Shown piece by piece: positions 1 through 57,325 of a stretch of DNA of 57,325 nucleotides. Under the pieces are notes generated by a model. The model worked only from the letters and a program-made list of their open reading frames with translations, was not told the origin of the DNA and made no database searches. The stretch lies in the IMG/VR virus record IMGVR_UViG_3300031867_000069; one strand, 5' to 3'. The position numbers and the translations under genes were made by a program. Within the stretch, counting starts at the first letter, position 1; every line of letters starts with the position of its first letter. This DNA comes from a virus.

Positions 1-1576
1 TGATCTAGTTAAAAACTCAGCCAAAGCAGCTATGGAGTTAGTCAAATTAGCAGAAGAAATTCCTAATACTGGTGGTTTAGTAGCCAAAATAACAGGTGAC
101 AATAGTCTTGCTGAATTTGGTAAAGAACTAGAACCATTCGGAACAAGTTTATCTGATTATTCTTATAATATATTAGGAATAGACACCGAATTGATAAAAC
201 AATCAGCGAGCGCAGCTCTTTCTTTGGCCAAAATGGCAAATTCTTTAGACGGTTATGACTATGATGATCTTGAAGATTTTCCAAGAGAAGATTTAACATC
301 GCTTGGAACTACTATGAAACAATATTCTGATAACGTAAACGGATTATCACTTTCTGATATTAGCAATTCATCATTTGCTTCCAAAATAATAGCATCTATG
401 ATTGACAAATTGTCTAAAATAGATTATTCCAAATTAAAGATGCTTCCTAATAATTTATCTGATTTTGGCGCTAAGTTAAAATCATATTCTTCATCTGTTT
501 CTGGTATAGATAAAGAAAAGATAGTTCATGCTTCTACTTCTGTTGAATCTATATCTAGAATGATGAAATCAATGAATGGGATAAATGTTTTGAGTATCAA
601 AGCGTTCAAGACAGGACTCGCTGATATATCAAAAACGGATATTAATAGTTTTGTTAAAGCATTTGAAGATTCAGCACCAAAAGCTTCATCTTCTATAAAA
701 GCACTTATTAAAGTTCTTAATGCTGATTTAAAGACTGGATCTAATACGTTAAAAAAGACTATTTTATCATCTCTTTCTGCTATGCTAAATTGCATAACAG
801 ATAAAAATGATGATTTTAAAAATAGCGGAATAAAAATAGTTAACAGCTTCATTAATGGTATTACTAAAAATAAGAAAAACATACCGAATTCTTTTACATC
901 GTCTTTAATGACGGCCGTTACTAGTATGAGAACAACATATTATGCTAAATTTTATAATGCAGGTTCATATTTAGTTACTGGATTTTGTAATGGTATAAGC
1001 GAAAATCAGTATAAAGTAGTTTCTAAAGCAAAAACCATGGCACTTTTTGCTGAGAAAGCAACGAAGAAACAATTAGGTATTCATTCTCCTTCTAAAATAT
1101 TTAGAAAGATTGGTTCCTTTATTCCTTTGGGATTTGCTCAAGGTATTGGCGACTTTGGTAGCATGATACAAAAATCATCAGCATCCATGGGAGACAGAGC
1201 AATAGATGGTACTAAAAATGCTATTTACAAGATTAGCAAAATAGCCAATATGGATATCGATTCTCAACCTACGATTCGTCCAGTAGTTGATCTTAGCGAC
1301 GTGTCTTCTAGTGTTAATTCTATGAATAAAATGTTTAACATTAATCCTTCCATTGGAGTTATTTCTAATGTTCGTTCTATTAGTTCATCTATGAATTCAA
1401 ATCAAAATGGAAATGGCATGCTGTTATCCGCTATTGATAAATTGAACGATAAGATGAAGAGCGGCGATAATGTTAATGTTACTGTTAATGTAGATTATAC
1501 ATCTGGAGAAAATGCGGATGAAATTGCTAATGATATAGCAGCAAGTTTGCAAAGAGCTATAAGGAGAGGTGTTTAA
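1..1576 (+). CDS. Tail tape measure protein, C-terminal segment (same ORF as 52048..57325, joined across the circular junction)
   Basis: The frame is open from base 2. The window end (...VATVNTDLVKNSAKA) continues in frame into DLVKNSAKAAMELVKLAEE. A GIHSPS motif is present and the stop is TAA 1574-1576. Track ORF 32..1576 starts at an internal Met only. Confidence 0.85.
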   Translation, partial: DLVKNSAKAAMELVKLAEEIPNTGGLVAKITGDNSLAEFGKELEPFGTSLSDYSYNILGIDTELIKQSASAALSLAKMANSLDGYDYDDLEDFPREDLTSLGTTMKQYSDNVNGLSLSDISNSSFASKIIASMIDKLSKIDYSKLKMLPNNLSDFGAKLKSYSSSVSGIDKEKIVHASTSVESISRMMKSMNGINVLSIKAFKTGLADISKTDINSFVKAFEDSAPKASSSIKALIKVLNADLKTGSNTLKKTILSSLSAMLNCITDKNDDFKNSGIKIVNSFINGITKNKKNIPNSFTSSLMTAVTSMRTTYYAKFYNAGSYLVTGFCNGISENQYKVVSKAKTMALFAEKATKKQLGIHSPSKIFRKIGSFIPLGFAQGIGDFGSMIQKSSASMGDRAIDGTKNAIYKISKIANMDIDSQPTIRPVVDLSDVSSSVNSMNKMFNINPSIGVISNVRSISSSMNSNQNGNGMLLSAIDKLNDKMKSGDNVNVTVNVDYTSGENADEIANDIAASLQRAIRRGV

Positions 1577-4500
1577 TGAATGATGTAAAAAAACCAACCG
1601 TTGGCCTTTCTAGAGATAATTATAATTTTGTACTGTCATTCGGACATCTGGATAGTAGACTCACAAATACTAATGATTATCATGGAGGTCGACACTATAA
1701 AAACGGTAGAATATGCATAGAAAGAGAAGTACATATAAAAGGTAGTTCTAAAATTATGGATAAAAAAACCGTTGAAATAGGCGCGGGAAATTCTTCATGG
1801 ACTTATAAACTCGATAAAAACGAGTATTACCCTTTTGTAAGTAAAGGCGAATCGCTTAACCGTAGAATTTCCAAAATAGTATTTAGAGTCTGGGTCAAAT
1901 TTGATGAGCGTTATAAAGAGACAAGTCCGGGTGGTCAATATATCGGTTATAGTTATAAAACTAAAAAATCCGAAAAGGTTACAAAAACATATGTGATGGA
2001 GGCTGCGGTGAAACCCACCGTGGCCATCGGATATACAGAAGATGGAACCGGTTTGTCTTTCGGTATTTATTTAAATAGTAATTACGCTATTGGGACAAAT
2101 ACTAGAAAAGTAAGTACCAGATGTTGGGGTTATTTGACTCGACAAATTTTGGGCAAAAAAGAAGAAATTGTATCTGGTTTCAAAGGAAAATGGTATAATT
2201 TGGAAGAAAATAACAGGAGCGTAAACAGGATAAGTTTCAAAAATGATATTAGTGGTTTTGACAATTTTGAAACTCCAGTAAAATATACTATTCGAGCTTA
2301 CTGTGCTGGTCCTGGCGGCAGATCTGAAATGGTAAAAAGAACTCATGTATTTGCTGTTCCAAAAATACAATCTGCTCCATCTGTCATCAAAAAAAATATT
2401 GGTTTTTATGGCGTAAAATGGCATATAGATACTAGTAGTGGCTGGCGACCAGTTGATAGTGTTTCCATTGAATACTGCGATAGTACCTCTTTCATAACTG
2501 ACGGGTATGGCGATGGGTCTTGGTCTACCGCTAAAGAAAATATTAATTATAAGATTACTTCGATCATGACTAATGACATAGGTAAGCCAGCAGCTGATTC
2601 GGCTAGATATTTTAGGTTAGTGGTTGTTCATGACGGCAACACAACATATTCGAGATTATCTAACGTTGTTCAATACGGAAAACTTAGTGGCATATCGCCA
2701 AGAGTTAATGATGTATCTGTTGGTGGCAAAAAAGTTGTGTCTATATCATGGGATAATATACCTAATTGTGTATTATATAAAGCAGGCGATTCTAGGAGTG
2801 TTAGAATAGAAATTTATGAAAAAGATACCAGTAATTTGATAAAAACCGTAAACTATAATTCTAACGAATGGAATAATAAAGAATGGGTGTACAATAAATA
2901 TGACGCCAATATAAATCCATATAAAAAATTCGCAGTTAAAGTAGTCGTTGGCGATAATAATGTAAAAGGCTATAGTGATTTAGAATGGGTTAAAGGCGGA
3001 ACCACTCCTGCCACCATAACAAAGGTTGTTGCTTCAAAATGGAAAAACAATACAACTTGTGAAGTATCATGGGTTAACCCGGTTGATGTAGATACCATTT
3101 ATAATGGGGTTCAAGTGGCATGGTCGGAAAATCCTGATATTTGGATGACGAATAATAACCCAAACACAGCAACATTCGACAATGTTAACATGACTAAAGT
3201 TTATATTACAGGTTTGTCATCTGGCAATATGTATTATTTCTGGGTAAGAAATTATAGAATTGAAGGAGAACAGACTATTTATGGTGATTGGTCAGAAATG
3301 TCTGCTGGCGTGTTAATGTCCGAAGATCCAGATATTCCGGTTTTAACTTTATCTCGTTCATGGGTAAAAGAAGGTTCTACACTGGCTGCACAATGGAATT
3401 ATGTAGCAAGTGCCAATTGCCCACAAACGGAGGCTAAAATTGAGTATAGCCATTACAAAGGTTTTCAGCAATTATATAAAGTATTGGCGAAGGTTGACGG
3501 AGAAGAAGATCGTTGCGATATTGACACAACTGTTATGGAACCTTACGAAACAGGTTCATCCAGTGTATTTGAATTAAACTATGGTAGCAGTTCTATTAAA
3601 AAATATTCTAGCATAATGTTGTATATTGATCGAAATTGGATTAATAAAGATGATATATTACATGTTAAATGGTTTTATACCGATGGCACTGCATATGGCG
3701 CTTTACAAAAACCGACAGATGTGCAAAACTATACTCAGCTGAATGCTGGTATTCAGTATACATCAGATGATATATACGATGATGACATAACACCTATATG
3801 GAATATGTTAGGCGATTCATCTGCTCAAAATGGAGAACAAGAATTAGATATTAATCTTGATTCCGATATAAAATGTAGACGTTATTATATAAAAATGTTA
3901 TCTACTCATAAGATAAACGGTTCTACTGTATCGCTAGAGTCTAATCCAATACCTTTGGATATCGTTAATCGCCATTATTTAAGAGTTGTGGTTAGTAATA
4001 ATCATGGATCAACACCATCTGAACCTGTGGAATTAATTCTAGCGAGAAAACCTCGTTGCATTTTGCAACCTAGTAATTCGTTGACGACTGTTACTCGTGA
4101 AGATACTTCAAAAGAAATAAAGGTTCTTAAAGATTCATATTTTAGTGTATATGTAGCCGGAACAGGAACTTTAAAACTTTATTTGTATGTTTTGGATACA
4201 TTCGAGCATGAAAGACCTGACAAAACTGATATCTTATATGAAAATGATTGTGTTTGGTCTGCTACTGTTGAAGAAGGCGAGTATACAATATTGGGAGCTA
4301 ATCTCGTAGATAATTGTAAATATCGTTTACAATTAGAGTGTACAGATCCAGATACTTCTTTAACTGCTGATCCTCAATATATCGACTTTGAAGTTCATTG
4401 GAGTCATCAGGCTGTTGCACCGGCTGATTCTAAAATTTTAGTTGGCTATAAATTGGATTCAAAAGGCGATTATATTTTAAATGAGGATGGAGAAAAAACC

Positions 4501-5130
4501 ATAGATGAAGGTGCTGCTTATTTAATCCCTGTAAAGCCAGAAGGGGCAGATGAAACGGATGTGTGCGACATATATCGTAGTACATCTGACGGAAGATATT
4601 TATGTAAAAAAGATGTTCCTTGGGGATCTGTAATAAGAGATGTGCTTCCTTCTTTTGGTGATGAGTTCGAGCATTCATATTGTTTCTGCACAAGAACAAA
4701 GAATGGCGATGAAGAATGGATTGATATTCCATACGAATTAAAAGGTACCGGAACAATTATAAATTATGGTGACGATAGAATAGCTTTACCTTGGGATGTA
4801 ACCATTGATGATAGCAGGACTAAGCAAGGTGAAACTCGTTATCATCTCGGGGGATCTAAAGCATATTACGCTCTTCCTTATATAGAACGAAGTGTTAGTA
4901 TTAATGCTAAATTAGTAAAGAATGAAAATGAAGATCTTGTAGAAAAGTTGTATGATTTATCAAGATTTTCAAACGTTTGCTATGTTAGAACATCAAATAA
5001 CTTAGGCTATCCTGCCACTGTTGATGTTTCTATAAATAGAGAATTTAATAACCAAATACTGTCAATTTCTTTGAGCATTAAGGAAACCGAAGTAAAAGAT
5101 GAGTATTTGGGCGATTTGATAACAGAATGA
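1576..5130 (+). CDS. Large tail/baseplate structural protein (1184 aa, distal-tail-protein position)
   Basis: The ATG overlaps the TMP stop (TAATG) and AAGGAGAGG lies upstream. It sits immediately downstream of the TMP. I recognise no catalytic motif. Confidence 0.6.
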   Translation: MNDVKKPTVGLSRDNYNFVLSFGHLDSRLTNTNDYHGGRHYKNGRICIEREVHIKGSSKIMDKKTVEIGAGNSSWTYKLDKNEYYPFVSKGESLNRRISKIVFRVWVKFDERYKETSPGGQYIGYSYKTKKSEKVTKTYVMEAAVKPTVAIGYTEDGTGLSFGIYLNSNYAIGTNTRKVSTRCWGYLTRQILGKKEEIVSGFKGKWYNLEENNRSVNRISFKNDISGFDNFETPVKYTIRAYCAGPGGRSEMVKRTHVFAVPKIQSAPSVIKKNIGFYGVKWHIDTSSGWRPVDSVSIEYCDSTSFITDGYGDGSWSTAKENINYKITSIMTNDIGKPAADSARYFRLVVVHDGNTTYSRLSNVVQYGKLSGISPRVNDVSVGGKKVVSISWDNIPNCVLYKAGDSRSVRIEIYEKDTSNLIKTVNYNSNEWNNKEWVYNKYDANINPYKKFAVKVVVGDNNVKGYSDLEWVKGGTTPATITKVVASKWKNNTTCEVSWVNPVDVDTIYNGVQVAWSENPDIWMTNNNPNTATFDNVNMTKVYITGLSSGNMYYFWVRNYRIEGEQTIYGDWSEMSAGVLMSEDPDIPVLTLSRSWVKEGSTLAAQWNYVASANCPQTEAKIEYSHYKGFQQLYKVLAKVDGEEDRCDIDTTVMEPYETGSSSVFELNYGSSSIKKYSSIMLYIDRNWINKDDILHVKWFYTDGTAYGALQKPTDVQNYTQLNAGIQYTSDDIYDDDITPIWNMLGDSSAQNGEQELDINLDSDIKCRRYYIKMLSTHKINGSTVSLESNPIPLDIVNRHYLRVVVSNNHGSTPSEPVELILARKPRCILQPSNSLTTVTREDTSKEIKVLKDSYFSVYVAGTGTLKLYLYVLDTFEHERPDKTDILYENDCVWSATVEEGEYTILGANLVDNCKYRLQLECTDPDTSLTADPQYIDFEVHWSHQAVAPADSKILVGYKLDSKGDYILNEDGEKTIDEGAAYLIPVKPEGADETDVCDIYRSTSDGRYLCKKDVPWGSVIRDVLPSFGDEFEHSYCFCTRTKNGDEEWIDIPYELKGTGTIINYGDDRIALPWDVTIDDSRTKQGETRYHLGGSKAYYALPYIERSVSINAKLVKNENEDLVEKLYDLSRFSNVCYVRTSNNLGYPATVDVSINREFNNQILSISLSIKETEVKDEYLGDLITE

Positions 5131-5147
5131 TAAAAGGAGGTTTTAAT

Positions 5148-6173
5148 ATGAATTGGAGTCAAGGATATACTTCAAAATGGAAATTATATTCTGTTGATAA
5201 AGAAACATGGGGAGAAAAAGAAGAAATCGAAAAGTTTGTTTCAGCGTCTATCACAAAAGATACAGATAGTAGTTTGATAGAAGATGCTAGTATATCCATT
5301 GATGGTGAACCAGTTAACGGATATGTTCGAATAGTATTGGAGGCAAAAGGAATAGAAGGCTTTGCCAGAGTTGATATGGGAACTTTCTTAGTTACATCGC
5401 CAAAAAGATCTATAAAAGGAACATTATCTACTATAGATTTACAATGCTATAGCGTATTAAAACCTGCCGATGATAAATTACTGCCTCCTGGATGGTATTT
5501 TCCAGAAGGCGGTGATCCTATCGCTGGAGCTTCAACATTATTAAGTGAATCACTTCAATGTCCTGTTGATCCGACGGAATCGGACATAAAGACAGACGAA
5601 ATAAAAGTTGCTGAAAGTAACGAAACGGTTTTATCCATGGTTAACTATTTGTTAACCGACACCGATTATTTCATAGATATTAACGGAAAAGGTAGAGTCA
5701 CTATCAAGAAGAAAACAGATGAAATTAAAGCAACTTTTGACACTAAAGAAAACGATGTGCTTATGTCTGAACTTTCTGATGAAAGTGATATTTTTGATAT
5801 ACCAAATGTATTAAGAGTAAGTGATAGTAATGGTCATTATCAAACATTAGTTAACAATGATGAAAATTCTGAAACATCTGTTGATAAACTAGGCTGGGAA
5901 AAATGGTCTGCCGAACAGTTGACATTAGACGCGGATGAAACATTAACAAGCAAAGGATCTGAACGTTTAGAAGAATTATCAAAATCCACTAGAAAAATTG
6001 ATTATACTAGGGAATTTAATCCTGATATAAATGTTAATGACATGGTAGCTTTTGTGTTACCACGACAAGGTATTTTAGGTTCATTTAGAATAATAAGCCA
6101 ATCTTTAACGATTGGGTCCGGAGCAACCGTTAAAGAGATTGCTCAATTTGAAAGTGAAAATTGGAGGGCTTAA
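5148..6173 (+). CDS. Tail/baseplate structural protein (341 aa)
   Basis: SD AAAAGGAGG lies before ATG 5148 (the track start 5127 is upstream of the SD). Called by tail-module synteny. Confidence 0.55.
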   Translation: MNWSQGYTSKWKLYSVDKETWGEKEEIEKFVSASITKDTDSSLIEDASISIDGEPVNGYVRIVLEAKGIEGFARVDMGTFLVTSPKRSIKGTLSTIDLQCYSVLKPADDKLLPPGWYFPEGGDPIAGASTLLSESLQCPVDPTESDIKTDEIKVAESNETVLSMVNYLLTDTDYFIDINGKGRVTIKKKTDEIKATFDTKENDVLMSELSDESDIFDIPNVLRVSDSNGHYQTLVNNDENSETSVDKLGWEKWSAEQLTLDADETLTSKGSERLEELSKSTRKIDYTREFNPDINVNDMVAFVLPRQGILGSFRIISQSLTIGSGATVKEIAQFESENWRA

Positions 6174-6174
6174 A

Positions 6175-7614
6175 ATGGATTTAAAAACTCAAAAGATATT
6201 AGTGGAAAGCATTGCAAAAACTCAAGATTCAAAAATAGCACCTTACACTACTACTGGTGTTGTAACCAGTGTTAGTGACGATATAATATATGTCAGGTTA
6301 CAAGGTAGTGATAATTCCACACCGATAAAGAAAACATCTGTTTCGGTCAAAATGGGCGACACAGTAGACGTTTCAGTTTCACATTCCGATACTCATATTA
6401 CAGGCAATAGAAGTGATGTTGCAATGAATGCAACAACCACCAATGATATATCGAAGCAATATGCCGAAGAAGTAAAAGATGAAATCAATTTAAAGTATGC
6501 AAAGATTCAAGATTTAGATGTAGCAAATGCTAACATCGAAAATCTAAAAGCGAACAAAGCAGAAATTGATGATTTAAAAGCAATAAATGCAGATGTAGAT
6601 AATCTAAAAGCTAAAGATTTAGAAATAACAAATCTCGTTGCTAACAAAGCCGAAATAAAAGATTTAGATGCTGCTAATGCTAATATCGAATACTTAAAGG
6701 CTCATTCTGCTGACATCGATTTTTCTAATATTGGTACAGCAGCTATTGAAAAGATATTTTCAGATACCGGCTTGATAAAGAATTTGGTTGTGGGTGATCA
6801 AACCATAACCGGTAATCTTGTTGGTGTTACTATCAATGGCGATCTGATTGAAGGTAACACGATTAAAGCTGATAAATTGGTAGTACTCGGTTCAGACGGT
6901 TTATATTACAAGCTTAATGTGAATGGATCAAGTATTGAACAGGAACAAACAGATTATAATAGTTTGAATGGCTCCAATATTCAAGCAAAATCAATCACAG
7001 CAAGTAAAATAGCTGTAGACGATTTGGTAGCATTTGGTGCTACTATAGGTGGTTTTCATATAACTAATAAATCCATATATTCCGGGGTTAAAAATAACAT
7101 TGATGATAAAACACATGGCGTATATCTCGATAGTGATGGCCAAATAGCCATTGGCGATAGCAATAATTATGTAAAATTTTACAAGAATCAAAATGGAGAA
7201 TATAAACTTGCTATAGCGGCTGAAGAAATAACTATGGGCAGTGTTTCAGGTAAAACTCTTGAAGATGAACTTAGAGACATGAATGAAAAAATGGAAACCA
7301 TGAAAGACGAAATAACTACTAATTTAGTAATTGAATCTTCTAGAGGAACCGTATTTAAAAATAATAGTGTTTCCACCGTATTATCAGTTGTGATATATCG
7401 TGGCTCTGAAAGAATCATAGACATCGATCATCTACATTCTTCTATGGGCGATAATACATATTTACAATGGAAATGGCAAAGACTGAATGAGGATTCATTC
7501 GGTATTATTTCTTCTAGTGATAGTAGAATCGGAAACGATGGATTTACTTTTACTTTATCGCCAGAAGACGTAGACACAAAAGTTACTTTTATGTGTGAAC
7601 TTATTAGCAGTTAG
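6175..7614 (+). CDS. Tail fibre/baseplate protein with coiled-coil repeats (479 aa)
   Basis: SD GGAGGG lies before ATG 6175. It carries the repeat run DLDVANANIENLKANKAEIDDLKAINADVDNLKAKDLEITNLVANKAEIKDLDAANANIEYLKA. Confidence 0.6.
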   Translation: MDLKTQKILVESIAKTQDSKIAPYTTTGVVTSVSDDIIYVRLQGSDNSTPIKKTSVSVKMGDTVDVSVSHSDTHITGNRSDVAMNATTTNDISKQYAEEVKDEINLKYAKIQDLDVANANIENLKANKAEIDDLKAINADVDNLKAKDLEITNLVANKAEIKDLDAANANIEYLKAHSADIDFSNIGTAAIEKIFSDTGLIKNLVVGDQTITGNLVGVTINGDLIEGNTIKADKLVVLGSDGLYYKLNVNGSSIEQEQTDYNSLNGSNIQAKSITASKIAVDDLVAFGATIGGFHITNKSIYSGVKNNIDDKTHGVYLDSDGQIAIGDSNNYVKFYKNQNGEYKLAIAAEEITMGSVSGKTLEDELRDMNEKMETMKDEITTNLVIESSRGTVFKNNSVSTVLSVVIYRGSERIIDIDHLHSSMGDNTYLQWKWQRLNEDSFGIISSSDSRIGNDGFTFTLSPEDVDTKVTFMCELISS

Positions 7615-7629
7615 GTGGGTGGGTTTTTA

Positions 7630-7755
7630 ATGTATGTAGATATTTTCGATGGTGTTTGGAATGTCGGGTTTATTAATCATGATACAGGTGCAATAGAACC
7701 CGAGACCGAAAGCTCTTTATATTCTAATTCAATTTCAATTAAAAAAAAATACTAA
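7630..7755 (+). CDS. Short ORF (41 aa) terminating just after an A9 tract; possibly the 5' part of a frameshifted long tail-fibre isoform
   Basis: GGTGGGTGGG lies before ATG 7630. The stop TAA 7753-7755 is 4 nt past A9 (7741-7749). The +1 frame is open from 7697 to 9043. Confidence 0.3.
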   Translation: MYVDIFDGVWNVGFINHDTGAIEPETESSLYSNSISIKKKY

Positions 7756-7972
7756 TTATGTTTTCGGATTTAATGACAATTCTAAAATCGGTAATTGTCG
7801 AATTAGAATTTGGTCTTCAGACGGAAAATATGTTGGAAGTATAGATACAATACAACCTAGTTCTGTGGATAATACATATTCGTCACCTGACGATCAAATT
7901 ATACGAATTTTAATGTATAGCGGTCTTACTAATGAACAAAAAACCAATTTTTATTTTAAGGAGGAACGAAAT

Positions 7973-9043
7973 ATGGCTATTAAATCAGCCGATCAAATTA
8001 CAATCGTTGATGTTACCGATGCCTATTCGGTTATGTTAACAAGCGAAGCGTATACATTTGTAGGTAATACAAGCGGAGCTCCATCAGGTCTGTCTTGCAG
8101 CACCGAAGCTGTAGCATTCTGCGGAACAAATCAGTGTTCAGTATTAACAGTAAACAAAGATGATATCACACTTCCTACAGGATTTAGTGCTACTGTAGAA
8201 AATAGTGGTACATCGAGAGTGAAGATTACCTTTACCACAACAGCTACTATCACGGCGGCTTGCGAAGCAACTATTCCAGTAGTAGTAGATGGTATTACAA
8301 TGAATAAAAAGTTCTCATTTGCAATAGCCAAAGCCGGCACAAATGGTACGAACGGTAAAAACGGAACATCAGTAACAGTAAGTTCCACATCCGTTACATA
8401 TCAAGTTGGAACTAGTGGTACCACCAAACCAACTGGTACTTGGCAGTCATCCATTCCTTCCGTTGGCAAAGGTCAATATCTCTGGACAAAGACAGTTGTG
8501 TCATATTCGGATGGTAAGTCAACTGAAGCCTATGCTGTTTCATACCAGGGTGTCAATGGTACAGACGGCACGTCTGTAACTATATCATCCACATCCGTTA
8601 CATATCAGGCAAGTTCAAGTGGTACAACACCACCAACTGATACTTGGAACACATCTGTGCCATCAGTATCCAACGGACAATTCTTATGGACTAAAACGGT
8701 TGTAAACTACTCCGACGGTAAATCTACTACATCTTACAGTGTTTCATATAAAGGCACAAATGGTACGAACGGTAAAAACGGTGAAGATGCAATTACCCTT
8801 ACAATCACTACTTCCAATGGTACTGTATTTAAGAACAACTCAGGTTCAACCATTCTTACAGCTCATGTGTTCAAAGGCGCTGTAGAGCAAACAGTCGCCG
8901 ATAACGGTACAGTATCTGGTCTTGGAACAATTAAATGGTATAAAGTTGGCAATTCAACAGCGGTTGCTACAGCAAAAACTTTAACTGTCTCAGCAAATGA
9001 CGTAACAAATTCTCAGGCGTATACTTGTCAGCTTGAAGGATAA
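7973..9043 (+). CDS. Tail fibre protein with two ~64-aa tandem repeats (356 aa)
   Basis: Strong SD AAGGAGG lies 8 nt before ATG 7973. The unit SVT(V/I)SSTSVTYQ..SGTT.PT.TW..S.PSV..GQ(Y/F)LWTKTVV.YSDGKST occurs twice, flanked by GTNGKNG. Confidence 0.65.
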   Translation: MAIKSADQITIVDVTDAYSVMLTSEAYTFVGNTSGAPSGLSCSTEAVAFCGTNQCSVLTVNKDDITLPTGFSATVENSGTSRVKITFTTTATITAACEATIPVVVDGITMNKKFSFAIAKAGTNGTNGKNGTSVTVSSTSVTYQVGTSGTTKPTGTWQSSIPSVGKGQYLWTKTVVSYSDGKSTEAYAVSYQGVNGTDGTSVTISSTSVTYQASSSGTTPPTDTWNTSVPSVSNGQFLWTKTVVNYSDGKSTTSYSVSYKGTNGTNGKNGEDAITLTITTSNGTVFKNNSGSTILTAHVFKGAVEQTVADNGTVSGLGTIKWYKVGNSTAVATAKTLTVSANDVTNSQAYTCQLEG

Positions 9044-9057
9044 GGAGGCGTTTGGTA

Positions 9058-12000
9058 ATGGCAGTAAAAGCTAAAGCTACAATAACAATCTCAAGAATCG
9101 TTGACATCCAATCTGTCACTAGATATTATCTATTGCAATCTTCTACGGCTAGTACACCAAGTAAACCAACTACAAATCCACCTGGCGGCAATTGGGTAAC
9201 AGTAGAGCCAGCATTTCAAAATGGTTCTACTAATACTTTATATTCTGTTGAATTAACTGTATTTTCGGATGATTCGTTTGATTATTCAGATGTTTCTAAA
9301 TCCACAAGTTATGAAGCTGCAAAAGAAGCGTGGAATAAGGCTAACAATGCTCAAAATACCGCCAACAGTGCAAATGCTAAAATTTCTAATTTAAATATTG
9401 GAGGACGAAATTTAATTAAGCATGGCCAAGGCGATAAACAAAAAGGTTTTTTCAAAAGTTTTAGTATTAATGGTGATGGTTATTTGGAAGCATCTATGAC
9501 TTCTAAAAATACCAATGCTACAATTAAATTAGATGAAGCATTTGTCATAAAACCAAGAGATTATCCTGTCGGAGAAACTTATATTTGGTCTTATGATATT
9601 ATGTATACGAAATGGGATTTTCCAGAAGGATCAACTTGTAATGCTTTATGGATGGGCCAACGTTACACTAATGCTCCGTCAGGTCAAACTTCTACTGGAC
9701 AATGGACTAGAATAACGGCTCATGATTTACCAAAAGTTGGTTCTAACGGTTGTGAATTAAATAAGTGGTATCATGTAGAGCAACTTATTACCATTCCCGT
9801 TCAAGCTTCCGATAACGTTGGGGTTGGTTCACAGTTTGAGTTTTACAACCAAAGCACAACCGTGGCAGCATCTATATCTATGCGATTTAAAAACGTCAAA
9901 CTGGAACATGGTAATATCGCTACTGATTGGACTCCGGCACCAGAAGATTTGGATGAATTAGTAACTAAGCTTGATGTTATGAAAATAGGCGGAGAAAATT
10001 TATTGTCTAATAGTAAGGAATTACCTACTGATATATACAATATTGGTGGAGGTTCAATCGACATCAGCACATATAAAGGTTTTAAAGTTTCAACCGGAGT
10101 TTGTAATAAAGATACACGTTTTACTGATATTCTATCTTATAATGGTAAGATTTCGCCAAAAGCGGATACATATTACACATTATCTTTCTACGCAAAAGCC
10201 AGTAAAAATGGTTTTATAATGAAATCTTTTTTTTATCCTGACTGTACAGTAATGATAAATGCTCCTGATGGTAATTCGTCTGGTAAATTTTCTAATTCTG
10301 GCGACGGCATGTCTGATAATATATTGACTACTGAATGGAAAAGATACTGGGTTAGATGGAAGACCACTAGTTCCGTATCTGGCGTCAAAAATATTCTTAT
10401 ATGTAGATTACAAGCAGATGTTAATCACTCAACTAATGACGGAGTTCAAGTTTGGGTATGCGCTCCTAGATTGGAAGAAAATACTTTTAATACTAATTGG
10501 GCCCCTAATTTAATGGATATCGAATCTGAAGTAACGGAGCAAGGAGCTGTAATGCACGTTATGAAAGATTCAATTGAATTGAAAGCTGACAAAACCGAAG
10601 TTACTAAATTAGGCGATGATGTTAAAAATTTAACCTCCACTACGAATAGTCAGTTTAAGCAAATGTCCGATTCTTTAACCGCCACAGTTTCTTCCGTAAA
10701 CCAAATTAAATCTAATTATAAATTAGGAGTTTATCATCGGGCTAATGGGGATTCGACTAAAAACGGATGTATATCTTTCGCTAGAATCACTATAAAAAAT
10801 GCTTGGTGCGGAACTCCTATATCTTTTGGTATTATTTCTACAACTAAGCAATATTATAATATTAATGTGCGCTTTAAGCATGCCAACACAACTGATCCAG
10901 ATTTAGATTATATTTCTTGTGATGGAAATGTTGATGTGTATGCTCACAAAGTCGGTACTTCTACTTGGGATATTTTATGTTCTAAAGACGATGGAGGAAA
11001 ATCGGATTTTGTTTTGGTATCTGATTATATTTTCAATTCTAGTAACACAGAATTGTTATCCAATGACACCGCTCAAACAAAATCTATTGGTGTTAAATGG
11101 ATTGATCAACATTATGATACTCCTACGGAAGCACAATTAAATAGCAAAGAATATATCAAAGCTGAACAATTAGCTGGTAAAATGACTAAGGAGACCATTA
11201 CGTCCGAAGTTAAACAAACTGCAGAAGGTTTGACAGTTAAACTAAATAAATCTTACCATGATACAAGTAATTATTCTCAGTTAAATATCAATACTGCTTC
11301 ATCTTGGAATTTTAATTATGATAATACCGCGGATGGTAGATGGTATACTCCAAAAACAATGGCAAGAGATATACCTATTTCTGATTTTTACGAATGCCTT
11401 GGCGGAGAAAAATTCAAAATAGAATTCGAGATATCAACTTCTGTTAAGGGTTCTTCTACATATGGAGGAACTGATCAGGTTTTTGTAGGGACAACAGTTG
11501 AGATATTTGGATTGGATGATACTAATAAATATAATTCATATTTAGCACCAACACCAATAGTCTCAGGACAAAGCACTAGAATAATGGGGACTGATGCGGC
11601 AACGCCCGTGAAAGTTGCAGGTTCAATAACTATTCCAACAAAATGTCGAAGATTCAGAGTCTTTATTCAGACAGATGGTTGGGGCAATTGGGCCGGCACT
11701 TTAAAGATCAGAAATATCGTAGTTAGTAAGATTAACGCGGTTTCTGATGCTGCTAGTACAGCTCAGTCTACGGCTAATACAGCCAGAACAGAGGCTGCTA
11801 ATGCCGCTAAAACAGCTACTAATTATTTAGGTTTCTCTAGTGCTGGTTTAACTGTTGGCGACTTATCCAAAGACACGTTAGGAAATAACGTAAACATTAA
11901 TTCCAGCAGTGTTGATATTCGTAACGGGCAAAAAGTTCTTGCTAGTTATGGTTCGGATACAATCTTATATAACAATGGATTAGAAGTGTTTTCAATCAAG

Positions 12001-13452
12001 AAATCATCATTACTGGCGAAGGCGATGGATCCTAACGACACAACGGTTGGATATTTAAAAACTACCGAAACTTTAGAAATGACTACAAGTGACGTATATT
12101 TGAAAGATTTTCTAAATAAAAAAAATAACACCGAAAAAATAATTACAACTTGTGATATCAATTTGGAACCATTAACTAGTGGCTTTTTAGTATGGCACAT
12201 ACAATGGAATCCGAAATATCCTAACGATGAACATGAAATAATACCGGATCAATATAAAAATGACTACATTGTTATTGATTTGACAACTCCTGCTGGCGGT
12301 GGCAGCCGATATACATGGAATGCTATTAAACTAACTTTTAGGCCTTATCGTAGAAACTATGTAGTTATTACTTTTGAAGAATATGGTTCTAGACAATTAT
12401 ATTGCACATATCTCGACAGCTATTCTGCTATATCTGTAACTTTAAACGGCGGATTATGGATTAACAATTCCGGAGATATAAACGGTTTTACAGAAGGAAT
12501 TCCTCCTTTTGGAATTGGCTATAAAGACAGTGAACATCTGGAAATGGACTATAACGAAATATCTGCCAAGTCCGATAATGTTACACCAAGCCATTTATAT
12601 TTTAACATGGAAGGCGGAGGTGTAAGTGTTAACAATAACTGCGACAGAGCTGTCATGTTTAAAGATGGTGCTATATATGCCAAAAATAAATCGTTTAATG
12701 ACGGTGAGTGGATAGGAATAGTTGACGGTTTAAACGAAGCTGGCGATACGACTTTTGGTTATGGCGGATATTTAAATAATATAGGTTCCACCAATATTTA
12801 CGGAAAAGATATTAACCTTACATCAAAGGGCGATGTCGTAGCTAATACAAGTTTTATAGTTCCGAATGGTAGTAGTTTCCAAGGTAAAAACACATCGGGT
12901 CAATTACGTAATAATTTCCAACCATGCAATACTAATAACAGTTGTGTTATAGGTTATGGCAGCTATACGGCAAAAGAAGGAAACACTGGCTTATATGGTA
13001 ACAGTGTTGGCATTACTTCGCAATCCGATATTAGTATTGCCTATTCCGGTAACTTGAGAATAAACGGAACTCAATATGACTCTGGATGGATAACACCAAC
13101 ACTTGTATCAACCATGACTAATTATGGCTCGGACTCTACAAACGCAGTCAAGTATAGAAAAATAGGTAGCGTGGTTGATATTGCCGGAACAGTAAGTCCT
13201 AAAGCAACTACCACATTAGCAAATGGAGGAGCTGTAACTCTGTTCACGTTACCAGAAGCATATCGACCATCTTATACTAGATCTTTCTTATGCCAAGGTT
13301 CAGCTCGTTGCATATTTATGCTTCAGATAGAAAGTAACGGAGCAGTAACCATAAGTAGATATAGAAATAGCACAAGTACAACTGACGCTTATCCAACAAG
13401 TGTTTCTACCAATTCATGGCTTGCTATATCTGCAACTTTCTTTGTTGATTAA
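9058..13452 (+). CDS. Receptor-binding / host-specificity tail protein (1464 aa)
   Basis: SD AAGGAGG lies 9 nt before ATG 9058. The N-terminus (ATITISRIVDIQSVTRYYLLQSS..PSKPTTNPPGGNWVTVEP) is typical of Bacillota phage tail-tip proteins. It is the last large gene before the holin. Confidence 0.65.
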   Translation: MAVKAKATITISRIVDIQSVTRYYLLQSSTASTPSKPTTNPPGGNWVTVEPAFQNGSTNTLYSVELTVFSDDSFDYSDVSKSTSYEAAKEAWNKANNAQNTANSANAKISNLNIGGRNLIKHGQGDKQKGFFKSFSINGDGYLEASMTSKNTNATIKLDEAFVIKPRDYPVGETYIWSYDIMYTKWDFPEGSTCNALWMGQRYTNAPSGQTSTGQWTRITAHDLPKVGSNGCELNKWYHVEQLITIPVQASDNVGVGSQFEFYNQSTTVAASISMRFKNVKLEHGNIATDWTPAPEDLDELVTKLDVMKIGGENLLSNSKELPTDIYNIGGGSIDISTYKGFKVSTGVCNKDTRFTDILSYNGKISPKADTYYTLSFYAKASKNGFIMKSFFYPDCTVMINAPDGNSSGKFSNSGDGMSDNILTTEWKRYWVRWKTTSSVSGVKNILICRLQADVNHSTNDGVQVWVCAPRLEENTFNTNWAPNLMDIESEVTEQGAVMHVMKDSIELKADKTEVTKLGDDVKNLTSTTNSQFKQMSDSLTATVSSVNQIKSNYKLGVYHRANGDSTKNGCISFARITIKNAWCGTPISFGIISTTKQYYNINVRFKHANTTDPDLDYISCDGNVDVYAHKVGTSTWDILCSKDDGGKSDFVLVSDYIFNSSNTELLSNDTAQTKSIGVKWIDQHYDTPTEAQLNSKEYIKAEQLAGKMTKETITSEVKQTAEGLTVKLNKSYHDTSNYSQLNINTASSWNFNYDNTADGRWYTPKTMARDIPISDFYECLGGEKFKIEFEISTSVKGSSTYGGTDQVFVGTTVEIFGLDDTNKYNSYLAPTPIVSGQSTRIMGTDAATPVKVAGSITIPTKCRRFRVFIQTDGWGNWAGTLKIRNIVVSKINAVSDAASTAQSTANTARTEAANAAKTATNYLGFSSAGLTVGDLSKDTLGNNVNINSSSVDIRNGQKVLASYGSDTILYNNGLEVFSIKKSSLLAKAMDPNDTTVGYLKTTETLEMTTSDVYLKDFLNKKNNTEKIITTCDINLEPLTSGFLVWHIQWNPKYPNDEHEIIPDQYKNDYIVIDLTTPAGGGSRYTWNAIKLTFRPYRRNYVVITFEEYGSRQLYCTYLDSYSAISVTLNGGLWINNSGDINGFTEGIPPFGIGYKDSEHLEMDYNEISAKSDNVTPSHLYFNMEGGGVSVNNNCDRAVMFKDGAIYAKNKSFNDGEWIGIVDGLNEAGDTTFGYGGYLNNIGSTNIYGKDINLTSKGDVVANTSFIVPNGSSFQGKNTSGQLRNNFQPCNTNNSCVIGYGSYTAKEGNTGLYGNSVGITSQSDISIAYSGNLRINGTQYDSGWITPTLVSTMTNYGSDSTNAVKYRKIGSVVDIAGTVSPKATTTLANGGAVTLFTLPEAYRPSYTRSFLCQGSARCIFMLQIESNGAVTISRYRNSTSTTDAYPTSVSTNSWLAISATFFVD

Positions 13453-13468
13453 AAGGAGATGTTTATTT

Positions 13469-13690
13469 ATGAAAATGAATAATAAAGTTTATGATATTCT
13501 TAAATGGATTGCACAATATCTATTACCAGCTATTGGTACTTTATATTTTGCATTGGCAGGTATTTGGGGCCTTTCATACGGCGAACAGATCGTAGGTTCC
13601 ATTACCGCCATTGACACTTTCTTGGGCGTTATTCTAGGTTTAAGTTCAAGGAAGTATAACAAAACTGATAATTCATCAAAGGATATTTAG
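13469..13690 (+). CDS. Holin (phiLC3/LL-H-like, 73 aa)
   Basis: SD AAAAGGAG lies before ATG 13469. The sequence YDILKWIAQYLLPAIGTLYFALAGIWGL...ITAIDTFLGVILG gives two hydrophobic helices. It is the last gene before a strong terminator. Confidence 0.7.
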   Translation: MKMNNKVYDILKWIAQYLLPAIGTLYFALAGIWGLSYGEQIVGSITAIDTFLGVILGLSSRKYNKTDNSSKDI

Positions 13691-13738
13691 ATTTAAAATC
13701 TAAAAAATCCCCGGAGTGAAATTTCGGAAAACCATTTT

Positions 13739-13780
13739 AAGAGGAGGTAGTCGTTTCGATTACTTCCTCTTTTATTTTTT
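13739..13780 (+). terminator. Rho-independent terminator ending the late region
   Basis: 15-bp stem (aagaggaggtagtcg / cgattacttcctctt, 2 G-U pairs), loop ttt, then a T-run. Confidence 0.8.
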
Positions 13781-13832
13781 ATACCGATTTTTATATCACG
13801 TTCTATTCTTGTTGATCTTTTATTAAATGATA

Positions 13833-13861
13833 TTCGCTAAAAAAACATGCCTCTTTATGAA
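13833..13861 (+). promoter_or_regulatory. Conserved promoter-like motif TTCGCT-N17-TATGAA
   Basis: Member of the 18-copy family. Intergenic, upstream of the SD and ATG 13880. Confidence 0.55.
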
Positions 13862-13879
13862 AAGAGAGGAGTGACATTT

Positions 13880-14020
13880 ATGTTTAATAAAATAAGATAT
13901 GCCTATCATTTAACAGCTTGTAAGAAAATTATGAAAAAATATAAGTATACTTATGAGCTGAATAAACGATTTATTTGGCATAGGAGACGGTTGAACAAAT
14001 TGATGCTTAATCTGAAATAA
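13880..14020 (+). CDS. Small basic protein (46 aa), below the ORF-track cutoff
   Basis: SD GAGAGGAG precedes the ATG. Product MFNKIRYAYHLTACKKIMKKYKYTYELNKRFIWHRRRLNKLMLNLK. Bounded by the motif upstream and a terminator downstream. Confidence 0.5.
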   Translation: MFNKIRYAYHLTACKKIMKKYKYTYELNKRFIWHRRRLNKLMLNLK

Positions 14021-14027
14021 AAAGATC

Positions 14028-14060
14028 GAGCTCTTTAACAAGGGCTCTTTCTTTTTTTTT
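14028..14060 (+). terminator. Cassette terminator (GAGCTCTT-TAAC-AAGGGCTC + T-run)
   Basis: 8-bp stem with one G-U pair, then T-run tttcttttttttt. Confidence 0.75.
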
Positions 14061-14129
14061 GTCGCATATTTTACAACTTATATGCTTCACAAGGAGAGGG
14101 AACACATACTGCACGCTCTTTTCTTTTTG

Positions 14130-14158
14130 TTCGCGTATTTTACAACTTATATTATGAA
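14130..14158 (+). promoter_or_regulatory. Promoter-like motif TTCGCG-N17-TATGAA
   Basis: ttcgcgtattttacaacttatattatgaa. Intergenic, upstream of gene 14198. Confidence 0.6.
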
Positions 14159-14197
14159 AAGAATCATTTTTTCAATATTTTAAAGGAGGTTTCTATT

Positions 14198-14395
14198 ATG
14201 AAAAAATACTTTAAAGATTATAAGGCTTTATGCAAACATTGCGGAAAATTTTATAAAGATCATTGGTTCGGAAGCTTAATGTTTACAACCATTGGTTTTG
14301 GATTATTAATCGCGCCGATTGCTATTAAGTCCATTAAAGATCACAAAGAATTTGAAAAAAAGAATCTTATAGTAAATGACGAAAAAGATGATTAA
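14198..14395 (+). CDS. Small membrane protein (65 aa)
   Basis: SD AAAGGAGG. Transmembrane (TM) segment WFGSLMFTTIGFGLLIAPIAI. Confidence 0.65.
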   Translation: MKKYFKDYKALCKHCGKFYKDHWFGSLMFTTIGFGLLIAPIAIKSIKDHKEFEKKNLIVNDEKDD

Positions 14396-14406
14396 TTCAA
14401 AAGATC

Positions 14407-14435
14407 GAGCTCTTTAACAAGGGCTCTTTCTTTTT
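14407..14435 (+). terminator. Cassette terminator (same sequence as 14028)
   Basis: gagctctt taac aagggctc tttcttttt. Confidence 0.75.
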
Positions 14436-14464
14436 GTCGCGTAAATTACAACTTATATTATGAA
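14436..14464 (+). promoter_or_regulatory. Promoter-like motif GTCGCG-N17-TATGAA
   Basis: gtcgcgtaaattacaacttatattatgaa, directly abutting the terminator. Confidence 0.6.
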
Positions 14465-14504
14465 AAGAATCATTTTTAAATAACTTTTAATGGAGGTATC
14501 TATA

Positions 14505-14729
14505 ATGAGTGAATTATTTTATAACTTTTGTAACTGGATTACTAAAATGATTACCGATATTCATAACACCAAAGACATGAATTTGTACGACCTTATTTAC
14601 TATTGTAATGTAGAAAATCAGGTCGAACATACAACAACTTTGGTACTATTGGTAATATTAGGAATCGTTGCTATTACAATAACATTCATCATGGTACATA
14701 AACTAATTGATGATTTTTCAAAAGATTGA
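14505..14729 (+). CDS. Small membrane protein (74 aa)
   Basis: SD TGGAGG lies before ATG 14505 (track ATG 14490 is inside the SD). TM segment LVLLVILGIVAITITFIMV. Confidence 0.6.
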   Translation: MSELFYNFCNWITKMITDIHNTKDMNLYDLIYYCNVENQVEHTTTLVLLVILGIVAITITFIMVHKLIDDFSKD

Positions 14730-14755
14730 GGCCTTAAACAAGGTCTCTTTCTTTT
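14728..14755 (+). terminator. Cassette terminator (GAGGCCTT-AAAC-AAGGTCTC)
   Basis: 8-bp stem with compensatory changes relative to 14028, then a T-run. It overlaps the stop codon. Confidence 0.75.
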
Positions 14756-14762
14756 GCTTTTG

Positions 14763-14791
14763 TACGCTTTAAAAACATATAATATTATGAA
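14763..14791 (+). promoter_or_regulatory. Promoter-like motif TACGCT-N17-TATGAA
   Basis: The TATGAA abuts SD AGGAGG. Confidence 0.5.
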
Positions 14792-14808
14792 AGGAGGCGA
14801 TTATATTT

Positions 14809-15099
14809 ATGAACATTGATTGGAATAAAAATATCGTTTTTAACCATGCAATAGCACTAGATAATGGAGTTGATGATATAAATCACAAACTTCTAACCTT
14901 TATAGATGATGTTATATGCTGGGGTAAAGCTTATAAATTAAAATTAATTGATTTTGAAGCGAGCTCACAGTATATAAATTTCGAATGGGAAGGAAAAAAA
15001 GAAGATGTATTTTTATTCTTCCGCCATTATAGTGTTAACTTAATAGGAAAAAATGATGATGAAACAATTAACACATTAAAATTAATAATAGCCAAATAA
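14809..15099 (+). CDS. Hypothetical protein (96 aa)
   Basis: SD AAAGGAGG. A terminator follows. Confidence 0.65.
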   Translation: MNIDWNKNIVFNHAIALDNGVDDINHKLLTFIDDVICWGKAYKLKLIDFEASSQYINFEWEGKKEDVFLFFRHYSVNLIGKNDDETINTLKLIIAK

Positions 15100-15104
15100 T
15101 GATT

Positions 15105-15133
15105 GAGGCCTTAAACAAGGTCTCTTTCTTTTT
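15105..15133 (+). terminator. Cassette terminator (GAGGCCTT-AAAC-AAGGTCTC)
   Basis: Same hairpin as 14728, then a T-run. Confidence 0.75.
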
Positions 15134-15160
15134 CGTTTATTTTACACGGTATATTATGAA
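15132..15160 (+). promoter_or_regulatory. Promoter-like motif TTCGTT-N17-TATGAA
   Basis: ttcgtttattttacacggtatattatgaa, abutting SD AGGAG. Confidence 0.5.
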
Positions 15161-15177
15161 AGGAGATGAATTATAAT

Positions 15178-15333
15178 ATGATTACTTTTACTATATTATT
15201 AATAGCACTATTAATAATCATTACAACTATAATAGTATTATTCTCATCAGGAACAATATTATTCATGTTTGTATTTTGCGATATAATAGTAGCAATAATA
15301 ATAATTGTTTTCATATGTAAAAAATTGTTCTAA
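15178..15333 (+). CDS. Very hydrophobic small membrane peptide (51 aa), below the ORF-track cutoff
   Basis: Product MITFTILLIALLIIITTIIVLFSSGTILFMFVFCDIIVAIIIIVFICKKLF. SD AAAGGAG. Confidence 0.55.
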   Translation: MITFTILLIALLIIITTIIVLFSSGTILFMFVFCDIIVAIIIIVFICKKLF

Positions 15334-15354
15334 AAGAAAAACAAATAAGAATTT

Positions 15355-15383
15355 GAGCTCTTTGACAAGGGCTCTTTCTTTTT
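15355..15383 (+). terminator. Cassette terminator (GAGCTCTT-TGAC-AAGGGCTC)
   Basis: Near-identical to 14028 and 14407. Confidence 0.75.
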
Positions 15384-15412
15384 GTCGCGTAAATTACAAC
15401 TTATATTATGAA
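15384..15412 (+). promoter_or_regulatory. Promoter-like motif GTCGCG-N17-TATGAA
   Basis: Identical to the 14436 copy. Confidence 0.6.
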
Positions 15413-15456
15413 GACTTTTGTTCTTAATACATAAAAAATAAAGGAGGATGAGATCA

Positions 15457-15705
15457 ATGAAATTATTCAACGATGCTCACGTATTTAACTTGGACGAGAA
15501 GAACGTATTACAGGTAGTTGACATTATCAACGATTCGTCAATGGATGAACTATATAATTTATCCATAAAACGATTAAATGATTCATCAACATACATGATT
15601 AAGTTCTTTACAAAAAAAGAAATATGGGATGACATATTAGCTGAATTAAACAATAATGGTTTTGAAATGATCATCAAACCGAATAACATTATGTGGTTAA
15701 GATAG
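15457..15705 (+). CDS. Hypothetical protein (82 aa)
   Basis: SD AAAGGAGG lies 9 nt before ATG 15457 (track ATG 15448 abuts the SD). Confidence 0.6.
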   Translation: MKLFNDAHVFNLDEKNVLQVVDIINDSSMDELYNLSIKRLNDSSTYMIKFFTKKEIWDDILAELNNNGFEMIIKPNNIMWLR

Positions 15706-15724
15706 GAGGATTAATAATTAGACT

Positions 15725-15752
15725 GAGACCTTAAACAAGGTCTCTTTCTTTT
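15725..15752 (+). terminator. Cassette terminator (GAGACCTT-AAAC-AAGGTCTC)
   Basis: Perfect 8-bp stem, then a T-run. Confidence 0.8.
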
Positions 15753-15779
15753 CGCTAAAATAACATGTTCCTTTATGGA
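15751..15779 (+). promoter_or_regulatory. Promoter-like motif TTCGCT-N17-TATGGA
   Basis: ttcgctaaaataacatgttcctttatgga (AACATGTTCC spacer subtype). Confidence 0.55.
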
Positions 15780-15801
15780 ATAATTAGAAAGGAGGTTTAC
15801 T

Positions 15802-15930
15802 ATGAATTTTATTAAAAATTGTTTGGTTTTAACAGCTAGCGCTGTTTCGGTAGCCATAGGCTATAAATTCGGCGAAGTTGTATGGGACCGAATTTTAAAA
15901 AATAAAATTGAAAATAAAATCAATTACTAA
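15802..15930 (+). CDS. Small membrane peptide (42 aa), below the ORF-track cutoff
   Basis: SD AAAGGAGG. Product MNFIKNCLVLTASAVSVAIGYKFGEVVWDRILKNKIENKINY. Confidence 0.55.
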   Translation: MNFIKNCLVLTASAVSVAIGYKFGEVVWDRILKNKIENKINY

Positions 15931-15943
15931 TTATTGAAACTGA

Positions 15944-15985
15944 AAGGGTTTAAGTTTAAATACTTAGACTCTTTCTTTTATTTTT
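15944..15985 (+). terminator. Rho-independent terminator
   Basis: 12-bp stem (aagggtttaagt / acttagactctt, 2 G-U pairs), then a T-run. Confidence 0.7.
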
Positions 15986-16166
15986 AATAGGCGCAATTAT
16001 AGGCACTATAATTACTACCATATTACATTTTTCACATAAAACATTTGGAGAATTGGATATCAATCACAATGGCGACGTTTGTCGATTAAAGTTAAATTCC
16101 AAAGAAATTTCGAAAAAGAATAAAAAGAAAGTTGCGCTTAAAATTATTCATATTTCGCATGAATAA
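15960..16166 (+). pseudogene. 5'-truncated remnant of a small membrane-protein gene
   Basis: The open frame (...LIGAIIGTIITTILHFSHKTFGELDINHNGDVCRLKLNSKEISKKNKKKVALKIIHISHE*) has no ATG and no SD. Its 5' end is overwritten by the terminator. Confidence 0.4.
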
Positions 16167-16182
16167 CATTTGCTATTATGGA
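16154..16182 (+). promoter_or_regulatory. Promoter-like motif TTCGCA-N17-TATGGA
   Basis: ttcgcatgaataacatttgctattatgga. It overlaps the 3' end of the remnant ORF. Confidence 0.5.
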
Positions 16183-16220
16183 ACCGAAAGGTTTTTAATA
16201 TTTTAAAGGAGGTTTTTATC

Positions 16221-16613
16221 ATGAGTATAAAGACACTATTAAACGCTGAAATTGAATCCGAGTTCAAAGAACTTGAAAAAACTCAGGTGGGCTCAGATGA
16301 GTACAAAGTATCTATCGATGGTATTAGTAAACTGATCGACAGATCTATCGAAATGTCAAAGCTCGAAGCTGATATTAAGGACAAAGAAGAGACTCGTGAA
16401 TTAGAGACTCAACTTGAACTTAAGAAACAGAAGGACGAGCATCGAAATAAAATGATAGCTAATGTCTTAACTGGTACTAGTATCATTTCTGGTATAGCTT
16501 TGACTGTTTGGGGCACTCTAAAGAGTTTGAAGTTTGAAGAAACCGGAACCATAACGACTTCGGCAGGTAGGAGTTTTATTAATGGGATTGTAAAATCTTT
16601 TACAAAACATTAA
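16221..16613 (+). CDS. Coiled-coil protein with C-terminal TM segment (130 aa)
   Basis: SD AAAGGAGG lies before ATG 16221. TM segment MIANVLTGTSIISGIALTVWGTL. Confidence 0.65.
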   Translation: MSIKTLLNAEIESEFKELEKTQVGSDEYKVSIDGISKLIDRSIEMSKLEADIKDKEETRELETQLELKKQKDEHRNKMIANVLTGTSIISGIALTVWGTLKSLKFEETGTITTSAGRSFINGIVKSFTKH

Positions 16614-16631
16614 ACAAAAAGGTTCAAGATT

Positions 16632-16665
16632 AGAGGTTATGTAAACTCATAGCCTCTTTTCTTTT
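16632..16665 (+). terminator. Rho-independent terminator
   Basis: 10-bp stem (agaggttatg / catagcctct, one G-U pair), then a T-run. Confidence 0.7.
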
Positions 16666-16695
16666 GCTAATAAACTCTTAAAGGAGACGAGACCG

Positions 16696-16827
16696 ATGAG
16701 ATCAGTAAAAAGATTTTTGAAACGTCAGTCTCCAACAGTAACAGTACGACAAATAATGTGGGCTTTAAAAATGAAGCCTATTAAAAAAGAAAAATGGGAA
16801 ACTTGTTTCGATAGGAGAGATATTTAA
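16696..16827 (+). CDS. Small basic protein (43 aa), below the ORF-track cutoff
   Basis: SD AAGGAGA. Product MRSVKRFLKRQSPTVTVRQIMWALKMKPIKKEKWETCFDRRDI. Confidence 0.45.
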   Translation: MRSVKRFLKRQSPTVTVRQIMWALKMKPIKKEKWETCFDRRDI

Positions 16828-16856
16828 TTCGCGCATTTTACAACTTGTATTATGAA
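16828..16856 (+). promoter_or_regulatory. Promoter-like motif TTCGCG-N17-TATGAA
   Basis: It starts immediately after the TAA stop. 34 nt (16825-16858) are identical to 18023-18056. Confidence 0.6.
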
Positions 16857-16892
16857 GATATTGGTTATTACCGAAAGGAGGATTGATTAGCT

Positions 16893-16958
16893 ATGCTCAT
16901 TGTTGGCCTAATATTGATAGCTATAGGATGTTTTCTAGTTGGTAAAGCATTATCTTAA
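16893..16958 (+). CDS. Tiny hydrophobic peptide (21 aa)
   Basis: SD AAAGGAGG. Product MLIVGLILIAIGCFLVGKALS. It has its own motif upstream and its own terminator. Confidence 0.4.
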   Translation: MLIVGLILIAIGCFLVGKALS

Positions 16959-16964
16959 CGAGTC

Positions 16965-16990
16965 AGGGGACCAAACCGGTCCTCTTACTT
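16965..16990 (+). terminator. Rho-independent terminator
   Basis: Stem aggggacc / ggtcctct, then a T-rich tail. Confidence 0.65.
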
Positions 16991-17019
16991 TTCGCGAATA
17001 TTGCATAGCATATTATGAA
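16991..17019 (+). promoter_or_regulatory. Promoter-like motif TTCGCG-N17-TATGAA
   Basis: ttcgcgaatattgcatagcatattatgaa, abutting SD AGGAGG. Confidence 0.6.
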
Positions 17020-17033
17020 AGGAGGAAGTTCTT

Positions 17034-17195
17034 ATGAACATTAAACTAGATGCAAGTAAACTTTTAGGTATTGGGACTATCGCTCTTGGGCTAGTATCAA
17101 CAATACTAGCCGGAGTGAAAGAAAACAACGACAAAAAAGTTTTAAAAAGCGAAATCACAGATGAAGTTCTTAAAAACTTAAAAACCAAAGAATAG
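17034..17195 (+). CDS. Small membrane protein (53 aa), below the ORF-track cutoff
   Basis: Product MNIKLDASKLLGIGTIALGLVSTILAGVKENNDKKVLKSEITDEVLKNLKTKE. Confidence 0.55.
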   Translation: MNIKLDASKLLGIGTIALGLVSTILAGVKENNDKKVLKSEITDEVLKNLKTKE

Positions 17196-17196
17196 G

Positions 17197-17225
17197 AGGG
17201 GATCAACAGATCCTCTTTTATTTTT
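17197..17225 (+). terminator. Rho-independent terminator
   Basis: Stem aggggatc / gatcctct, loop aaca, then a T-run. Confidence 0.7.
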
Positions 17226-17251
17226 GCTCATTATGAAAGGAGAAATTAAAA

Positions 17252-18025
17252 ATGAGTAAAATGAATTTATCAAGCATTGTTAAAAGCATGCGCCGTACAT
17301 TAAAAAAACACAGCCCTGAAATCCTTACTGGCATAGGTATTGCCGGTATGATTACGACCACAATATTGGCTGTTAAAGAAACGCCAAAAGCTGTTCGTTT
17401 GCTTGATGAAAGAAAAAACGAACTCGAAACTGAAAAATTGCCAGCGGTAGAAATCGTAAAAACTAGCTGGAAATGTTATATTCCAGCAGCTGTTACTTGT
17501 ACGCTATCTGCTGCTTGTTTGATTGGTGCGAGCTCCGTTAACTTAAAACGAAATGCTGCGCTAGCAACTGCTTATCAGCTTTCCGAAAAGGCTCTAACTA
17601 CTTATAAAGAAAAAGTAGTAGAAACTATCGGAGAGAAAAAAGAGCAAGTTATCAAAGATAAAGTGGCAGAGGAACATATGAAAGAAAATCCTAAGAGCCA
17701 TAACGAAGTTATTGTTACTGGCAATGGCGATGTGCTTTGCTACGATGCTTTCTCTGGACGATATTTTACATCTAGTAAAGCTAAAATTGATGATGCTGTT
17801 AATGCCATTAATAAAACAATGCTGGACGACTGGTGCGTAAGTCTGAATGACTTTTACGACGAGTTGAATCTGGATCATACTAAACTTGGCGATAGTATGG
17901 GATGGAATACTGATGGCGATTTGGTTAAAGTCTATTTTTCCAGCCAATTGACAGATGAAGGAAAGCCATGCTTGGTACTGGATTTCGATGTGGCGCCAAA
18001 CTATAACTATTACAGAATGAACTAA
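17252..18025 (+). CDS. Membrane-anchored protein, paralog of 19505..20446 (257 aa)
   Basis: The N-terminus LKKHSPEILTGIGIAGMITTTILAVKETPKA is shared with 19505 (LKKHSPEILVISGVVGTVAAGVMACKATTKA). SD AAAGGAG. Confidence 0.7.
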   Translation: MSKMNLSSIVKSMRRTLKKHSPEILTGIGIAGMITTTILAVKETPKAVRLLDERKNELETEKLPAVEIVKTSWKCYIPAAVTCTLSAACLIGASSVNLKRNAALATAYQLSEKALTTYKEKVVETIGEKKEQVIKDKVAEEHMKENPKSHNEVIVTGNGDVLCYDAFSGRYFTSSKAKIDDAVNAINKTMLDDWCVSLNDFYDELNLDHTKLGDSMGWNTDGDLVKVYFSSQLTDEGKPCLVLDFDVAPNYNYYRMN

Positions 18026-18054
18026 TTCGCGCATTTTACAACTTGTATTATGAA
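18026..18054 (+). promoter_or_regulatory. Promoter-like motif TTCGCG-N17-TATGAA
   Basis: Identical to the 16828 copy. The track ORF start 18050 is the ATG inside the motif. Confidence 0.6.
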
Positions 18055-18097
18055 GAACATTAATTGTTCGAAAATTATATTTACTGGAGGTACAAAA

Positions 18098-18352
18098 ATG
18101 GAAGAAGAAAAAATTGTTGAGATTGTAGACGAGGAAGAAACAGTGAAAACTGAAAATGATTCTAAGGCTTTGGTCACTAAGGCTAAAGACAAGTTTGTCA
18201 AGTACGGAAAGAAAGCTGGCGTTATCGCAGCTGGAATCGGTATTGGCGTTCTTGGATTTATTCTTGGATCAAAAACTAAAGATAATTCGGATGACTGTTA
18301 TGTCGAAACTACAGTCGCAGATGATTCTACCGAACACGATTCAGAAGAATAA
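18098..18352 (+). CDS. Small acidic membrane protein (84 aa)
   Basis: SD TGGAGG lies before ATG 18098. TM segment AGVIAAGIGIGVLGFILGS. Confidence 0.6.
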   Translation: MEEEKIVEIVDEEETVKTENDSKALVTKAKDKFVKYGKKAGVIAAGIGIGVLGFILGSKTKDNSDDCYVETTVADDSTEHDSEE

Positions 18353-18372
18353 TCGAAACAAATGTTCAAGGA

Positions 18373-18412
18373 GGGGGAATACCTGTAACAAGGTATTCTC
18401 TCTTTTGTTTTT
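18373..18412 (+). terminator. Rho-independent terminator ending the cassette array
   Basis: 12-bp stem (gggggaatacct / aggtattctctc, 2 G-U pairs), then ttttgttttt. Confidence 0.75.
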
Positions 18413-18426
18413 GACAGGAGATGAAA

Positions 18427-18627
18427 ATGGATAATCATGTGTATCATTATGAAGGACCTGTAATGCGTTATGGAACTTGCCTTTCTTCTAGGTGGTCGGC
18501 AAATACTATTGCTCCATCTAAAGCAAAAGCTAGGTCTAATTTTATGTATCAATATAAATCCTTAATTAATCTGTCTCCGACTGCAAAAATATATTTGCCT
18601 GGTGAGGTTGTATTAGTTAAAGATTAG
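18427..18627 (+). CDS. Hypothetical protein (66 aa)
   Basis: SD AGGAG lies 6 nt before ATG 18427 (track ATG 18421 abuts the SD). Confidence 0.55.
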   Translation: MDNHVYHYEGPVMRYGTCLSSRWSANTIAPSKAKARSNFMYQYKSLINLSPTAKIYLPGEVVLVKD

Positions 18628-18639
18628 GAGTGACAAAAA

Positions 18640-19236
18640 ATGGCAGAATACAAACCAAATTCTCACAAGTATAGAGAAGAACAGAATGCCGAAAGACAGA
18701 AAATACAAAAAGCTGTCAAAGGCAAAGTTAAAGTAAAAAAGAAAAAAGGAATTAATAAGTTAGCTGATAACTTTATTTCCGAAGATGTTAAGAATGTAAA
18801 GTCTTATGTCATCATGGACGTACTTATTCCATCACTTAAGAAAGCTATATCTGATATCGTTACGAACGGTATCGATATGATTCTTTACGGTGAAACAAGA
18901 GGTAAAAAGAAGACGGCTACCAATTATGTTTCCTACGATCGTTTTGCGGATAATCGAAGAGACGATAGAAGCAGAACAACATCAAGAGTAAGATATTCTA
19001 TCGATGATATCATCTTTGAAACTAAACGAGATGTTGATGATGTCATTCAAGGAATGGAACAAATCATTGATCAGTACGGTGTAGTAAGAGTTGCTGATCT
19101 TTACGATTTGGTTGGCATTACTGGCGATTATACCGACAACAAATACGGTTGGGATGATATTCGTACAGCAGATGCAGTAAGAACTAGGGACGGCGATTAT
19201 GCTCTTAGAATGCCTAAAGCCAAGCCTATTAAATAA
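18640..19236 (+). CDS. Hypothetical protein with basic N-terminus (198 aa)
   Basis: SD AGGAGTG. Long ORF with coherent composition. Confidence 0.65.
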   Translation: MAEYKPNSHKYREEQNAERQKIQKAVKGKVKVKKKKGINKLADNFISEDVKNVKSYVIMDVLIPSLKKAISDIVTNGIDMILYGETRGKKKTATNYVSYDRFADNRRDDRSRTTSRVRYSIDDIIFETKRDVDDVIQGMEQIIDQYGVVRVADLYDLVGITGDYTDNKYGWDDIRTADAVRTRDGDYALRMPKAKPIK

Positions 19237-19247
19237 AGGAGAGCAAT

Positions 19248-19508
19248 ATGAAGATTGAAAAGCAGGATATGGTTAACCATCCTAGCCATTATATTTCCAA
19301 GACAGGTCTCGAAACTATCGATGTTATCGAGGCTTTTACTGATGCCCTTAAGGGTATTGAAGCTACAGACACAGGCAATATCATTAAGTATATTTGCCGT
19401 TGGAAAGGTAAGAATGGAGTCGAGGATTTAAAGAAAGCTCAATGGTACTTGAACCATCTTATCGAACATGTTGAAAAAACTACTAAAAAGGAGAATAAAT
19501 TATCATGA
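19248..19508 (+). CDS. DUF3310-like phage protein (86 aa)
   Basis: The pattern VNHPSHY...ETIDVIEAF...GNIIKYICRWKGKNG.EDLKKAQWYLNHLI matches the DUF3310 signature as I recall it. Confidence 0.6.
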   Translation: MKIEKQDMVNHPSHYISKTGLETIDVIEAFTDALKGIEATDTGNIIKYICRWKGKNGVEDLKKAQWYLNHLIEHVEKTTKKENKLS

Positions 19509-20446
19509 AAAAATTAAAAATCACAAAAAATGTAACTAGAGCTTTTGGTAAAGCTAAACTACAGCTAAAAAAGCATAGTCCAGAAATCTTGGTTATTTCT
19601 GGTGTTGTTGGCACAGTTGCAGCAGGTGTAATGGCTTGTAAAGCAACTACTAAGGCTTCTGATATTTTGGAAGAAATGCATGAATCTATGGATCAGATTC
19701 ATAAAGTAAATGAAATGGCGGAAGAAAATGAAAACATTTCTTATGATGAAAACGATCTTAAGAAAGACACAACTATGGTTTATGTTCAGACAGGCGTTAA
19801 GTTTGCTAAACTTTATGGTCCTTCTTTAGCCGTTGGTATTCTATCAATCACTAGCATTCTTGTTGGTCATAACATCCTTCGCAAGAGAAATCTAGCGTTA
19901 GCAGCTGCTTACACAACCGTTTCTAATAGCTTTAAAGCTTATAGAGATCGTGTTGTGGATCGTTTCGGTAAAGATCTAGATCGTGAATTACGTTATGATG
20001 TTAAAGCAAAAGAAGTAGAAGAAACTGTTGTTGATGAAAACGGCAATGAAACTACTGTTAAGAATACTGTGAATGTTATTGATCCTAACCAAGTAAGCGA
20101 CTTCGCTCGAATCTTTGACGATGGTAACATTGGATGGGAAAAAGATTCCGAACACAATCTGGCATTCCTTAAGATGCAACAGAATTACGCGAATGATATT
20201 CTACAAACCAGAGGATATCTGTTCCTGAATGAAGTTTATGACATGCTTGGCTTTAACAGAACTAAAGCTGGTCAAGTAGTTGGCTGGTATTATGACGAGA
20301 AAAATCCAACTGGTGATAACTTCGTTGACTTTGGTATTTATCGTGGTGAATCTCCAGCAGTTAGAGCATTTGTTAACGGTGACGAACGTAGCATCTTGCT
20401 AGACTTTAATGTTGATGGTGAAATTCTTAACAGAGTATATGAATAA
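19505..20446 (+). CDS. Membrane-anchored protein, paralog of 17252..18025 (313 aa)
   Basis: Shares the N-terminal TM module and the RNLALAAAYT / RNAALATAYQ segment with 17252. ATGA overlap with the upstream gene. Confidence 0.7.
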   Translation: MKKLKITKNVTRAFGKAKLQLKKHSPEILVISGVVGTVAAGVMACKATTKASDILEEMHESMDQIHKVNEMAEENENISYDENDLKKDTTMVYVQTGVKFAKLYGPSLAVGILSITSILVGHNILRKRNLALAAAYTTVSNSFKAYRDRVVDRFGKDLDRELRYDVKAKEVEETVVDENGNETTVKNTVNVIDPNQVSDFARIFDDGNIGWEKDSEHNLAFLKMQQNYANDILQTRGYLFLNEVYDMLGFNRTKAGQVVGWYYDEKNPTGDNFVDFGIYRGESPAVRAFVNGDERSILLDFNVDGEILNRVYE

Positions 20447-20462
20447 TTGAGGAGATGATTCT

Positions 20463-20732
20463 ATGACTGGTAGAGATCTTGTCATTTATATTTTAGAGAA
20501 CCATCTAGAAGATAAACCGGTTATTTCAGAAACAGGTGAATTAATCGGTTTCTTAACCATTACCCAGGCCGCAAAGGAATTGAATGTAGGAACTGAAAGC
20601 ATAAAAACTTTGTTCCTATTAGGAGGCTTAGAAGGTATTAAAATCGGAGATACTATATTGCTATATCCTAAAAGTGTATATGATCGTAAAGAATTTAATA
20701 ATGCCAAACGAAATGAATTATTTGGATGCTAA
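20463..20732 (+). CDS. Small HTH DNA-binding protein (89 aa)
   Basis: The helix-turn-helix pattern LTITQAAKELNVGTESIKTLFLLGGLEGIKIG is excisionase/MerR-like. Confidence 0.5.
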   Translation: MTGRDLVIYILENHLEDKPVISETGELIGFLTITQAAKELNVGTESIKTLFLLGGLEGIKIGDTILLYPKSVYDRKEFNNAKRNELFGC

Positions 20733-20856
20733 AAGAAAACGTCATGTTGTCGGCGGTGTGCTAATTAGCGTATCATTTCTATTCGGAGGACTTGCATTAA
20801 CCGTATTTACCATTAAAGAAGATGAAAGGAGTTCTTATGAACAAAGTACTAACTAA
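20701..20856 (+). CDS. Small membrane protein (51 aa)
   Basis: ATG 20701. TM segment VVGGVLISVSFLFGGLALTVF. It overlaps the upstream gene by 32 nt. Confidence 0.4.
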   Translation: MPNEMNYLDAKRKRHVVGGVLISVSFLFGGLALTVFTIKEDERSSYEQSTN

Positions 20857-21322
20857 CCTATTTATATTTTTAGCAGGTGCAGCAGTAGGTTCAGGTATAA
20901 CCTACTATTTGCTTAATAGAGAAGACCAGTATGAGATTATATCTGGAGAAGAAACTGACGAATCTGAATCAGACGACGAAGACTCATCTAATGAAGAATA
21001 CTCTGATATAATCATCGATAATGGTTACACAACAGATACAAAGAAAGAGGTGGATGATAAAATGGAAAGCAGACCTTATGTTATTCCTCCTGACGAATTC
21101 GATATGATGGACTATGACACATCAAGTTTGACTTATTATGCAGACGGTGTTCTTACCGACGAATGCAACAATAAGATCGACGATATCGATGAGATTGTAG
21201 GTTTAGAATCACTAAAACATTTCGGAGAGTACGAAGATGATAGTGTATTCGTAAGGAATGACAAACTTAAAATTGATTACGAAATCTTATTAGATGTTCG
21301 TAAATATGAGGATACATTATGA
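20837..21322 (+). CDS. N-terminally anchored, highly acidic protein (161 aa)
   Basis: SD GAAAGGAG lies before ATG 20837. TM segment LFIFLAGAAVGSGITYYLL, then EETDESESDDEDSSNEEYSD. Confidence 0.6.
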   Translation: MNKVLTNLFIFLAGAAVGSGITYYLLNREDQYEIISGEETDESESDDEDSSNEEYSDIIIDNGYTTDTKKEVDDKMESRPYVIPPDEFDMMDYDTSSLTYYADGVLTDECNNKIDDIDEIVGLESLKHFGEYEDDSVFVRNDKLKIDYEILLDVRKYEDTL

Positions 21323-21873
21323 TTCTTGATAGCAATTTCGCTGATTGGATTGCTAACGATTACTTTGAATGGATTTGTAGTAAAGTATGTGAAAATAGAT
21401 TTCATGAAGAAGTATCTTTTAGAAAACTTCTAATGTGCTTACATGATATTGAATTCACATATATTATTAAAAATGATGTAAATCGTGAAGAAGATGGTTT
21501 AAATCTACGTTATAGATACTGTCTTCTTCATGACCACATGGATGATTTGCATTATTTAAATGGTCCATGTAGTGTGCTAGAAATAATGGTTGCTTTGGCA
21601 ATAAGATGCGAAGAAGATTTCATGTCTGACACCCGTTTAGGTAATCGTACCGCACAATGGTTTTGGAACATGATAGTTAGTTTGGGACTTGGATCTCAAA
21701 TTGATTATAATTTCGACAGAGAGTATGTTGAAAAAACTATCGACAGATTTCTTAATAGAAAGTACGAACGAAATGGAAAAGGCGGTTTGTTCACTGTTAG
21801 GAATTGTAAATATGACTTACGTAAAGTTGAAATATGGTGTCAAATGAACTGGTACCTAGACAACTTTGATTGA
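21319..21873 (+). CDS. Hypothetical protein (184 aa)
   Basis: ATGA overlap with the upstream gene. It sits immediately upstream of the replicase. Confidence 0.6.
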   Translation: MILDSNFADWIANDYFEWICSKVCENRFHEEVSFRKLLMCLHDIEFTYIIKNDVNREEDGLNLRYRYCLLHDHMDDLHYLNGPCSVLEIMVALAIRCEEDFMSDTRLGNRTAQWFWNMIVSLGLGSQIDYNFDREYVEKTIDRFLNRKYERNGKGGLFTVRNCKYDLRKVEIWCQMNWYLDNFD

Positions 21874-21891
21874 AAGGGGAACGTAAGATGA

Positions 21892-24800
21892 ATGATTGAT
21901 TTTTTAATGATTTCCACACGTAGTCCGAAACGTGGAATTATAGAAATCTATCCTAAATTCATTATTAAAGAAACTTCTGATCTAATGATTAGAGGTGGTG
22001 ATTTTTATGCAGTTTGGATAGACGAATTAGGTTTATGGTCCACTAGAGAACAAGATGCTTTACAACTTATAGACCACGAATTAAAAAAATACACTGAAGA
22101 AAACAAAAGTAAATTCGATGGACTTGTAAAGACTCTTTATATGTGGGATGCAGAATCAGGCATGATTGACCGATGGCATAAATATTGTCAAAAGCAAATG
22201 AGAGACAATTATGTCATGCTTGATGAAAAACTTATATTCTCTAATACTAAGACCACTAAAAAAGACTACGCTAGTAAAAGATTAAGCTATCCTCTTGAAT
22301 CGGGCGACTTCCCCGCATATGAAAAGATAATGTCTACTTTATATTCTCCAGAAGAACGTCATAAAATAGAATGGGCTATAGGTTCTATTGTTACTGGAGA
22401 TAGTAAAACTATACAAAAATTCATGGTTCTTTACGGAGCTGCTGGTACAGGTAAATCAACAATATTGAATATTATCCAACAATTATTTGAAGGATATTAT
22501 TCGGTATTCGACGCCAAAGCTTTAGGATCATCTACCAATGCCTTTGCATTGGAAGCATTTAAAAATAATCCTTTAGTAGGCATTCAACATGACGGTGACT
22601 TATCAAGAATCGAAGATAATACTAGGCTTAATAGTTTGGTTTCTCACGAACTTATGACGGTTAATGAGAAATTTAAGAGCACTTATTCCAATAGGTTTAA
22701 GTGCTTTCTTTTTATGGGCACTAATAAACCTGTAAAAATTACAGACGGTAAATCTGGTTTACTTCGAAGATTAATTGATGTTACTCCATCTGGTAATAAA
22801 CTTAGTTTTCGAGAATACAACACTGCTATAAAGCAGGTGCCATTTGAGCTGGGGTTTATTGCCAACCATTGCAAAGAAGTATATTTGAGCGATCCAGCTA
22901 AGTACGACGATTATATTCCTATTTCAATGATGGGAGCTTCGAACGATTTCTATAACTTTATTATAGATTCATACCATATATTCAAGAAGGAAAATGGAAC
23001 TACTCTAAAGCAAGCATGGGCTTTGTATAACACATATTGTGAAGAGGCTAGAGTTCCATATCCATTCTCGAAAAGGAGTTTTAAAGAGGAACTAAAAAAC
23101 TACTTCTGGGATTTCAAAGAAAGATTTATATCCGAAGATGGTTCCAGAGTACGAAGTTATTATGTTGGTTTTAGAACCGATAAATTTGAAGATGAAAAAA
23201 ATCCGGAGGGCAAAAATGATAAAAACAAAGTAAATCTTATCAGTTTCAAAGAACAGCCATCTATATTTGATACTTATTGTGCGGATTGCATTGCTCAATA
23301 TTCAACTCCGAATGAAATTCCGAACCAACCTTGGGATAAAGTAACAACTAAACTTTCAGACATCAACACATCAAAACTTCACTTCGTTAAAGTGCCTTTG
23401 AATCATATTGTCATTGACTTTGATATTAAAGGACCAGATGGTAAAAAGAGTTTTGAACGAAACTTAGAAGCGGCTAGTAAATGGCCTGCTACTTATGCTG
23501 AACTAAGTAAGTCTGGAGCAGGAATTCATCTTCATTATATTTATAGTGGAGATCCAACGAAATTAAGTAGTGTGTATGATGAGAACATTGAAGTTAAAGT
23601 ATTCAAAGGTAAATCTTCTCTTAGAAGAAGATTAACTAAATGCAATGACTTGTCAATAACTACTATTACGTCTGGATTACCTTTGAAAGGAGATACCAAA
23701 ATGATAAACAGGGAGGCTGTTAAAACCGAAAAAGGTATTCGTACTTTAATCAAGCGAAACCTCAATAAGGAATACCATCCTGGGACAAAACCAAGCATCG
23801 ACTTCATTTATAAGATATTAGAAGATGCTTACAATCAAGGACTTAAATATGATGTGTCCGATATGAAAAATGCAGTAATTGCTTTTGCCGCTGGCAGTAC
23901 ACATAAAGCCGATTATTGTTTGAGGCTTGTTGGCAAGATGAAATTTAAATCAGAAGAACAGTCCAAAGTTAAGGATGAAGACAAGACTTTAGTATTCTAT
24001 GATATTGAAGTCTTTCCTAATCTATTCTTAGTCAACTGGAAAGCAGCCGGCAAAGGAAAACCTGTTGTGAGAATGATTAATCCTTCTTCAGAAGAAATTG
24101 AAGACCTATTAAAGTTCAGACTTATAGGTTTCAATTGTCGTAGATACGATAATCATATTTTGTATGCTCGTTTAATGGGTTATACAAATGAACAGCTATA
24201 TAATCTATCACAAAAGATTATATCTGGTGATCGTAATGCATTCTTTGGCGAAGCTTACAATCTATCCTATACGGATGTTTATGACTTTTGTGCGAAAAAG
24301 CAATCCCTTAAAAAATGGGAAATCGAACTAGGTATTCATCATAAAGAATTAGGATTGCCTTGGGATCAACCTGTTCCAGAAGATATGTGGATTAAGGTGG
24401 CAGAATATTGCGATAATGATGTTATTGCTACTGAAGCCGTATTCGATACTAGACAGTCAGACTTTGTTGCTAGAGAAGTTCTAGCTGATGTGGCAGGAAT
24501 GACTGTTAACGATACAACTAACAGTCTTACAACTAGAATTATATTTGGTAAGAATAAGAAACCTCAATCTTCATTTAACTATAGAGACATGGGTGACATG
24601 TCTATACCTCATCAAAAATTCATAATAACAAAGGATATGGATTTATATCCTAATGATGAATTTGATGATTTTACAATATTTGATGAAGAAAATCGTCCTT
24701 TATTTCCGGGTTATAAATATGAAGCCGGAAAATCAACATATCGCGGTGAGGAAATCGGCGAAGGAGGTTATGTATATGCCGAACCAGGCATGTACAAAAA

Positions 24801-25842
24801 TATTGCCTTACTTGATATTGCTAGTATGCACCCTAGCAGTATTGTAGCAGAGAGACTATTCGGTGATTACACTGATAGATTTCAAGATATTTTGAATGCC
24901 CGTATTGCCATTAAGCATAAAGACTTTGAAAAAGCAAGAACCATGCTTAATGGTGCTTTGGCGAAGTATCTAACCAATGAAGAATCTGCAGCAGATCTAG
25001 CTCAAGCGCTAAAGATTGCCATAAATTCAGTTTATGGATTAACCTCAGCGCGATTCGATAATCCTTTTAGGGATATTCGAAATAAGGACAATATAGTTGC
25101 AAAACGTGGAGCTTTGTTCATGGTAAACCTTAAACATGAGGTTCAAAAAAGAGGATTTACAGTGGCACACATTAAAACGGATTCAATTAAAATTCCTGAT
25201 GCCACACCCGAAATCATTCAGTTTGTCATGGATTATGGCAAAATGTATGGTTATAATTTCGAGCATGAAGCCACTTATGACAGAATGTGCCTAGTCAACG
25301 ATGCTGTATATATTGCCAAATACGATAATGGTGAATGGACCGCTACAGGTACTCAATTCCAAGTGCCATATGTATTCAAAACTCTATTTTCACATGAACC
25401 AATTGAATTCAAAGACATGTGTGAAACAAAGTCAGTATCAAAAGGTGATTTATATTTGGATATGAACGAAAAACTTCCAGAAGACGAACACAATTATATT
25501 TTCGTCGGACGAGTTGGTAGTTTCTGTCCAATTAAGCCTGAACATAATGGCGGCATTCTATATCGTGTTAATGATGGCAAGTATTATGCAGCTGCCGGAA
25601 CAAAGGGTTACCGTTGGTTAGAAGCGGAAACCGTTAAGGTTCTAGAAAAAGAAGATTCCATTGATAGAACTTATTACGAAGCTTTAGTTCATGATGCAGT
25701 TACTGATATTTCGAAGTATGGCGATTTTGATTGGTTTGTTAATGGCTCAACTAAGATTCAGGAATCTGATTCTAATGATATTCCACCTTGGGAAGTCGAT
25801 CCTAGAATGGTTCTTCCTGATGACACATTTGATAAAAGATAA
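21892..25842 (+). CDS. Fusion replicase: P-loop (SF3/D5-like) helicase + AEP primase-polymerase + family B DNA polymerase with 3'-5' exonuclease (1316 aa)
   Basis: Helicase Walker A is VLYGAAGTGKST. The archaeo-eukaryotic primase (AEP) motifs are VIDFDIK and AGIHLHYIY. The exonuclease motifs are ExoI FYDIEV, ExoII FNCRRYDNHIL and ExoIII YCDNDVIATE. The PolB motifs are A LLDIASMHPSS, B KIAINSVYGL and C HIKTDSIKI. Confidence 0.85.
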   Translation: MIDFLMISTRSPKRGIIEIYPKFIIKETSDLMIRGGDFYAVWIDELGLWSTREQDALQLIDHELKKYTEENKSKFDGLVKTLYMWDAESGMIDRWHKYCQKQMRDNYVMLDEKLIFSNTKTTKKDYASKRLSYPLESGDFPAYEKIMSTLYSPEERHKIEWAIGSIVTGDSKTIQKFMVLYGAAGTGKSTILNIIQQLFEGYYSVFDAKALGSSTNAFALEAFKNNPLVGIQHDGDLSRIEDNTRLNSLVSHELMTVNEKFKSTYSNRFKCFLFMGTNKPVKITDGKSGLLRRLIDVTPSGNKLSFREYNTAIKQVPFELGFIANHCKEVYLSDPAKYDDYIPISMMGASNDFYNFIIDSYHIFKKENGTTLKQAWALYNTYCEEARVPYPFSKRSFKEELKNYFWDFKERFISEDGSRVRSYYVGFRTDKFEDEKNPEGKNDKNKVNLISFKEQPSIFDTYCADCIAQYSTPNEIPNQPWDKVTTKLSDINTSKLHFVKVPLNHIVIDFDIKGPDGKKSFERNLEAASKWPATYAELSKSGAGIHLHYIYSGDPTKLSSVYDENIEVKVFKGKSSLRRRLTKCNDLSITTITSGLPLKGDTKMINREAVKTEKGIRTLIKRNLNKEYHPGTKPSIDFIYKILEDAYNQGLKYDVSDMKNAVIAFAAGSTHKADYCLRLVGKMKFKSEEQSKVKDEDKTLVFYDIEVFPNLFLVNWKAAGKGKPVVRMINPSSEEIEDLLKFRLIGFNCRRYDNHILYARLMGYTNEQLYNLSQKIISGDRNAFFGEAYNLSYTDVYDFCAKKQSLKKWEIELGIHHKELGLPWDQPVPEDMWIKVAEYCDNDVIATEAVFDTRQSDFVAREVLADVAGMTVNDTTNSLTTRIIFGKNKKPQSSFNYRDMGDMSIPHQKFIITKDMDLYPNDEFDDFTIFDEENRPLFPGYKYEAGKSTYRGEEIGEGGYVYAEPGMYKNIALLDIASMHPSSIVAERLFGDYTDRFQDILNARIAIKHKDFEKARTMLNGALAKYLTNEESAADLAQALKIAINSVYGLTSARFDNPFRDIRNKDNIVAKRGALFMVNLKHEVQKRGFTVAHIKTDSIKIPDATPEIIQFVMDYGKMYGYNFEHEATYDRMCLVNDAVYIAKYDNGEWTATGTQFQVPYVFKTLFSHEPIEFKDMCETKSVSKGDLYLDMNEKLPEDEHNYIFVGRVGSFCPIKPEHNGGILYRVNDGKYYAAAGTKGYRWLEAETVKVLEKEDSIDRTYYEALVHDAVTDISKYGDFDWFVNGSTKIQESDSNDIPPWEVDPRMVLPDDTFDKR

Positions 25843-25870
25843 AAATTATATTTAAAGGAGATTAAAAATT

Positions 25871-26350
25871 ATGGAACTAACTTATGCACCTAGAGAAATT
25901 TTACAGATTGATGATGCTAAGATCATCTACAGAAACTTTGCAGGCAGAGGCGACAAGTATAATCGCGAAGGCGATAGAAACTTTGCCGTTGTTATCCCTG
26001 ATCAAAAAATAGCTAATGAGCTTATTGATAGAGGCTGGAATGTTAAGATCAAGCCACCTCGTGATGAAGATGACGAGCCATTTATGTACTTACCCGTTAA
26101 GGTTAAGTTTAATGATAGAGGCCCTCATGTATATTTGGTTACCGGTAAAAACAAGAATCGTCTAAGAGATGACGCAATTGCATGCCTTGATGACATTGAT
26201 ATTTCCAGAGTTGATCTGGACATTAGACCTTATGATTGGGAAGTAAATGGCAAAACAGGTAGAACTGCATATTTACAAAACATTCAGGTGGTTCAGGAAA
26301 TCGACCGTTTTGCGGCAATCTATGCCGAGGAAGAATATCCTGAGGAATAA
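25871..26350 (+). CDS. Putative ssDNA-binding protein with acidic C-terminal tail (159 aa)
   Basis: Positioned after the polymerase. The C-terminal tail is IYAEEEYPEE. The pattern YNREGDRNF..V.....A..L...GWNVK...LDI.PYDW..NGKTG.TAYL is one I recall from phage SSB-like families. Confidence 0.45.
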   Translation: MELTYAPREILQIDDAKIIYRNFAGRGDKYNREGDRNFAVVIPDQKIANELIDRGWNVKIKPPRDEDDEPFMYLPVKVKFNDRGPHVYLVTGKNKNRLRDDAIACLDDIDISRVDLDIRPYDWEVNGKTGRTAYLQNIQVVQEIDRFAAIYAEEEYPEE

Positions 26351-26379
26351 TTCGCGATATTTACATCGTGTATTATGAA
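26351..26379 (+). promoter_or_regulatory. Promoter-like motif TTCGCG-N17-TATGAA
   Basis: ttcgcgatatttacatcgtgtattatgaa, abutting SD AGGAGG. Confidence 0.6.
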
Positions 26380-26392
26380 AGGAGGCGATTAT

Positions 26393-26572
26393 ATGAAGGT
26401 CACTTCAAAAGATCTTGTTGAGATCGGTAAGTTATCAAAGGAGATCAAATTAAATTGGCACGAATCTGAAGCTAAAAAGAAATTAGCTTATGATTTGTTG
26501 AACGATTTAAATTCTAAACTTTCCGATCTATGTGGAGAGGTCATGGAGATGGAAGATGTACTCGCTATTTAA
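26393..26572 (+). CDS. Hypothetical protein (59 aa)
   Basis: SD AAAGGAGG lies before ATG 26393 (track ATG 26375 is inside the motif). Confidence 0.55.
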   Translation: MKVTSKDLVEIGKLSKEIKLNWHESEAKKKLAYDLLNDLNSKLSDLCGEVMEMEDVLAI

Positions 26573-26590
26573 AAACTATTAACAAAAAAT

Positions 26591-26627
26591 TGAGGGCTCA
26601 AGTTTAATAACTTGGGCTCTTCTTTTT
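26591..26627 (+). terminator. Rho-independent terminator
   Basis: 11-13-bp stem (gagggctcaagtt / aacttgggctctt), then ctttttt. Confidence 0.75.
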
Positions 26628-26812
26628 TATGGTGCCGACTTTATACATGTTCGGTTAAATGTCCAGCAAGGTTCAAACTAGGTCGTGAACTAGGGAGATA
26701 AGAGGAAACAGCCAAAATGAAAGGAAAATGAACGATATGCAATTAGATTTAATAGAATTATTGTAAACAATGCATACCCAGATATTTTCCTGATATTTGA
26801 AAGGAGAATAGT

Positions 26813-27121
26813 ATGACAGGAATACAAATGCAAATAGAAACCAGATTAAGACCTTGCTATATTAATATTGGAAAAGGTAATAAAGAAAAAGCTTTATTTC
26901 ATTGCTGGAGCCATTTTAGCAATGTTATCGAGCCATCACTAATGGTTGGAGGACACCCTGGAGGAGTTATCGCATATCCTACAGGAATTGTAGAGCTTGA
27001 AGACGGTAAAGTTATCGAAGTAATGCCAACAAATATTACTTTTTGTAAAGGCATATTCAATGACTATTGCTGGGATGAGAAAGGAGAAAAAATGAGTAAA
27101 GCAGGTGAACAAGATGTATAA
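26813..27121 (+). CDS. Hypothetical protein (102 aa)
   Basis: SD AAAGGAGAA lies before ATG 26813. Confidence 0.6.
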   Translation: MTGIQMQIETRLRPCYINIGKGNKEKALFHCWSHFSNVIEPSLMVGGHPGGVIAYPTGIVELEDGKVIEVMPTNITFCKGIFNDYCWDEKGEKMSKAGEQDV

Positions 27122-27341
27122 TTCTTCTACTTGTATATGGCCGGAGGGATTCAATTGTAAAGATTGCCCTAACCGGTCTATAGAACCAAATTGTCATACG
27201 ACCTGTGAAGGATATTTGGCTATGAAAGAGAATCAGGAAACTCACAGCAAAAAAAGGCGAAAAGAGTCTTCATACACAGATTACTATTACGAAGCCAAAC
27301 AACGTATGAGAAAACACAAAAACAAAAAATATTGGAAATGA
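27114..27341 (+). CDS. Cys-rich small protein with basic tail (75 aa)
   Basis: ATG 27114 overlaps the upstream stop. It contains C..C.....C...C in STCIWPEGFNCKDCPNRSIEPNCHTTCEGY. Confidence 0.5.
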   Translation: MYNSSTCIWPEGFNCKDCPNRSIEPNCHTTCEGYLAMKENQETHSKKRRKESSYTDYYYEAKQRMRKHKNKKYWK

Positions 27342-27353
27342 GGTTTATATTTT

Positions 27354-27551
27354 ATGAGCAAGCAATTAGTTTTAGCATGTGATTATTGCATACATAAAAG
27401 CGTATGCGGGAAAAAACATCTTTTTGAAGGTGCACAGAAAGATCTTGAACAATTTAATGTTCTAAAGATTATTAATGATAAAGATTGGATTACAGTCCAA
27501 CCTTTAAAATGTTCATATTATTTAGGTTACAGTGATATCAGTGATGAGTAA
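27354..27551 (+). CDS. Cys-containing small protein (65 aa)
   Basis: ATG 27354 lies after GAGG. Contains CDYCIHKSVCG. Confidence 0.5.
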   Translation: MSKQLVLACDYCIHKSVCGKKHLFEGAQKDLEQFNVLKIINDKDWITVQPLKCSYYLGYSDISDE

Positions 27552-28770
27552 AGATTTTTTATATAGCTATCAAAAAAAGGCTGTTGATCAAATGAAAAAC
27601 GGCTGCATACTTAATGGCGGGGTCGGTTCTGGTAAATCTAGGACTGGCCTTTACTATTATTTCAAAGAACAAGGTGGATCTATTGATTCTAAATATATAG
27701 AGATGAAGAATCCTAAAGATCTTTATATCATCACGACTGCTATGAAAAGAGATAGCTTAGAATGGGAAGGCGAATTGGCTAATTTCTTATTGACTACTAA
27801 TAAGGACGAAGCCATTTACCATAATCATACTGTTGTAATCGATAGTTGGAATAATATTAAGAAGTATGCTGATATTAAGAATTCATTCTTTATATTTGAC
27901 GAGGATAGGGTCACAGGCAAAGGTGTTTGGGTTAAATCTTTTCTTAAGATAGCAAAATCTAATGATTGGATTATATTATCAGCAACCCCAGGAGACACAT
28001 GGGAACAATATATTCCTGTGTTTATTGCGAACGGATTTTACAAAAACAAAACGGAATTCCTTAGGGAACACGTTATCTTTTGTAGATATACAAAATTCCC
28101 TAAAATCGACAGATATATTAATACAGGAAGACTCATTCGTCTACGTAATAAGATATTAGTCGATATGGATTTTACCAGAAATACTATAGCACATCATGAA
28201 GATGTGTATGTCAGGTATGATATTTCGAAGTACAAGGATGCCATCAGAACTAGATGGAATCCGTTTAAAGATGAACCAATACGACAAGCATCGGATCTAT
28301 GCTATGTTTTAAGAAGAATTGTAAACAGCGATGAGTCTAGACAAATTGCTTTGCTTGAGTTATTTGAAAAACATCCTAGAATGATTGTTTTCTATAACTT
28401 TGATTACGAGCTTGATATTTTAAAAGGATTGTATTATGGAGAAAACGTTGATGTTGCGGAGTGGAATGGACATGCTCATAATCCTATACCAACTTCTAAA
28501 CAATGGGTATATCTTGTGCAATATACTGCCGGATGCGAAGGATGGAATTGCATCAAAACAGACACTATTGTCTTCTACTCTCAAAACTATTCCTATAAGG
28601 TTATGGCGCAAGCCTCCGGGCGTATTGACCGTCTCAATACTCCGTTCAGGGATTTATATTATTACCATATTAAATCTAGAAGTGGAATTGACTTGGCCAT
28701 CAGTAAAGCATTATCAAACAAAAAGAAGTTTAATGAAAGAAGATGGTATGATAAATTTGCAAATGATTGA
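27544..28770 (+). CDS. SF2 (DEAD/SNF2-like) helicase (408 aa)
   Basis: Motif I is LNGGVGSGKSRT, motif II is FFIFDEDRV and motif III is ILSATPG. ATG 27544 overlaps the upstream stop by 8 nt. Confidence 0.75.
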   Translation: MSKDFLYSYQKKAVDQMKNGCILNGGVGSGKSRTGLYYYFKEQGGSIDSKYIEMKNPKDLYIITTAMKRDSLEWEGELANFLLTTNKDEAIYHNHTVVIDSWNNIKKYADIKNSFFIFDEDRVTGKGVWVKSFLKIAKSNDWIILSATPGDTWEQYIPVFIANGFYKNKTEFLREHVIFCRYTKFPKIDRYINTGRLIRLRNKILVDMDFTRNTIAHHEDVYVRYDISKYKDAIRTRWNPFKDEPIRQASDLCYVLRRIVNSDESRQIALLELFEKHPRMIVFYNFDYELDILKGLYYGENVDVAEWNGHAHNPIPTSKQWVYLVQYTAGCEGWNCIKTDTIVFYSQNYSYKVMAQASGRIDRLNTPFRDLYYYHIKSRSGIDLAISKALSNKKKFNERRWYDKFAND

Positions 28771-28774
28771 TGAA

Positions 28775-28803
28775 TTCGCGTAAAACACATGTTCCTTTAT
28801 GGA
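28775..28803 (+). promoter_or_regulatory. Promoter-like motif TTCGCG-N17-TATGGA
   Basis: ttcgcgtaaaacacatgttcctttatgga. Confidence 0.6.
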
Positions 28804-28845
28804 ATCATACTGATTCAGAATTATATTTTAAAGGAGGACGAATCT

Positions 28846-29139
28846 ATGAAATTCGTTGAAAAAACTAAAAACTTTGTAAAGAAACATAAGAACATTTTTA
28901 TCATGGGTGCTGCTACTGGTGGAGCAATACTAATCGGTTGTTTAGCTTATGACTTCGGGACTAAGCGTCAATTAAAAGCGCTTGGCTTGGATTCTAAGAA
29001 AGAAATTTGGATTGGAAAAAGCAAAATCAACAAAGCCGAATGGTTAAAAGATGGAACTATGTCGGATGAAGCTAGAGAGTTTTTAAATTCAATGAAACAA
29101 GAAGAGATCGATACAACATTCTTTTTACAAAATAAATAA
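28846..29139 (+). CDS. Small membrane protein (97 aa)
   Basis: SD AAAGGAGG lies before ATG 28846. TM segment IFIMGAATGGAILIGCLAY. Confidence 0.65.
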   Translation: MKFVEKTKNFVKKHKNIFIMGAATGGAILIGCLAYDFGTKRQLKALGLDSKKEIWIGKSKINKAEWLKDGTMSDEAREFLNSMKQEEIDTTFFLQNK

Positions 29140-29160
29140 AATGAATCGATTCCAAATTTA

Positions 29161-29192
29161 GGAGATCTTAAACAAGGTCTCCTATTATTTTT
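29161..29192 (+). terminator. Cassette-type terminator (GGAGATCTT-AAAC-AAGGTCTCC)
   Basis: 9-bp stem with the same loop context (TTAAACAAGG) as the 14.7-15.7 kb terminators. Confidence 0.7.
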
Positions 29193-29213
29193 GTTAAACA
29201 AAGGAGAATGACA

Positions 29214-29447
29214 ATGAATGAAATTGTTATCAAAAGTAAGGATTCGGAAAATAAATGGAGATTAGCCGAGATCATACGAAATCAAGTCTTAGACTCTGAT
29301 TACAGCAGCAAAGGAATCATATTAGATTTCAGCGAAATTCGTAGAGTAATTATATTCTACGATGATAGTGAAACCGCATTAAATATGGTTGAGCATATTC
29401 GTGATTACATGAACGGTCCAGGTGCTGAATTTGGACGAGTTGTTTAG
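29214..29447 (+). CDS. Hypothetical protein (77 aa)
   Basis: SD AAGGAG lies 7 nt before ATG 29214. Confidence 0.6.
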   Translation: MNEIVIKSKDSENKWRLAEIIRNQVLDSDYSSKGIILDFSEIRRVIIFYDDSETALNMVEHIRDYMNGPGAEFGRVV

Positions 29448-29674
29448 TGGAGGCCTATTTGAAAAGAATAAGAAAAAGGTATTATTGTTTATATTTGGTT
29501 GTTGCTAATCTATCTGGTGTTTATAGTGATTACACATATTTGTTAAAGACCAGATTTAAGATCACTGCAATGATTAAAAGGTATATTTATGCAAAAGTTT
29601 TATCCAATGCTTTGCGAAGTGATCCTAAGTATAAACAGAAGTCATACATATCTATTGTAGAGGATTATTTATAA
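29447..29674 (+). CDS. Hypothetical basic protein (75 aa), GTG start
   Basis: The GTG overlaps the upstream TAG by 1 nt. The SD is weak. Confidence 0.3.
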   Translation: MEAYLKRIRKRYYCLYLVVANLSGVYSDYTYLLKTRFKITAMIKRYIYAKVLSNALRSDPKYKQKSYISIVEDYL

Positions 29675-29713
29675 ATTCGGAAGATAGAAAGTTCGTTGGT
29701 CAATAAAATGTAA

Positions 29714-29742
29714 TTCGCGAGAATAACATGTTCCTTTATGAA
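29714..29742 (+). promoter_or_regulatory. Promoter-like motif TTCGCG-N17-TATGAA
   Basis: ttcgcgagaataacatgttcctttatgaa. Confidence 0.6.
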
Positions 29743-29764
29743 AACATATAAAGGAGGATTTATT

Positions 29765-29998
29765 ATGTATACGAAAAAAGTGACTGTTGAATATTACGAT
29801 CGAAAACATGGTTTGGTTCGTAAGATTGAGAGAACTTACCAGTATGACGATAAAGCTTCTTATATCAACTCTTTGAGAAAAAAAGTTGAAAAAAGAAGAT
29901 TTATGGAAATTTGTAAGTATGATCAATCTCTACCACACTCAAGTATCGATGATATTATGGATGCTTACAAAGAATACATAGAAGTTCTAAAGTTTTAA
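29765..29998 (+). CDS. Hypothetical protein (77 aa)
   Basis: SD AAAGGAGG lies before ATG 29765 (track ATG 29738 is inside the motif). Confidence 0.6.
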   Translation: MYTKKVTVEYYDRKHGLVRKIERTYQYDDKASYINSLRKKVEKRRFMEICKYDQSLPHSSIDDIMDAYKEYIEVLKF

Positions 29999-30003
29999 AG
30001 TTT

Positions 30004-30041
30004 AAGGTGTCTGAAACATGGCACCTTATTCTTTTATTTTT
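30004..30041 (+). terminator. Rho-independent terminator
   Basis: 8-bp stem (aaggtgtc / ggcacctt), then attcttttattttt. Confidence 0.65.
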
Positions 30042-30056
30042 GAAAGGAGAATTTAC

Positions 30057-30932
30057 ATGAGCAAAAAATATGAATTCACGGGAGAAACTAAAACGATGCA
30101 GGATGGCAATATTTTGCATAGAATCATAGCTTGTAAAACATTCGGAAATGTAAAATCCGGAGAACTCGGCGGATGGATCGAAAACGAAAATAATTTGAGT
30201 CATGAAGGAAATGCTTGGGTTTCTGAAAATGCTAGTGTTTATGGAAATGCTAAGGTTTCTGGAAATGCTGAGATTTCTGGAGATGCTAGAGTTTATGGTG
30301 ATGCTGAGATTTTTGGAGATGCTGAGATTTCTGGAGATTCTTGGGTTTCTGGAAATGCTAAGGTTTCTGGAAATGCTGAGATTTCTGGTGATTCTTGGGT
30401 TTTTGGAAATGCTGAGATTTCTGGAAATGCTGAGATTTCTGGAAATGCTAGTGTTTATGGAGATTCTGGGGTTTATGGTGATGCTAAGATTTCTGGAGAT
30501 GCTAAGATTTCTGGAGATGCTGAGATTTCTGGTGATTCTTGGGTTTATGGTGATGCTAGGGTTTATGGTTATTCTTGGGTTTATGGAAATGCTAGGGTTT
30601 ATGGTGATGCTAGGGTTTCTGGAAATGCTATAGTTTATGGAGATGCTAGAGTTTTTGGAAACGCTTGGGTTTTTGGAAATGCTGAGATTTCTGGAAATGC
30701 TGAGATTTCTGGAGATGCTGATTATGCAACAATCAAAGGATTTGGAACTAACTTTAGAAATACTACTTTCTTTAAGTGTTCCGACGGATCTATAAAGGTC
30801 AATTGCGGTTGTTTCTATGGAACTTTAAAAGAGTTTAGAAAACAGGTAAATAAAACTAGATCTGGAAAAATCAGAAAAGAATATCTTATGATTGCAGATC
30901 TAATGGAAATGCATTTTTCAAATAAAACTTAG
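30057..30932 (+). CDS. Hexapeptide-repeat (left-handed beta-helix type) protein of unknown function (291 aa)
   Basis: SD AAAGGAGAA lies before ATG 30057. There are 28 consecutive G-[ND]-[AS]-x-[VI]-x hexads. The C-terminal domain contains a GCFYGTLKEF motif. Confidence 0.75.
   Translation: MSKKYEFTGETKTMQDGNILHRIIACKTFGNVKSGELGGWIENENNLSHEGNAWVSENASVYGNAKVSGNAEISGDARVYGDAEIFGDAEISGDSWVSGNAKVSGNAEISGDSWVFGNAEISGNAEISGNASVYGDSGVYGDAKISGDAKISGDAEISGDSWVYGDARVYGYSWVYGNARVYGDARVSGNAIVYGDARVFGNAWVFGNAEISGNAEISGDADYATIKGFGTNFRNTTFFKCSDGSIKVNCGCFYGTLKEFRKQVNKTRSGKIRKEYLMIADLMEMHFSNKT
30207..30719 (+). repeat. 18-bp tandem repeat array (about 28.5 units, consensus ggaaatgctgagatttct)
   Basis: Read directly from the sequence. 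It encodes the hexapeptide repeats. Confidence 0.9.
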
Positions 30933-30948
30933 TGAAAGGAGCAAAACT

Positions 30949-31119
30949 ATGAACAAACAAATGGATTATGTACTAAGGAGATATGATAAAAAGTGCCCAA
31001 TTTGCGGAAAGACTTTTGCATATTATCCGTCGGAGCATGTATACAAGCGTGGCAAAGGACGAGAAACTTTATATTTTTGTTCTTGGACTTGCATGAGAAA
31101 ATACGATAAAATCGTATGA
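30949..31119 (+). CDS. Small zinc-ribbon-like protein (56 aa), below the ORF-track cutoff
   Basis: SD AAAGGAG. Contains CPICG...CSWTC. Confidence 0.5.
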   Translation: MNKQMDYVLRRYDKKCPICGKTFAYYPSEHVYKRGKGRETLYFCSWTCMRKYDKIV

Positions 31120-31138
31120 TATTGAAAGGAGAATAAAA

Positions 31139-31303
31139 ATGGCTAATAAACCTAAAAAAGCTTGCCGAGGATGCTTATATTGCACTCCATATTACGGAAA
31201 TAAGAATAAGTTCGGAAAGAGAACCATTTCTAAATATTGGTGTATTAAGAAAAGTACTACGTGTTCTGATCCGAAAGAGTGTTCATTTAGAAAGGAGAAA
31301 TAA
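31139..31303 (+). CDS. Small Cys-rich basic protein (54 aa), below the ORF-track cutoff
   Basis: SD AAAGGAGAA. Contains CRGCLYC...C....TTC....C. Confidence 0.5.
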   Translation: MANKPKKACRGCLYCTPYYGNKNKFGKRTISKYWCIKKSTTCSDPKECSFRKEK

Positions 31304-31305
31304 AA

Positions 31306-31561
31306 ATGATTAAAATTGAAAACGCGGAAGTTATGGGTTGGGAGGCTGCTATTCGTGGAATGCGAAATCCAATGAATTCTTGGGATAGGAGTGATAGCGA
31401 ACGAAAATACGAATCATGGCACGATATGTCTGGAGGAGAGTTTACCATTGGCCCAAATGATCATGACTTGATGATGCGGTTGGCAGCGGGTGGACCGGTT
31501 CATGCGAAGTATCGTAGGATGATTACGGTATATGTTGATATTACTGCTCCTCTATATTGGT
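31306..31561 (+). CDS. ThyX-like (flavin-dependent thymidylate synthase fold) protein, exon 1
   Basis: The N-terminal 85 aa end in ...VDITAPLYW, which corresponds to ThyX ...[10 protein letters not shown]. The apparent TAG stop is the first bases of the intron. The exon ends on U31561. Confidence 0.7.
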
Positions 31562-31607
31562 AGTTCTTTCTGCCAATGAAACACTTTTCCTAGTTATCGC
31601 TAGGGGT

Positions 31608-31636
31608 CACGCGTAAATAACATGCTCCTTTACGAA
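31608..31636 (+). promoter_or_regulatory. Promoter-like motif CACGCG-N17-TACGAA (inside the intron)
   Basis: A variant copy. Its CACGC can pair with GCGUG at 32471-75, closing the insertion. Confidence 0.45.
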
Positions 31637-31650
31637 AGGAGGAATTAAGT

Positions 31651-31839
31651 ATGATATTTAGAAGAAACAAACTTACAGTTGACGAAATTGAAGCATATGT
31701 ACAAAATCATTTAGATCTATATAATAGCCAAATAAAAATATTAGAAGATGATAATTATACATGTGAATGTTTAAAAGCACAAAGAGTAACTTGTAAAGAG
31801 ATACTTAGATTCATTAAAGTTAGAAAGGCTCAGCAATAA
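31651..31839 (+). CDS. Intron-nested small protein (62 aa)
   Basis: SD AAAGGAGG. The stop lies inside the terminator stem. Confidence 0.55.
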   Translation: MIFRRNKLTVDEIEAYVQNHLDLYNSQIKILEDDNYTCECLKAQRVTCKEILRFIKVRKAQQ

Positions 31840-31859
31840 CGCTGGGTCTTTTCTCTTTT
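31827..31859 (+). terminator. Rho-independent terminator (copy 1 of a 35-nt exact repeat)
   Basis: Stem ggctcagc / gctgggtc, then ttttctctttt. 31826-31860 is identical to 32428-32462. Confidence 0.7.
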
Positions 31860-31879
31860 ATGAAAGGAAGGTGATATTT

Positions 31880-32149
31880 ATGACCAATACCGAAAAACAA
31901 ATAGAAAATATGGGGTATGAAATTCGTGTTAGTGATATGCTTTGCAATTATGTTGTTTATGAGAACAAAAAAGAAGATCAAGAAATAATCTTGGAATGGG
32001 ATGATGAAGATCAATATTGTATGTTGTTTTCACAAACAATATCGAGAGAAAAGGATTGGCTCGGACATACACGACAAATGCCTCAAGCATTAACTATTCG
32101 TGAATTGGAAATATTTACAGCTAGACTTAAAGAATTGAGAGAGGCCTAA
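31880..32149 (+). CDS. Intron-nested small protein (89 aa)
   Basis: TATGAAAGGAAGG lies before ATG 31880. Confidence 0.55.
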   Translation: MTNTEKQIENMGYEIRVSDMLCNYVVYENKKEDQEIILEWDDEDQYCMLFSQTISREKDWLGHTRQMPQALTIRELEIFTARLKELREA

Positions 32150-32180
32150 TTAATGGTCTCTTTCTCTTTTTTATTTTTTT
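32140..32180 (+). terminator. Rho-independent terminator
   Basis: Stem agaggcc / ggtctct, then a long T-run. Confidence 0.7.
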
Positions 32181-32191
32181 GAAATCTAAAA

Positions 32192-32220
32192 TTCGCGAAA
32201 TACGCACTTCCTTTTATGAA
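32192..32220 (+). promoter_or_regulatory. Promoter-like motif TTCGCG-N17-TATGAA (inside the intron)
   Basis: ttcgcgaaatacgcacttccttttatgaa, abutting SD AGGAG. Confidence 0.55.
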
Positions 32221-32234
32221 AGGAGTGAATTATT

Positions 32235-32402
32235 ATGTTACAATCACACGAAGTTAAAAATTATTTACATTCATTAAATGCGGTAAAATATCATTATGAT
32301 ACTGATGAATTTAACAGACGAGTTAATTTCGTTTGTAAAATATGTAGTTATCATGGATATTTGTCGTATGGAAAGATAAGAGAAATATTCGAAAATTGTT
32401 AA
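32235..32402 (+). CDS. Intron-nested small protein (55 aa), below the ORF-track cutoff
   Basis: Product MLQSHEVKNYLHSLNAVKYHYDTDEFNRRVNFVCKICSYHGYLSYGKIREIFENC. Confidence 0.5.
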   Translation: MLQSHEVKNYLHSLNAVKYHYDTDEFNRRVNFVCKICSYHGYLSYGKIREIFENC

Positions 32403-32428
32403 ACATTGTAATGGATTATAGAGCGAGA

Positions 32429-32461
32429 GGCTCAGCAATAACGCTGGGTCTTTTCTCTTTT
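32429..32461 (+). terminator. Rho-independent terminator (copy 2 of the 35-nt repeat)
   Basis: Identical to 31827-31859. Confidence 0.7.
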
Positions 32462-32528
32462 ATATTTAAAGCGTGGCTAACGGGGAACCACCCATTGGAA
32501 TCCCGTGGGAAACATTTCAAAAATATAA

Positions 32529-32557
32529 TACGCGAAAAATACATAGCGTATTATGAG
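32529..32557 (+). promoter_or_regulatory. Promoter-like motif TACGCG-N17-TATGAG with no ORF downstream
   Basis: It lies between the P4-P6 and P7 halves of the intron core. No SD or credible ORF follows in the next ~300 nt. Confidence 0.4.
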
Positions 32558-32834
32558 AAATAGACTTGTGAAGACAAATGACACATGAATTTGCGGTTTG
32601 TATATTTTATACAAATTGAGAGAAGTGAGAAACCTGATATCGGATCATAGGAAAATGAGACTATGTGAACATAGCAAGTTCTATTCTTTTTTATTTTTGA
32701 AACGAACCTGTAGAGGCTATCCCCTATGCCTTCTGGGCGGGGGAGTAGGGCTACTATTGATACGTAGCTGGATTTTAGGAAACGAAGTCCATGAAAACCG
32801 AAATGGTGTCCTATTGTTTTGAATTTGTGTGTGA

Positions 32835-33421
32835 AAAAAATTATGGTGGACTTATATTTATAATAACGAACATGATTCGTATATCTATAAAGGTCCTTAT
32901 AGTATTGATTTGATGTATCAAAAACGTGATAAATTCGATGGGAATATTTATGAGCATAATTTAAGAACAAAGAAAGATATAAAGGCTGCTAGTGAAGATA
33001 CCTTAATAGAGGAGTTTGATACCTTTTATAAGAAAAACAAAAATGATATAGATAATCTTTTACGTCCTGGTTTTGATAATTTAATGAATACTCCGTATGC
33101 TAAATTAACAAAGGACGGCGTTACATATAAAGATGTGGCTGGAAATTCAAGAAATCTGCAAAACAATATAAGTATGCGGAAAAATTTGTAAATAGATTAA
33201 AGGAACAGAAATATTCCGCTATCGAAGATATGAATAATAAAGGTTCGTATTATAATTCTATAAGTCCTGTTGTCATTCTTGATGGCAAACAATATTTATC
33301 AGAAACCGGAATATCTTCTTTACCAGCAAGTCATGTTTATGCATACGGTAATTACGTTATGAATGTATTAGGTTACAAAAACGAGCAAGCCGGTTATCGT
33401 AATATCATAAAACAATTTTAA
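32835..33421 (+). pseudogene. Frame-disrupted intronic ORF (possible decayed homing-endonuclease gene)
   Basis: Two overlapping frames (32835/32913..33191 and 33131..33421) sit between the P7 5' and 3' strands. There is no SD. I see no LAGLIDADG, GIY-YIG or HNH motif. Confidence 0.3.
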
Positions 33422-33461
33422 ATAAACACACAAAACAATAGTAAAAGATAGTCCATTAATG

Positions 33462-33886
33462 GGAAAGAATTTGATACTTATAAGGTTGGTACTGTTGCAA
33501 ACTCATGCTCAACGATGCACAAGATTCATGAGAAGGAGTTTATGATGGAGGATTTTAGTTGTGAAAAGCTTATAAACTCAGCATGCATGGAAATTCAAGA
33601 ACAGCATATTCGTATAAGCCCGATACAAGCATTGGCAACGACCATTGAGTGCTTGAATTCCTATCGGGATTTATATTTGCAAACCAAAGATAAAAAATAT
33701 TGGTGGCAGATGATCCAGCTTCTTCCAAGCTCATATAACCAGAAGAGAACTGTAATGCTGAATTACGAGGTTCTTGCTGGCATTTATATTTCTAGGAAGG
33801 ACCATAAGCTCGACGAATGGAAGGAGTTCTGTAAGTGGATAGAAAGCCTTCCATATTCTGAGTTAATTACTGGAAAGGAGAACTAA
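33462..33886 (+). CDS. ThyX-like protein, exon 2
   Basis: The frame is open from 33452. (W)KEFDTYKVGTVANSCSTMH... continues the ThyX alignment, and ...LLPSSYNQKRTVMLNYEVLAGIYISRKDHKLDEW corresponds to ThyX [34 protein letters not shown]. Confidence 0.7.
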
Positions 33887-33887
33887 T

Positions 33888-34664
33888 ATGGCTATTGAAG
33901 AAAAATACAGAAAAATAAGGAGAAAGGATCGACATCTAATGAATAATGTAAATAACGCTGAACTCTATGATATCATCCCTTTTAAAGAGGACAAGAGCTG
34001 GTATCTTAAATTAATTTACAAATATGAAGACGAGTACGGTAAACATTCGGTTGTGATACCAAAAGCCGCAATACCCTTTGTTCAAAGAAAACTTCCGACT
34101 ATTATGAGATTAACATCCCATCCGCATATCGATTTTTTAGAGCGCCCTTATATTGAATGTAATAGTTCAATGCCATTATACAAAAACCAATGTAACCTCG
34201 CACTTGAGCGAGGCATTAAGAGATCCGACTGTTATTTTGATATTATAACAGATTTCACTCCAATGCAGAGCAAAATTAGGAATGTGTATTTCAACGACCC
34301 TTTAACTGTTGTAATTTGGACAGATGGCACTAAGACATTTGTCAAAAATGCTGACGGTGACCATAACTATGATCCTGAGAAGGCTCTTGCCATGGCTATT
34401 TCTAAGAAAGCTCTTGGAAATAAGTATAGATATTACCAAGAGTTTGAAAAATGGCTTCCTGAAGAGAAAGCGAAGACTTCTAGAAAAAGCTTCTCATCCT
34501 TTAAAATGGCATCTAAAGAATGCGTAGATGGACAACTAGCTTTAACAGAAAATCCTGTAGAAAAAGCATATTTAATGCTTCTAAAAATGAAAGATGATCC
34601 ATCAAGCACAGATATTGATGCCATAATCGAATATTTAGGAGAAATGCTATATCTGGATATTTAG
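33888..34664 (+). CDS. Hypothetical phage protein (258 aa)
   Basis: ATG lies 1 nt after the upstream stop. It carries the conserved phage segment VYFNDPLTVVIWTDGTKTFVKNADGDHNYDPEKALAMAISKKALGNK. Confidence 0.65.
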   Translation: MAIEEKYRKIRRKDRHLMNNVNNAELYDIIPFKEDKSWYLKLIYKYEDEYGKHSVVIPKAAIPFVQRKLPTIMRLTSHPHIDFLERPYIECNSSMPLYKNQCNLALERGIKRSDCYFDIITDFTPMQSKIRNVYFNDPLTVVIWTDGTKTFVKNADGDHNYDPEKALAMAISKKALGNKYRYYQEFEKWLPEEKAKTSRKSFSSFKMASKECVDGQLALTENPVEKAYLMLLKMKDDPSSTDIDAIIEYLGEMLYLDI

Positions 34665-34696
34665 GAGAGGCGTTAGATAGCTAAGGAGGAACTATA

Positions 34697-34894
34697 ATGC
34701 ATGATGCATCAATGTTTATAGTATTTTTGCTAATATTGGCATTAATACTTATATTGGTAGCCGGGGCTTTCGTGTTTATACACGAGGCTCTGGAAGACCG
34801 AAGAAAAAGAAAAATAAAGAAAGAACAACGTATGATTCGTAGGGAATGCTACGAATATTGGAAGGAGAAGTATTCAAATGACAAACAAGAATGA
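34697..34894 (+). CDS. Small membrane protein (65 aa)
   Basis: SD AAGGAGG. TM segment FIVFLLILALILILVAGAFVFI, then a basic tail. Confidence 0.6.
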   Translation: MHDASMFIVFLLILALILILVAGAFVFIHEALEDRRKRKIKKEQRMIRRECYEYWKEKYSNDKQE

Positions 34895-35321
34895 AACACT
34901 AAGAGAAAAAGCAAAAGCATGTAACAGCAACATTCAAGATCTTATCAACAAGTTAACCGATATTCAAAAGGATATCAGTGAGTATGTGAATAAGAGTAAT
35001 GCAATCGATGCTTTAGAGGAATTAAATATGCCTATTAATCCGATGATAGCTTTTCAATTAATTCAAATTCAAGTTAAGATGTTATGCGACAGTACAGCAT
35101 TGGGAGAACATTTGGACACAGTAGTAAACAGTCTGCAAACTGTCGCTAATGCCTTTAACAAAGACATGTTTGGCGACAACAATAAGCATACAAATCTTAA
35201 TGATATTCCTAAAGATGCTGTTCAATTGAAAGGAAAAATCGGAACTGTTGATAGCTTCCTCACTGATATTGAAGCTATAATGAAAATGATGGAAGATGAA
35301 GAAGGTGAGAACAATGAATAA
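34878..35321 (+). CDS. Hypothetical protein (147 aa)
   Basis: SD GGAAGGAG. Confidence 0.6.
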   Translation: MTNKNETLREKAKACNSNIQDLINKLTDIQKDISEYVNKSNAIDALEELNMPINPMIAFQLIQIQVKMLCDSTALGEHLDTVVNSLQTVANAFNKDMFGDNNKHTNLNDIPKDAVQLKGKIGTVDSFLTDIEAIMKMMEDEEGENNE

Positions 35322-35511
35322 TTCGGATAAATTCAACGGTTCGGGCTGTGTTGATTTAACGGCATATGAAGCCATTAAAAACATTGAAGACGAAGAAGTT
35401 CGCTTTAAAAAGCTCTTACATACTATTAAATATATTTGCGATATTGCAGACTTCGAAATCTGTGGTCGCATTGTACTTAGAGACAGAAAGTCTGAAAGGA
35501 CTTGGAGGTAA
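35314..35511 (+). CDS. Hypothetical protein (65 aa)
   Basis: ATG 35314 overlaps the upstream stop. Confidence 0.5.
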   Translation: MNNSDKFNGSGCVDLTAYEAIKNIEDEEVRFKKLLHTIKYICDIADFEICGRIVLRDRKSERTWR

Positions 35512-35518
35512 CATATTT

Positions 35519-35866
35519 ATGGTTGTAAAAAAGATGGGCAATAAGATATTTGGAGCTGAGTTAACTCGTAATGAGCAAAAGGCTTTAGATATTGAGATTA
35601 AGAAACAATTGGCCGAATATGACCGTAAGAATATGATGGAGATGGACTCTATTATATTGTGGATCCTTCATTCCATGTATGGACTCGGCGAGAAAAGGCT
35701 TAGAGCATTTTATGATAATTTCCATACAGAGCTTGAAGCTTTAGCTGATCGTTATGAAATGGATGATGAAGACGCATATTTATGTACCGAAAATCTAAGA
35801 CGAATTGGCATTGATGTTGAAAAATGGCATCAAGAAAAAGCCGAAAGATTATCAAAAGAGTTATAA
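35519..35866 (+). CDS. Hypothetical protein (115 aa)
   Basis: SD GGAGG lies before ATG 35519. The track start 35366 lacks an SD and overlaps the previous gene. Confidence 0.6.
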   Translation: MVVKKMGNKIFGAELTRNEQKALDIEIKKQLAEYDRKNMMEMDSIILWILHSMYGLGEKRLRAFYDNFHTELEALADRYEMDDEDAYLCTENLRRIGIDVEKWHQEKAERLSKEL

Positions 35867-35881
35867 TTTTTTGAAATAATT

Positions 35882-35916
35882 GGGCTAGTTTTAATAACTA
35901 GTCCTTTTATTTTTCC
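35882..35916 (+). terminator. Rho-independent terminator
   Basis: Stem gggctagtt / aactagtcc, then ttttattttt. Confidence 0.75.
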
Positions 35917-35941
35917 ATTTTTGAGGATGTTTTTAGTGTTT

Positions 35942-36129
35942 ATGCCCACTTTTGTGGCCAAAAGCCCACTTTATGCCCACTTTTGGCCAATAAAAATGGC
36001 CACAAGAATTGTCCAATTTGGGTCATTTTTGGTCGTTTTTGGGGTAAAAAAGGGCATTTTTGGGGTATTTTGTGGTGTTTTTTCACATTTTTTGAGAATT
36101 TTTAAGGTTTGTGGCCAAAAGCCCACTTT
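35942..36129. repeat. Short direct repeats (iteron-like): ATGCCCACTTTTG x2 and TTTGTGGCCAAAAGCCCACTTT x2, plus multiple TGGCCA
   Basis: The 13-mer is at 35942 and 35973. The 22-mer is at 35951 and 36108. TGGCCA occurs about 7 times between 35955 and 36249. Confidence 0.85.
36021..36110. repeat. Nine helically phased T4-6 tracts (10-nt period), predicted bent DNA
   Basis: ggtcattttt ggtcgttttt ggggtaaaaa agggcatttt tggggtattt tgtggtgttt tttcacattt tttgagaatt tttaaggttt. Confidence 0.8.
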
Positions 36130-36196
36130 TATTTTAATTTATTTAAGAAAAAAGTATATATATTTAAAAAGAATTGACAAAAAAAAACGGGTTTTT

Positions 36197-36302
36197 GGCC
36201 ACAGGCATATTTTAGGGTCGAATAAGGTTGAAAATGTGCATTTGGCCACAGGCATATTTTAGGGTCGAATAAGGTTGAAAATGTGCATTTGGCTATATTT
36301 TT
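36197..36302. repeat. Perfect 47-bp tandem repeat, 2 full units plus a partial third
   Basis: ggccacaggcatattttagggtcgaataaggttgaaaatgtgcattt occurs at 36197-36243 and 36244-36290, followed by ggctatattttt. Confidence 0.9.
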
Positions 36303-36315
36303 CAATTTTTTAAAA

Positions 36316-36344
36316 TTCGCGTGAAAAACATGCCCTTTTATGAA
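36316..36344 (+). promoter_or_regulatory. Promoter-like motif TTCGCG-N17-TATGAA heading the nuclease / RNA polymerase operon
   Basis: ttcgcgtgaaaaacatgcccttttatgaa. Confidence 0.6.
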
Positions 36345-36424
36345 GGGAAGTACAAATATGTCGTATTTTTACGGTGTATCATTTCCTTTTGAGTTTTGTT
36401 TAAGATGAAAGGAGAGAGCATTTA

Positions 36425-36721
36425 ATGGCAAAACTAGAAAGTATATTTCAAAAAGAATTGATGGATGAAATTAGGGAACGTTATCCTGGGTGTGTTATTA
36501 TCAAGAATGATCCGAATTATATTCAAGGATTTCCAGATTGGACAATTCTGTATAAAGACAAATGGGCTGTTATAGAAGCAAAGCGCAGTGCATCTGCTAA
36601 ACATCAGCCTAATCAAGACTTTTATGTAAAAAAGCTCAACGATATGTCTTATGCAGCTTTTGCATATCCTGAGAATAAGGAGGTTATATTACGTGAAATT
36701 CAATCAGCATTTAAATCTTGA
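36425..36721 (+). CDS. VRR-NUC-type PD-(D/E)XK nuclease (98 aa)
   Basis: Contains GFPDWTILYKDKWAVIEAKRS....QPNQDFYVKKLND (the G.PD...E.K...Q pattern). SD AAAGGAGAG. Confidence 0.6.
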   Translation: MAKLESIFQKELMDEIRERYPGCVIIKNDPNYIQGFPDWTILYKDKWAVIEAKRSASAKHQPNQDFYVKKLNDMSYAAFAYPENKEVILREIQSAFKS

Positions 36722-37250
36722 AGGATTGCATGCACCATTTAGTGCCAGTCAAAACTCTTGGCTAAGATATGATGACGGCAAAGCAATGGAAGTATACAAA
36801 AATAAAAAAGCGGCATTGATAGGAACCAAATTACATCAATGGGCAAAAGAAACTATAGATTTGGGCATAAAGCAACCTAGATCCAAGAAGACCTTATATT
36901 CGTATGTAAACGATGCTATAGGGTACCAAATGGATACTGAGGTTGTTTTATTTCATTCAGAAAGATTTTTCGGAACAGCAGATGCTATTTGTTTTAGAAA
37001 TGGTGTTTTGAGAATTCATGATCTAAAGACAGGGAAAACACCAGTACATATGGAGCAGCTAGAAATATATGCAGCTCTTTTTTGTTTGGAATACAGAACC
37101 AAACCTGGCGAAATAAAAATGGAGTTACGAATATATCAGAATGATGAAGTACTAGTTCATAAGCCAACTGCTGAGGATATTCTCCCTATTATGGATAAAA
37201 TAATACATTTGGATAATTTGTTATCAAAGATTGATCAAGAAGGAGAATAG
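36693..37250 (+). CDS. RecB/Cas4-like PD-(D/E)XK nuclease (185 aa), GTG start
   Basis: SD AAGGAGG lies 7 nt before GTG 36693. Contains FGTADAICF...LRIHDLKTGK...QLEIYAALF. Confidence 0.6.
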   Translation: MKFNQHLNLEGLHAPFSASQNSWLRYDDGKAMEVYKNKKAALIGTKLHQWAKETIDLGIKQPRSKKTLYSYVNDAIGYQMDTEVVLFHSERFFGTADAICFRNGVLRIHDLKTGKTPVHMEQLEIYAALFCLEYRTKPGEIKMELRIYQNDEVLVHKPTAEDILPIMDKIIHLDNLLSKIDQEGE

Positions 37251-37253
37251 TGT

Positions 37254-40088
37254 ATGAACAATATCATAAAAGATATGGATGAACATGTGCTAATGCATTA
37301 CGGAATGCCTAAACGTTCTGGACGATATCCTTGGGGAAGTGGTGATAATCCATATCAGCGTACAGGCGATTTTATGGGTAGAGTTGACGAGCTAAGAAAA
37401 CAGAATTTTACTTATACTGATGAAAAAGGAAAAGTTTGGACAGGCGATACTGCTATTGCCAAATCTATGGGTTTGTCAACAACTCAATTTAGAACCGAAT
37501 ATTCTATTGCTAAAAACGAACGTAGACTCTATCAAGTAAATACTGCTAAAGCGTTGCAGAAAGATGGACTCGGTGCTACAGAAATCGGTAGAAAAATGGG
37601 TATACCAGAATCATCAGTTAGATCCTTATTGAATGCAAAATCCGAAACAAAAATGAATCAGGCTAAAGAAACAGCTAAATTCATAAAAGAGCAGATTGAT
37701 AAAAAAGGAATGATTGATGTTGGTACTGGTGTTGAAAGAGAACTAAACATATCTAAGGAAAAACTTAATCAGGCCTTATATTTACTCGAAAGAGAAGGCT
37801 ATCCTATATATAAAGGCGGCATTCCCCAAGTAACAAACATAGGTAATCAAACAAATCAAAAGATTATTTGTAAACCTGGTACAGAACATAAAGAAATTTA
37901 TGATTTTGACAAGGTTCATGCTCTTAATGAGGATAACTATATTTCTAGAGATGACGGTAAAACTTTCGAAAAGAAATTCCATTATCCAGAAAGTATGGAT
38001 TCAAAACGTCTTATGATTAGATACAAAGAGGACGGCGGCATCGATAAAGATGGTGTTGCAGAAATTAGACCAGGTGTTGACGATCTTTCACTTGGCGAAT
38101 CTCGATATTCTCAGGTTCGTATAATGGTTGATGGTAAAAAATACATAAAAGGTATGGCTGTATATGGCGATCCTAAAGATTTTCCTAAAGGTGTTGACGT
38201 TATATTTAACACTAACAAATCAAAGTCTGTATCTAAACTAGATGTTCTTAAAGATATTAAGAGCGATCCAGATAATCCATTTGGTTCTTTAATTAAAGAC
38301 GCTACACAAGGCGGTCAATATTGGTATACGGATTCTAAGACCGGAAAGAAGAAGCTTGGACTTATTAATAAGACAAGAGAAGAAGGCGATTGGGATGATT
38401 GGAAAGATGCTCTGCCTTCACAGTTCTTAGCTAAGCAGCCTATACAAATGATTAAGAAACAATTAAAGTTAGCAGTTGCTGATAAGGAAGCAGAATATGC
38501 TGATATTATGTCTATTAATAATCCTACTATTAAGAAATATTATCTTAATAAGTTTGCGGATGAATGTGATTCGACGGCTGTACATTTAAAAGCAGCCGCA
38601 TTACCAGGACAAAAGTATCACGTTATTATTCCTAATAATACGCTTAAAGAGAATGAAGTGTATGCGCCGGGCTATGCTTCAGGCACAAAGCTTGCTTTAA
38701 TAAGATATCCACATGGTGGAACATTTGAGATTCCTATATGTACAGTAAACAATAAGAATGCATTAGGTAAAAAACTTATAGGTACAACTCCTATAGATGC
38801 TGTATGTATTAATTCTAGAGTTGCTGAAAGATTATCAGGAGCGGATTTTGATGGCGATACGGTTATGTGCATTCCAACCCATGATCGTCAAGGAAAAGTT
38901 AAGATTACTTCTACTCCTCCTTTGAAAGGTCTAGAAGGTTTTGACCCAAAGATGGCCTATCCAGAACGTCCAGGTATGCAGTATATGAAAAATCCTAAGA
39001 CTGGAAGTGATAGCACTCCAGTGCAAATGGGAATGATTTCGAATCTTATAACCGATATGACTTTACTTGGCGCTACCTCTGATGAATTGGCTGCTGCCGT
39101 ACGTCACAGTATGGTAGTTATTGATGCTGGTAAGCACAAGCTGGACTATAAGCAGAGCGAGATAGATAACAACATAGCCGCTCTAAAGAAAAAGTATCAA
39201 GTGGGTGGCGCTTCTACTTTAATGTCTAGGGCTAAAGGTGAGTATGATGTACCCAAAAGGCAGGGTAATCCCCGTGTCAATTTAAAGGGCAAAACATATT
39301 ATGACCCTACCCGTCCCGAGGGAGCCCTAGTATATAAGACGGCAGACGACGCCAAATGGATACAAACAAAAGTCAATAAACGTACTGGAGAAGTAAAAAA
39401 AGTTGAGAGGATTCGTACTCAGAAGAGTACCAATATGGCAGAGACGGATGACGCATATACCCTAGTGTCTAAATTTAACACCCCTAAGGAGAGAGCCTAT
39501 GCCGACTATGCCAATAAAATGAAATCAATGGCTAACCAGGCCCGTATAGAAGCATCTAATTCGGGCAAAATAGCCTATTCAAGATTGGCAAAAGCAGAAT
39601 ATCAAAAAGAAGTAGATTCTTTGAATGCAAAATTAAACAAAGCTTTACTTAATTCTCCTAGAGAACGTCAAGCTCAACGTATGTCTAACGCTGAAATGAA
39701 TATAAAAAAGAGAGCCTATTATGATGAAACGGGCGCAAAGATGAAAACTAAGGATATAAAGAAAGCCAGTCAGCAAGCAATATCAAAGTATCGTGATGAA
39801 GTAGGCTCTGTATCTAGAAGAAACCGTTCTATTACTATAGATGATAGAGAATGGGAAGCTATTCAAAAGGGTGCAATAAGCGAAAGCGTGCTTAATAAGA
39901 TACTGAATAATAGTGATCCTGACAAACTAAGAGAAAGAGCAACACCTAAAACTTCTAAAGGTTTAAACACTGCTAAAGTAAACAGAATCAAAGCTTTGTC
40001 TGCTTCTAATTACACATTAGAACAAATCGCTAACAAACTTGGTATTTCAACTTCAACAGTTGCTAAGTATTTGAAAGGAGGAAATTAA
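37254..40088 (+). CDS. YonO / RdRP-like two-barrel single-subunit RNA polymerase candidate with flanking HTH domains (944 aa)
   Basis: The core motifs are ALIRYPHGGTFEIP (R484), then LSGADFDGDTVMCIPTHD (D531-D535, nt 38844-38858), then GMISNLITD...AAAVRHSMVVIDAGKHKLDYK. The HTH segments are GATEIGRKMGIPESSVRSLL near the N-terminus and YTLEQIANKLGISTSTVAKYLKGG at the C-terminus. Confidence 0.6.
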   Translation: MNNIIKDMDEHVLMHYGMPKRSGRYPWGSGDNPYQRTGDFMGRVDELRKQNFTYTDEKGKVWTGDTAIAKSMGLSTTQFRTEYSIAKNERRLYQVNTAKALQKDGLGATEIGRKMGIPESSVRSLLNAKSETKMNQAKETAKFIKEQIDKKGMIDVGTGVERELNISKEKLNQALYLLEREGYPIYKGGIPQVTNIGNQTNQKIICKPGTEHKEIYDFDKVHALNEDNYISRDDGKTFEKKFHYPESMDSKRLMIRYKEDGGIDKDGVAEIRPGVDDLSLGESRYSQVRIMVDGKKYIKGMAVYGDPKDFPKGVDVIFNTNKSKSVSKLDVLKDIKSDPDNPFGSLIKDATQGGQYWYTDSKTGKKKLGLINKTREEGDWDDWKDALPSQFLAKQPIQMIKKQLKLAVADKEAEYADIMSINNPTIKKYYLNKFADECDSTAVHLKAAALPGQKYHVIIPNNTLKENEVYAPGYASGTKLALIRYPHGGTFEIPICTVNNKNALGKKLIGTTPIDAVCINSRVAERLSGADFDGDTVMCIPTHDRQGKVKITSTPPLKGLEGFDPKMAYPERPGMQYMKNPKTGSDSTPVQMGMISNLITDMTLLGATSDELAAAVRHSMVVIDAGKHKLDYKQSEIDNNIAALKKKYQVGGASTLMSRAKGEYDVPKRQGNPRVNLKGKTYYDPTRPEGALVYKTADDAKWIQTKVNKRTGEVKKVERIRTQKSTNMAETDDAYTLVSKFNTPKERAYADYANKMKSMANQARIEASNSGKIAYSRLAKAEYQKEVDSLNAKLNKALLNSPRERQAQRMSNAEMNIKKRAYYDETGAKMKTKDIKKASQQAISKYRDEVGSVSRRNRSITIDDREWEAIQKGAISESVLNKILNNSDPDKLRERATPKTSKGLNTAKVNRIKALSASNYTLEQIANKLGISTSTVAKYLKGGN

Positions 40089-40091
40089 CAA

Positions 40092-40373
40092 TTGAATAAT
40101 GATTATGATGAAAACTATTCTATTGAAAAGAATTACATGTTAACAACAGTTGACAATCCTTTTGATCCTTTTGAGCAATTTGTTTCTTGGTTCATGTTCG
40201 ACACTGAAAAAGGTTATAATACTTGTTCTACTTTAGCAAGGATAGCGAATATTTCAGATGATATGTCTCAAAAAGAAGTAATCGATGAAACGAATAGAGC
40301 TATCGATGAAATAATAAAGTATGACTTTTTAGACATATATAAAAAAGTAGAACGAGATAATATCAATTCATAA
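40092..40373 (+). CDS. Hypothetical conserved phage protein (93 aa), TTG start
   Basis: SD AAAGGAGG lies 11 nt before TTG 40092. Contains TVDNPFDPFEQFVSWFMFDTEKGYNTCSTLARIA. Confidence 0.5.
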   Translation: MNNDYDENYSIEKNYMLTTVDNPFDPFEQFVSWFMFDTEKGYNTCSTLARIANISDDMSQKEVIDETNRAIDEIIKYDFLDIYKKVERDNINS

Positions 40374-40398
40374 CCATATCCATATTATTTTATACATA

Positions 40399-40462
40399 GG
40401 GGGGGTGTCGAAAATTACACCCCCTCCCCACATCGCCGCCCTCCTCGAAAATTCCCCGGGGG
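40399..40462. other. GC-rich island with hairpin and palindrome (candidate cos / packaging site)
   Basis: A G7 run is followed by the stem GGGGGTGT (40401-08) / ACACCCCC (40417-24). TCGAAAATT occurs twice (40408 and 40445). CCCCGGGG lies at 40454-61. The island is unique within an otherwise AT-rich genome. Confidence 0.45.
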
Positions 40463-40490
40463 ATATTTTTGAAAAAACTTTTTGTTGGAG

Positions 40491-40623
40491 CTAGTGTTCC
40501 AAGGAGCGTATGAGTTTTATATTTTTCTAGTCCACAATCATTACGTTGCATTCTTTAAATGAAATATATTCTCCTTTCAAATATTAAGTTCTTATATGGC
40601 TCATACGTTCCTTAGAATACTAG
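40491..40623. repeat. 24-nt imperfect inverted repeat (21/24) separated by 85 nt
   Basis: ctagtgttccaaggagcgtatgag (40491-40514) pairs with ctcatacgttccttagaatactag (40600-40623). As + strand RNA, two of the mismatches become G-U pairs and one is a C-A mismatch. Confidence 0.8.
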
Positions 40624-40695
40624 CCTAAAAGTATACACAAAGCGATAAAAACATATTTGTTTGTGTGTCTAAATAGCAGAAAGGAGATAAAAAGC

Positions 40696-41037
40696 ATGAA
40701 AAAAGTTGGTAAAAAAGACGATAAAGATTCCTCTTCTAATAAAATCAGACCTGCTTTAACGCCCGAAGCCAGAGAAAATCAGATGATATCTTTGGCTGTA
40801 GACTTAGCAGAGAAGCAATTACAAGAAGGAACTGCGTCTTCTCAAGTAATAACGCATTTTCTAAAGCTGGGATCCACAAAGCAACAATTAGAAAAACAGA
40901 AACTAGTAGAAGAGAATAAGTTATTACGTGCTAAAACAGAAAATCTTCAATCAGTGGGTAGAATAGAAGAGTTATATGCGGAAGCTATTAATGCTATGAG
41001 AAATTATTCAGGTCAAGGAGATTCGGATGAATATTAG
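40696..41037 (+). CDS. Putative terminase small subunit (113 aa)
   Basis: SD AAAGGAGA lies before ATG 40696. It is the first gene of the packaging module, with a basic N-terminus and a coiled coil. Called by position only. Confidence 0.4.
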   Translation: MKKVGKKDDKDSSSNKIRPALTPEARENQMISLAVDLAEKQLQEGTASSQVITHFLKLGSTKQQLEKQKLVEENKLLRAKTENLQSVGRIEELYAEAINAMRNYSGQGDSDEY

Positions 41038-41446
41038 AACATATTCAGAATTAATTACTTTGCCAACATTTGAAGAACGTTATCGTTATTTGAAGTTAAA
41101 TGGCAATGTTGGAGAAGAGACATTCGGATTCGATAGATATTTGAATCAAATGTTTTACAGATCTGCTAAATGGCGGTCTATTAGAGATTATGTAATTATT
41201 CGCGATGGCGGATTTGATCTCGCTATCAAAGACAGAGAGATCAGAGGTAAAATACTAGTTCATCATATGAATCCAATATCTAAAGCTGATATTTTAAATG
41301 AATCTGAGTTTCTTTTAAATCCTGAGTATTTAATAAGCACTGTGAAAAATACTCACGACGCTATTCATTACGGAGATGAAAGTTTATTAATCACAAATCC
41401 TGTTACACGTAGAAGAAATGATATGTGTCCATGGAAGAAAGACTAA
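41027..41446 (+). CDS. HNH endonuclease (139 aa)
   Basis: Contains ILVHHMNPISKADILN...NPEYLISTVKNTHDAIHYG (HH..N..N..H). It is terminase-proximal. Confidence 0.75.
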   Translation: MNIRTYSELITLPTFEERYRYLKLNGNVGEETFGFDRYLNQMFYRSAKWRSIRDYVIIRDGGFDLAIKDREIRGKILVHHMNPISKADILNESEFLLNPEYLISTVKNTHDAIHYGDESLLITNPVTRRRNDMCPWKKD

Positions 41447-41461
41447 AGGAGGAAATTAGAG

Positions 41462-41770
41462 ATGGCAAAACATACTAATTACAGCAAACCAAAAAAAATC
41501 GATAAGGTAGAAGAAACAACAGTTAATGTTGAAGAAGTGCTACCGGTAGACGTTGAAACACCAGAAGTTCTTGTTGGATTTGTAAGCGGTTGCAAGAAAC
41601 TTAATGTTCGTTCGAATCCTTGGATTGATGCGGAAGTGCTAACTGTAATTGACGAGAACGATGAAGTGAGTGTTATTCGCTACGAAAGTGAACCAGCGGA
41701 TTTCTATCAAGTAAGAACAAAGAATGATGTCGAAGGTTATTGCATGAAAAAGTACATAACACTTAGTTAA
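41462..41770 (+). CDS. SH3-like domain protein (102 aa)
   Basis: The pattern LNVRSNPWIDAEVLTVIDENDEVSVI...FYQVRTKNDVEGYCMKKYI is typical of bacterial SH3 domains. Confidence 0.45.
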   Translation: MAKHTNYSKPKKIDKVEETTVNVEEVLPVDVETPEVLVGFVSGCKKLNVRSNPWIDAEVLTVIDENDEVSVIRYESEPADFYQVRTKNDVEGYCMKKYITLS

Positions 41771-41772
41771 GG

Positions 41773-42123
41773 ATGATGATCATGGATAGTGTATTAACAT
41801 CTATTAAAAAGCTGCTCGGTATTACCGAAGAGTATAAGCAGTTCGATCAGGATTTGATTATACATATTAACTCGGTGTTGATGGGATTGACACAAATCGG
41901 AGTTGGTCCTTCCGAAGGCATGAGAATCCAAGATGATTCTACTACTTGGAATGATTTATTATCAAATATTTCTAATCTTGAAGCTGTTAAAACATATGTG
42001 TATTTGAAAGTCAAAATGGTTTTTGATCCGCCTACAAGCTCTTCGGTGATGGATGCCATGAATAGATCAATAAACGAGTATGAATGGCGTTTAAACATAA
42101 ATGCCGATTCTCAAAAGGAGTGA
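41773..42123 (+). CDS. Hypothetical protein, possibly head-tail-connector-like (116 aa)
   Basis: Three in-frame ATGs (41773, 41776, 41782). Only weak resemblance to the N-terminus of gp6-like connectors. Confidence 0.45.
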   Translation: MMIMDSVLTSIKKLLGITEEYKQFDQDLIIHINSVLMGLTQIGVGPSEGMRIQDDSTTWNDLLSNISNLEAVKTYVYLKVKMVFDPPTSSSVMDAMNRSINEYEWRLNINADSQKE

Positions 42124-42128
42124 TTGCA

Positions 42129-42359
42129 ATGGACGTCACAACTATTGTAGTTGCTGTTTTATCTTTGGCTGGAACATTTATAGGAACATTAGGCGGCATA
42201 TTGACAAGTACAAAGTTAACAAGCTATAGAATTGAACAATTAGAAAAAAAAGTAGAAAAGCATAATTCAGTGGTTGAACGTACTACTGTTTTAGAAAAAG
42301 AGTTCGAAATAGTTCGGCACGATATTGATGAATTAAAAAATGATATGACTCGAAAATAA
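42129..42359 (+). CDS. Small membrane protein with coiled-coil tail (76 aa)
   Basis: SD AAAAGGAG lies before ATG 42129. TM segment IVVAVLSLAGTFIGTLGGIL, then RIEQLEKKVEKHN... Confidence 0.55.
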   Translation: MDVTTIVVAVLSLAGTFIGTLGGILTSTKLTSYRIEQLEKKVEKHNSVVERTTVLEKEFEIVRHDIDELKNDMTRK

Positions 42360-42374
42360 AGGACGGTGAGATTA

Positions 42375-43046
42375 ATGAATGATGAACTTTATCATCACGG
42401 TATCAAAGGTATGAAATGGGGCGTTCGTAGATATCAGAATAAAGACGGTAGTTTGACTCCTAGAGGAAAAAAGAAATATGGAACTAGAGAGAATTTTGAA
42501 AGGCACTTGGCCTCTAAAAAATTTAAAAAGAGTTCTCATAAACTTTCTGGTATAGAGAAGAAAAAGCCTATAAAGTCGGCTAAGGATATGACCGATGATG
42601 AATTAAAAAGTAGGATCAATCGTCTTCAAATGGAAAGGCAATATCTTGATTTAAATAAACAGATTTCTTCTTTAACTCCTAAAAAAGTGTCGAAAGGAGA
42701 ACAGTTCATCAAAGCAATCGGTAAAGACGTTATAGCTCCAGTTGCCAAAAATATTGGCAAACAATATTTGGAAAAAGCATTAAAGAAAAATCTAGGATTG
42801 GATATAAAAGATACTTTGGAAGGTCTAGAAAAAGAAGCAAAGAAATTAAGACTAAAAAAAGAAATAAATGATCTAAAGAATCCTAAAAAAGACTATAAAG
42901 ATGAATTTGTTAAGAATTGGAACAAACATAAAAGATGGAAAAAAGCAGTTGAAGAATATGAAAATGAAGCTGCTGATGATTTTGTAAATAGTAATGCTGA
43001 TTCCGGAAAGCAATATGTAGAAACAGCTTTGGCTATACGTAAATAG
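42375..43046 (+). CDS. Lys-rich protein with N-terminal LYHHGIKGMKWGVRR motif (223 aa)
   Basis: Shares a 53-bp exact DNA segment with 44839..45414. It sits immediately upstream of terL. Confidence 0.65.
   Translation: MNDELYHHGIKGMKWGVRRYQNKDGSLTPRGKKKYGTRENFERHLASKKFKKSSHKLSGIEKKKPIKSAKDMTDDELKSRINRLQMERQYLDLNKQISSLTPKKVSKGEQFIKAIGKDVIAPVAKNIGKQYLEKALKKNLGLDIKDTLEGLEKEAKKLRLKKEINDLKNPKKDYKDEFVKNWNKHKRWKKAVEEYENEAADDFVNSNADSGKQYVETALAIRK
42379..42431 (+). repeat. 53-bp exact direct repeat, copy 1
   Basis: atgatgaactttatcatcacggtatcaaaggtatgaaatggggcgttcgtaga, identical to 44867-44919. Confidence 0.95.
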
Positions 43047-43060
43047 CGAGGAGGATTTTT

Positions 43061-44824
43061 ATGGCATTATCGAATGTTGCCACCCCTAAATATTACGGTA
43101 AATTTCGAGATGCTGTAATTAGAGGTGAAATACCTGTATGCGAAGAAATTTCAATGGAAATGAATAGAGTAGATGCTCTTATTGATAATCCAGGAGTTTG
43201 GTATGACAATCAAGCTATAGACGGATTTATTAGATATTGTGAGAATGAACTAACTCTAACTGATGGCGAAGATTTGCATTTACTTGACACATTTAAACTT
43301 TGGGCTGAACAAATCTTTGGCTGGTATTATTTTGTAGATAGAAGTATTTATGTCCCTTCAGAAGATGGTCATGGCGGGCACTATGAAACTCGAACTATTA
43401 AAAAACGTTTAATTACAAAATTTTATTTAATAGTAGCTAGAGGTGCGGCCAAGTCTATGTTCGCATCATGTATTCAAAATTATTTTCTAAATGTCGATCC
43501 AGCGACAACGCATCAAGTGACAACAGCGCCAACAATGGCGCAGGCAGAAGAAGTTATGTCACCAATACGAACTGCCATCACTAGATCTAGAGGACCACTT
43601 TATAAATTTTTAACAGAAGGTTCCTTACAGAATACCACAGGTTCCAAGGCTAATCGTGTTAAATTGGCTAGTACTAAAAAAGGAATTCAGAATTTTCTGA
43701 CAGGTTCTTTATTAGAAGTAAGGCCTATGTCTATCGATAAACTACAAGGTTTACGAGTTAAGGTAGCGACAGTTGATGAATGGTTGTCTGGTGATATAAG
43801 AGAAGACGTCATAGGTGCGTTGGAACAAGGTGCTGCTAAAGAACAAGGCGGTGGTAAGAATGACGACTATCTAATATTAGCTATTAGTTCCGAAGGTACT
43901 GTTCGTAACGGAAGTGGCGATACAATCAAAATGGAATTAATGAGTATACTTAAAGGTGAATACAATGCTCCTCATACCGCTATTTGGTGGTACAAACTTG
44001 ATTCAATAGATGAAGTATCAGATCCATCCAAATGGTTGAAAGCCAATCCAAACCTTGGAAAAACAGTTTCCTACGAAACATATCAGCTTGACGTTGAAAG
44101 AGCAGAAAAGAATCCAGCTGCAAGAAACGATATCCTGGCAAAACGTTTTGGTTTACCTATGGAAGGTTATACATACTATTTTACATATGAAGAAACACTA
44201 CCACATAGAAGAAGAGACTATTGGGGTATGCCTTGTGCATTAGGAGGAGATTTATCTCAAGGTGACGACTTTTGTGCGTTTACATTTTTGTTTCCATTAT
44301 CGAGTGGGGCTTTTGGAGTAAAAACTCGAAATTATATAACTGAACTTACATTATCGAAATTACCAGGTGCCATGCGAATGAAATATGAAGAATTCATCAA
44401 AGAAGGAAGTTTAATAATCATGCCTGGCACTGTTCTAGATATGATGGAAGTTTATGAAGATCTAGATAATCATATTTCTAGAGTTGAGTATGATGTTCGT
44501 TGCTTTGGATTCGATCCATATAATGCGAGAGAGTTTGTCGAAAGATGGGAACGAGAAAACGGACCATTCGGCATAGAAAAAGTAATCCAGGGTTCCAAAA
44601 CAGAATCTGTTCCGCTAGGAGAGTTAAAGAAACTTGCTGAAGAAAGAATGCTTTTGTTTGATGAAGAACTGATGACATTTGCGATGGGTAACTGTATCAC
44701 ATTAGAGGATACTAATGGTAATCGTAAATTATATAAGAAAAGATATGAACAAAAAATCGATGCAGTTGCGGCTATGATGGATGCATATGTTGCATTTAAG
44801 CTTAACCGAGAAGCTTTCGAATAA
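43061..44824 (+). CDS. terL: Terminase large subunit (587 aa)
   Basis: Walker A-like LIVARGAAKS, Walker B KVATVDEW, and nuclease C-terminus QKIDAVAAMMDAYVAF. Terminase_1/COG4626-like. Confidence 0.9.
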   Translation: MALSNVATPKYYGKFRDAVIRGEIPVCEEISMEMNRVDALIDNPGVWYDNQAIDGFIRYCENELTLTDGEDLHLLDTFKLWAEQIFGWYYFVDRSIYVPSEDGHGGHYETRTIKKRLITKFYLIVARGAAKSMFASCIQNYFLNVDPATTHQVTTAPTMAQAEEVMSPIRTAITRSRGPLYKFLTEGSLQNTTGSKANRVKLASTKKGIQNFLTGSLLEVRPMSIDKLQGLRVKVATVDEWLSGDIREDVIGALEQGAAKEQGGGKNDDYLILAISSEGTVRNGSGDTIKMELMSILKGEYNAPHTAIWWYKLDSIDEVSDPSKWLKANPNLGKTVSYETYQLDVERAEKNPAARNDILAKRFGLPMEGYTYYFTYEETLPHRRRDYWGMPCALGGDLSQGDDFCAFTFLFPLSSGAFGVKTRNYITELTLSKLPGAMRMKYEEFIKEGSLIIMPGTVLDMMEVYEDLDNHISRVEYDVRCFGFDPYNAREFVERWERENGPFGIEKVIQGSKTESVPLGELKKLAEERMLLFDEELMTFAMGNCITLEDTNGNRKLYKKRYEQKIDAVAAMMDAYVAFKLNREAFE

Positions 44825-44838
44825 TAAGGAGGATAATA

Positions 44839-45414
44839 ATGACTAATTACATTATAAAAACAAAGGATGATGAACTTTATCATCACGGTATCAAAGGTAT
44901 GAAATGGGGCGTTCGTAGACAACAGAAAAAACAGGCAAAGAAAGATTTTGCAAACATGCCAAGTAAGAAGAAAGGCCCAGTTGATATTGGTAATTCCGCA
45001 GCACGAAGTTATTTTAAGTCGCAAAATCTTATAAGAAAGGCTGATAAAACTAGAAGTTTTGCCAAGTATAGGAAATTAAATAAAAAAGCCCATCGTTTGC
45101 AAAAAATAGCAGATAGAAAAACAGGTCAATTAAACGAGGCGCAAGTTAAAGCCGGTCGCTATAGAATCGCTAGAAATAGAAACTATAGAAGAACAGCTTT
45201 ATCCGCTGTTATAGGAACAGCAGCTGGAGTAGCTGCTATGGGACTTGGTGCAGCAGCATTGGGCGTTCCTATTGCTGGTGCGGCATACATTACAAGTAGA
45301 TATGCTAGTGGTGGTAGACGATATCGAAGAGAACAGATTAGTTATAAGAAGTTTGCAACAAAAGAAAGCAAGCCGATAAAGAAAAATAAATCTAAATCTA
45401 AATCTAGTAAATAA
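44839..45414 (+). CDS. Basic protein with N-terminal LYHHGIKGMKWGVRR motif and C-terminal Gly/Ala-rich hydrophobic segment (191 aa)
   Basis: SD AAGGAGG. Hydrophobic segment ALSAVIGTAAGVAAMGLGAAALGVPIAGAAYI. It lies between terL and the portal gene. Confidence 0.65.
   Translation: MTNYIIKTKDDELYHHGIKGMKWGVRRQQKKQAKKDFANMPSKKKGPVDIGNSAARSYFKSQNLIRKADKTRSFAKYRKLNKKAHRLQKIADRKTGQLNEAQVKAGRYRIARNRNYRRTALSAVIGTAAGVAAMGLGAAALGVPIAGAAYITSRYASGGRRYRREQISYKKFATKESKPIKKNKSKSKSSK
44867..44919 (+). repeat. 53-bp exact direct repeat, copy 2
   Basis: Identical to 42379-42431. Confidence 0.95.
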
Positions 45415-45434
45415 TATCTAGTGGGAGTATCAAA

Positions 45435-46679
45435 ATGGAAATAAACATAGGTACAAGAGTTAAACGCGCCTGGAATGCGTTTTTAAACAGAAGTCCTACT
45501 ACTAGAGCTGATATAGGTTCTAGTTATTCATACAGACCGGATCGTCCACGGTTGGCAAGAGGCAATGATCGTTCGATTATAACGGCTGTCTATAATAGAT
45601 TAGCGATCGATATATCATCAATCGAAATAAAACATTGTAAATTGGATGACGAGGGTAGATATTTATCCGACGTTGATTCTGGGCTTAATGAGTGTTTAAA
45701 CACTTCTGCCAATATAGATCAAACAGGTCGATCATTTATACAAGACGTGGTAATGTCTATGTTCGATGAAGGTTGTGTGGCAATAGTGCCAGTAGATACA
45801 AACGCCGATCCTAAAGAAACTAATTCCTATGATATATTATCTTTGAGAACTGGCAAAATAGTGGATTGGTATCCATCTCATGTGAAGGTTAAATTATATA
45901 ATGATAGGACGGGTAACAAAGAAGAATTAATATTTGCGAAGTCTAATGTTGCGATTATTGAAAATCCTTTTTATTCCGTAATGAATGAGCCGAATTCGAC
46001 TTTACAGCGTTTGATTAGAAAATTAAGTTTATTGGATGTGACAGATGAAAACACGGCTTCTAGTAAATTAGATTTGATAATTCAGTTGCCTTACGTTATA
46101 AAAACGGATGCTCGAAGAAAGCAAGCTGAAGATAGGCGAAAAGATATTGAAAAACAATTATCCGGATCTAAATATGGCATAGCTTACACTGACGGTACCG
46201 AAAAAATCACTCAACTTAATAGAAGTGTAGAAAATAATTTGTTGTCGCAAATAGAATCATTGACTAATCAATTATTTAGTCAGCTTGGAATAACACAATC
46301 TGTTTTGGATGGAACTGCCGACGAACAAACAATGCTTAACTATAATAATAGGACAATTGAACCGATAATATCAGCCATTATCGATGAAATGAAACGAAAA
46401 TTTCTAACAAAAACGGCCAGATCACAAGGTCAATCAATAGTGGCTTTTAGAGATCCTTTCAAACTTGTTCCTTTAAATAACATAGCTGATATGGCCGATA
46501 AATTCACTAGAAATGAGATTCTAACTTCAAACGAATTTAGGCAAATAATCGGTATGAAACCATCAGATGATCCAAAAGCGGATGAACTGGTAAATAGTAA
46601 CATTAGTCAACCTAGTGAAGGTGAAAACTCCGATGAGTATTCAGAATTTTCAGATAATGAAGAAACATATCCGGATTAA
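45435..46679 (+). CDS. Portal protein (414 aa)
   Basis: Called on size and position between terL and the protease-capsid gene. The C-terminus is acidic. Confidence 0.6.
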   Translation: MEINIGTRVKRAWNAFLNRSPTTRADIGSSYSYRPDRPRLARGNDRSIITAVYNRLAIDISSIEIKHCKLDDEGRYLSDVDSGLNECLNTSANIDQTGRSFIQDVVMSMFDEGCVAIVPVDTNADPKETNSYDILSLRTGKIVDWYPSHVKVKLYNDRTGNKEELIFAKSNVAIIENPFYSVMNEPNSTLQRLIRKLSLLDVTDENTASSKLDLIIQLPYVIKTDARRKQAEDRRKDIEKQLSGSKYGIAYTDGTEKITQLNRSVENNLLSQIESLTNQLFSQLGITQSVLDGTADEQTMLNYNNRTIEPIISAIIDEMKRKFLTKTARSQGQSIVAFRDPFKLVPLNNIADMADKFTRNEILTSNEFRQIIGMKPSDDPKADELVNSNISQPSEGENSDEYSEFSDNEETYPD

Positions 46680-46717
46680 ACACACAAATTTCTAATATAT
46701 AAGGAGGAAAAATCAAA

Positions 46718-48538
46718 ATGGATTATGATTTTAGTGGTTGGGCCACCAGAAATGATCTATTATGTGGAGATGGACGTACCATTCGAAAGAATGCGTTTAT
46801 TGAAAATGATGGCGAAACCGTTCCATTAATATATAATCACGATCATTCAAACCCTGATGCTGTTTTGGGTCACGCTCTTTTACAAAACAGAGATGAAGGC
46901 GTTTATGCCTATTGCAAATTCAATGATACAGAATCAGGGCAGCATGCCAAAGAACTTGTCAAAAATGGCGACGTTCGTTCTTTATCTATTTATGCTAATA
47001 AGCTTAAACAGATTGGACGCGACGTTATTCATGGCAGTATTAAAGAATTAAGTTTAGTTCTTGCAGGCGCTAATCCGGGAGCTTACATTGATTTTGTAAT
47101 GGCTCACGGCGACGACGAAGAAGACGGATTATATGCGAACTATGACGAAAGTGCATTAGTGCTTTATCATTCAGATAGTTCTGCTAAAAAGGAGGAAAAA
47201 GAAATGAAGGAAGAGAAAAATAAGACTCCCGAGTCTAACGATAAGGGCGATGAAAAAACAGTTCAAGACGTTCTTGACACTTTCAATGACGAACAGACTA
47301 AGGTTCTATATGCATTGATCGGTCAAGCACTACAGGATGCTGGTGTAGAACCAGAAGATTTAGAAGATGATGAAGAAGGAGACGATGAAGATATGAAACA
47401 TAACGTATTTGATAACGATGTGCAGACATCACAGAATGTTCTAACCCATGCCGATCAGGAAGCTATTATTGAACTTGCCAAATCTAAGAATGTTGGTAGT
47501 TTCCAGTCAGCTCTAGAACTTTATGCTGAAGATCATCTTGCGCATGGTATTGATAGTATTGAAACTCTATTCCCAGAATACGAACTAACAAATCCTGGTG
47601 CTCCAGAGATGCTCACTAGAGACCAGACATGGGTTGAATCTGTTCTAAGCAAAGCTCATAAAAGTCCTATCAGTAGAATCAGAACAAGACATGCTGATGT
47701 TAGAGCAGAAGATATCAGAGCTATGGGTTATAAAAAGACTAAGGAAAAGCAGCTTATTGCTAATCTAAAGCTGTTGAACAGAACTACAGATCCTCAGACA
47801 GTTTATGTTAAGGATAAACTAGAAAGAGATGATATTATTGATATCACTGATTTCGATGTAGTAGAGTATCAGCGCAAAATTATGCGTATGGCATTGAACG
47901 AAGAAATTGCTAAAGCTATTCTTATTGGTGATGGCAGAGAAGAAGGCGACGAAGGCAAGATTCAAGAAACTCATATTCGTTCTATTTGGAAAGATGAAGA
48001 TCTATACACAATTCGTGCTGATGTTGATGTTGCAGCAGCAAAGAAGGAACTTCAGGGCTCTAATACATCCGCTAATTTTGGCGAAAATTATGTTTACGCA
48101 GAAGCTATCATTACTGCAGCTCTTTATGCTCGTGAAAAGTATAAGGGTAGTGGTAGTCTAGATTTCTATTGCACACCACATCTTCTAAATGTTATGTTGT
48201 TAGCTAGAGACCTAAATGGCCGCAGAATTTATGATTCAAAGTCTGATCTTGCAGCGGCATTAAATGTAGCTGATATTAAGACAGTTGAACAGTTCGAAGG
48301 TAAGACACGTACAACTTCTGATGGTAAAACTAAGAAGCTTCTAGGTCTATTTGTAAACATGAGTGACTATCAGATCGGTTCCACAAAGGGTGGCGAAATC
48401 ACAAACTTTGAAGATTTCGATATTGACTTCAATAACTATAAGTATCTAATGGAAACTAGACTATCTGGTGCATTAACAAAAGCATTCTCAGCTATTGCTC
48501 TTGAAGAACCAGTTGCGGAAGCTGAAGTATCAGGCTGA
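46718..48538 (+). CDS. Prohead protease - acidic scaffold-like linker - HK97-fold major capsid protein fusion (606 aa)
   Basis: The N-terminus resembles S78/U35 proteases (VPLIYNHDHSNPDAVLGH...SLSIYAN...IKELSLVLAGANPGAYI). A Glu/Asp/Lys-rich linker spans about residues 150-225. The C-terminal ~380 aa are capsid-like. Confidence 0.75.
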   Translation: MDYDFSGWATRNDLLCGDGRTIRKNAFIENDGETVPLIYNHDHSNPDAVLGHALLQNRDEGVYAYCKFNDTESGQHAKELVKNGDVRSLSIYANKLKQIGRDVIHGSIKELSLVLAGANPGAYIDFVMAHGDDEEDGLYANYDESALVLYHSDSSAKKEEKEMKEEKNKTPESNDKGDEKTVQDVLDTFNDEQTKVLYALIGQALQDAGVEPEDLEDDEEGDDEDMKHNVFDNDVQTSQNVLTHADQEAIIELAKSKNVGSFQSALELYAEDHLAHGIDSIETLFPEYELTNPGAPEMLTRDQTWVESVLSKAHKSPISRIRTRHADVRAEDIRAMGYKKTKEKQLIANLKLLNRTTDPQTVYVKDKLERDDIIDITDFDVVEYQRKIMRMALNEEIAKAILIGDGREEGDEGKIQETHIRSIWKDEDLYTIRADVDVAAAKKELQGSNTSANFGENYVYAEAIITAALYAREKYKGSGSLDFYCTPHLLNVMLLARDLNGRRIYDSKSDLAAALNVADIKTVEQFEGKTRTTSDGKTKKLLGLFVNMSDYQIGSTKGGEITNFEDFDIDFNNYKYLMETRLSGALTKAFSAIALEEPVAEAEVSG

Positions 48539-48556
48539 TAAAAGGAGAGATTCAAA

Positions 48557-48877
48557 ATGGGCAAATGGTATGGAAAAATAGGTTTTGCTGAAACCATGGA
48601 AACAGAACCTGGCGTTTGGGAAGATGATCGCATCACAGAGCATGATTATTATGGTGAAACGATTAGAAATTGGTCTAAAAAGTTTCAGCCTTCATCAGGG
48701 GTTAATGATAACATTACTTTGTCTAATAGTATCAGCATATTAGCAGATCCGTTTGCCACCAAGAATCTCGGCAATATGCGTTATGTTACATTCATGGGTT
48801 CTAATTGGAAAATCACAGATGTTGAAGTCCAGTACCCTAGAATAATTTTAACCATAGGGGGGTTGTATAATGGCTGA
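48557..48877 (+). CDS. Head-tail adaptor / head-closure protein (106 aa)
   Basis: Called by synteny directly after the capsid gene. Confidence 0.4.
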   Translation: MGKWYGKIGFAETMETEPGVWEDDRITEHDYYGETIRNWSKKFQPSSGVNDNITLSNSISILADPFATKNLGNMRYVTFMGSNWKITDVEVQYPRIILTIGGLYNG

Positions 48878-49175
48878 TAGATTGAAATTGCATGCGAAGC
48901 TAATCGAGCTATTAGGAAGTAATCATGTTTATTATCAATCCCCTGAAACAATCAAAATGGAGTATCCTGCTATACGATACTCTAAAACTAACATAAAGAG
49001 TACATTTGCGAACAGCAATGTGTATTCAAATAAAAAATCATATGAAATAATTGTGATAGATAAGAAGCCAGATAATCCTATCATAGATAAAATGTTTGAG
49101 TTACCTTATGTGCGATTTGATAGACATTATGTGGCAGACAATCTAAATCATGATGTATTTACATTATATTATTAA
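48870..49175 (+). CDS. Head-tail joining / tail completion protein (101 aa)
   Basis: Called by synteny. It overlaps the upstream gene by 8 nt. Confidence 0.35.
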   Translation: MADRLKLHAKLIELLGSNHVYYQSPETIKMEYPAIRYSKTNIKSTFANSNVYSNKKSYEIIVIDKKPDNPIIDKMFELPYVRFDRHYVADNLNHDVFTLYY

Positions 49176-49191
49176 AAGGAGGACAAATATT

Positions 49192-49869
49192 ATGTCTAAA
49201 TTAGTATGGGACAAAGAAGGCGAACATCTTTACGAAACTGGTGTCAAAAATTGTGCCTTATATGTTCATGATGGTAAAAAATATGGCAACGGTGTTGCGT
49301 GGAACGGTATCACAGGTATCACAGAAAGTCCATCCGGTGCGGAAGCAAGCCCACTATATGCTGATGATACTAAGTATCTAAACTTATACAGCGTAGAGGA
49401 ACTAGGTGCTACAGTTGAAGCTTATACATATCCTGACGAATTCGCAGAATGTGATGGTTCTGCTTCAGTTGCTACTGGCGTTACTATTGGTCAGCAGAAT
49501 CGTAAAACTTTCGGCCTAGCTTATAAGACCGTTGTAGGTAACGACACAGAGGCTAACGATTATGGTTATAAAATTCATATCATTTATGGTGCTAAGGCTT
49601 CTCCTTCTGAGAAAGCATACGCTACAATTAACGACAGTCCAGAAGCTATCACATTCTCTTGGGAACTTACAACAACTCCAGTAGAAATTACTGGTTATAA
49701 GAAAACCGCTAGCGTCACTATCGATACAACCAAGTTTACAACAGAAGAAGCTAAGAATAAGCTTAAGTCTCTAGAAGATAAGCTATTTGGTTCTGAAAAT
49801 GAAGAACCTACTCTTCTTATGCCTAATGAAATCATTACGTTAATCGGCAAAAATGTAGTATCAGGCTGA
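49192..49869 (+). CDS. Major tail protein (225 aa)
   Basis: SD AAAAGGAGG lies before ATG 49192. The N-terminus is MSKLVWDKEGEHLYETGVKNCALYV. A strong terminator follows. No sheath gene is present. Confidence 0.7.
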   Translation: MSKLVWDKEGEHLYETGVKNCALYVHDGKKYGNGVAWNGITGITESPSGAEASPLYADDTKYLNLYSVEELGATVEAYTYPDEFAECDGSASVATGVTIGQQNRKTFGLAYKTVVGNDTEANDYGYKIHIIYGAKASPSEKAYATINDSPEAITFSWELTTTPVEITGYKKTASVTIDTTKFTTEEAKNKLKSLEDKLFGSENEEPTLLMPNEIITLIGKNVVSG

Positions 49870-49900
49870 TTTATTTAATCTATTAAAAATTATTAATCTA

Positions 49901-49932
49901 AGGTCTCTCCTTTACGGGAGAGGCCTGTTTTT
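49901..49932 (+). terminator. Rho-independent terminator after the major tail gene
   Basis: 10-bp stem (aggtctctcc / ggagaggcct, one G-U pair), then gttttt. Confidence 0.8.
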
Positions 49933-49954
49933 ATTACCGAAAGGAGAAACCAAA

Positions 49955-50371
49955 ATGTTAACAAAAACTATCAAATATACAGACTATAATGGTGTAGAAA
50001 GAAGCGAGGACTTCTCATTCAATCTTACCAAAGCAGAAATTATGGAAATGGAAATGAGCACAGTTGGTGGCTTAGCAGAGTCAATTAATAAGATCGTTGC
50101 CGCCCAGGATGCTCCGCAGCTAATCAAATTATTTAAAGATCTCATTCTTAAAGCTTATGGCGAAAAGAGTGCAGATGGTAAACGATTCGTGAAGAGCGAT
50201 GAGCTAAGAGAAGCCTTCTCTCAAACTGAAGCATATTCAATTCTATTTATGGAACTAGCTGAAAATGCTGATGAAGCTTCAAGATTCATCAATGGTATTA
50301 TTCCTGCGGATCTTAGTAAAGAACTACAGAAGCAACAGGCTCCAAAGATTCCAGGACAAATTAATAAATAA
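49955..50371 (+). CDS. Tail assembly chaperone (138 aa)
   Basis: FSFNLTKAEIMEMEMS... plus an acidic region. It lies after the major tail gene. Confidence 0.6.
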   Translation: MLTKTIKYTDYNGVERSEDFSFNLTKAEIMEMEMSTVGGLAESINKIVAAQDAPQLIKLFKDLILKAYGEKSADGKRFVKSDELREAFSQTEAYSILFMELAENADEASRFINGIIPADLSKELQKQQAPKIPGQINK

Positions 50372-50397
50372 AGTAGATTATTACGGAGGAATAAGGA

Positions 50398-50949
50398 ATG
50401 CTTCGAATTACAATACCTGCGACTGAACTATGGGACGAAAGAAAAGAAGAATTTGTTTCCATAAAAGAAAAGACGTTGGAATTGGAGCATTCCCTCGTCT
50501 CTCTTTCAAAATGGGAATCAAAATGGTGTAAACCTTTCTTAACAGATGCGAAGAAAACTGATGAAGAAACTATAGATTACATAAGATGTATGACTATTAC
50601 ACCTAATGTTGATCCAGAAATATATTATGCGTTGACCAAAGAAAACGTTGAACAAATAAATAAGTATATAGAATCCCCAATGACCGCAACATTTTTTTCA
50701 AAAGATAAAGCTAGAGGCGGCAGGGGAATGAGCAGAGAGATAATAACTTCCGAACTTATATATTATTGGATGATTTCTTTTAACATCCCATTTGAATGCC
50801 AGAAATGGCATATAAACAGACTCATTACATTAATCAAGGTTTGTAGTATAAAGAATGAACCCCCTAAGAAGATGAGTAAAAAATCGCTAATGAGTCGTAA
50901 CGCAGCTTTAAACGCTGCTCGAAGAAAGCAATTTAACACGAAAGGATGA
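50398..50949 (+). CDS. Gp15-like tail-module protein / second chaperone (183 aa)
   Basis: LEHSLVSLSKWESKWCKPFL...EETIDYIRCMT is a pattern I recall from Bacillota siphovirus Gp15-type proteins. Confidence 0.45.
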   Translation: MLRITIPATELWDERKEEFVSIKEKTLELEHSLVSLSKWESKWCKPFLTDAKKTDEETIDYIRCMTITPNVDPEIYYALTKENVEQINKYIESPMTATFFSKDKARGGRGMSREIITSELIYYWMISFNIPFECQKWHINRLITLIKVCSIKNEPPKKMSKKSLMSRNAALNAARRKQFNTKG

Positions 50950-51659
50950 TGCATATGGCTAAACTTTATATTATTTGTGGTCATGGCGCCGGCGATCCTG
51001 GTGCATGCGCTAATGGTTACAGTGAAGCAGAACGAGTTAGAGCTCTTGGTAAAAAAATCAAAGAGCTTGGTGGTTCAAATGTTGTTTTAATGGATACAAG
51101 CCGAAATTGGTATGAAGATAATGGCATCTCTTCTTATAAATTTCCTAAAGGCGCTGTTGTTTGTGAACTGCATCTTGACAGTGCTTCTGCTTCTGCCAAA
51201 GGCGGACATGTTATTGTCAAAGAAGGTCTAAAGGCCGATAACTATGACAGAAATATTGCCAAATTTATTACAGGCATGTTTCCTGGGCGTTCGGCATCAA
51301 TTGCGTATAGAAACGATTTAGCAAATCCTAATCGCGCAGCATTTAGAGGCGTGAACTATCGTCTTGTAGAATGCTGCTTTATAAGCAATGCCGATGACAT
51401 TGAAAAATTTAATAAAAACATTAGCAAAATCGCAAAAGGATTTATTGAAGCGGTTGGTCTTAAAGCATCAACAGCTAAGACGTCAACAACTTCAAAGAAA
51501 TCCGATACCAAAAAGAAAACAGCGAAAAAATCTATCGATGTCATTGCCAAAGAAGTAATCAATGGTAAATGGGGAAATGGCGATGCACGTAAGAAGAAAC
51601 TAAAAGCCGCTGGATATGATTATGCTTCAGTTCAGAAGAGAGTTAATGAGCTTCTTTAA
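50946..51659 (+). CDS. N-acetylmuramoyl-L-alanine amidase (Amidase_3) with C-terminal CW_7-type cell-wall-binding repeat: endolysin (237 aa)
   Basis: Contains LYIICGHGAGDPGA, ELHLDS and VECCFISNADD. The C-terminus is VINGKWGNGDARKKKLKAAGYDYASVQKRVNELL. Confidence 0.8.
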   Translation: MMHMAKLYIICGHGAGDPGACANGYSEAERVRALGKKIKELGGSNVVLMDTSRNWYEDNGISSYKFPKGAVVCELHLDSASASAKGGHVIVKEGLKADNYDRNIAKFITGMFPGRSASIAYRNDLANPNRAAFRGVNYRLVECCFISNADDIEKFNKNISKIAKGFIEAVGLKASTAKTSTTSKKSDTKKKTAKKSIDVIAKEVINGKWGNGDARKKKLKAAGYDYASVQKRVNELL

Positions 51660-51673
51660 AAGAGGTATTTAAA

Positions 51674-52051
51674 ATGATTAGTTTCAGACAAAAGGGAGAT
51701 TTCTCTAAATTAACAAGATTTTTGGAAAGAGCAAAAGAGGTTACACACCTTGGCGTTCTCGACAAGTATGGTAAAGAGGGAGTGGCAGCCCTTTCGTCTG
51801 CAACGCCTCATGATACCGGAAAAACTGCTGAATCATGGTATTACGAAATAGAGAATAAAAATGGCTCAGCGACCATTTCATTTTGCAATTCAAATATTCA
51901 AAATGGAGTTAATATAGCAATAATATTGCAATATGGACATGCCACTAAAGGCGGAGGATGGGTTCAGGGAAAAGATTACATCAACCCTGCAATCCGTCCT
52001 ATTTTTGATAAAATCGCAGAAGATGCTTGGAAGGAGGTCTCTAAATTATGA
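51674..52051 (+). CDS. HK97 gp10-family tail-component protein (125 aa)
   Basis: Contains ...ATPHDTGKTAESW...ILQYGH. ATGA overlap with the TMP start. Confidence 0.5.
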   Translation: MISFRQKGDFSKLTRFLERAKEVTHLGVLDKYGKEGVAALSSATPHDTGKTAESWYYEIENKNGSATISFCNSNIQNGVNIAIILQYGHATKGGGWVQGKDYINPAIRPIFDKIAEDAWKEVSKL

Positions 52052-55000
52052 GCAAAACAATAGACGAAAGAGTTGTTGAAATGCGATTCGACAATAAACA
52101 ATTTGAATCAAATGTTAATCAAACGATGTCGACTCTAGATAAATTTAAACAAAAGTTGAATCTGTCTGGAGCATCCAAAGGGCTCGAAGAAGTTGGTCGT
52201 AGTGCAAAGAACGTTGATGTTTCTTCTATTAGCTCTGGTTTAGACTCCGTTAAAGCCAAATTTTCAGCATTACAAGTTATGGGCGTTACCGCCTTAGCTA
52301 ATATAACTAATTCGGCAGTAAATGCTGGTAAAAGACTTGTATCGGCTTTTACCATCGATCCTGTTAAATCTGGCTTCGAAGAATATGAAACTCAGATAAA
52401 TTCTGTCCAAACCATTTTGGCCAATACCCAAAAAGAAGGAACAAAAATAGGCGATGTAAATAAAGCTCTCGATGAGTTGAATCTATATGCTGATAAAACT
52501 ATCTATAATTTTACTGAAATGACTAGAAACATAGGTACATTTACAGCTGCCGGGGTTAAGTTGAAAACATCAGTATCATCAATACAAGGTATAGCTAACC
52601 TTGCCGCGGTATCAGGTTCGAACGCTCAGCAAGCTTCTACTGCAATGTATCAGCTTTCTCAGGCTCTTGCTGCCGGTAAAGTTCAGCTTATGGACTGGAA
52701 ATCAGTAGAAAATGCTGGTATGGGCGGTCAAGTTTTTCAAGATGCTTTAAAGAAAACCGCTAAAGAACATGGAGTAGCAGTAGATGAGATCATAAAGAAA
52801 AGTGGATCTTTTAGAGAAAGTTTGCAAAAAGGCTGGATAACATCAAAAATACTTACCGAAACTCTTGGCAAAATGACAAAATCCGGTGCTGCCGAATACT
52901 TGGCAAAATTAACCGGAGTAACTCAAAAAGAAATTACAGCTGCTCAAAAAGCGGTAGAAACCAATAAAGATGGATCTGCTTCTTACGACAAGTTAGCTGA
53001 AAAAATGGCTAAATCCGGAAAGATAACTAAAAAGGAAGCTCTAGAAACTTTAAAAATGGCCGATACTGCTGAAGACGCAGCTACCAAAGTTAAGACTTTT
53101 TCACAGTTAATGGACACCTTAAAGGAAGCTGCTCAATCCGGTTGGTCACAAACTTGGAGAATATTAGTAGGCGACTTTGAAGAAGCAAAAGATTTATTTA
53201 CTCCTCTTAATGATTTCTTTAGTGGAATTATTAATAACATATCCAATGCTAGAAATGCAATGCTTAAAAGCGCTTTAGGTAAAAGTTTTAAAAAACTAGG
53301 TGAAGAAATTACAGCTATAACGAAGCATATAAAGAAAACCGCGGATGGCGTTAAGGAAGCTTCTAAAAGTTTAGAAAAATATGGTGAGATTGTAAACCAA
53401 ATAATTAGAGGCGACTGGGGTAACGGACAAGAAAGATTTGATAAGCTTACAAAGGCCGGTTATGATTGGGCTCATGCGCAGAATTTGGTAAATGAGAAAT
53501 TAGGTGATTCTACTCGTTATGAAACCAAATATGCAGAAGCTAAGAATAAATCGTCAAAGGTGCAAGGAGATTCCGCAAAGTCACAATCAAAAAATTTGGA
53601 AGCTCTTACTAAAATGTCTGATGCTGAATTGAAGCATATTGGTCTTAATGATAAGGAAATAAAATCTCTTAGACAATTAAAAAAAGAAGCTGATAAAGTT
53701 GGAATGTCAGTTTCTAATTTTAGTGCTAACATAGACAATATCAATGGTAGATGGCTTATATTTGACTCTTTTAAGACAATAGGTAAAAGTCTCGTTAAAG
53801 TGTTGCATTCAGTGAAAGATGCATGGGACGAAGTATTTCATGGAACTACCGATAACAATAAAATTGCTAATCAAAGAGCAAAAAGTTTGTATAATCTTAT
53901 AGCTGCTTTCCATAAGTTATCGATGAAACTAAAAGTTAACGATGAGACGGCCGATAAGATAAAGCGTACATTTAAAGGTTTATTTGCTATCATAAAACTA
54001 ATCACATCGATAACTGGTGGCACTTTTAAGACTGTTTTTACAGTAGCTCAAAATGTATTGGGAGCATTTAATCTTGATATTTTGGATGTTACAGCTTCTG
54101 TTGGTGATGTCCTTGTTAAATTTAGCGATTGGGTTTCGCAAAATAGTCTATTAACAAAAGCTATTAAGTTTTTAACCCCTTATATTACAATTGCCGTAAA
54201 AGCTGTTAAAGACTGGATAAATGCTATTATTGAATCCGGTGTAGCTCAAAAAGTATTTGATGGTTTTGTTAGTTTTTTAAAATCGGCATTCAGTAGTATA
54301 AAAGGGTGGATAATAGCAATTAAAGACTCCGAAATTGCACAAAACATTATTTCTGGTTTGGTCAACGGACTTAAAACCGGAGCTAGTTCAGCATGGGATG
54401 CAATCGTTTGGTTAGGCACTACTTTGCTTGAAAAGATAAAAGCCATTCTAGGTATTCATTCTCCATCTACCGAATTCTTTGAAATTGGTGGAAATATTAT
54501 TTCAGGTTTATTTAATGGGTTGAAAAATGGAGCATCATGGATTTACGATTTCATAACTGATCTCGGCTCAAAAATAATAAACATAGTCAAAAATTTAGAT
54601 ATCGGAACCGTTATAGCTGGCATATTAGCTGGTGGTATGTTTGTTGGTATTAAAAAATCTTTTGATTTTATAGAACTTATTTCCGAACCATTGCATGGAT
54701 TGAATAAAATATTTGATTCCGTTGCCGGAGTAATAAAAGCATCACAAAAAGGTATTGCTAAGTCATTAAAAGGTTTAGCCAAAACTTTTAAAGCATTTGC
54801 GTTTAAAATGCGTATGGATGCTATAAAAGATTTAGTGATATCAGTAACAATTTTAATAGCAGCTTTGATTGTTTTAGCGCATCAAGATACTGATAAACTG
54901 TGGGATGCAGTAGGTGTACTAGGCGCAGTCGTTGGCATGTTAGCCGCTTTGGTAGTCATCACTGAAGTATGTACTAAAAGCTCAACTAAAATAGATGCAG

Positions 55001-57325
55001 CGTCAAAAACTTTCGAATCATCAGGTCTATTAGCTATGCTTATTGGAATTGCTGGCGCGATACTTCTAATTGCGATAGCAGTTAAAATGCTAGGTGGATT
55101 GAATCAAGATCAAGCGATTCAAGGGTTCATAGGTGTTGGTCTAATAGCAACTGCTATAGCCGGCGTGATTTTAGTGTTTGGCAAAGTAGTTAAAGGACAG
55201 TCCGCAAAAAATATAGATGGACTTGGAAAAATGTTAGTCAAAATGTCAGTCGCTATACTATTAATGGCTATTGTTATTAAAATGCTTGGACGTTTGGAAA
55301 CTAAAGCACTAGTACAAGGCTTTGCTGCTATGATGGGATTTGTAGGCATTATAGCTTTATTAACATTAATAGCAAAAATGTCTGGCGGTGCCATTGAGTC
55401 AGTTGGTAAAACCATGATACAATTTGCAGCAGCCATGTTGCTAATGGCTGTAGTTATTGGTATTTTAGGTCATATGGATCCGCAAAAATTAGCTAAAGGT
55501 TATGTTGCTATGCTAGGATTTGTTGGAATTATAGCATTGTTAACATTGATTACGAAATTAGCTGGGTATGGAACAATGGAACGATTGAGCACTGTGTTAC
55601 TATCAATGTCCGCTTCTATGTTTATAATGACCATAGTTATGTCATTATTGGGCCATATGGATCCTAGTGTAATGGCAAAAGGTATTGTTGGAATAGGTTT
55701 GTTGGTTGGCGTTATAGCATTATTAGTATACATAACGAAATTAGCTGGTAAAGATTCAGCTAAAATATCATCTACCCTTTTAGCCATGTCTGCTTCTATA
55801 GCAATATTGGCAGCTGTTGCTGTTGTGTTAAGTTTATTAGATATCGGTTCATTAGTTAAAGGTATAGTTGCTGTTGGTATATTGACATCTTTTATGGTCG
55901 GTCTTATTTACGTAACAAAGTATGCGCAAGACAGCATGAAAAACATTATTGCACTTACAGTAGCCGTTGCTGTAATGGCCGCGGCAGTTGTTGTTTTATC
56001 GTTAATAGATACAAGCAAATTAGTCCCAGCAGTGGCCGGAATGATATTCATGATGACATCATTTGGCGTAATGTGTAAGCTAGCTTCTAACATAAATTCT
56101 AGTTTGCCATCATTAATTATTATGGTTGGTGTCGTCGCAATATTAGCTGGCGTTGTTGTTTTATTATCAACATTACAAGTAGAAAGTGTAATGGGTTCAG
56201 CTATTTCGTTATCTGCATTATTATTAGCTGTTTCTGCCGCTATGTTTATAGTTAGCAAAGTACCAGTAGCTAGTGCTTTACAAGGCGCATTAGGATTGTT
56301 AGCAATGGCCGTCCCTCTTTTAGCATTTGTCGGCATTCTATATTTAATGAATAATGTGCAAAATGCATTAACTAATGCTATGGCGCTGACTTTATTAGCA
56401 GGAGCATTAACTTTAATGTTGATACCTTTGACTTTAATCGGATCACTTATTGCTCCGGCGTTACTTGGCGTGCTAGCTTTATTAGCCATGGCGGTACCAC
56501 TAGTTGCGTTTGTTGGCGTTCTATATTTAATGGAAGGTTTGCAAAATGCTATGGCTAACGTAATTATATTAACGACATTGTTGAACGCGTTGACTAGTTC
56601 ATTATTGATCGTTAGTTTATTAGGTCCGTTAGCAATAATTGGCGTTGTGGCTTTAACGGCTATGATAGGTTTGGTTGGTATAATGGGCGCGTTCATGGTG
56701 GCAATAGGGGCTTTAAATGAATATTGCCCAATGCTGCAAACTTTCTTAGAGAAATCATTACCTATTCTCGAACTTTTAGGTCAAGGAATAGGCCGATTCT
56801 TAGGCGGTTTAGTTACCGGAATATTGGATTCTTTAGACTTATCAGGATTGACAAAAATAGGAAACGATTTATCTATGTTTATGATGAGTTTACAACCTTT
56901 TATACTCGGAGCAAATATGATAGACGCCAAATGTATGGAAGGTGTCAAATCGTTAGCCATGATGATTGTCATATTAACTGCGGCTAAGGTTTTGGATGGT
57001 CTTACTTCTTGGCTTACTGGGGGCTCATCATTAGCCGATTTCGGTAAAGAATTAGTTCCATTTGGTATATCATTGGCAGCGTTTGCGGCGACAACTGCTG
57101 GTATAAATGGAGATCAAATAAAGAAAGTAGCGCAAGCAACTAAAATATTAGCTGAAATGGCTTCGGAAATTCCAAATAAAGGCGGACTTGTTGCATGTAT
57201 AACAGGTGACAATAGTCTTGCTGAATTTGGTAAGGAACTTATAAGTTTTGGCCCTTACTTAGCTATGTATTCCATGTCTGTAGCAACTGTTAATACTGAT
57301 CTAGTTAAAAACTCAGCCAAAGCAG
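52048..57325 (+). CDS. Tail tape measure protein, N-terminal 1759 codons (continues at 1..1576; 2274 aa in total)
   Basis: ATG 52048 overlaps the upstream TGA. There is no stop in this frame to the window end, and the ORF is missing from the supplied track. Contains NFTEMTRNIGTFTAAGVKLK...QLMDWKSVENAGMGG and a GIHSPS motif. Hydrophobic repeats span about 54.8-56.7 kb. Confidence 0.9.
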   Translation, partial: MSKTIDERVVEMRFDNKQFESNVNQTMSTLDKFKQKLNLSGASKGLEEVGRSAKNVDVSSISSGLDSVKAKFSALQVMGVTALANITNSAVNAGKRLVSAFTIDPVKSGFEEYETQINSVQTILANTQKEGTKIGDVNKALDELNLYADKTIYNFTEMTRNIGTFTAAGVKLKTSVSSIQGIANLAAVSGSNAQQASTAMYQLSQALAAGKVQLMDWKSVENAGMGGQVFQDALKKTAKEHGVAVDEIIKKSGSFRESLQKGWITSKILTETLGKMTKSGAAEYLAKLTGVTQKEITAAQKAVETNKDGSASYDKLAEKMAKSGKITKKEALETLKMADTAEDAATKVKTFSQLMDTLKEAAQSGWSQTWRILVGDFEEAKDLFTPLNDFFSGIINNISNARNAMLKSALGKSFKKLGEEITAITKHIKKTADGVKEASKSLEKYGEIVNQIIRGDWGNGQERFDKLTKAGYDWAHAQNLVNEKLGDSTRYETKYAEAKNKSSKVQGDSAKSQSKNLEALTKMSDAELKHIGLNDKEIKSLRQLKKEADKVGMSVSNFSANIDNINGRWLIFDSFKTIGKSLVKVLHSVKDAWDEVFHGTTDNNKIANQRAKSLYNLIAAFHKLSMKLKVNDETADKIKRTFKGLFAIIKLITSITGGTFKTVFTVAQNVLGAFNLDILDVTASVGDVLVKFSDWVSQNSLLTKAIKFLTPYITIAVKAVKDWINAIIESGVAQKVFDGFVSFLKSAFSSIKGWIIAIKDSEIAQNIISGLVNGLKTGASSAWDAIVWLGTTLLEKIKAILGIHSPSTEFFEIGGNIISGLFNGLKNGASWIYDFITDLGSKIINIVKNLDIGTVIAGILAGGMFVGIKKSFDFIELISEPLHGLNKIFDSVAGVIKASQKGIAKSLKGLAKTFKAFAFKMRMDAIKDLVISVTILIAALIVLAHQDTDKLWDAVGVLGAVVGMLAALVVITEVCTKSSTKIDAASKTFESSGLLAMLIGIAGAILLIAIAVKMLGGLNQDQAIQGFIGVGLIATAIAGVILVFGKVVKGQSAKNIDGLGKMLVKMSVAILLMAIVIKMLGRLETKALVQGFAAMMGFVGIIALLTLIAKMSGGAIESVGKTMIQFAAAMLLMAVVIGILGHMDPQKLAKGYVAMLGFVGIIALLTLITKLAGYGTMERLSTVLLSMSASMFIMTIVMSLLGHMDPSVMAKGIVGIGLLVGVIALLVYITKLAGKDSAKISSTLLAMSASIAILAAVAVVLSLLDIGSLVKGIVAVGILTSFMVGLIYVTKYAQDSMKNIIALTVAVAVMAAAVVVLSLIDTSKLVPAVAGMIFMMTSFGVMCKLASNINSSLPSLIIMVGVVAILAGVVVLLSTLQVESVMGSAISLSALLLAVSAAMFIVSKVPVASALQGALGLLAMAVPLLAFVGILYLMNNVQNALTNAMALTLLAGALTLMLIPLTLIGSLIAPALLGVLALLAMAVPLVAFVGVLYLMEGLQNAMANVIILTTLLNALTSSLLIVSLLGPLAIIGVVALTAMIGLVGIMGAFMVAIGALNEYCPMLQTFLEKSLPILELLGQGIGRFLGGLVTGILDSLDLSGLTKIGNDLSMFMMSLQPFILGANMIDAKCMEGVKSLAMMIVILTAAKVLDGLTSWLTGGSSLADFGKELVPFGISLAAFAATTAGINGDQIKKVAQATKILAEMASEIPNKGGLVACITGDNSLAEFGKELISFGPYLAMYSMSVATVNTDLVKNSAKA
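57297..57325. repeat. 29-nt terminal overlap identical to bases 1-29 (circular closure or terminal redundancy of the assembly)
   Basis: tgatctagttaaaaactcagccaaagcag occurs at both ends. Joining them keeps the TMP frame intact. Confidence 0.9.

Follow-up and report, generated by a model that had tools for sequence, protein, structure and literature searches.

The window, i.e., the entire 57,325-nt stretch of viral DNA analysed here (IMG/VR record IMGVR_UViG_3300031867_000069), carries an ORF for a 944-aa protein at the end of its replication and recombination module, beside nuclease genes (Table 1). The stop codon of the exonuclease gene lies 4 nt before the ATG of this ORF, and the conserved small ORF on its 3′ side has equivalents in 1706 gp76, ReqiPoco6 gp107, CapnMurica gp88 and Rima gp87. 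In ReqiPoco6, a 3′ cos overhang is annotated directly after the homologous small ORF, and of 80 IMG/VR loci, 33 have under 600 nt between the end of the polymerase gene and that of the contig; the GC-rich block that follows the small ORF in the window is probably its cos region. Upstream of the operon, the non-coding region 35905-36305 contains iterons (TGGCCAC / CCCACTTTT) and an AT-rich stretch, and CCACTTTT-like repeats occupy the same place in Rima and in the short locus L008. A primase-polymerase fusion (phrog_4210) is present in the phage as well. Among the larger early ORFs we identified neither a sigma factor nor any other transcription protein, and no RNA-silencing partners are encoded nearby.

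Table 1. Features of the polymerase gene, its operon and the promoter-like motif (positions in the window)
Feature	Position	Strand	Remarks
Motif copy	13833..13863	+	PWM 31.2 bits
Motif copy	14130..14160	+	PWM 38.1 bits
Motif copy, directly after hairpin and T-run	14436..14466	+	PWM 37.3 bits
Motif copy, AGGAGG directly after TATGAA	14763..14793	+	PWM 25.8 bits
Motif copy	15132..15162	+	PWM 30.9 bits
Motif copy	15384..15414	+	PWM 36.7 bits
Motif copy, AACATG...TTTATG variant	15751..15781	+	PWM 34.6 bits
Motif copy	16154..16184	+	PWM 29.5 bits
Motif copy	16828..16858	+	PWM 36.6 bits
Motif copy, AGGAGG immediately after TATGAA	16991..17021	+	PWM 33.8 bits
Motif copy	18026..18056	+	PWM 36.6 bits
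Motif copy	26351..26381	+	PWM 36.7 bits
Motif copy	28775..28805	+	PWM 35.7 bits
Motif copy	29714..29744	+	PWM 38.1 bits
Motif copy (weaker)	31608..31638	+	PWM 27.5 bits
Motif copy	32192..32222	+	PWM 33.4 bits
Motif copy (weaker)	32529..32559	+	PWM 26.4 bits
Promoter-like motif before the endonuclease-exonuclease-polymerase operon (TTCGCGTGAAAAACATGCCCTTTTATGAAGG)	36316..36346	+	PWM 36.4 bits
Endonuclease gene, first of the operon	36425..36721	+	phrog_93; syntenic in 1706, CapnMurica, Rima
RecB/PD-(D/E)XK exonuclease gene	36651..37250	+	phrog_3953 E 5e-73; Pfam DUF2800/PDDEXK_1
Single-chain two-barrel (DPBB) polymerase ORF	37254..40088	+	944 aa, ATG start; PHROG 4291 member
N-terminal conserved tag, aa 11-36 (HVLMHYGMPKRSGRYPWGSGDNPYQR)	37284..37361	+	predicted disordered, nearly invariant; resembles DUF7211
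Tandem HTH-like units, aa 62-127	37437..37634	+	includes the N-terminal HTH of the earlier note; helices 64-71, 76-103, 108-115, 119-126
Winged-helix-like unit (putative), aa 153-205	37710..37868	+	model H160-163, H168-180, E185-191, E199-205; suggested by topology alone
First beta-barrel region (putative DPBB-B, beta-subunit-like), aa 245-345	37986..38288	+	model strands, invariant residues
Second beta-barrel (DPBB-A, beta-prime-like), aa 454-545	38613..38888	+	R-x-P-H and metal-binding loop; Rpb1/beta-prime/NRPD1 matches
R484-Y-P486-H487 motif	38703..38714	+	invariant in 80 homologues; aligns to YonO R492-S-P494-H495
D531-F-D533-G534-D535 catalytic triad	38844..38858	+	invariant; aligns to YonO DNDGD
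Helix with G593-x-I-S-N597, aa 588-604	39015..39065	+	helix in both models; putative bridge-helix equivalent
Helix with H618-S-M...I-D624-A-G-K627-H628, aa 613-633	39090..39152	+	invariant D624, K627, H628; YonO I624-D625-x-A-K628
C-terminal three-helix HTH (sigma region 4-like), aa 906-943	39969..40082	+	helices 906-917, 922-929, 933-940
Conserved small ORF, always 3′ of the polymerase gene	40092..40373	+	phrog_4303 E 6e-32
GC-rich block, probable cos region (linear genome end)	40391..40455	.	sequence; ReqiPoco6 comparison

The PHROG 4291 profile matches the 944-aa protein with E=0 and 1196.6 bits, aligning residues 5-942 to profile positions 4-907 of 909. PHROG 4291 is the signature gene of the actinophage-Firmicutes supergroup, where it also goes by the name 'HTH domain-containing protein / putative RNA polymerase'; among the members of this supergroup are Lactococcus phage 1706, Faecalibacterium phage Oengus and the actinophage clusters AM, AU, AW, BI, CC, DJ and EL. 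The protein is 37-58% identical to those of 250 phage records in GenBank, where its nearest relative (58%) comes from a human faecal scaffold, while the nearest metagenomic relative is 92% identical. The family has been named 'RNA-dependent RNA polymerase' in PHROG and several GenBank entries, and 'HTH DNA-binding domain protein' in most GenBank entries, following SEA-PHAGES annotation; the ReqiPoco6 record labels its homologue 'structural protein', citing similarity to '1706_gp75 structural protein'. The two-barrel polymerase idea for this family has already been published, based on in silico analyses. The 1706 family was placed among YonO-like families in 2010 (PMC2919709), and a 2021 preprint gives the same architecture, a DxDGD motif with HTHs at both ends, and a 95.7% HHpred match of the family to PF05183, the polymerase-like protein being the only supergroup-wide conserved gene product annotated as DNA-binding (bioRxiv 10.1101/842583). 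Our search of the literature found no biochemical study of PHROG 4291 members.

The ORF and all of the motifs quoted in the earlier note are present in the sequence, and its numbering of D531, D533 and D535 is right. ALIRYPHGGTFEIP occupies aa 481-494, LSGADFDGDTVMCIPTHD aa 527-544, GMISNLITD aa 593-601 and AAAVRHSMVVIDAGKHKLDYK aa 613-633, and the two HTH segments, GATEIGRKMGIPESSVRSLL and YTLEQIANKLGISTSTVAKYLKGG, correspond to aa 107-126 and 920-943. In an alignment of 80 homologues with 43-92% identity to the query, R484, P486, H487, S528, G529, A530, D531, D533, G534 and D535 are invariant, as are M592, G593, N597, L598, D601, D624, K627 and H628 downstream and Q287, R289, K299, G300, D315 and K333 in an upstream beta-rich region. 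The note had cautioned that a DxDGD triad could arise by chance; the invariance of the triad and its flanking motifs in these 80 homologues makes chance unlikely. The order of these motifs, which it had associated with a double-psi beta-barrel catalytic core, recurs in the YonO family, where R-x-P-H, D-x-D-G-D, G-x-x-S-N and I-D-x-x-K are likewise invariant (R492-x-P494-H495, D535-x-D537-G538-D539, G593-x-x-S596-N597 and I624-D625-x-A627-K628), with nearly identical spacing.

AlphaFold models of the full-length protein (pLDDT 85) and of its core (aa 240-745; pLDDT 93.6) were searched against the PDB with Foldseek, a check that had been suggested at the outset, and for each model all 50 of the listed matches are two-barrel polymerases, with a top probability of 1.0. 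QDE-1 and RDR2 account for the best 15 matches of the full-length model (best E 3.9e-8); the largest subunits of multisubunit RNAPs come next. For the core, the best 18 are again QDE-1/RDR2 (E 8.8e-9 to 3e-4; TMq 0.35-0.49; 398-559 aligned columns), and the next ones, Rpb1, beta-prime and NRPD1, are local, several of them superposing at about 2.5 Å over 112-167 columns. Global TM-scores against the PDB matches are all below 0.5. Matches in a viral structure library were phage 'RdRP' proteins, crAss-like proteins and giant-virus RNAP subunits. Confident models and this ranking of matches support the two-barrel polymerase reading, and we regard the two-barrel fold and the PHROG 4291 membership of the protein as practically certain.

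In the model, the strands of the first barrel span aa 253-256, 268-271, 285-292, 296-304 and 316-319; this beta-rich domain (aa 245-345) lies N-terminal of the catalytic barrel, as in QDE-1, and inside the QDE-1-aligned region. Among the eight universal residues of the two-barrel superfamily, K, K and D face the active site from the beta-like barrel (PMC2919709); the predicted first barrel holds the basic and acidic invariants R289, K299, K333 and D315, among which the counterparts of K, K and D may lie. The second barrel consists of six strands, the last of which is preceded by the loop aa 527-535. Two modelled helices, aa 588-604 and 609-628, hold the invariant G593, N597, D601, D624 and K627. 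Single-chain two-barrel RNAPs all have a bridge helix after DPBB-A (PMC10770324); by their order, the two helices may represent the bridge helix and trigger-loop helices.

Pfam RdRP (PF05183) matched the core fragment below threshold (E 0.14; 11.3 bits vs the 23.8 cutoff), covering the DFDGD-to-GMISN stretch, and was not among the 25 Pfam families listed for the whole protein; the family profile, when searched against PDB sequences, retrieved HTH proteins only and no polymerase. BLASTP detected no significant similarity to YonO (E 1.8 or worse), and hhalign was marginal, both between the two families (E 0.016; probability 2.9%; 82 columns) and between the catalytic sub-region and YonO (E 9e-4; probability 22%; 27 columns). 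Correspondence with YonO is thus limited to the motifs, and given this marginal similarity, orthology to YonO was rejected; the protein also has HTH flanks and no counterpart of the YonO Cys4 segment. From the earlier description of the protein as YonO/eukaryotic-RdRP-like, the motif order is retained; in sequence the protein is for practical purposes unrelated to YonO, and its fold is nearer to the eukaryotic RdRPs.

The N-terminal tag contains the invariant residues G17, S22, G23, R24, G28 and G30 in the 80-sequence alignment, has pLDDT below 50 at aa 1-22 and 29-37, and recurs in the 1706, CapnMurica, Rima and ReqiPoco6 homologues. Its comparison with DUF7211 N-termini by hhalign gave E 5.9e-5 over 11 columns (reversed control 0.18). 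HTH segments had been proposed to flank the core, and both ends do carry them according to Pfam and the model. At the N-terminal side, Pfam HTH_IclR matches aa 103-127 (E 3.6e-5), and the family profile matches the 'CAP REPEAT' chain 8vd6_A (E 7e-7). As for the proposed resemblance of the C-terminus to sigma region 4, Sigma70_r4 is matched with E 4.2e-6 and 26.6 bits (cutoff 24.1) over profile positions 20-37 of 50, and Sigma70_r4_2, HTH_23 and HTH_3 match as well, with a dozen other HTH families scoring similarly. The C-terminal unit is a generic three-helix HTH.

The non-structural half of the genome contains repeated copies of a motif of about 30 nt, composed of three blocks about one helical turn apart, nTCGCR-N4-TTACA-N5-TATNRTGA(A/G)A, for which no earlier description was found in the searchable literature. 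A PWM scan of both strands of the window with a 12-bit cut-off identified 18 plus-strand sites with at least 25.8 bits, all located at 13.8-36.3 kb and always on the coding strand, and a single weaker plus-strand match (14.4 bits); there was no minus-strand match at or above 12 bits in the window and no copy in the structural module (roughly 30 kb). The copies often lie directly after an intrinsic terminator. The motif is conserved in 1706 and in Arthrobacter and Streptomyces phages, with 11 syntenic copies in 1706, 9 in CapnMurica and 12 in Rima, the latter two having weaker counterparts of the pre-operon copy. A degenerate pattern gave 99 plus-strand and 0 minus-strand matches in the 80 polymerase-bearing IMG/VR loci, 98 of them upstream of the polymerase gene and 1 downstream, and a homologous site was present 600-1300 nt upstream of this gene in 45 of 70 loci. 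The exact actinophage-type pattern occurs in at least 120 IMG/VR stretches of 30 to 60% GC, 107 of which share at least three proteins with Rima or CapnMurica. Simple scans did not reveal the motif in MT835495 (L007) or in L008.

Spacers of 5 nt and 14 nt separate the TATAAT-like block from TTACA and TCGCR, respectively, and there is no TG extension. The block spacing is unlike the -35/-10 geometry of sigma-70 promoters, and the Shine-Dalgarno sequence starts right after the compact copies. If TATNRT served as a -10 element, these copies would lose their Shine-Dalgarno, because a start 7 nt downstream would cut it.

The 944-aa protein is likely an active polymerase, and it probably performs DNA-templated transcription of phage genes. 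As a whole, the explanation that we consider best, and hold to be reasonably probable, is that this single-chain two-barrel enzyme is the phage's own DNA-dependent RNA polymerase and reads the motif; on the narrower point of the motif being a promoter for this polymerase, we lean slightly in favour. The fold and the invariant residues suggest a catalytic Mg2+ bound by D531, D533 and D535 of the second barrel, in an active site that would be completed by the first barrel and the helix G593...N597. The HTH modules at both ends may provide built-in promoter recognition, which could make the polymerase self-sufficient in this respect, and the conserved promoter-like motif makes this idea testable. 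The expected start site is the purine that directly follows the TATNRT block, and the structural genes might be reached by read-through across cos in a circular or concatemeric genome, an idea modelled on the lambda late transcript and the single long late operon of YonO. The lack of a sigma factor among the larger early ORFs and the 18 dispersed, strand-specific sites before genes favour this reading of the motif. As the polymerase gene itself lies behind a motif, the first molecules would have to come from elsewhere, i.e., from the virion, a host promoter or read-through; the 'structural protein' label of the ReqiPoco6 homologue is an indirect hint at the virion. Other points also count against the explanation: host sigma-A might use the TATAAT-like block together with a phage factor, the YonO precedent concerns one late promoter and not many early ones, and the closest solved structures, QDE-1 and RDR2, are RNA-dependent enzymes. 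The low TM-scores, the sub-threshold Pfam RdRP score, the HTH-only result of the PDB profile search and the two loci in which simple scans did not reveal the motif weigh against it as well.

The principal alternative, unlikely but with an appreciable chance of being correct, is a YonO-type late-only polymerase, which would transcribe just the long structural and lysis operon from another start or by processive read-through, the 18 motifs, including the pre-operon one, being read by host RNAP, perhaps with a small phage factor. YonO likewise transcribes the late operon alone from a single start, its gene immediately precedes the late genes of SPbeta, a position that the polymerase gene also takes in this phage, and a host-read motif with a near-consensus TATAAT block would remove the bootstrapping problem, because the polymerase gene sits behind such a motif. 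Nevertheless, the block spacing and lack of a TG extension do not fit a sigma-70-type element, the compact copies would lose their Shine-Dalgarno, about 20 positions are conserved across phages whose hosts belong to two phyla and whose genomes range from 30 to 60% GC, and the stretch from cos to the first late gene showed no distinct conserved element.

Other functions appear improbable to different degrees. An enzyme associated with replication, whose HTHs bind the iteron-rich region 35905-36305 and which makes origin-activating or primer RNA, would suit a gene at the end of the replication and recombination module, beside nucleases and downstream of iterons, an AT-rich stretch and repeats shared with Rima and L008; nevertheless, a primase-polymerase fusion is already present, and the 18 dispersed strand-specific motifs before genes would be left unexplained, so we give this proposal little weight. 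Marginally less probable still is a true RNA-dependent RNA polymerase making antisense or dsRNA from phage or host transcripts, e.g., in regulation or counter-defence. The nearest structures, the PHROG and GenBank label and the weak Pfam RdRP match at the correct place agree with it, but the label stems from homology only, the protein has several DNA-binding HTH modules, and RNA-silencing partners are missing nearby; among the phage relatives only YonO has been tested, and it is DNA-dependent, and QDE-1 itself copies DNA templates too, according to two reports (PMC2950127, PMC9508822). The least credible option is a DNA-binding regulator with a catalytically dead polymerase-like scaffold. Most GenBank entries name the family in this sense and only HTH domains exceed Pfam thresholds, whereas a dead enzyme would not be expected to keep the metal-binding triad and adjoining motifs unchanged throughout 80 homologues with identities as low as 43%.

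Among known polymerases, QDE-1 and RDR2 (PF05183) are the best structural matches and have the same catalytic loop, at 10-14% identity; in contrast with the protein of this dsDNA phage, they are without HTH modules and act in RNA silencing. Three phage enzymes, crAss-like phi14:2 gp66 and Thermus phage P23-45 gp96 (virion) and gp64 (non-virion), are single-chain two-barrel polymerases that transcribe early genes, two of the three being virion-delivered (PMC10770324). None of them appears in the top 50 PDB fold matches, and they differ in domain context, as part of a giant cargo or tape-measure protein, with no flanking HTH reported. In a purely functional analogy, T7-type promoters are also many compact, strand-specific copies of about 25-30 nt with a purine-rich start region, located after terminators. 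T7 RNAP has an unrelated right-hand fold. The partial likeness of the motif to T7 promoters (CTATAGTGAG) rests on a palindromic core and is probably a coincidence.

YonO, for which processive DNA-dependent RNAP activity is proven, transcribes the SPbeta late genes from one mapped late start site (PMC5467207), whereas the window has a multi-copy motif in its early and middle region. Both proteins are single phage-encoded polypeptides with two barrels, and both genes lie directly upstream of packaging and structural genes. YonO lacks the N-terminal tag and HTH array, and its C-terminus is a zinc-ribbon-like CxxC...CxxC segment (invariant C799, C802, C816 and C819) in place of the HTH. The PHROG 4291 / 1706 gp75 family, on the other hand, is of equal length, with the same N-terminal tag, an HTH at each end and the same gene order of endonuclease, exonuclease, polymerase, small ORF and genome end; nothing essential separates the polymerase from this family, of which it is a new uncultured low-GC (about 35%) member.

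The ORF at 37254-40088 of the plus strand, described in the earlier note as a candidate double-psi beta-barrel RNA polymerase with helix-turn-helix (HTH) ends, begins with ATG and encodes 944 aa. The six peptide segments on which that description was based were all found in the same order and with the same spacing, the aspartates of the DxDGD loop being D531, D533 and D535; the observation itself is confirmed. The reservation that the loop could have arisen by chance was not borne out, since the key residues are invariant in an alignment of 80 homologues with 43-92% identity to the query. They include R484, P486 and H487; S528-G-A-D531-x-D533-G-D535; M592, G593, N597, L598 and D601; and D624, K627 and H628, as well as an upstream set formed by Q287, R289, K299, G300, D315 and K333. 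On the whole polymerase, Pfam recognized only HTH families, among them Sigma70_r4, which scored 26.6 bits (cutoff, 24.1) at aa 919-936, and HTH_IclR, matched at aa 103-127; both Pfam and the structural model place HTH segments at the two ends of the protein, as had been anticipated.

Structure prediction gave a full-length model with a pLDDT of 84.9 and a pTM of 0.75 and a core model (aa 240-745) with values of 93.6 and 0.87, respectively. In Foldseek comparisons of both models with the PDB, all 50 matches listed were two-barrel polymerases, which supports the double-psi beta-barrel reading. For the core, the top 18 matches were QDE-1 and RDR2 (E 8.8e-9 to 3e-4, Foldseek TMq score 0.35-0.49, 398-559 columns); NRPD1, Rpb1 and bacterial beta-prime came next as local matches, several of them at approximately 2.5 A over 112-167 columns. 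In a viral structure library, the polymerase model matched phage 'RdRP' proteins, crAss-like proteins and giant-virus RNAP subunits. At the level of the predicted structure, the fold is settled as that of a two-barrel polymerase and is nearer to that of the eukaryotic RdRPs. Searches of PDB sequences with phmmer and the family profile retrieved HTH proteins only and reached no solved polymerase, and the core fragment scored only 11.3 bits against Pfam RdRP, in a position exactly over the DFDGD-to-GMISN stretch.

The polymerase matched phrog_4291, 'RNA-dependent RNA polymerase', at full length (E=0, 1196.6 bits). Using tblastn, relatives with 37-58% identity were found in 250 phage records, which include phages of Arthrobacter, Gordonia, Streptomyces, Rhodococcus, Microbacterium, Curtobacterium and Faecalibacterium, the Lactococcus 1706 group and human-gut siphoviruses; their names on these records are 'HTH DNA-binding domain protein', 'RNA-dependent RNA polymerase', 'hypothetical' and 'structural protein'. 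Among 50%-identity representatives, 2397 clusters were retrieved with E of 1e-3 or lower, 902 of them with E <=1e-30; in IMG/VR, relatives are encoded on at least 517 stretches. Ruprich-Robert and Thuriaux (2010) listed the protein of phage 1706 as one of five YonO-like families, which carry eight universal active-site residues (PMC2919709). This very protein is described in a 2021 preprint that deals with the ancestry common to actinophages and phages of Firmicutes: HHpred links it to PF05183 at 95.7%, an HTH domain lies at either end, the DxDGD loop is present, and its gene is proposed as the signature of a phage supergroup (10.1101/842583). The polymerase is a fresh member of a known, predicted family, and the earlier interpretation was right and already published. 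No experimental study of this family was found in the literature searchable here.

A repeat search of the window revealed a recurring intergenic sequence of ~30 nt composed of three blocks (block strings TCGCG, TTACA and TATTATGAA). The pattern TTCGCG-N17-TATGAA, with up to two mismatches, has 20 matches versus 5.5 expected by chance, a count reached by none of 100 shuffles. A position weight matrix built from the sites identified 18 sites of at least 25.8 bits and a weaker one of 14.4 bits, all on the plus strand, and gave no hit of 12 bits or more on the minus strand of the window. The sites, with consensus sequence TTCGCg-N-aaat-nACA-N5-taTTATGAA, are all located between 13833 and 36316, with none in the structural module. 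They form two sequence classes that have TTCGCG and TATGAA in common and differ in between (see the table), which may correspond to two temporal or strength classes; in most IMG/VR relatives, the motif before the polymerase operon is of the AACATGyyCCTTT class. Many copies lie directly after a hairpin and T-run (repeat families D5-D8). A terminator-like hairpin family, GAGSYCTTWAACAAGGRCTC plus a T-run, was observed at 14015-15753, 29162-29190 and 32141-32169, and most hairpins between 14 and 15.8 kb adjoin a motif copy, an arrangement that suggests terminator-promoter cassettes around very small genes. An analogous hairpin family, CCCGACCCCGCAAGGGGTTTGGGTTT, is present in 11 copies in the actinophage Rima.

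The centres of the blocks are approximately one helical turn apart. The TATAAT-like block (TATNRT) is separated from TTACA by 5 nt and from TCGCR by 14 nt, and the TG extension is absent; on this geometry, a sigma-70 promoter was rejected. In compact copies, such as 16991, 26351 and several sites in 1706, the motif is followed immediately by the Shine-Dalgarno sequence; thus, a start 7 nt downstream of the '-10' would remove it, and a start at the conserved purines just 3′ of TATNRT would retain it. No sigma factor or other transcription protein was found among the larger early ORFs and, of the genes conserved throughout the supergroup, the polymerase-like protein alone is annotated as DNA-binding (10.1101/842583). 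Among the papers listed by searches of the available literature, none described the motif or gave relevant intergenic or promoter descriptions for Arthrobacter cluster AU.

The three-block motif is also present, in register and in syntenic positions, in three distant relatives (1706, CapnMurica and Rima), with no minus-strand hits. In 80 polymerase-bearing IMG/VR loci, a degenerate pattern has 99 hits on the plus strand and 0 on the minus strand; 98 of the 99 fall in the DNA upstream of the polymerase gene (576 kb) and one in the DNA downstream of it (377 kb). In 45 of 70 loci, the polymerase start is preceded, at a distance of 600-1300 nt, by a site with consensus CGCGaaAAAaACATgCCCTTTTATGAagaGAg, which matches the window site at 36316. 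The exact actinophage-type pattern was found in at least 120 IMG/VR stretches of 30-60% GC, up to six times per stretch and on one strand, and 107 of 120 such stretches have at least three proteins in common with Rima or CapnMurica. Block 1 shows three sequence classes only (CGCG, CGCA and CACA). Simple scans did not find the motif in MT835495 (L001, L007) or in the short locus L008. The core of the T7 promoter is CTCACTATAGGG, and the Rima motif (e.g., L010 9720-9755) contains CCCTATAGTGAG, which equals the reverse complement of that core; the likeness is probably a coincidence, since the common core CTATAG is palindromic. In 1706, the 450-nt gap before the polymerase gene (L004 7635-8080) holds four copies of CTATCACGAAAAAACTTCGGGA(AAACTTCGGGATTG), a repeat family that differs from the promoter-like motif.

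Features of the polymerase, of the promoter-like motif and of the gene order
Feature	Position	Remarks
N-terminal tag of the polymerase	aa 11-36	disordered in model yet invariant
Tandem HTH-like units	aa 62-127	model
Winged-helix-like unit	aa 153-205	model
First beta-barrel region	aa 245-345	followed by helical connector; model
Catalytic barrel	aa 454-545	DFDGD loop precedes last strand; model
Two long helices	aa 588-604, 609-628	occupy place of bridge helix and trigger helices; model
Post-helix part	HTH at aa 906-940	beta-rich domain, long helical region, terminal three-helix HTH; model
Motif class AACATGyyCCTTT	13833, 15751, 28775, 29714, 32192, 36316	
Motif class TTTACAACTTATAT	14130, 14436, 15384, 16828, 18026, 26351	
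Motif of 1706		TnCACAtGTTTTACAtannCTATAGTAGAaA; 11 copies
Motif of CapnMurica		cTCGCA-N4-TTaCa-N4-tTATAATGA; 9 copies
Motif of Rima		cTCGCA-N4-TTACA-nGnCC-TATAgTGAGAC; 12 copies
Tape-measure C-terminus and tail genes	2-13452	
Small-gene block	13.8-18 kb	
Replication/recombination module	21892-25842 (primase-polymerase)	also ssDNA-binding or annealing protein, helicase
Endonuclease	36425-36721	
RecB-like exonuclease	36651-37250	precedes polymerase
Conserved small ORF	40092-40373	follows polymerase
GC-rich cos-like block	40391-40455	GGGGGGGTGTCGAAAATTACACCCCCTCCCCACATCGCCGCCCTCCTCGAAAATTCCCCGGGGG; genome 35% GC; between post-polymerase small ORF and small-terminase-like gene
After cos-like block, in order		small-terminase-like ORF, HNH endonuclease, SH3 protein, connector, large terminase, portal, possible protease-capsid fusion, tail genes

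A cos-type siphovirus genome is present in the window in permuted form, its genes all lying on a single strand, and the GC-rich block probably represents the cos site. This gene order recurs in 1706, ReqiPoco6, CapnMurica and Rima, where the polymerase gene is likewise the last but one at the right end of the genome; in 33 of the 80 IMG/VR loci, fewer than 600 nt separate the end of the polymerase gene from that of the contig. No separate late promoter or terminator was found from the polymerase gene to the small-terminase-like gene.

Several other features of the genome were observed. One ORF is open from 52045 to the window end (1760 aa) and another, with tape-measure matches, at 2-1576; thus, the tape-measure gene is cut by the window ends, its parts 52045-57325 and 2-1576 being out of frame on simple joining. 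This gene has repeats with a period of ~183 nt, and the minus-strand ORFs at 55119-56696 are antisense artefacts. The 606-aa protein encoded at 46718-48538 matches phrog_3270 ('head maturation protease') at full length (E 2e-213); together with 1706 orf10, it has weak matches to major-head-protein profiles and may be a protease-capsid fusion. The early region contains paralogous DUF6353/phrog_2152 genes (17252-18025 and 19505-20446). In the replication module, ~24 head-to-tail copies of an 18-nt unit (30144-30809, within ORF 30018-30932) code for a repeat protein of the beta-solenoid or bactofilin type (Pfam B_solenoid_ydck, Bactofilin). Directly upstream of the polymerase-operon motif, a 400-nt non-coding region (35905-36305) is filled with direct and inverted TTGTGGCCAAAAGCCCACTTT/TGGCCACAGGCAT, with a 47-nt tandem duplication at 36184-36277 and an AT-rich stretch at 36140-36170, and has the appearance of a replication origin or of a regulatory array. 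Repeats of the CCACTTTT type are found in the equal relative place in Rima (L010 ~34870-35230) and L008 (~4005-4202), and L008 has a 10-nt tandem array at 3838-3927.

We consider it fairly probable that the polymerase is a phage DNA-dependent RNA polymerase whose HTH arms read the ~30-nt promoters. The analysis demonstrates the fold, the invariance of the catalytic residues, the HTH modules and the motif with its strand bias, distribution and conservation; from these we infer catalysis, the type of template and the link between enzyme and motif. Transcription would start at the purine after TATNRT, and read-through across cos would extend it into the late genes. What this model has to account for above all is the position of the polymerase operon, which is itself located behind a motif; the first enzyme would come from the virion or be made by the host. 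A YonO-like enzyme acting only late, with the motifs read by the host, is an unlikely alternative, in favour of which stands this operon site and against which stands the non-sigma-70 geometry of the blocks. The chance is small that the polymerase has a role at a replication origin in the iteron region 35905-36305, a reading that leaves the 18 dispersed motif copies unexplained. Slightly smaller is that of a true RNA-dependent enzyme, the function named by PHROGs and held by the closest structural matches, in a protein with HTH modules at both ends. A catalytically dead regulator would suit these HTH modules and is, next to the invariant active-site residues, highly improbable.

For the DNA-dependent, promoter-reading enzyme, delivery with the virion is hinted at by the ReqiPoco6 record, in which the homologue is called a structural protein by similarity to '1706_gp75 structural protein', and by a DUF7211-like tag. 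The polymerase tag, D-x-L-x-H-Y-G-x-x-R-x-S-G-R-Y-P-W-G-S-G, resembles that of DUF7211 (DELYHHGIKGMKWGVRR), which also starts two small head-module proteins (42366-43046 and 44839-45414) flanking the large terminase gene; the tag-coding 70-nt segments at 42374-42443 and 44862-44931 are 93% identical. The tag occurs at the equal genomic position in 1706 orf7, annotated as 'structural protein', and in the L008 gene at 11123-11989. Aligned by hhalign, the polymerase tag and DUF7211 gave E 5.9e-5 over 11 columns only (reversed control, 0.18), and Pfam found no DUF7211 match on the polymerase tag. A 45-aa DUF7211 query matched only proteins of 35-79 aa and was not informative on how diverse the tagged cargo is. 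The DUF7211 tag may be a capsid-targeting or processing signal. We tentatively propose, as a possible but rather doubtful combination, that the polymerase is packaged into the capsid through its tag, injected with the DNA and self-sufficient in transcribing, through its HTH arms, all early and middle genes from the 30-nt promoters, the late genes being transcribed by read-through across cos from its own operon promoter. If true, it would be a siphovirus counterpart of the N4 and crAss virion RNAPs, in hundreds of Firmicutes and Actinobacteria phages, and the first RNAP of the two-barrel type for which a promoter code is defined that does not depend on sigma.

Two-barrel RNA polymerases made of a single chain are seen as present-day models of the enzyme from which all cellular RNA polymerases descend; to our knowledge, studies of them are limited to YonO and a few phage enzymes. 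The family described here is very large, with its own DNA-binding modules and a multi-copy, cross-phylum promoter-like motif. Its cultivable members include Lactococcus phage 1706 and phages of Streptomyces, Arthrobacter and Gordonia; thus, promoter recognition by a minimal two-barrel enzyme, without sigma- or TFB-like factors, is directly testable. The added value lies in the cross-phylum motif, which makes the idea of a self-sufficient, promoter-recognising two-barrel polymerase directly testable, and a compact enzyme-promoter pair could become an orthogonal expression tool for Gram-positive hosts.

The comparison with YonO was based on the sequence in the SPbeta record. BLASTP of the polymerase against YonO was not significant; one alignment runs across the active site and pairs LIRYPH...GADFDGD with ILRSPH...QFDNDGD of YonO. 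Using hhalign, the two families aligned over 82 columns of the active-site stretch with E 0.016 and a probability of 2.9%, and the catalytic sub-region over 27 columns ending at R-x-P-H with E 9e-4. With both methods marginal, direct kinship was rejected; the polymerase family is separate from YonO and is not a YonO orthologue. The YonO-family invariants (R492-x-P-H, D535-x-D-G-D539, G593-x-x-S-N597 and I624-D-x-A-K628) repeat the motif order that the earlier note had described as common to YonO, with almost equal spacing; thus, the argument holds at the motif level. The published YonO start site (B. subtilis 168 position 2225998) was mapped to the spacer between yonN and yonK, and YonO promoter finding was explicitly left open (PMC5467207). 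In this spacer of SPbeta (L002 ~30600 and ~30440, minus strand), we observed two copies of (T/G)TCATTTATGA(A/G)GGT, which resemble the downstream block TTTATGAAGG of the window motif. The C-terminus of YonO is a Cys4 segment, whereas the polymerase has an HTH there, and yonO of SPbeta precedes the packaging and structural genes, as does the polymerase gene in the window.

Follow-up and report, generated by a model that had tools for sequence, protein, structure and literature searches.

The window, by which we mean the whole stretch of 57,325 nt analysed here, carries at 37254–40088, on the plus strand, a gene for a YonO-like RNA polymerase (phrog_4291, 1197 bits). The product is of the single-chain two-barrel type, with an ADFDGD motif and a C-terminal sigma-region-4-like HTH. 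Its homologues in the GenBank records examined are mostly annotated as 'helix-turn-helix DNA-binding domain protein' or 'hypothetical protein', and a few as 'RNA-dependent RNA polymerase'. The polymerase gene is followed on the same strand by a conserved 93-aa gene (40092–40373, phrog_4303), and then by a 322-nt gap that extends to the start of the next gene at 40696. A GC-rich island, 40399–40462, lies within this gap.

The first gene beyond the gap (40696–41037, plus strand) encodes a 113-aa protein of phrog_4259 (function unknown, E 1.6e-46), for which there are at least 8,000 database relatives. Its stop codon is overlapped by an HNH endonuclease gene (41027–41446, plus strand; phrog_4321, 'HNH endonuclease', E 8.4e-61), which also gives weaker matches to HNH phrogs and is 49–53% identical to the annotated HNH genes of phages HotFries, Fazel and KeaneyLin; a Pfam search with this ORF gave no match. 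Genes for an SH3-domain protein and a connector protein, a small ORF and a gene for a DUF7211 protein separate it from the large terminase gene, terL (43061–44824, plus strand). TerL matches Pfam TerL_nuclease PF20441 (E 1.2e-36) and TerL_ATPase PF03354 (Terminase_1; E 3.3e-5, 24.1 bits with a cut-off of 23.7), and a portal gene comes next. A preliminary description of this DNA had placed an HNH gene next to a terminase of the kind found in HK97-like phages. The HNH gene is present and TerL is of the Terminase_1/HK97 type, but the two are not adjacent, the HNH gene lying four genes upstream of terL. The DUF7211 motif ELYHHGIKGMKWGVRR is encoded by the 93% identical 70-nt starts of the two genes that flank terL (42374–42443 and 44862–44931), and a degenerate version of this start opens the RNA polymerase gene.

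A small terminase was sought in Pfam, PHROGs and NCBIfam, by PDB sequence search, and with an AlphaFold model compared by Foldseek with the PDB and BFVD. The 113-aa protein shows no similarity in Pfam, NCBIfam, PDB sequences, PDB folds or named viral folds, and no recognizable small terminase resembling HK97 gp1 was detected in the sequence and fold searches of this candidate. Its predicted structure consists of a helix, a turn and a long helix (pLDDT 78). The 113-aa protein is a positional candidate for the small terminase, encoded immediately after the site discussed below and overlapping the HNH gene.

The sequence of the island is exactly as quoted in the preliminary description, and no other 64 nt of the window are as rich in GC: the island reaches 65.6% against a mean of 34.9% (SD 6.1%), and the second-ranked stretch 59.4%. 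The island opens with the only G7 run in the window (40399–40405), and the CCCCGGGG palindrome, also reported previously, occurs once, at 40454. GGGGGTGT (40401–40408) and ACACCCCC (40417–40424) are perfect complements, giving an 8-bp inverted repeat around an A-rich spacer. TCGAAAATT is found at 40408 and 40445 within the island, and at two unrelated places elsewhere in the window.

The stem and the repeated TCGAAAATT had both been put forward as features of the island. Both are present, the stem being perfect in the window, but neither is a conserved feature in relatives. The G5T/AC5 portion of the stem and the spacer AAAA are kept, but the inner TGT/ACA pairs are not, and are usually mismatched (TCT against ACA). 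When the island is folded as single-stranded DNA, its stability is not above that of shuffled sequences (z = −0.98). Because folding is no better than in shuffles and the inner pairs are neither conserved nor covarying, the hairpin itself is not significant, and it was rejected as a structural signal. The TCGAAAATT repeat is partly kept in gut relatives, as (T/G)TCT followed by an A-rich run, and is absent from actinophages; it was dropped as a defining feature. It is the conserved sequence blocks, and not the hairpin as such, that carry the significance of the island. The opinion that the island is not a normal terminator agrees with the sequence. Directly 3' of the stem is TCCCCACATCG, which contains no T-run, and no intrinsic-terminator-like site was found in 39800–41100; a terminator reading was rejected on these grounds.

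A megablast search of 39000–42000 against GenBank phages gave no match, and relatives were reached through protein searches only. Full-length homologues of the RNA polymerase, at 37–58% identity, are present in 250 phage records; the hosts represented are Streptomyces, Arthrobacter, Gordonia, Rhodococcus, Curtobacterium, Lactococcus (1706-like phages) and Faecalibacterium, and there are homologues in human-gut contigs. The phage is a member of a known superfamily, which includes Streptomyces cluster BI, Gordonia, Arthrobacter, Lactococcus 1706-like and gut phages. A supercluster of these phages, and their shared ancestry at the protein level, have been described (bioRxiv 10.1101/842583). Along its whole length, TerL shares 78% amino acid identity with its counterpart in Streptomyces phage HotFries. 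For a terminase this is an unusually strong cross-phylum conservation, the two genomes being about 27 points apart in GC content.

The gene order around the island is also conserved. In HotFries, Fazel (Gordonia), KeaneyLin (Arthrobacter) and P078 (Lactococcus), the order is YonO-like RNA polymerase, small gene, genome ends, phrog_4259 gene, HNH gene and TerL gene, with the phrog_4259 gene directly upstream of the HNH gene in each. All four are deposited as linear genomes, and the ends have been published for HotFries and P078. The polymerase and small genes are the last two genes of each linear record, while the phrog_4259/HNH pair lies near the record start. When the right and left ends of these records are joined, they align without gaps to 40389–40483 of the window. 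The right and left ends are GGGGGGGGGGGTCTCGCGATTCAAGCCCCCCTTCTGCATCGCCGCCCT and CCTATATTTTCCCCCGCGGGAAC in HotFries and GGGGGGAGGGGGTATCGCAACCCGTACCCCCCCTCTGCATCGCCGCCCT and CCTCAAAATATCCCCGGGGGAGATTTTTG in Fazel; the corresponding sequences in the window, split as predicted, are CATAGGGGGGGTGTCGAAAATTACACCCCCTCCCCACATCGCCGCCCT and CCTCGAAAATTCCCCGGGGGATATTTTTG. The HotFries record starts with CCTATATTTT, that of Fazel with CCTCAAAATA and that of KeaneyLin with CCCCAAAAAA. The start of terL is 2,618 nt from the predicted left end in the window and 2,653 nt from the left end in HotFries.

The alignment predicts a right duplex end at 40433, an overhang at 40434–40442 and a left end at 40443. 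The predicted 9-nt 3' cohesive overhang, CGCCGCCCT on the plus strand, would form a cosN core, and is identical to the 9-nt 3' overhang published for the BI2 Streptomyces phages (PMC6256688; PMC11385150). The window contains it only once, against 0.02 chance matches expected, and it forms the final 9 nt of the HotFries and Fazel records. It sits inside a 15-mer, CATCGCCGCCCTCCT, which is identical in the window, HotFries and Fazel. For the lactococcal phages of the P078 group, a 3' overhang 5'-CGCCCCAGTC has been established by Sanger sequencing, and the overhang of phage 1706 is 5'-GCCCTGTCT (PMC4110766).

The region 40399–40478 is very probably the cos site of this phage, at which two nicks 9 nt apart would generate a linear genome with 9-nt 3' overhangs; the phage would be cut at the same bonds as its relatives. 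The left boundary block of the core is the G-run at 40399–40405. The inverted repeat at 40401–40424 probably acts as duplex DNA, in the manner of a cosQ-like left flank. It overlaps a C-rich block, ACCCCCTCCCCACAT (40419–40433), in which ACCCCC and the final (C)AT are conserved and the last base is the predicted right duplex end. Beyond the overhang, the predicted left end begins with the 11 bases CCTCGAAAATT (40443–40453), at the position where contigs of relatives start. These are followed by the palindromic CCCCGGGGG block and an A/T tract, ATATTTTTGAAAAAAC (together 40454–40478), which may be cosB-like. The window sequence is continuous across the site and gives no direct sign of an end, as is expected of an assembly from annealed ends, circular forms or concatemers.

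Contig ends in relatives provide evidence of physical ends at this position. The left end was surveyed in 80 IMG/VR loci in which TerL is 81–89% identical to that of the window, and the element is present about 2–3 kb upstream of terL in nearly all of those that reach that far. Eleven independent contigs start at the homologue of 40443: seven from IMG/VR, three from near-identical phages and one in which the start follows an adaptor remnant. Examples are L011 (CCTCAAAAATTCCCC), L021 (CCTAAAAAATTCCCCGGGGG) and L041 (CTTTAAAATTTCCCC). Four further IMG/VR contigs start 3–9 nt inside this position. Three contigs whose first protein after the site is 94–98% identical to that of the window start at CCTCAAAAATTCCCC (L211, ERZ27275909; L220, ERZ28615112; L222, ERR1302636), and one more of this class starts one base in. 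In L079, from IMG/VR, an Illumina adaptor remnant, TCCGATCT, is followed directly by the base homologous to 40443. Such remnants (L079, positions 1–8; a Nextera remnant, ...AGATGTGTATAAGAGACAG, at positions 1–35 of L065) mark physical DNA ends here, yet they are contaminants in public records. For the right end, contigs were scanned with a pattern describing the left-hand part of the site. Six IMG/VR contigs (L140, L155, L156, L129, L141 and L147) finish exactly at ...AT, the homologue of 40433. Breaks in assembly at G/C homopolymers could conceivably produce such contig ends. Against this, each side shows one fixed bond, the two lying 9 nt apart, and one contig carries the adaptor remnant. 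The preliminary proposal of a cos site at the island is supported by homology to mapped ends, the conserved gene order, an exact match to a published overhang, the contig ends of relatives, and a Terminase_1/HK97-type TerL with an HNH gene.

The 9 nt between the left-end and right-end classes are missing from both, which is consistent with a 3' overhang removed in library end-repair. In established library-preparation chemistry, end-repair removes 3' overhangs, whereas a 5' overhang is filled in and would produce a 9-nt overlap between the two classes. Contig ends alone do not give the polarity of an overhang, and genome ends at this position might be of another type: blunt, with a short direct terminal repeat, or with a 5' overhang as in lambda. 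This is very unlikely, since experimental determinations in relatives, read-based as well as by Sanger sequencing (the latter for the P078 group), give 3' polarity and a length of 9–10 nt for the BI2 phages and the P078 group, and since the contig ends leave a gap where a 5' overhang predicts an overlap.

It is similarly improbable that the island is a transcriptional signal only, such as a terminator, an attenuator or a late promoter or operator, with no role in packaging. Its location at the boundary of two gene modules would suit such a signal, as would the presence of an inverted repeat and a palindrome. Against it stand the lack of a T-run or terminator-like site and the behaviour of the stem, both described above; the absence from the island of the repeated promoter-like motif of this genome (TTCGCG...TATTATG); and the ends that fall inside the island: the records of four related phages terminate there (with published ends for HotFries and the P078 group), and so do 14 IMG/VR contigs and three contigs of near-identical phages. 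A regulatory role alongside cos is conceivable.

A pac site for headful packaging, at which one imprecise cut near the island would give permuted and redundant ends, would fit the position directly upstream of the packaging genes equally well. It is, however, less likely still than the two preceding explanations, given relatives with published fixed 3' overhangs, contigs of relatives that start and end on single bonds 9 nt apart, and a Terminase_1/HK97-type TerL accompanied by an HNH gene.

About 90 related loci carry the cos element; they come from many samples and from cultured phages of four host genera, and 76 distinct sequences were aligned without gaps. Block-by-block conservation across these loci leaves almost no probability for an assembly artefact or a chance GC-rich stretch without function, although G/C homopolymers are difficult for some sequencing chemistries. 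A run of 5–11 G occupies the position of 40399–40405 in 76/76 distinct aligned relatives, HotFries, Fazel, KeaneyLin and P078 included, with a column conservation of about 0.8–0.9. The other conserved blocks are the spacer AAAA, ACCCCC (40419–40424), (C)ATCGC (40431–40436), T/C-T (40442–40445), CYCCGGRGG (40454–40462) and a T-tract (about 40466–40470), where the slash marks a cut. The window has every block of the core, which can be written as G-run, spacer, ACCCCC, ...CAT/CGC-N5-T/C(C/T)T, W7-8, CYCCGGRGG and T-tract. Within the overhang, the outer CGC and T are fixed in relatives and the centre is variable; CGCGGCGGT is found 37 times, CGCGCCGGT 22 times, CGCCGGCCT eight times and CGCCGCCCT three times, in addition to rarer variants.

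Few columns of the alignment are better conserved than those of CYCCGGRGG and the (A)TTTTT after it. The CCCCGGGGG block with its whole A/T tract (ATATTTTTGAAAAAAC) extends from +12 to +36 relative to the nick, and CCCCGGGGG with ATATTTTT from +12 to +28. The HK97 small terminase binds at +15 to +29, at a G plus an A-tract (PMC11331095). As the best conserved right-hand block, in a position like that of the HK97 site, CCCCGGGGG with ATATTTTT is a candidate small-terminase recognition site.

The closest likeness among cultured phages is to the BI2 set of Scapunavirus phages (HotFries, Scap1, Moozy, RavenPuff, GoblinVoyage and Doxi13), with Fazel and KeaneyLin. The overhang of the BI2 phages and Fazel is the one predicted for the window, CGCCGCCCT, and that of KeaneyLin is CGCCGGCCT. 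All have the same CATCGC...T/CCT flanks as the window, the same layout of G-run, spacer and C-run to the left and CCCCGGGGG with a T-tract to the right, and the same flanking genes, with TerL proteins 76–78% identical. The BI2-type phages differ in infecting hosts of another phylum and in a GC content of about 61%, compared with 34% in the window. Unlike the window, HotFries lacks a long hairpin and carries, on the right-hand side, several more blocks of the TTTTCCCC type, and in Fazel additional genes occupying about 4.6 kb separate cos from the phrog_4259/HNH pair.

The Lactococcus 1706-like phages (1706 and the Nevevirus phages P078, P092, P118 and P162) are low-GC Firmicutes phages of the same superfamily. 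They share with the window the CTGCAT/CGC... left boundary, a CCCCGTTGGG block that lies 11 nt in from the left end, and a downstream long hairpin. They differ in their 10-nt overhang, in a weaker G-run and C-run (AAGGGGAGGG ... CCACCTCC) and in proteins that are only 37–45% identical.

The resemblance to HK97 (TerS gp1, TerL gp2, HNH gp74) lies in a Terminase_1-type TerL with an HNH helper, a putative one in the window, and in a short 3' overhang, of 10 nt in HK97 against the 9 nt predicted here; the position of the putative recognition block is a further likeness. There is no sequence similarity between the two sites, no HK97 small-terminase-like protein was detected in the window, and the HNH gene is downstream of cos, whereas that of HK97 is at the right genome end. 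With the lambda cos (cosQ-cosN-cosB), the site shares a tripartite plan, in which a nicking site is placed between a left element and a right-hand terminase-binding region, putative here, by the first packaging gene. Lambda has 12-nt 5' overhangs, a terminase of a different family, IHF sites and no HNH partner. A lambda-type cos was rejected for the window, as the overhangs of relatives are 3' and of 9–10 nt, and the contig ends leave a 9-nt gap with no overlap.

A scheme for packaging can be proposed from these comparisons. Replication would yield concatemers, on which terminase would recognize the left flank (G-run, ACCCCC and CAT) and the right flank (CYCCGGRGG and the A/T tract). Two nicks 9 nt apart would be made, on the plus strand after 40442 and on the minus strand between 40433 and 40434, presumably by TerL together with the HNH protein, as proposed for HK97. 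By analogy with HK97, TerL may cut one strand and the HNH protein the other, or TerL may cut both and be stimulated by HNH (PMC11331095). The mature genome would be linear with 9-nt 3' overhangs, with 5'-CGCCGCCCT on the plus strand at the right end. The left end, 40443, would enter the capsid first, packaging running rightwards through the packaging genes and the head genes. Once injected, the genome would circularize by annealing of its overhangs.

Outside the cos core, a conserved long hairpin with an outer stem of about 33 bp is present at 40486–40627 (plus strand), in the leader of the first gene of the packaging module. It starts 24 nt after the CCCCGGGGG block and has a folding z-score of −6.5. 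Widely diverged relatives all have a stem of 25–39 bp at the same place. The apical part includes a conserved TTCTCCTTTC (40569–40578), which is complementary to the Shine–Dalgarno sequence. In an alignment of the arms from 26 representatives, compensatory double changes occur in 31/31 consensus pairs. The proportion of paired cells is 89.5%, compared with 68.7% in column shuffles and 34–46% when the arms are slid by 1–3 columns, and the covariation score is 0.71 against 0.30; the arms were excised via the predicted helix of each sequence, which favours pairing. The plus-strand version is the more stable in 63/72 relatives, and there are 324 G-U pairs compared with 24 A-C mismatches. This asymmetry points to a plus-strand transcript. 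A search of the hairpin against Rfam 15 gave nothing at gathering thresholds, the sub-threshold matches being miRNA-precursor models of generic long hairpins, and whole-window Rfam and tRNA scans were empty.

The hairpin is present in Lactococcus P078 and absent from HotFries, and in KeaneyLin it is upstream of the phrog_4259 homologue rather than next to cos. This distribution and the KeaneyLin placement indicate that it belongs to the leader of the phrog_4259 gene and not to cos. A cruciform or other DNA-level reading is disfavoured by the same placement and by the G-U against A-C asymmetry, although the hairpin could alternatively act as DNA in terminase recognition. The possibility of a small ORF on the minus strand, behind the conserved GAAAGGAGAA (complement of TTCTCCTTTC), was dropped, since the peptides downstream of it in relatives have 3–25 aa and, by eye, are not conserved.

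The hairpin is probably an RNA. It could be an mRNA leader element, serving as an RNase III substrate or a translational control element, with UUCUCCUUUC as an anti-Shine–Dalgarno-like apical motif in an operon presumably transcribed by the phage YonO-like RNA polymerase. In SPbeta, the late operon transcribed by YonO also begins with an unannotated non-coding RNA (PMC5467207). That the hairpin represents an undescribed structured RNA leader of the packaging/late operon in a cross-phylum superfamily is a tentative suggestion, with a chance somewhat short of even.

Several other features of the window were recorded. Many early and middle genes are immediately preceded by a repeated motif, TTCGCGnnnnTTACAnnnnnTATTATGAAAGGAGG, with at least 14 sites in 14130–32237 (for example at 14130, 14436, 15132, 16991, 18026, 26351, 29714 and 32192), and GAGSYCTTWAACAAGGRCTC hairpins with T-runs are found between these sites. 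The motif may be a phage-specific promoter or regulatory site, as its spacing is unlike that of a sigma-70 promoter. The region 35921–36300 is gene-free, with many TGGCCACA and TGGCCAAAAGCCCAC repeats and a 47-nt tandem duplication at 36184–36277, and is an iteron-like candidate for the replication origin. ORF 30018–30932 encodes a 6-aa repeat protein; within it, 30144–30809 is built of about 37 tandem 18-nt units (as 24 overlapping copies of 252 nt, each offset by 18 nt), with a local GC skew of 0.41. Small minus-strand ORFs follow the head genes at 52100–56700, including three paralogous membrane-like genes (55119–55787), while nearly all else in the window is on the plus strand.

The cos family to which this site is assigned is already characterized in cultured relatives, with soil and dairy phages among them. 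The finding is thus a correct one with value for annotation, if an ordinary one, and only the neighbouring hairpin may be novel. The prediction would place the natural ends of this uncultured gut-type phage genome, and its proper start coordinate, to the nucleotide. The predicted cos-type packaging would mean no generalized transduction by headful overshoot. The consensus G-run ... ACCCCC ... CAT/CGC-N5-T/CYT ... CYCCGGRGG could be used to orient and terminate assemblies of an abundant phage group. A 15-nt cos core and a 78% identical terminase have been retained between phages of low-GC Firmicutes and those of high-GC Actinobacteria, and the retained core adds a cis-acting site to the published protein-level evidence of shared ancestry (bioRxiv 10.1101/842583).

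What the first reader, a model, noticed from the sequence alone, without database searches (positions are those of the whole stretch)
42375..44919. Two divergent proteins flanking terL share an N-terminal LYHHGIKGMKWGVRR tag held at 53 bp of perfect DNA identity
ORFs 42375-43046 and 44839-45414 are otherwise dissimilar. One is Lys-rich and coiled-coil-like. The other is basic with a Gly/Ala-rich hydrophobic C-terminal segment.

Both begin ..(D)DELYHHGIKGMKWGVRR, encoded by an exact 53-bp repeat (42379-42431 = 44867-44919) that brackets the terminase gene. Perfect nucleotide identity beside diverged remainders implies recent gene conversion or selection at the nucleic-acid level.

Their position between terS/terL and the portal gene, and their composition, resemble internal or ejection proteins. 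The shared N-terminal peptide could be a capsid-targeting or prohead-protease-recognition signal, analogous to the T4 internal-protein targeting sequence.

Recombination between the repeats would excise terL, so their maintenance is not neutral.
Basis: partly seen in the sequence, partly recalled or inferred. Interest (0 to 1): 0.7.

Follow-up and report, generated by a model that had tools for sequence, protein, structure and literature searches.

The report
Shared N-terminal tag on phage head-region proteins
Two unrelated small proteins on either side of a phage's DNA-packaging gene begin with the same roughly 20-residue peptide, a lineage-wide tag that most likely directs proteins, including the phage's own RNA polymerase, into the virus particle, though that role has not been tested experimentally.

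Summary
An exact 53-bp direct repeat (42379-42431 = 44867-44919) encodes (N/D)DELYHHGIKGMKWGVRR at the N-termini of two otherwise unrelated basic proteins that flank terL.

The peptide is Pfam DUF7211, which has no known function and which I could not find in any paper. In public phage genomes it occurs only in the 1706 / FP_oengus / actinophage BI-DJ-AM-AU-CC supercluster, at about 4 copies per genome and up to 9. Nearly all copies are N-terminal. They sit on the gene just upstream of terL and on a variable gene array between terL and portal.

The tagged proteins belong to at least 27 unrelated families. These include proteins with a transmembrane-like segment, a GNAT acetyltransferase, 2H phosphoesterases and a papain-fold toxin domain. 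A second flavour of the tag heads the lineage's YonO-like RNA polymerase, including the window's. Both flavours occur in front of the same ORF A-type module at the same locus. In Lactococcus phage 1706 both tagged proteins (ORF7 and the polymerase ORF75) are annotated by the depositors as structural proteins.

Best reading: a portable signal for incorporation into the virion (confidence 0.5).

The perfect DNA identity comes from sporadic gene conversion. Three related genomes each carry their own internally identical pair, but most relatives have diverged pairs. No nucleic-acid function is indicated.

The parts
42379..42431 (+). Copy 1 of the exact 53-bp repeat. It encodes (N)DELYHHGIKGMKWGVRR, residues 2-19 of ORF A.
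   Evidence: Pfam PF23847 DUF7211, E 4.9e-11, 42.3 bits against a gathering threshold of 27
44867..44919 (+). Copy 2 of the exact 53-bp repeat. It encodes (D)DELYHHGIKGMKWGVRR, residues 10-27 of ORF B.
   Evidence: Pfam PF23847, E 1.1e-11, 44.3 bits
42375..43046 (+). ORF A, 223 aa. Layout: tag, then YQNKDGSLTPRGKKKY, a basic linker, a conserved helix and a coiled-coil tail. It is the core tagged gene found immediately upstream of terL in nearly all relatives.
   Evidence: >= 7,625 homologues covering about residues 1-165. Position conserved in nearly all of 94 related loci (the window included) and in divergent contigs. AF2: tag disordered, remainder long helices.
42585..42653 (+). Conserved helix of ORF A, DMTDDELKSRINRLQMERQYLDL (residues 71-93).
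   Evidence: pLDDT above 90. Near-invariant columns in alignment A1. Matches 1706 ORF7 residues 80-102 (hhalign 92%, E 6e-7). The same helix follows polymerase-type tags in P0353, P0354, P0356 and P0436.
43061..44824 (+). Large terminase subunit, bracketed by the two tagged genes.
   Evidence: PF20441 E 1.2e-36 and PF03354
44839..45414 (+). ORF B, 191 aa. Layout: tag, basic helices, a Gly/Ala-rich hydrophobic segment and a basic tail. It is a rare accessory tagged gene in the variable slot between terL and portal.
   Evidence: Only about 10 full-length homologues. Alignment A4. AF2: tag residues 1-24 have pLDDT below 50.
45202..45303 (+). Transmembrane-like, small-residue-rich segment of ORF B (residues about 122-155).
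   Evidence: Kyte-Doolittle 19-residue mean of 1.82. Similar segments occur in 30 of 151 tagged proteins from relatives.
45435..46679 (+). Portal protein, the downstream boundary of the tagged-gene slot.
   Evidence: PF04860 E 1.3e-18
46718..48538 (+). Prohead protease fused to the major capsid protein, with an acidic linker (residues 141-235, D+E 33%, pI 4.05). I infer that it is a candidate docking partner for the basic tagged proteins.
   Evidence: PF04586; TIGR01543; composition. Homologues are annotated as capsid-protease fusions.
37254..40088 (+). YonO-like single-subunit RNA polymerase, 944 aa, containing DFDGD. It is the third tagged protein in the window.
   Evidence: phrog_4291 E 0; described in bioRxiv 10.1101/842583
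37278..37358 (+). Polymerase-flavour tag DEHVLMHYGMPKRSGRYPWGSGDNPYQ (residues 9-35 of the RNA polymerase).
   Evidence: Invariant L-x-HYG...SGRY.WGSG in 10 lineage members. hhalign against the DUF7211 tag alignment: 95.4%, E 1.7e-8. HMM scan of the window: E 1.5e-20.
41773..42123 (+). Phage_connect_2-like protein, homologue of 1706 gp06. It is a conserved neighbour of the tagged genes and is listed for context only.
   Evidence: phrog_4247 'virion structural protein' E 7e-48; PF24829 on orthologues

Best explanation
The shared peptide is one copy of a lineage-wide, portable N-terminal tag, Pfam DUF7211, with the core (D/E)(D/E)-phi-L-x-H-(Y/H)-G-(V/I)-K-G-(M/Q)-K-W-G-V-R-(R/K). I propose that it is a signal for incorporation into the virion. 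It would act as a short, intrinsically disordered peptide that docks newly made proteins onto a conserved part of the assembling head. Candidate docking sites are the portal or the interior of the protease-capsid fusion protein. Tagged proteins would then be enclosed in the particle and delivered to the next host along with the DNA.

The window has three tagged proteins:
- ORF A is the conserved helical core member, always found just upstream of terL.
- ORF B is a rare accessory member with a membrane-active-looking segment.
- The YonO-like RNA polymerase carries a second flavour of the tag.

Shown here:
- The tag's sequence family and its restriction to this lineage.
- Its N-terminal position and its modular attachment to unrelated proteins.
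- Its fixed genomic neighbourhood.
- The equivalence of the two flavours.
- The predicted disorder of the tag.

Taken from database annotation: the two tagged proteins of phage 1706 are virion components.

Inferred only: docking to the procapsid, any proteolytic removal of the tag, and ejection into the host.

The perfect 53-bp identity is a separate matter. It is the footprint of recent gene conversion between the two tag-coding segments. Conversion recurs sporadically in this clade and is confined to the only stretch the two genes share. It is not evidence of a DNA or RNA element.
For: (1) Family and distribution.
- Both tags score above the DUF7211 threshold.
- A tblastn search with the tag finds 238 phage records and 922 sites.
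- The host taxa match those found with terL DNA (250 records) and with the polymerase N-terminus (251 records): Arthrobacter 95, Gordonia 55 and Streptomyces 54 in all three, plus Lactococcus, Rhodococcus, Curtobacterium, Microbacterium and Faecalibacterium in smaller numbers that differ somewhat between the searches.

(2) Position within the protein.
- 169 of 176 tags start within 30 residues of the first in-frame ATG.
- Internal copies mark the start of a second module in fusion proteins. Examples are 1706 ORF7 and Secretariat gp15, each with two tags, and 2H-phosphoesterase-tag fusions.

(3) Genomic position.
- Nearly every one of 94 related loci (the window included) has a tagged gene immediately upstream of terL.
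- When the terL-portal gap exceeds about 450 nt, it is usually filled by 1-3 tagged genes that start 9-95 nt after terL.
- Only one tag lay elsewhere within +-6 kb.
- ReqiPepy6 has 7 tagged genes in a row and Arthrobacter phage Qui has 9.

(4) Diversity of tagged proteins.
- There are at least 27 unrelated post-tag families among 151 proteins.
- 30 of 151 have a transmembrane-like segment.
- Domains found: GNAT, 2H phosphoesterase, and papain-fold toxin 1 (PF15644, 32.9 bits against a threshold of 24.1, in the ORF B slot of L063).

(5) Polymerase link.
- The polymerase N-terminus matches the tag profile (hhalign 95.4%, E 1.7e-8).
- Non-polymerase proteins carrying polymerase-type tags followed by the ORF A helix sit upstream of terL.

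(6) Virion association.
- GenBank EU081845 annotates 1706 orf7 and orf75 (the polymerase) as 'structural protein'.
- The ReqiPepy6 record repeats this for the polymerase.
- The first module of ORF7 is the ORF A orthologue.

(7) Structure.
- AF2 leaves the tag at low confidence with no regular structure (pLDDT 34-57), while downstream helices are confident.

(8) Gene conversion.
- The window, L106 and L010 each have their own internally identical tag pair.
- Full codon identity also occurs independently in L038 and L083/84.
Against: - No experiment shows that the tag is needed for, or sufficient for, packaging.
- The virion evidence is a depositor's annotation of one phage. The paper behind it was not available to read.
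- 1706 also has untagged 'structural' proteins in its replication module (orf62, orf71). That proteome may therefore include contaminants or proteins packaged by other routes.
- The docking partner is unknown, and no complex could be modelled with these tools.
- The transmembrane-like segments, and the lysis genes next to this region in the actinophages, fit a membrane role as well.
- ORF A occupies the position usually held by a small terminase subunit, and no small terminase has been identified in this lineage.
- The tag has no sequence similarity to any known capsid-targeting peptide.
Confidence: 0.5

Rival explanations
1. The tag is a docking motif for the packaging machinery (TerL or portal). 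On this view the tagged proteins are assembly or packaging accessory factors rather than cargo. ORF A in particular would act as the missing small terminase or as a head-completion factor.
For: - ORF A-type genes are always immediately upstream of terL.
- No terS gene is recognised in the lineage.
- ORF A is an elongated helical protein that probably oligomerises.
- terL is the most conserved gene in the lineage, matching the extreme conservation of the tag.
Against: - The ORF A orthologue in 1706 (ORF7) is annotated as a structural protein. From general knowledge, terminase subunits are not virion components.
- No helix-turn-helix or terminase-small family hit was found.
- The same tag sits on enzymes, toxin domains, membrane-type proteins and the RNA polymerase, none of which has an obvious packaging role.
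- Orthologues of ORF A carry an N-terminal 2H phosphoesterase.
Confidence: 0.15
2. The tag targets proteins to the cell membrane or envelope of the infected cell. The tagged proteins would then serve lysis timing, superinfection exclusion or membrane-anchored assembly, and would not enter the virion.
For: - About 20% of tagged proteins have a single small-residue-rich hydrophobic segment, including ORF B and 6 of the 7 genes in the ReqiPepy6 array.
- Several are annotated 'membrane protein'.
- Lysis genes lie just upstream of this region in the actinophages.
Against: - The tag itself is hydrophilic and Gly-rich, with no signal-peptide-like hydrophobic core.
- About 80% of tagged proteins lack any hydrophobic segment, ORF A included.
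- A related tag heads a 944-aa RNA polymerase.
- 1706 ORF7 and ORF75 are annotated as structural proteins.
Confidence: 0.12
3. The tag is mainly a recognition or cleavage site for the prohead (S78) protease or a host protease. It would mark module boundaries in polyprotein-like fusions, with targeting achieved by other parts of the proteins.
For: - Internal tags lie exactly at module junctions in fusion proteins.
- The lineage has an unusual protease-capsid fusion.
- The T4 targeting peptide is also a cleavage site (general knowledge).
Against: - 96% of tags are already at the N-terminus, where cleavage would release only a few residues.
- An 18-residue invariant core is much longer than typical protease sites.
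- This reading does not explain the restriction to genes next to terL and portal.
- It is compatible with the main explanation and may be one component of it.
Confidence: 0.1
4. The 53-bp identity reflects selection on the nucleic acid. Candidates are a packaging or recombination site, a regulatory RNA, or a boundary sequence kept to allow exchange of gene cassettes.
For: - The identity is perfect and ends abruptly at both sides.
- Tag-coding DNA at the 5' end of each cassette would favour cassette gain and loss, and the terL-portal slot is indeed variable.
- A 32-bp intergenic boundary repeat has been described elsewhere in cluster AU genomes.
Against: - Most relatives have diverged pairs: median within-genome nt identity 70%, and only about 5% of pairs reach 90% or more.
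- The sequence differs between close relatives while the peptide is kept.
- Folding energies equal those of shuffled sequence (z -0.32, +0.43, -0.79).
- The two copies sit at different distances from their start codons.
- Promoter and terminator scans are at background levels.
Confidence: 0.03

Closest known systems
Pfam PF23847 (DUF7211)
   Same: Both window tags match the 25-position model above its curated threshold, as do the tags in all relatives tested.
   Different: The family is only a sequence entry with no assigned function, and I found no paper that mentions it. The polymerase-flavour variant is not detected by it. The synteny, the modular use and the link to virion proteins are worked out here.
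T4 capsid-targeting sequence of the internal proteins (IPI-III, Alt) [general knowledge]
   Same: A short N-terminal peptide shared by otherwise unrelated, mostly small and basic proteins that end up inside the head and are injected. It is portable in principle.
   Different: There is no sequence similarity. The T4 peptide is about 10 residues, binds the scaffolding core and is removed by the gp21 protease at a defined site. Here there is no separate scaffold, the protease is fused to the capsid protein, and neither cleavage nor packaging has been shown.
MuF / SPP1 gp7-domain polymorphic toxins and the P1 Dar proteins [general knowledge]
   Same: Phage head-associated carriers with variable effector or toxin domains, encoded next to the portal gene. 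Papain-fold toxin, GNAT and phosphoesterase domains occur behind the tag here.
   Different: No Phage_Mu_F domain was detected in any tagged protein. The carrier here is a ~20-residue peptide rather than a folded domain of about 100-300 residues.
Encapsulin cargo-loading peptides [general knowledge]
   Same: Short disordered peptides that dock diverse cargo onto the interior of an HK97-fold shell.
   Different: Encapsulin peptides are usually C-terminal and have a different consensus. The shell is not a virus: it has no portal and holds no DNA.
Virion-packaged phage RNA polymerases (N4 vRNAP, crAss-like phages) [general knowledge]
   Same: A phage polymerase carried in the particle. The 1706 homologue of the window's polymerase is annotated as structural.
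   Different: This is a different polymerase family (YonO-like, two-barrel) of about 900-1,000 aa. To my knowledge, no shared targeting peptide linking such a polymerase to other virion proteins has been reported.

Membership tests
Pfam DUF7211 (PF23847) | Match to the family HMM above the gathering score of 27 bits | tested here: met
   ORF A 42.3 bits, E 4.9e-11. ORF B 44.3 bits, E 1.1e-11.
Pfam DUF7211 (PF23847) | The polymerase N-terminus belongs to the same family | tested here: inconclusive
   No Pfam hit on the polymerase N-terminus, and my DUF7211-type HMM misses it in the window. The profile-profile match covers only the first half of the tag (95.4%, E 1.7e-8). The two flavours are interchangeable at the same position.
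T4-type capsid-targeting sequence | Short peptide at the extreme N-terminus of otherwise unrelated proteins | tested here: met
   169 of 176 tags lie within 30 residues of the start. At least 27 unrelated post-tag families.
T4-type capsid-targeting sequence | The tagged proteins are found in virions | tested here: inconclusive
   Only database annotation is available: 1706 orf7 and orf75 are labelled 'structural protein'. The source paper is not held.
T4-type capsid-targeting sequence | The peptide alone is sufficient to load a foreign protein into proheads and is removed by the prohead protease | not testable with these tools
   Needs reporter fusions and N-terminal mapping of virion proteins.
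MuF / SPP1 gp7 head-protein carriers of polymorphic toxins | Presence of a Phage_Mu_F domain | tested here: not met
   No such hit in ORF A, ORF B or 29 tagged proteins from relatives.
MuF / SPP1 gp7 head-protein carriers of polymorphic toxins | Conserved N-terminal carrier with variable C-terminal toxin or enzyme domains, encoded beside the portal gene | tested here: met
   PF15644 papain-fold toxin, GNAT and 2H phosphoesterase domains occur behind or beside the tag, within the terL-portal array.
Small terminase subunit (candidate role for ORF A) | Match to a terminase-small family, or an N-terminal DNA-binding fold | tested here: not met
   Pfam, PHROGs and NCBIfam give no terminase-small hit. 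AF2 shows no helix-turn-helix and the N-terminus is disordered.
Small terminase subunit (candidate role for ORF A) | Gene immediately upstream of terL | tested here: met
1706 / FP_oengus / actinophage BI-DJ-AM-AU-CC supercluster (Koert et al., bioRxiv 10.1101/842583) | Shared head module (HNH, connector-like protein, TerL, portal, protease-capsid fusion) together with a YonO-like polymerase carrying HTH domains | tested here: met

The most novel reading that the evidence does not exclude
A single portable ~20-residue peptide, in two interchangeable flavours, is the general address label by which a large lineage of HK97-like siphoviruses loads proteins into the capsid for co-injection. The lineage is abundant in the human gut and in soil Actinobacteria. 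On this reading the cargo includes the phage's own YonO-like RNA polymerase, toxin and enzyme effectors, and membrane-active proteins. The slot between terL and portal would be an evolving cargo manifest whose cassettes are shuffled through the tag-coding DNA.
Probability: 0.4. Interest if true: 0.8.

Novelty: new variant of a known kind. Interest (0 to 1): 0.68.

Why it matters
If the tag is a virion-loading signal, several things follow.
- It would be the first such signal defined for this very large phage lineage. ORF A alone has at least 7,625 protein clusters in public data.
- It would explain, by a single rule, the function of hundreds of 'hypothetical' genes in the SEA-PHAGES actinophage clusters and in gut viromes.
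- It would predict that these phages inject their own RNA polymerase.
- It would give a simple handle for packaging foreign proteins into phage particles.

The hypothesis can be tested directly in easily grown hosts such as Lactococcus, Gordonia and Arthrobacter.

The gene-conversion result is a clean small example of concerted evolution confined to a functional peptide-coding patch. It also explains why metagenomic contigs can break at this point.

Tried and rejected
- Literature: no hit for DUF7211 and no relevant hit for the peptide. The cluster AU/AM papers and the supercluster paper do not mention the tag. The 1706 and ReqiPepy6 papers are not held.
- Structure: AF2 models of ORF A and ORF B are non-globular helices. 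Foldseek against BFVD gave nothing for ORF B (best E 0.25) and only sequence homologues for ORF A. I did not run the PDB search because the models are poor.
- NCBIfam and PHROGs gave no functional names for ORF A or ORF B.
- RNA structure in the repeat was rejected because z-scores are near 0.
- The promoter and terminator scan was at background levels.
- More tag copies in the window: none apart from the polymerase variant.
- Resemblance to the KxYKxGKxW signal-peptide motif: I considered this from memory and rejected it because the spacing does not fit and there is no hydrophobic core.
- The SH3_3 protein at 41462-41770 as the tag receptor: set aside because the actinophage members lack it.
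- A 45-aa tag query to the homologue search returned only proteins under 80 aa, so it said nothing about domain architectures.


Full report
**1. The observation**

An exact 53-nt direct repeat lies at 42379-42431 and 44867-44919. The flanking 60-120 nt are 28-33% identical, which is random for this composition.
- Copy 1 encodes residues 2-19 of ORF A (42375-43046, 223 aa).
- Copy 2 encodes residues 10-27 of ORF B (44839-45414, 191 aa).
- The two genes bracket terL (43061-44824). ORF B is followed by the portal gene (45435-46679) and then a prohead-protease/major-capsid fusion (46718-48538).
- After the tag the two proteins are unrelated (BLASTP E >= 4.9).
- ORF A is Lys-rich (20% K, pI 9.85) and helical.
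- ORF B is very basic (pI 11.0) and has a Gly/Ala-rich hydrophobic segment.

**2. What the peptide is**

Both N-termini match Pfam PF23847 (DUF7211), a 25-position model of unknown function (42.3 and 44.3 bits against a threshold of 27). I found no paper that mentions this family or the peptide.

The window belongs to the supercluster described by Koert et al. (bioRxiv 10.1101/842583). That group contains Lactococcus phage 1706, Faecalibacterium phage FP_oengus and the actinophage clusters BI, DJ, AM, AU, AW, CC and EL.

A tblastn search with the tag finds 238 phage records and 922 sites, about 3.9 per genome. The host taxa match those found with terL DNA (250 records) and with the N-terminus of the lineage's RNA polymerase (251 records). 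The tag is therefore a signature of this head module and polymerase lineage.

**3. Anatomy across relatives**

I collected 80 IMG/VR loci with TerL 81-89% identical to the window's, plus GenBank and ENA relatives. I scanned them with an 18-residue HMM built from the tags.

Position in the genome:
- Nearly every locus has a tagged gene immediately upstream of terL.
- When the terL-portal gap exceeds about 450 nt, it is usually filled by one to three tagged genes that start 9-95 nt after terL.
- Only one tag was found elsewhere within +-6 kb.
- The same synteny (connector-like gene, tagged gene, TerL, optional tagged genes, portal, protease-capsid) holds in contigs whose ORF A is only 43-45% identical.

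Actinophages expand the array:
- ReqiPepy6 has a tag on gp013 and on all seven genes gp015-gp021 between terL and portal.
- Arthrobacter phage Qui has nine tagged genes.

Position in the protein:
- 169 of 176 tags start within 30 residues of the first in-frame ATG.
- The few internal copies mark the start of a second module in fusion proteins.
  - 1706 ORF7 has one tag at its N-terminus and another near residue 180.
  - Gordonia Secretariat gp15 reads tag-GNAT-tag-papain-like domain.
  - The gene upstream of terL in Gordonia and Rhodococcus phages is a 2H phosphoesterase followed by a tag and an ORF A-like region.

**4. What carries the tag**

- Post-tag regions fall into at least 27 unrelated families among 151 distinct proteins.
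- Mean K+R content is 20%.
- 30 of 151 have one small-residue-rich hydrophobic segment like that of ORF B.
- Recognisable domains are GNAT acetyltransferase, 2H phosphoesterase and 'papain fold toxin 1 / glutamine deamidase' (PF15644).
- PF15644 scores above threshold (32.9 against 24.1 bits) in L063, in exactly the ORF B slot of a phage whose TerL is 82% identical. It also appears in a BFVD entry from a gut siphovirus.
- ORF A belongs to a very large family, with at least 7,625 clusters and homology over residues 1-165. Its conserved helix is DMTDDELKSRINRLQMERQYLDL.
- ORF B has only about ten full-length homologues.

ORF A is therefore the core member and ORF B an accessory one.

**5. The RNA polymerase carries a second flavour of the tag**

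The 944-aa ORF at 37254-40088 is the lineage's YonO-like polymerase (phrog_4291, DFDGD). Its N-terminus is DEHVLMHYGMPKRSGRYPWGSGDNPYQ.

- This N-terminus is conserved in ten members from Firmicutes and Actinobacteria phages. The consensus is EDDxLxHYG(T/I)xRxSGRYPWGSGDNPYQ.
- A profile-profile comparison with the DUF7211 tags gives 95.4% probability and E 1.7e-8 over the acidic-L-x-HYG half. The second half differs by a short insertion before the WG.
- An exhaustive search with the first 40 residues finds 974 representative proteins.
- Among those hits are non-polymerase proteins of 350-600 aa (P0353, P0354, P0356, P0436). Each has two polymerase-type tags, the second followed by the ORF A-type helix.
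- P0354 and P0436 sit immediately upstream of TerL. In L111 the gene after terL carries a DUF7211-type tag.

The two flavours are therefore interchangeable at the same protein and genome position. The window contains exactly three tagged proteins.

**6. Evidence bearing on function**

- The original GenBank record of phage 1706 (EU081845) labels orf7 and orf75 as 'structural protein'. Orf75 is the polymerase. The ReqiPepy6 record repeats this for its polymerase.
- The first module of ORF7 is the orthologue of ORF A: it has the tag, and at the same spacing the conserved helix (hhalign 92%, E 6e-7).
- AF2 leaves the tag at low confidence with no regular structure in both window proteins (pLDDT 34-57), while downstream helices are confident. 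This is what one expects of a short linear motif that folds on a partner.
- The protease-capsid fusion has a strongly acidic linker (33% D+E, pI 4.05). That makes it a plausible counterpart for the basic tagged proteins, but this is inference only.

**7. Proposed mechanism**

The tag is a portable signal for incorporation into the virion. It would dock proteins to a conserved element of the assembling head so that they are enclosed and later delivered with the DNA.

This is the only role I can find that covers everything that carries the tag:
- a conserved helical core protein;
- small basic proteins with membrane-type segments;
- enzymes and toxin domains;
- an RNA polymerase.

It also fits the fixed location of the tagged genes beside terL and portal. 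Docking, cleavage and ejection remain untested. I put this explanation at 0.5.

Rival explanations:
- A terminase- or portal-binding assembly factor, with ORF A as the missing small terminase (0.15). The structural annotation of ORF7 and the diversity of tagged proteins weaken this.
- Membrane targeting in the infected cell (0.12). The hydrophilic tag, the 80% of tagged proteins without hydrophobic segments, and the polymerase weaken this.
- A protease recognition site at module boundaries (0.1). This is compatible with the main reading.
- A nucleic-acid element (0.03).

**8. The DNA identity**

- In the window all 15 comparable codons are the same. Given a 40% same-codon rate between genomes, P is about 1e-6.
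- L010 (ORF A 71% identical) has two tags 1 nt apart from each other. They differ from the window's at 10-11 of 53 positions, and both read GVKGQKWG.
- L106 (94% identical) has an ORF A tag and a partial ORF B tag that are identical over the 33 nt available. The ORF A tag differs from the window's at 6 of 53 positions. The contig ends inside the repeat.

That is concerted evolution in three related lineages.

It is not general. Across all loci the median within-genome identity of tag pairs is 70%. Only the window, L010-12, L038 and L083/84 show full codon identity. The repeat folds no better than shuffled sequence.

The identity is therefore a sporadic by-product of gene conversion over the only homologous patch. 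It is not a selected DNA or RNA feature. The direct repeats do flank terL, so a crossover between them would delete it. Since most relatives do not keep the identity, no special maintenance needs explaining.

**9. Novelty**

The sequence family is catalogued but uncharacterised. I have not found the following described anywhere:
- the lineage-wide synteny of tagged genes;
- the modular use of the tag;
- the polymerase flavour;
- the link to virion annotation.

In kind, the tag resembles the T4 capsid-targeting sequence, MuF-type toxin carriers, the P1 Dar proteins and encapsulin loading peptides. It shares no sequence or domain with any of them.

Noticed in passing
window 37254-40088: A YonO-like single-subunit RNA polymerase (DFDGD motif, C-terminal sigma-r4-like HTH). 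Its homologue in phage 1706 is annotated as a virion structural protein, which suggests the polymerase is injected.
   Followed up: partly
window 30018-30932: A 304-aa phage protein with bactofilin (PF04519, E 1.8e-11) and YdcK beta-solenoid repeat (PF18836, E 7.6e-21) matches. A polymer-forming cytoskeletal fold is unusual in a phage early or middle region.
   Followed up: no
window 42084-42359: A 91-aa protein with an N-terminal transmembrane helix and a C-terminal coiled coil (phrog_1863, unknown function), directly upstream of ORF A. It could be holin-like or an assembly factor.
   Followed up: no
window 40657-41037: A 126-aa protein (phrog_4259, homologue of 1706 gp04) upstream of the HNH endonuclease. 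It is conserved across the lineage and has no assigned function. It is a candidate for the unidentified small terminase.
   Followed up: no
window 41462-41770: A small SH3_3-domain protein inside the head module of the gut members. It is absent from the actinophage members.
   Followed up: partly
window 50946-51659: An Amidase_3 + CW_7 endolysin-type protein encoded among the tail-assembly genes, just before the tape-measure gene. In the relative L010 the tape-measure protein also carries CW_7.
   Followed up: no
window 1-1576 and 52050-57325: The window is broken inside the tape-measure gene. One reading frame is open from about 52050 to the 3' end (1,760 codons), and the 5' end is open for 524 codons. 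This fits a circularly permuted, near-complete 57-kb genome. The minus-strand ORFs at 55119-56696 are probably spurious.
   Followed up: partly
L106 (ENA ERZ1741638 NODE_1270), 3' end: A metagenomic contig from a close relative ends inside the second copy of the tag repeat. This may be because the repeat breaks short-read assemblies of this phage group.
   Followed up: partly
L094 4995-6548 (Gordonia phage Secretariat gp15) and L063 3974-4876: Tagged proteins carrying a polymorphic-toxin-type papain-fold / glutamine deamidase domain (PF15644). In Secretariat it is combined with a GNAT domain and a second tag. They are possible injected effectors.
   Followed up: partly
L013 10681-12276, L006 1394-2956, L094 1119-2819: In the actinophage members the gene upstream of terL has a LigT-like 2H phosphoesterase domain N-terminal to the tag. 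From general knowledge, the phage anti-CBASS enzyme Acb1 has this fold, so it could be an anti-defence enzyme.
   Followed up: no
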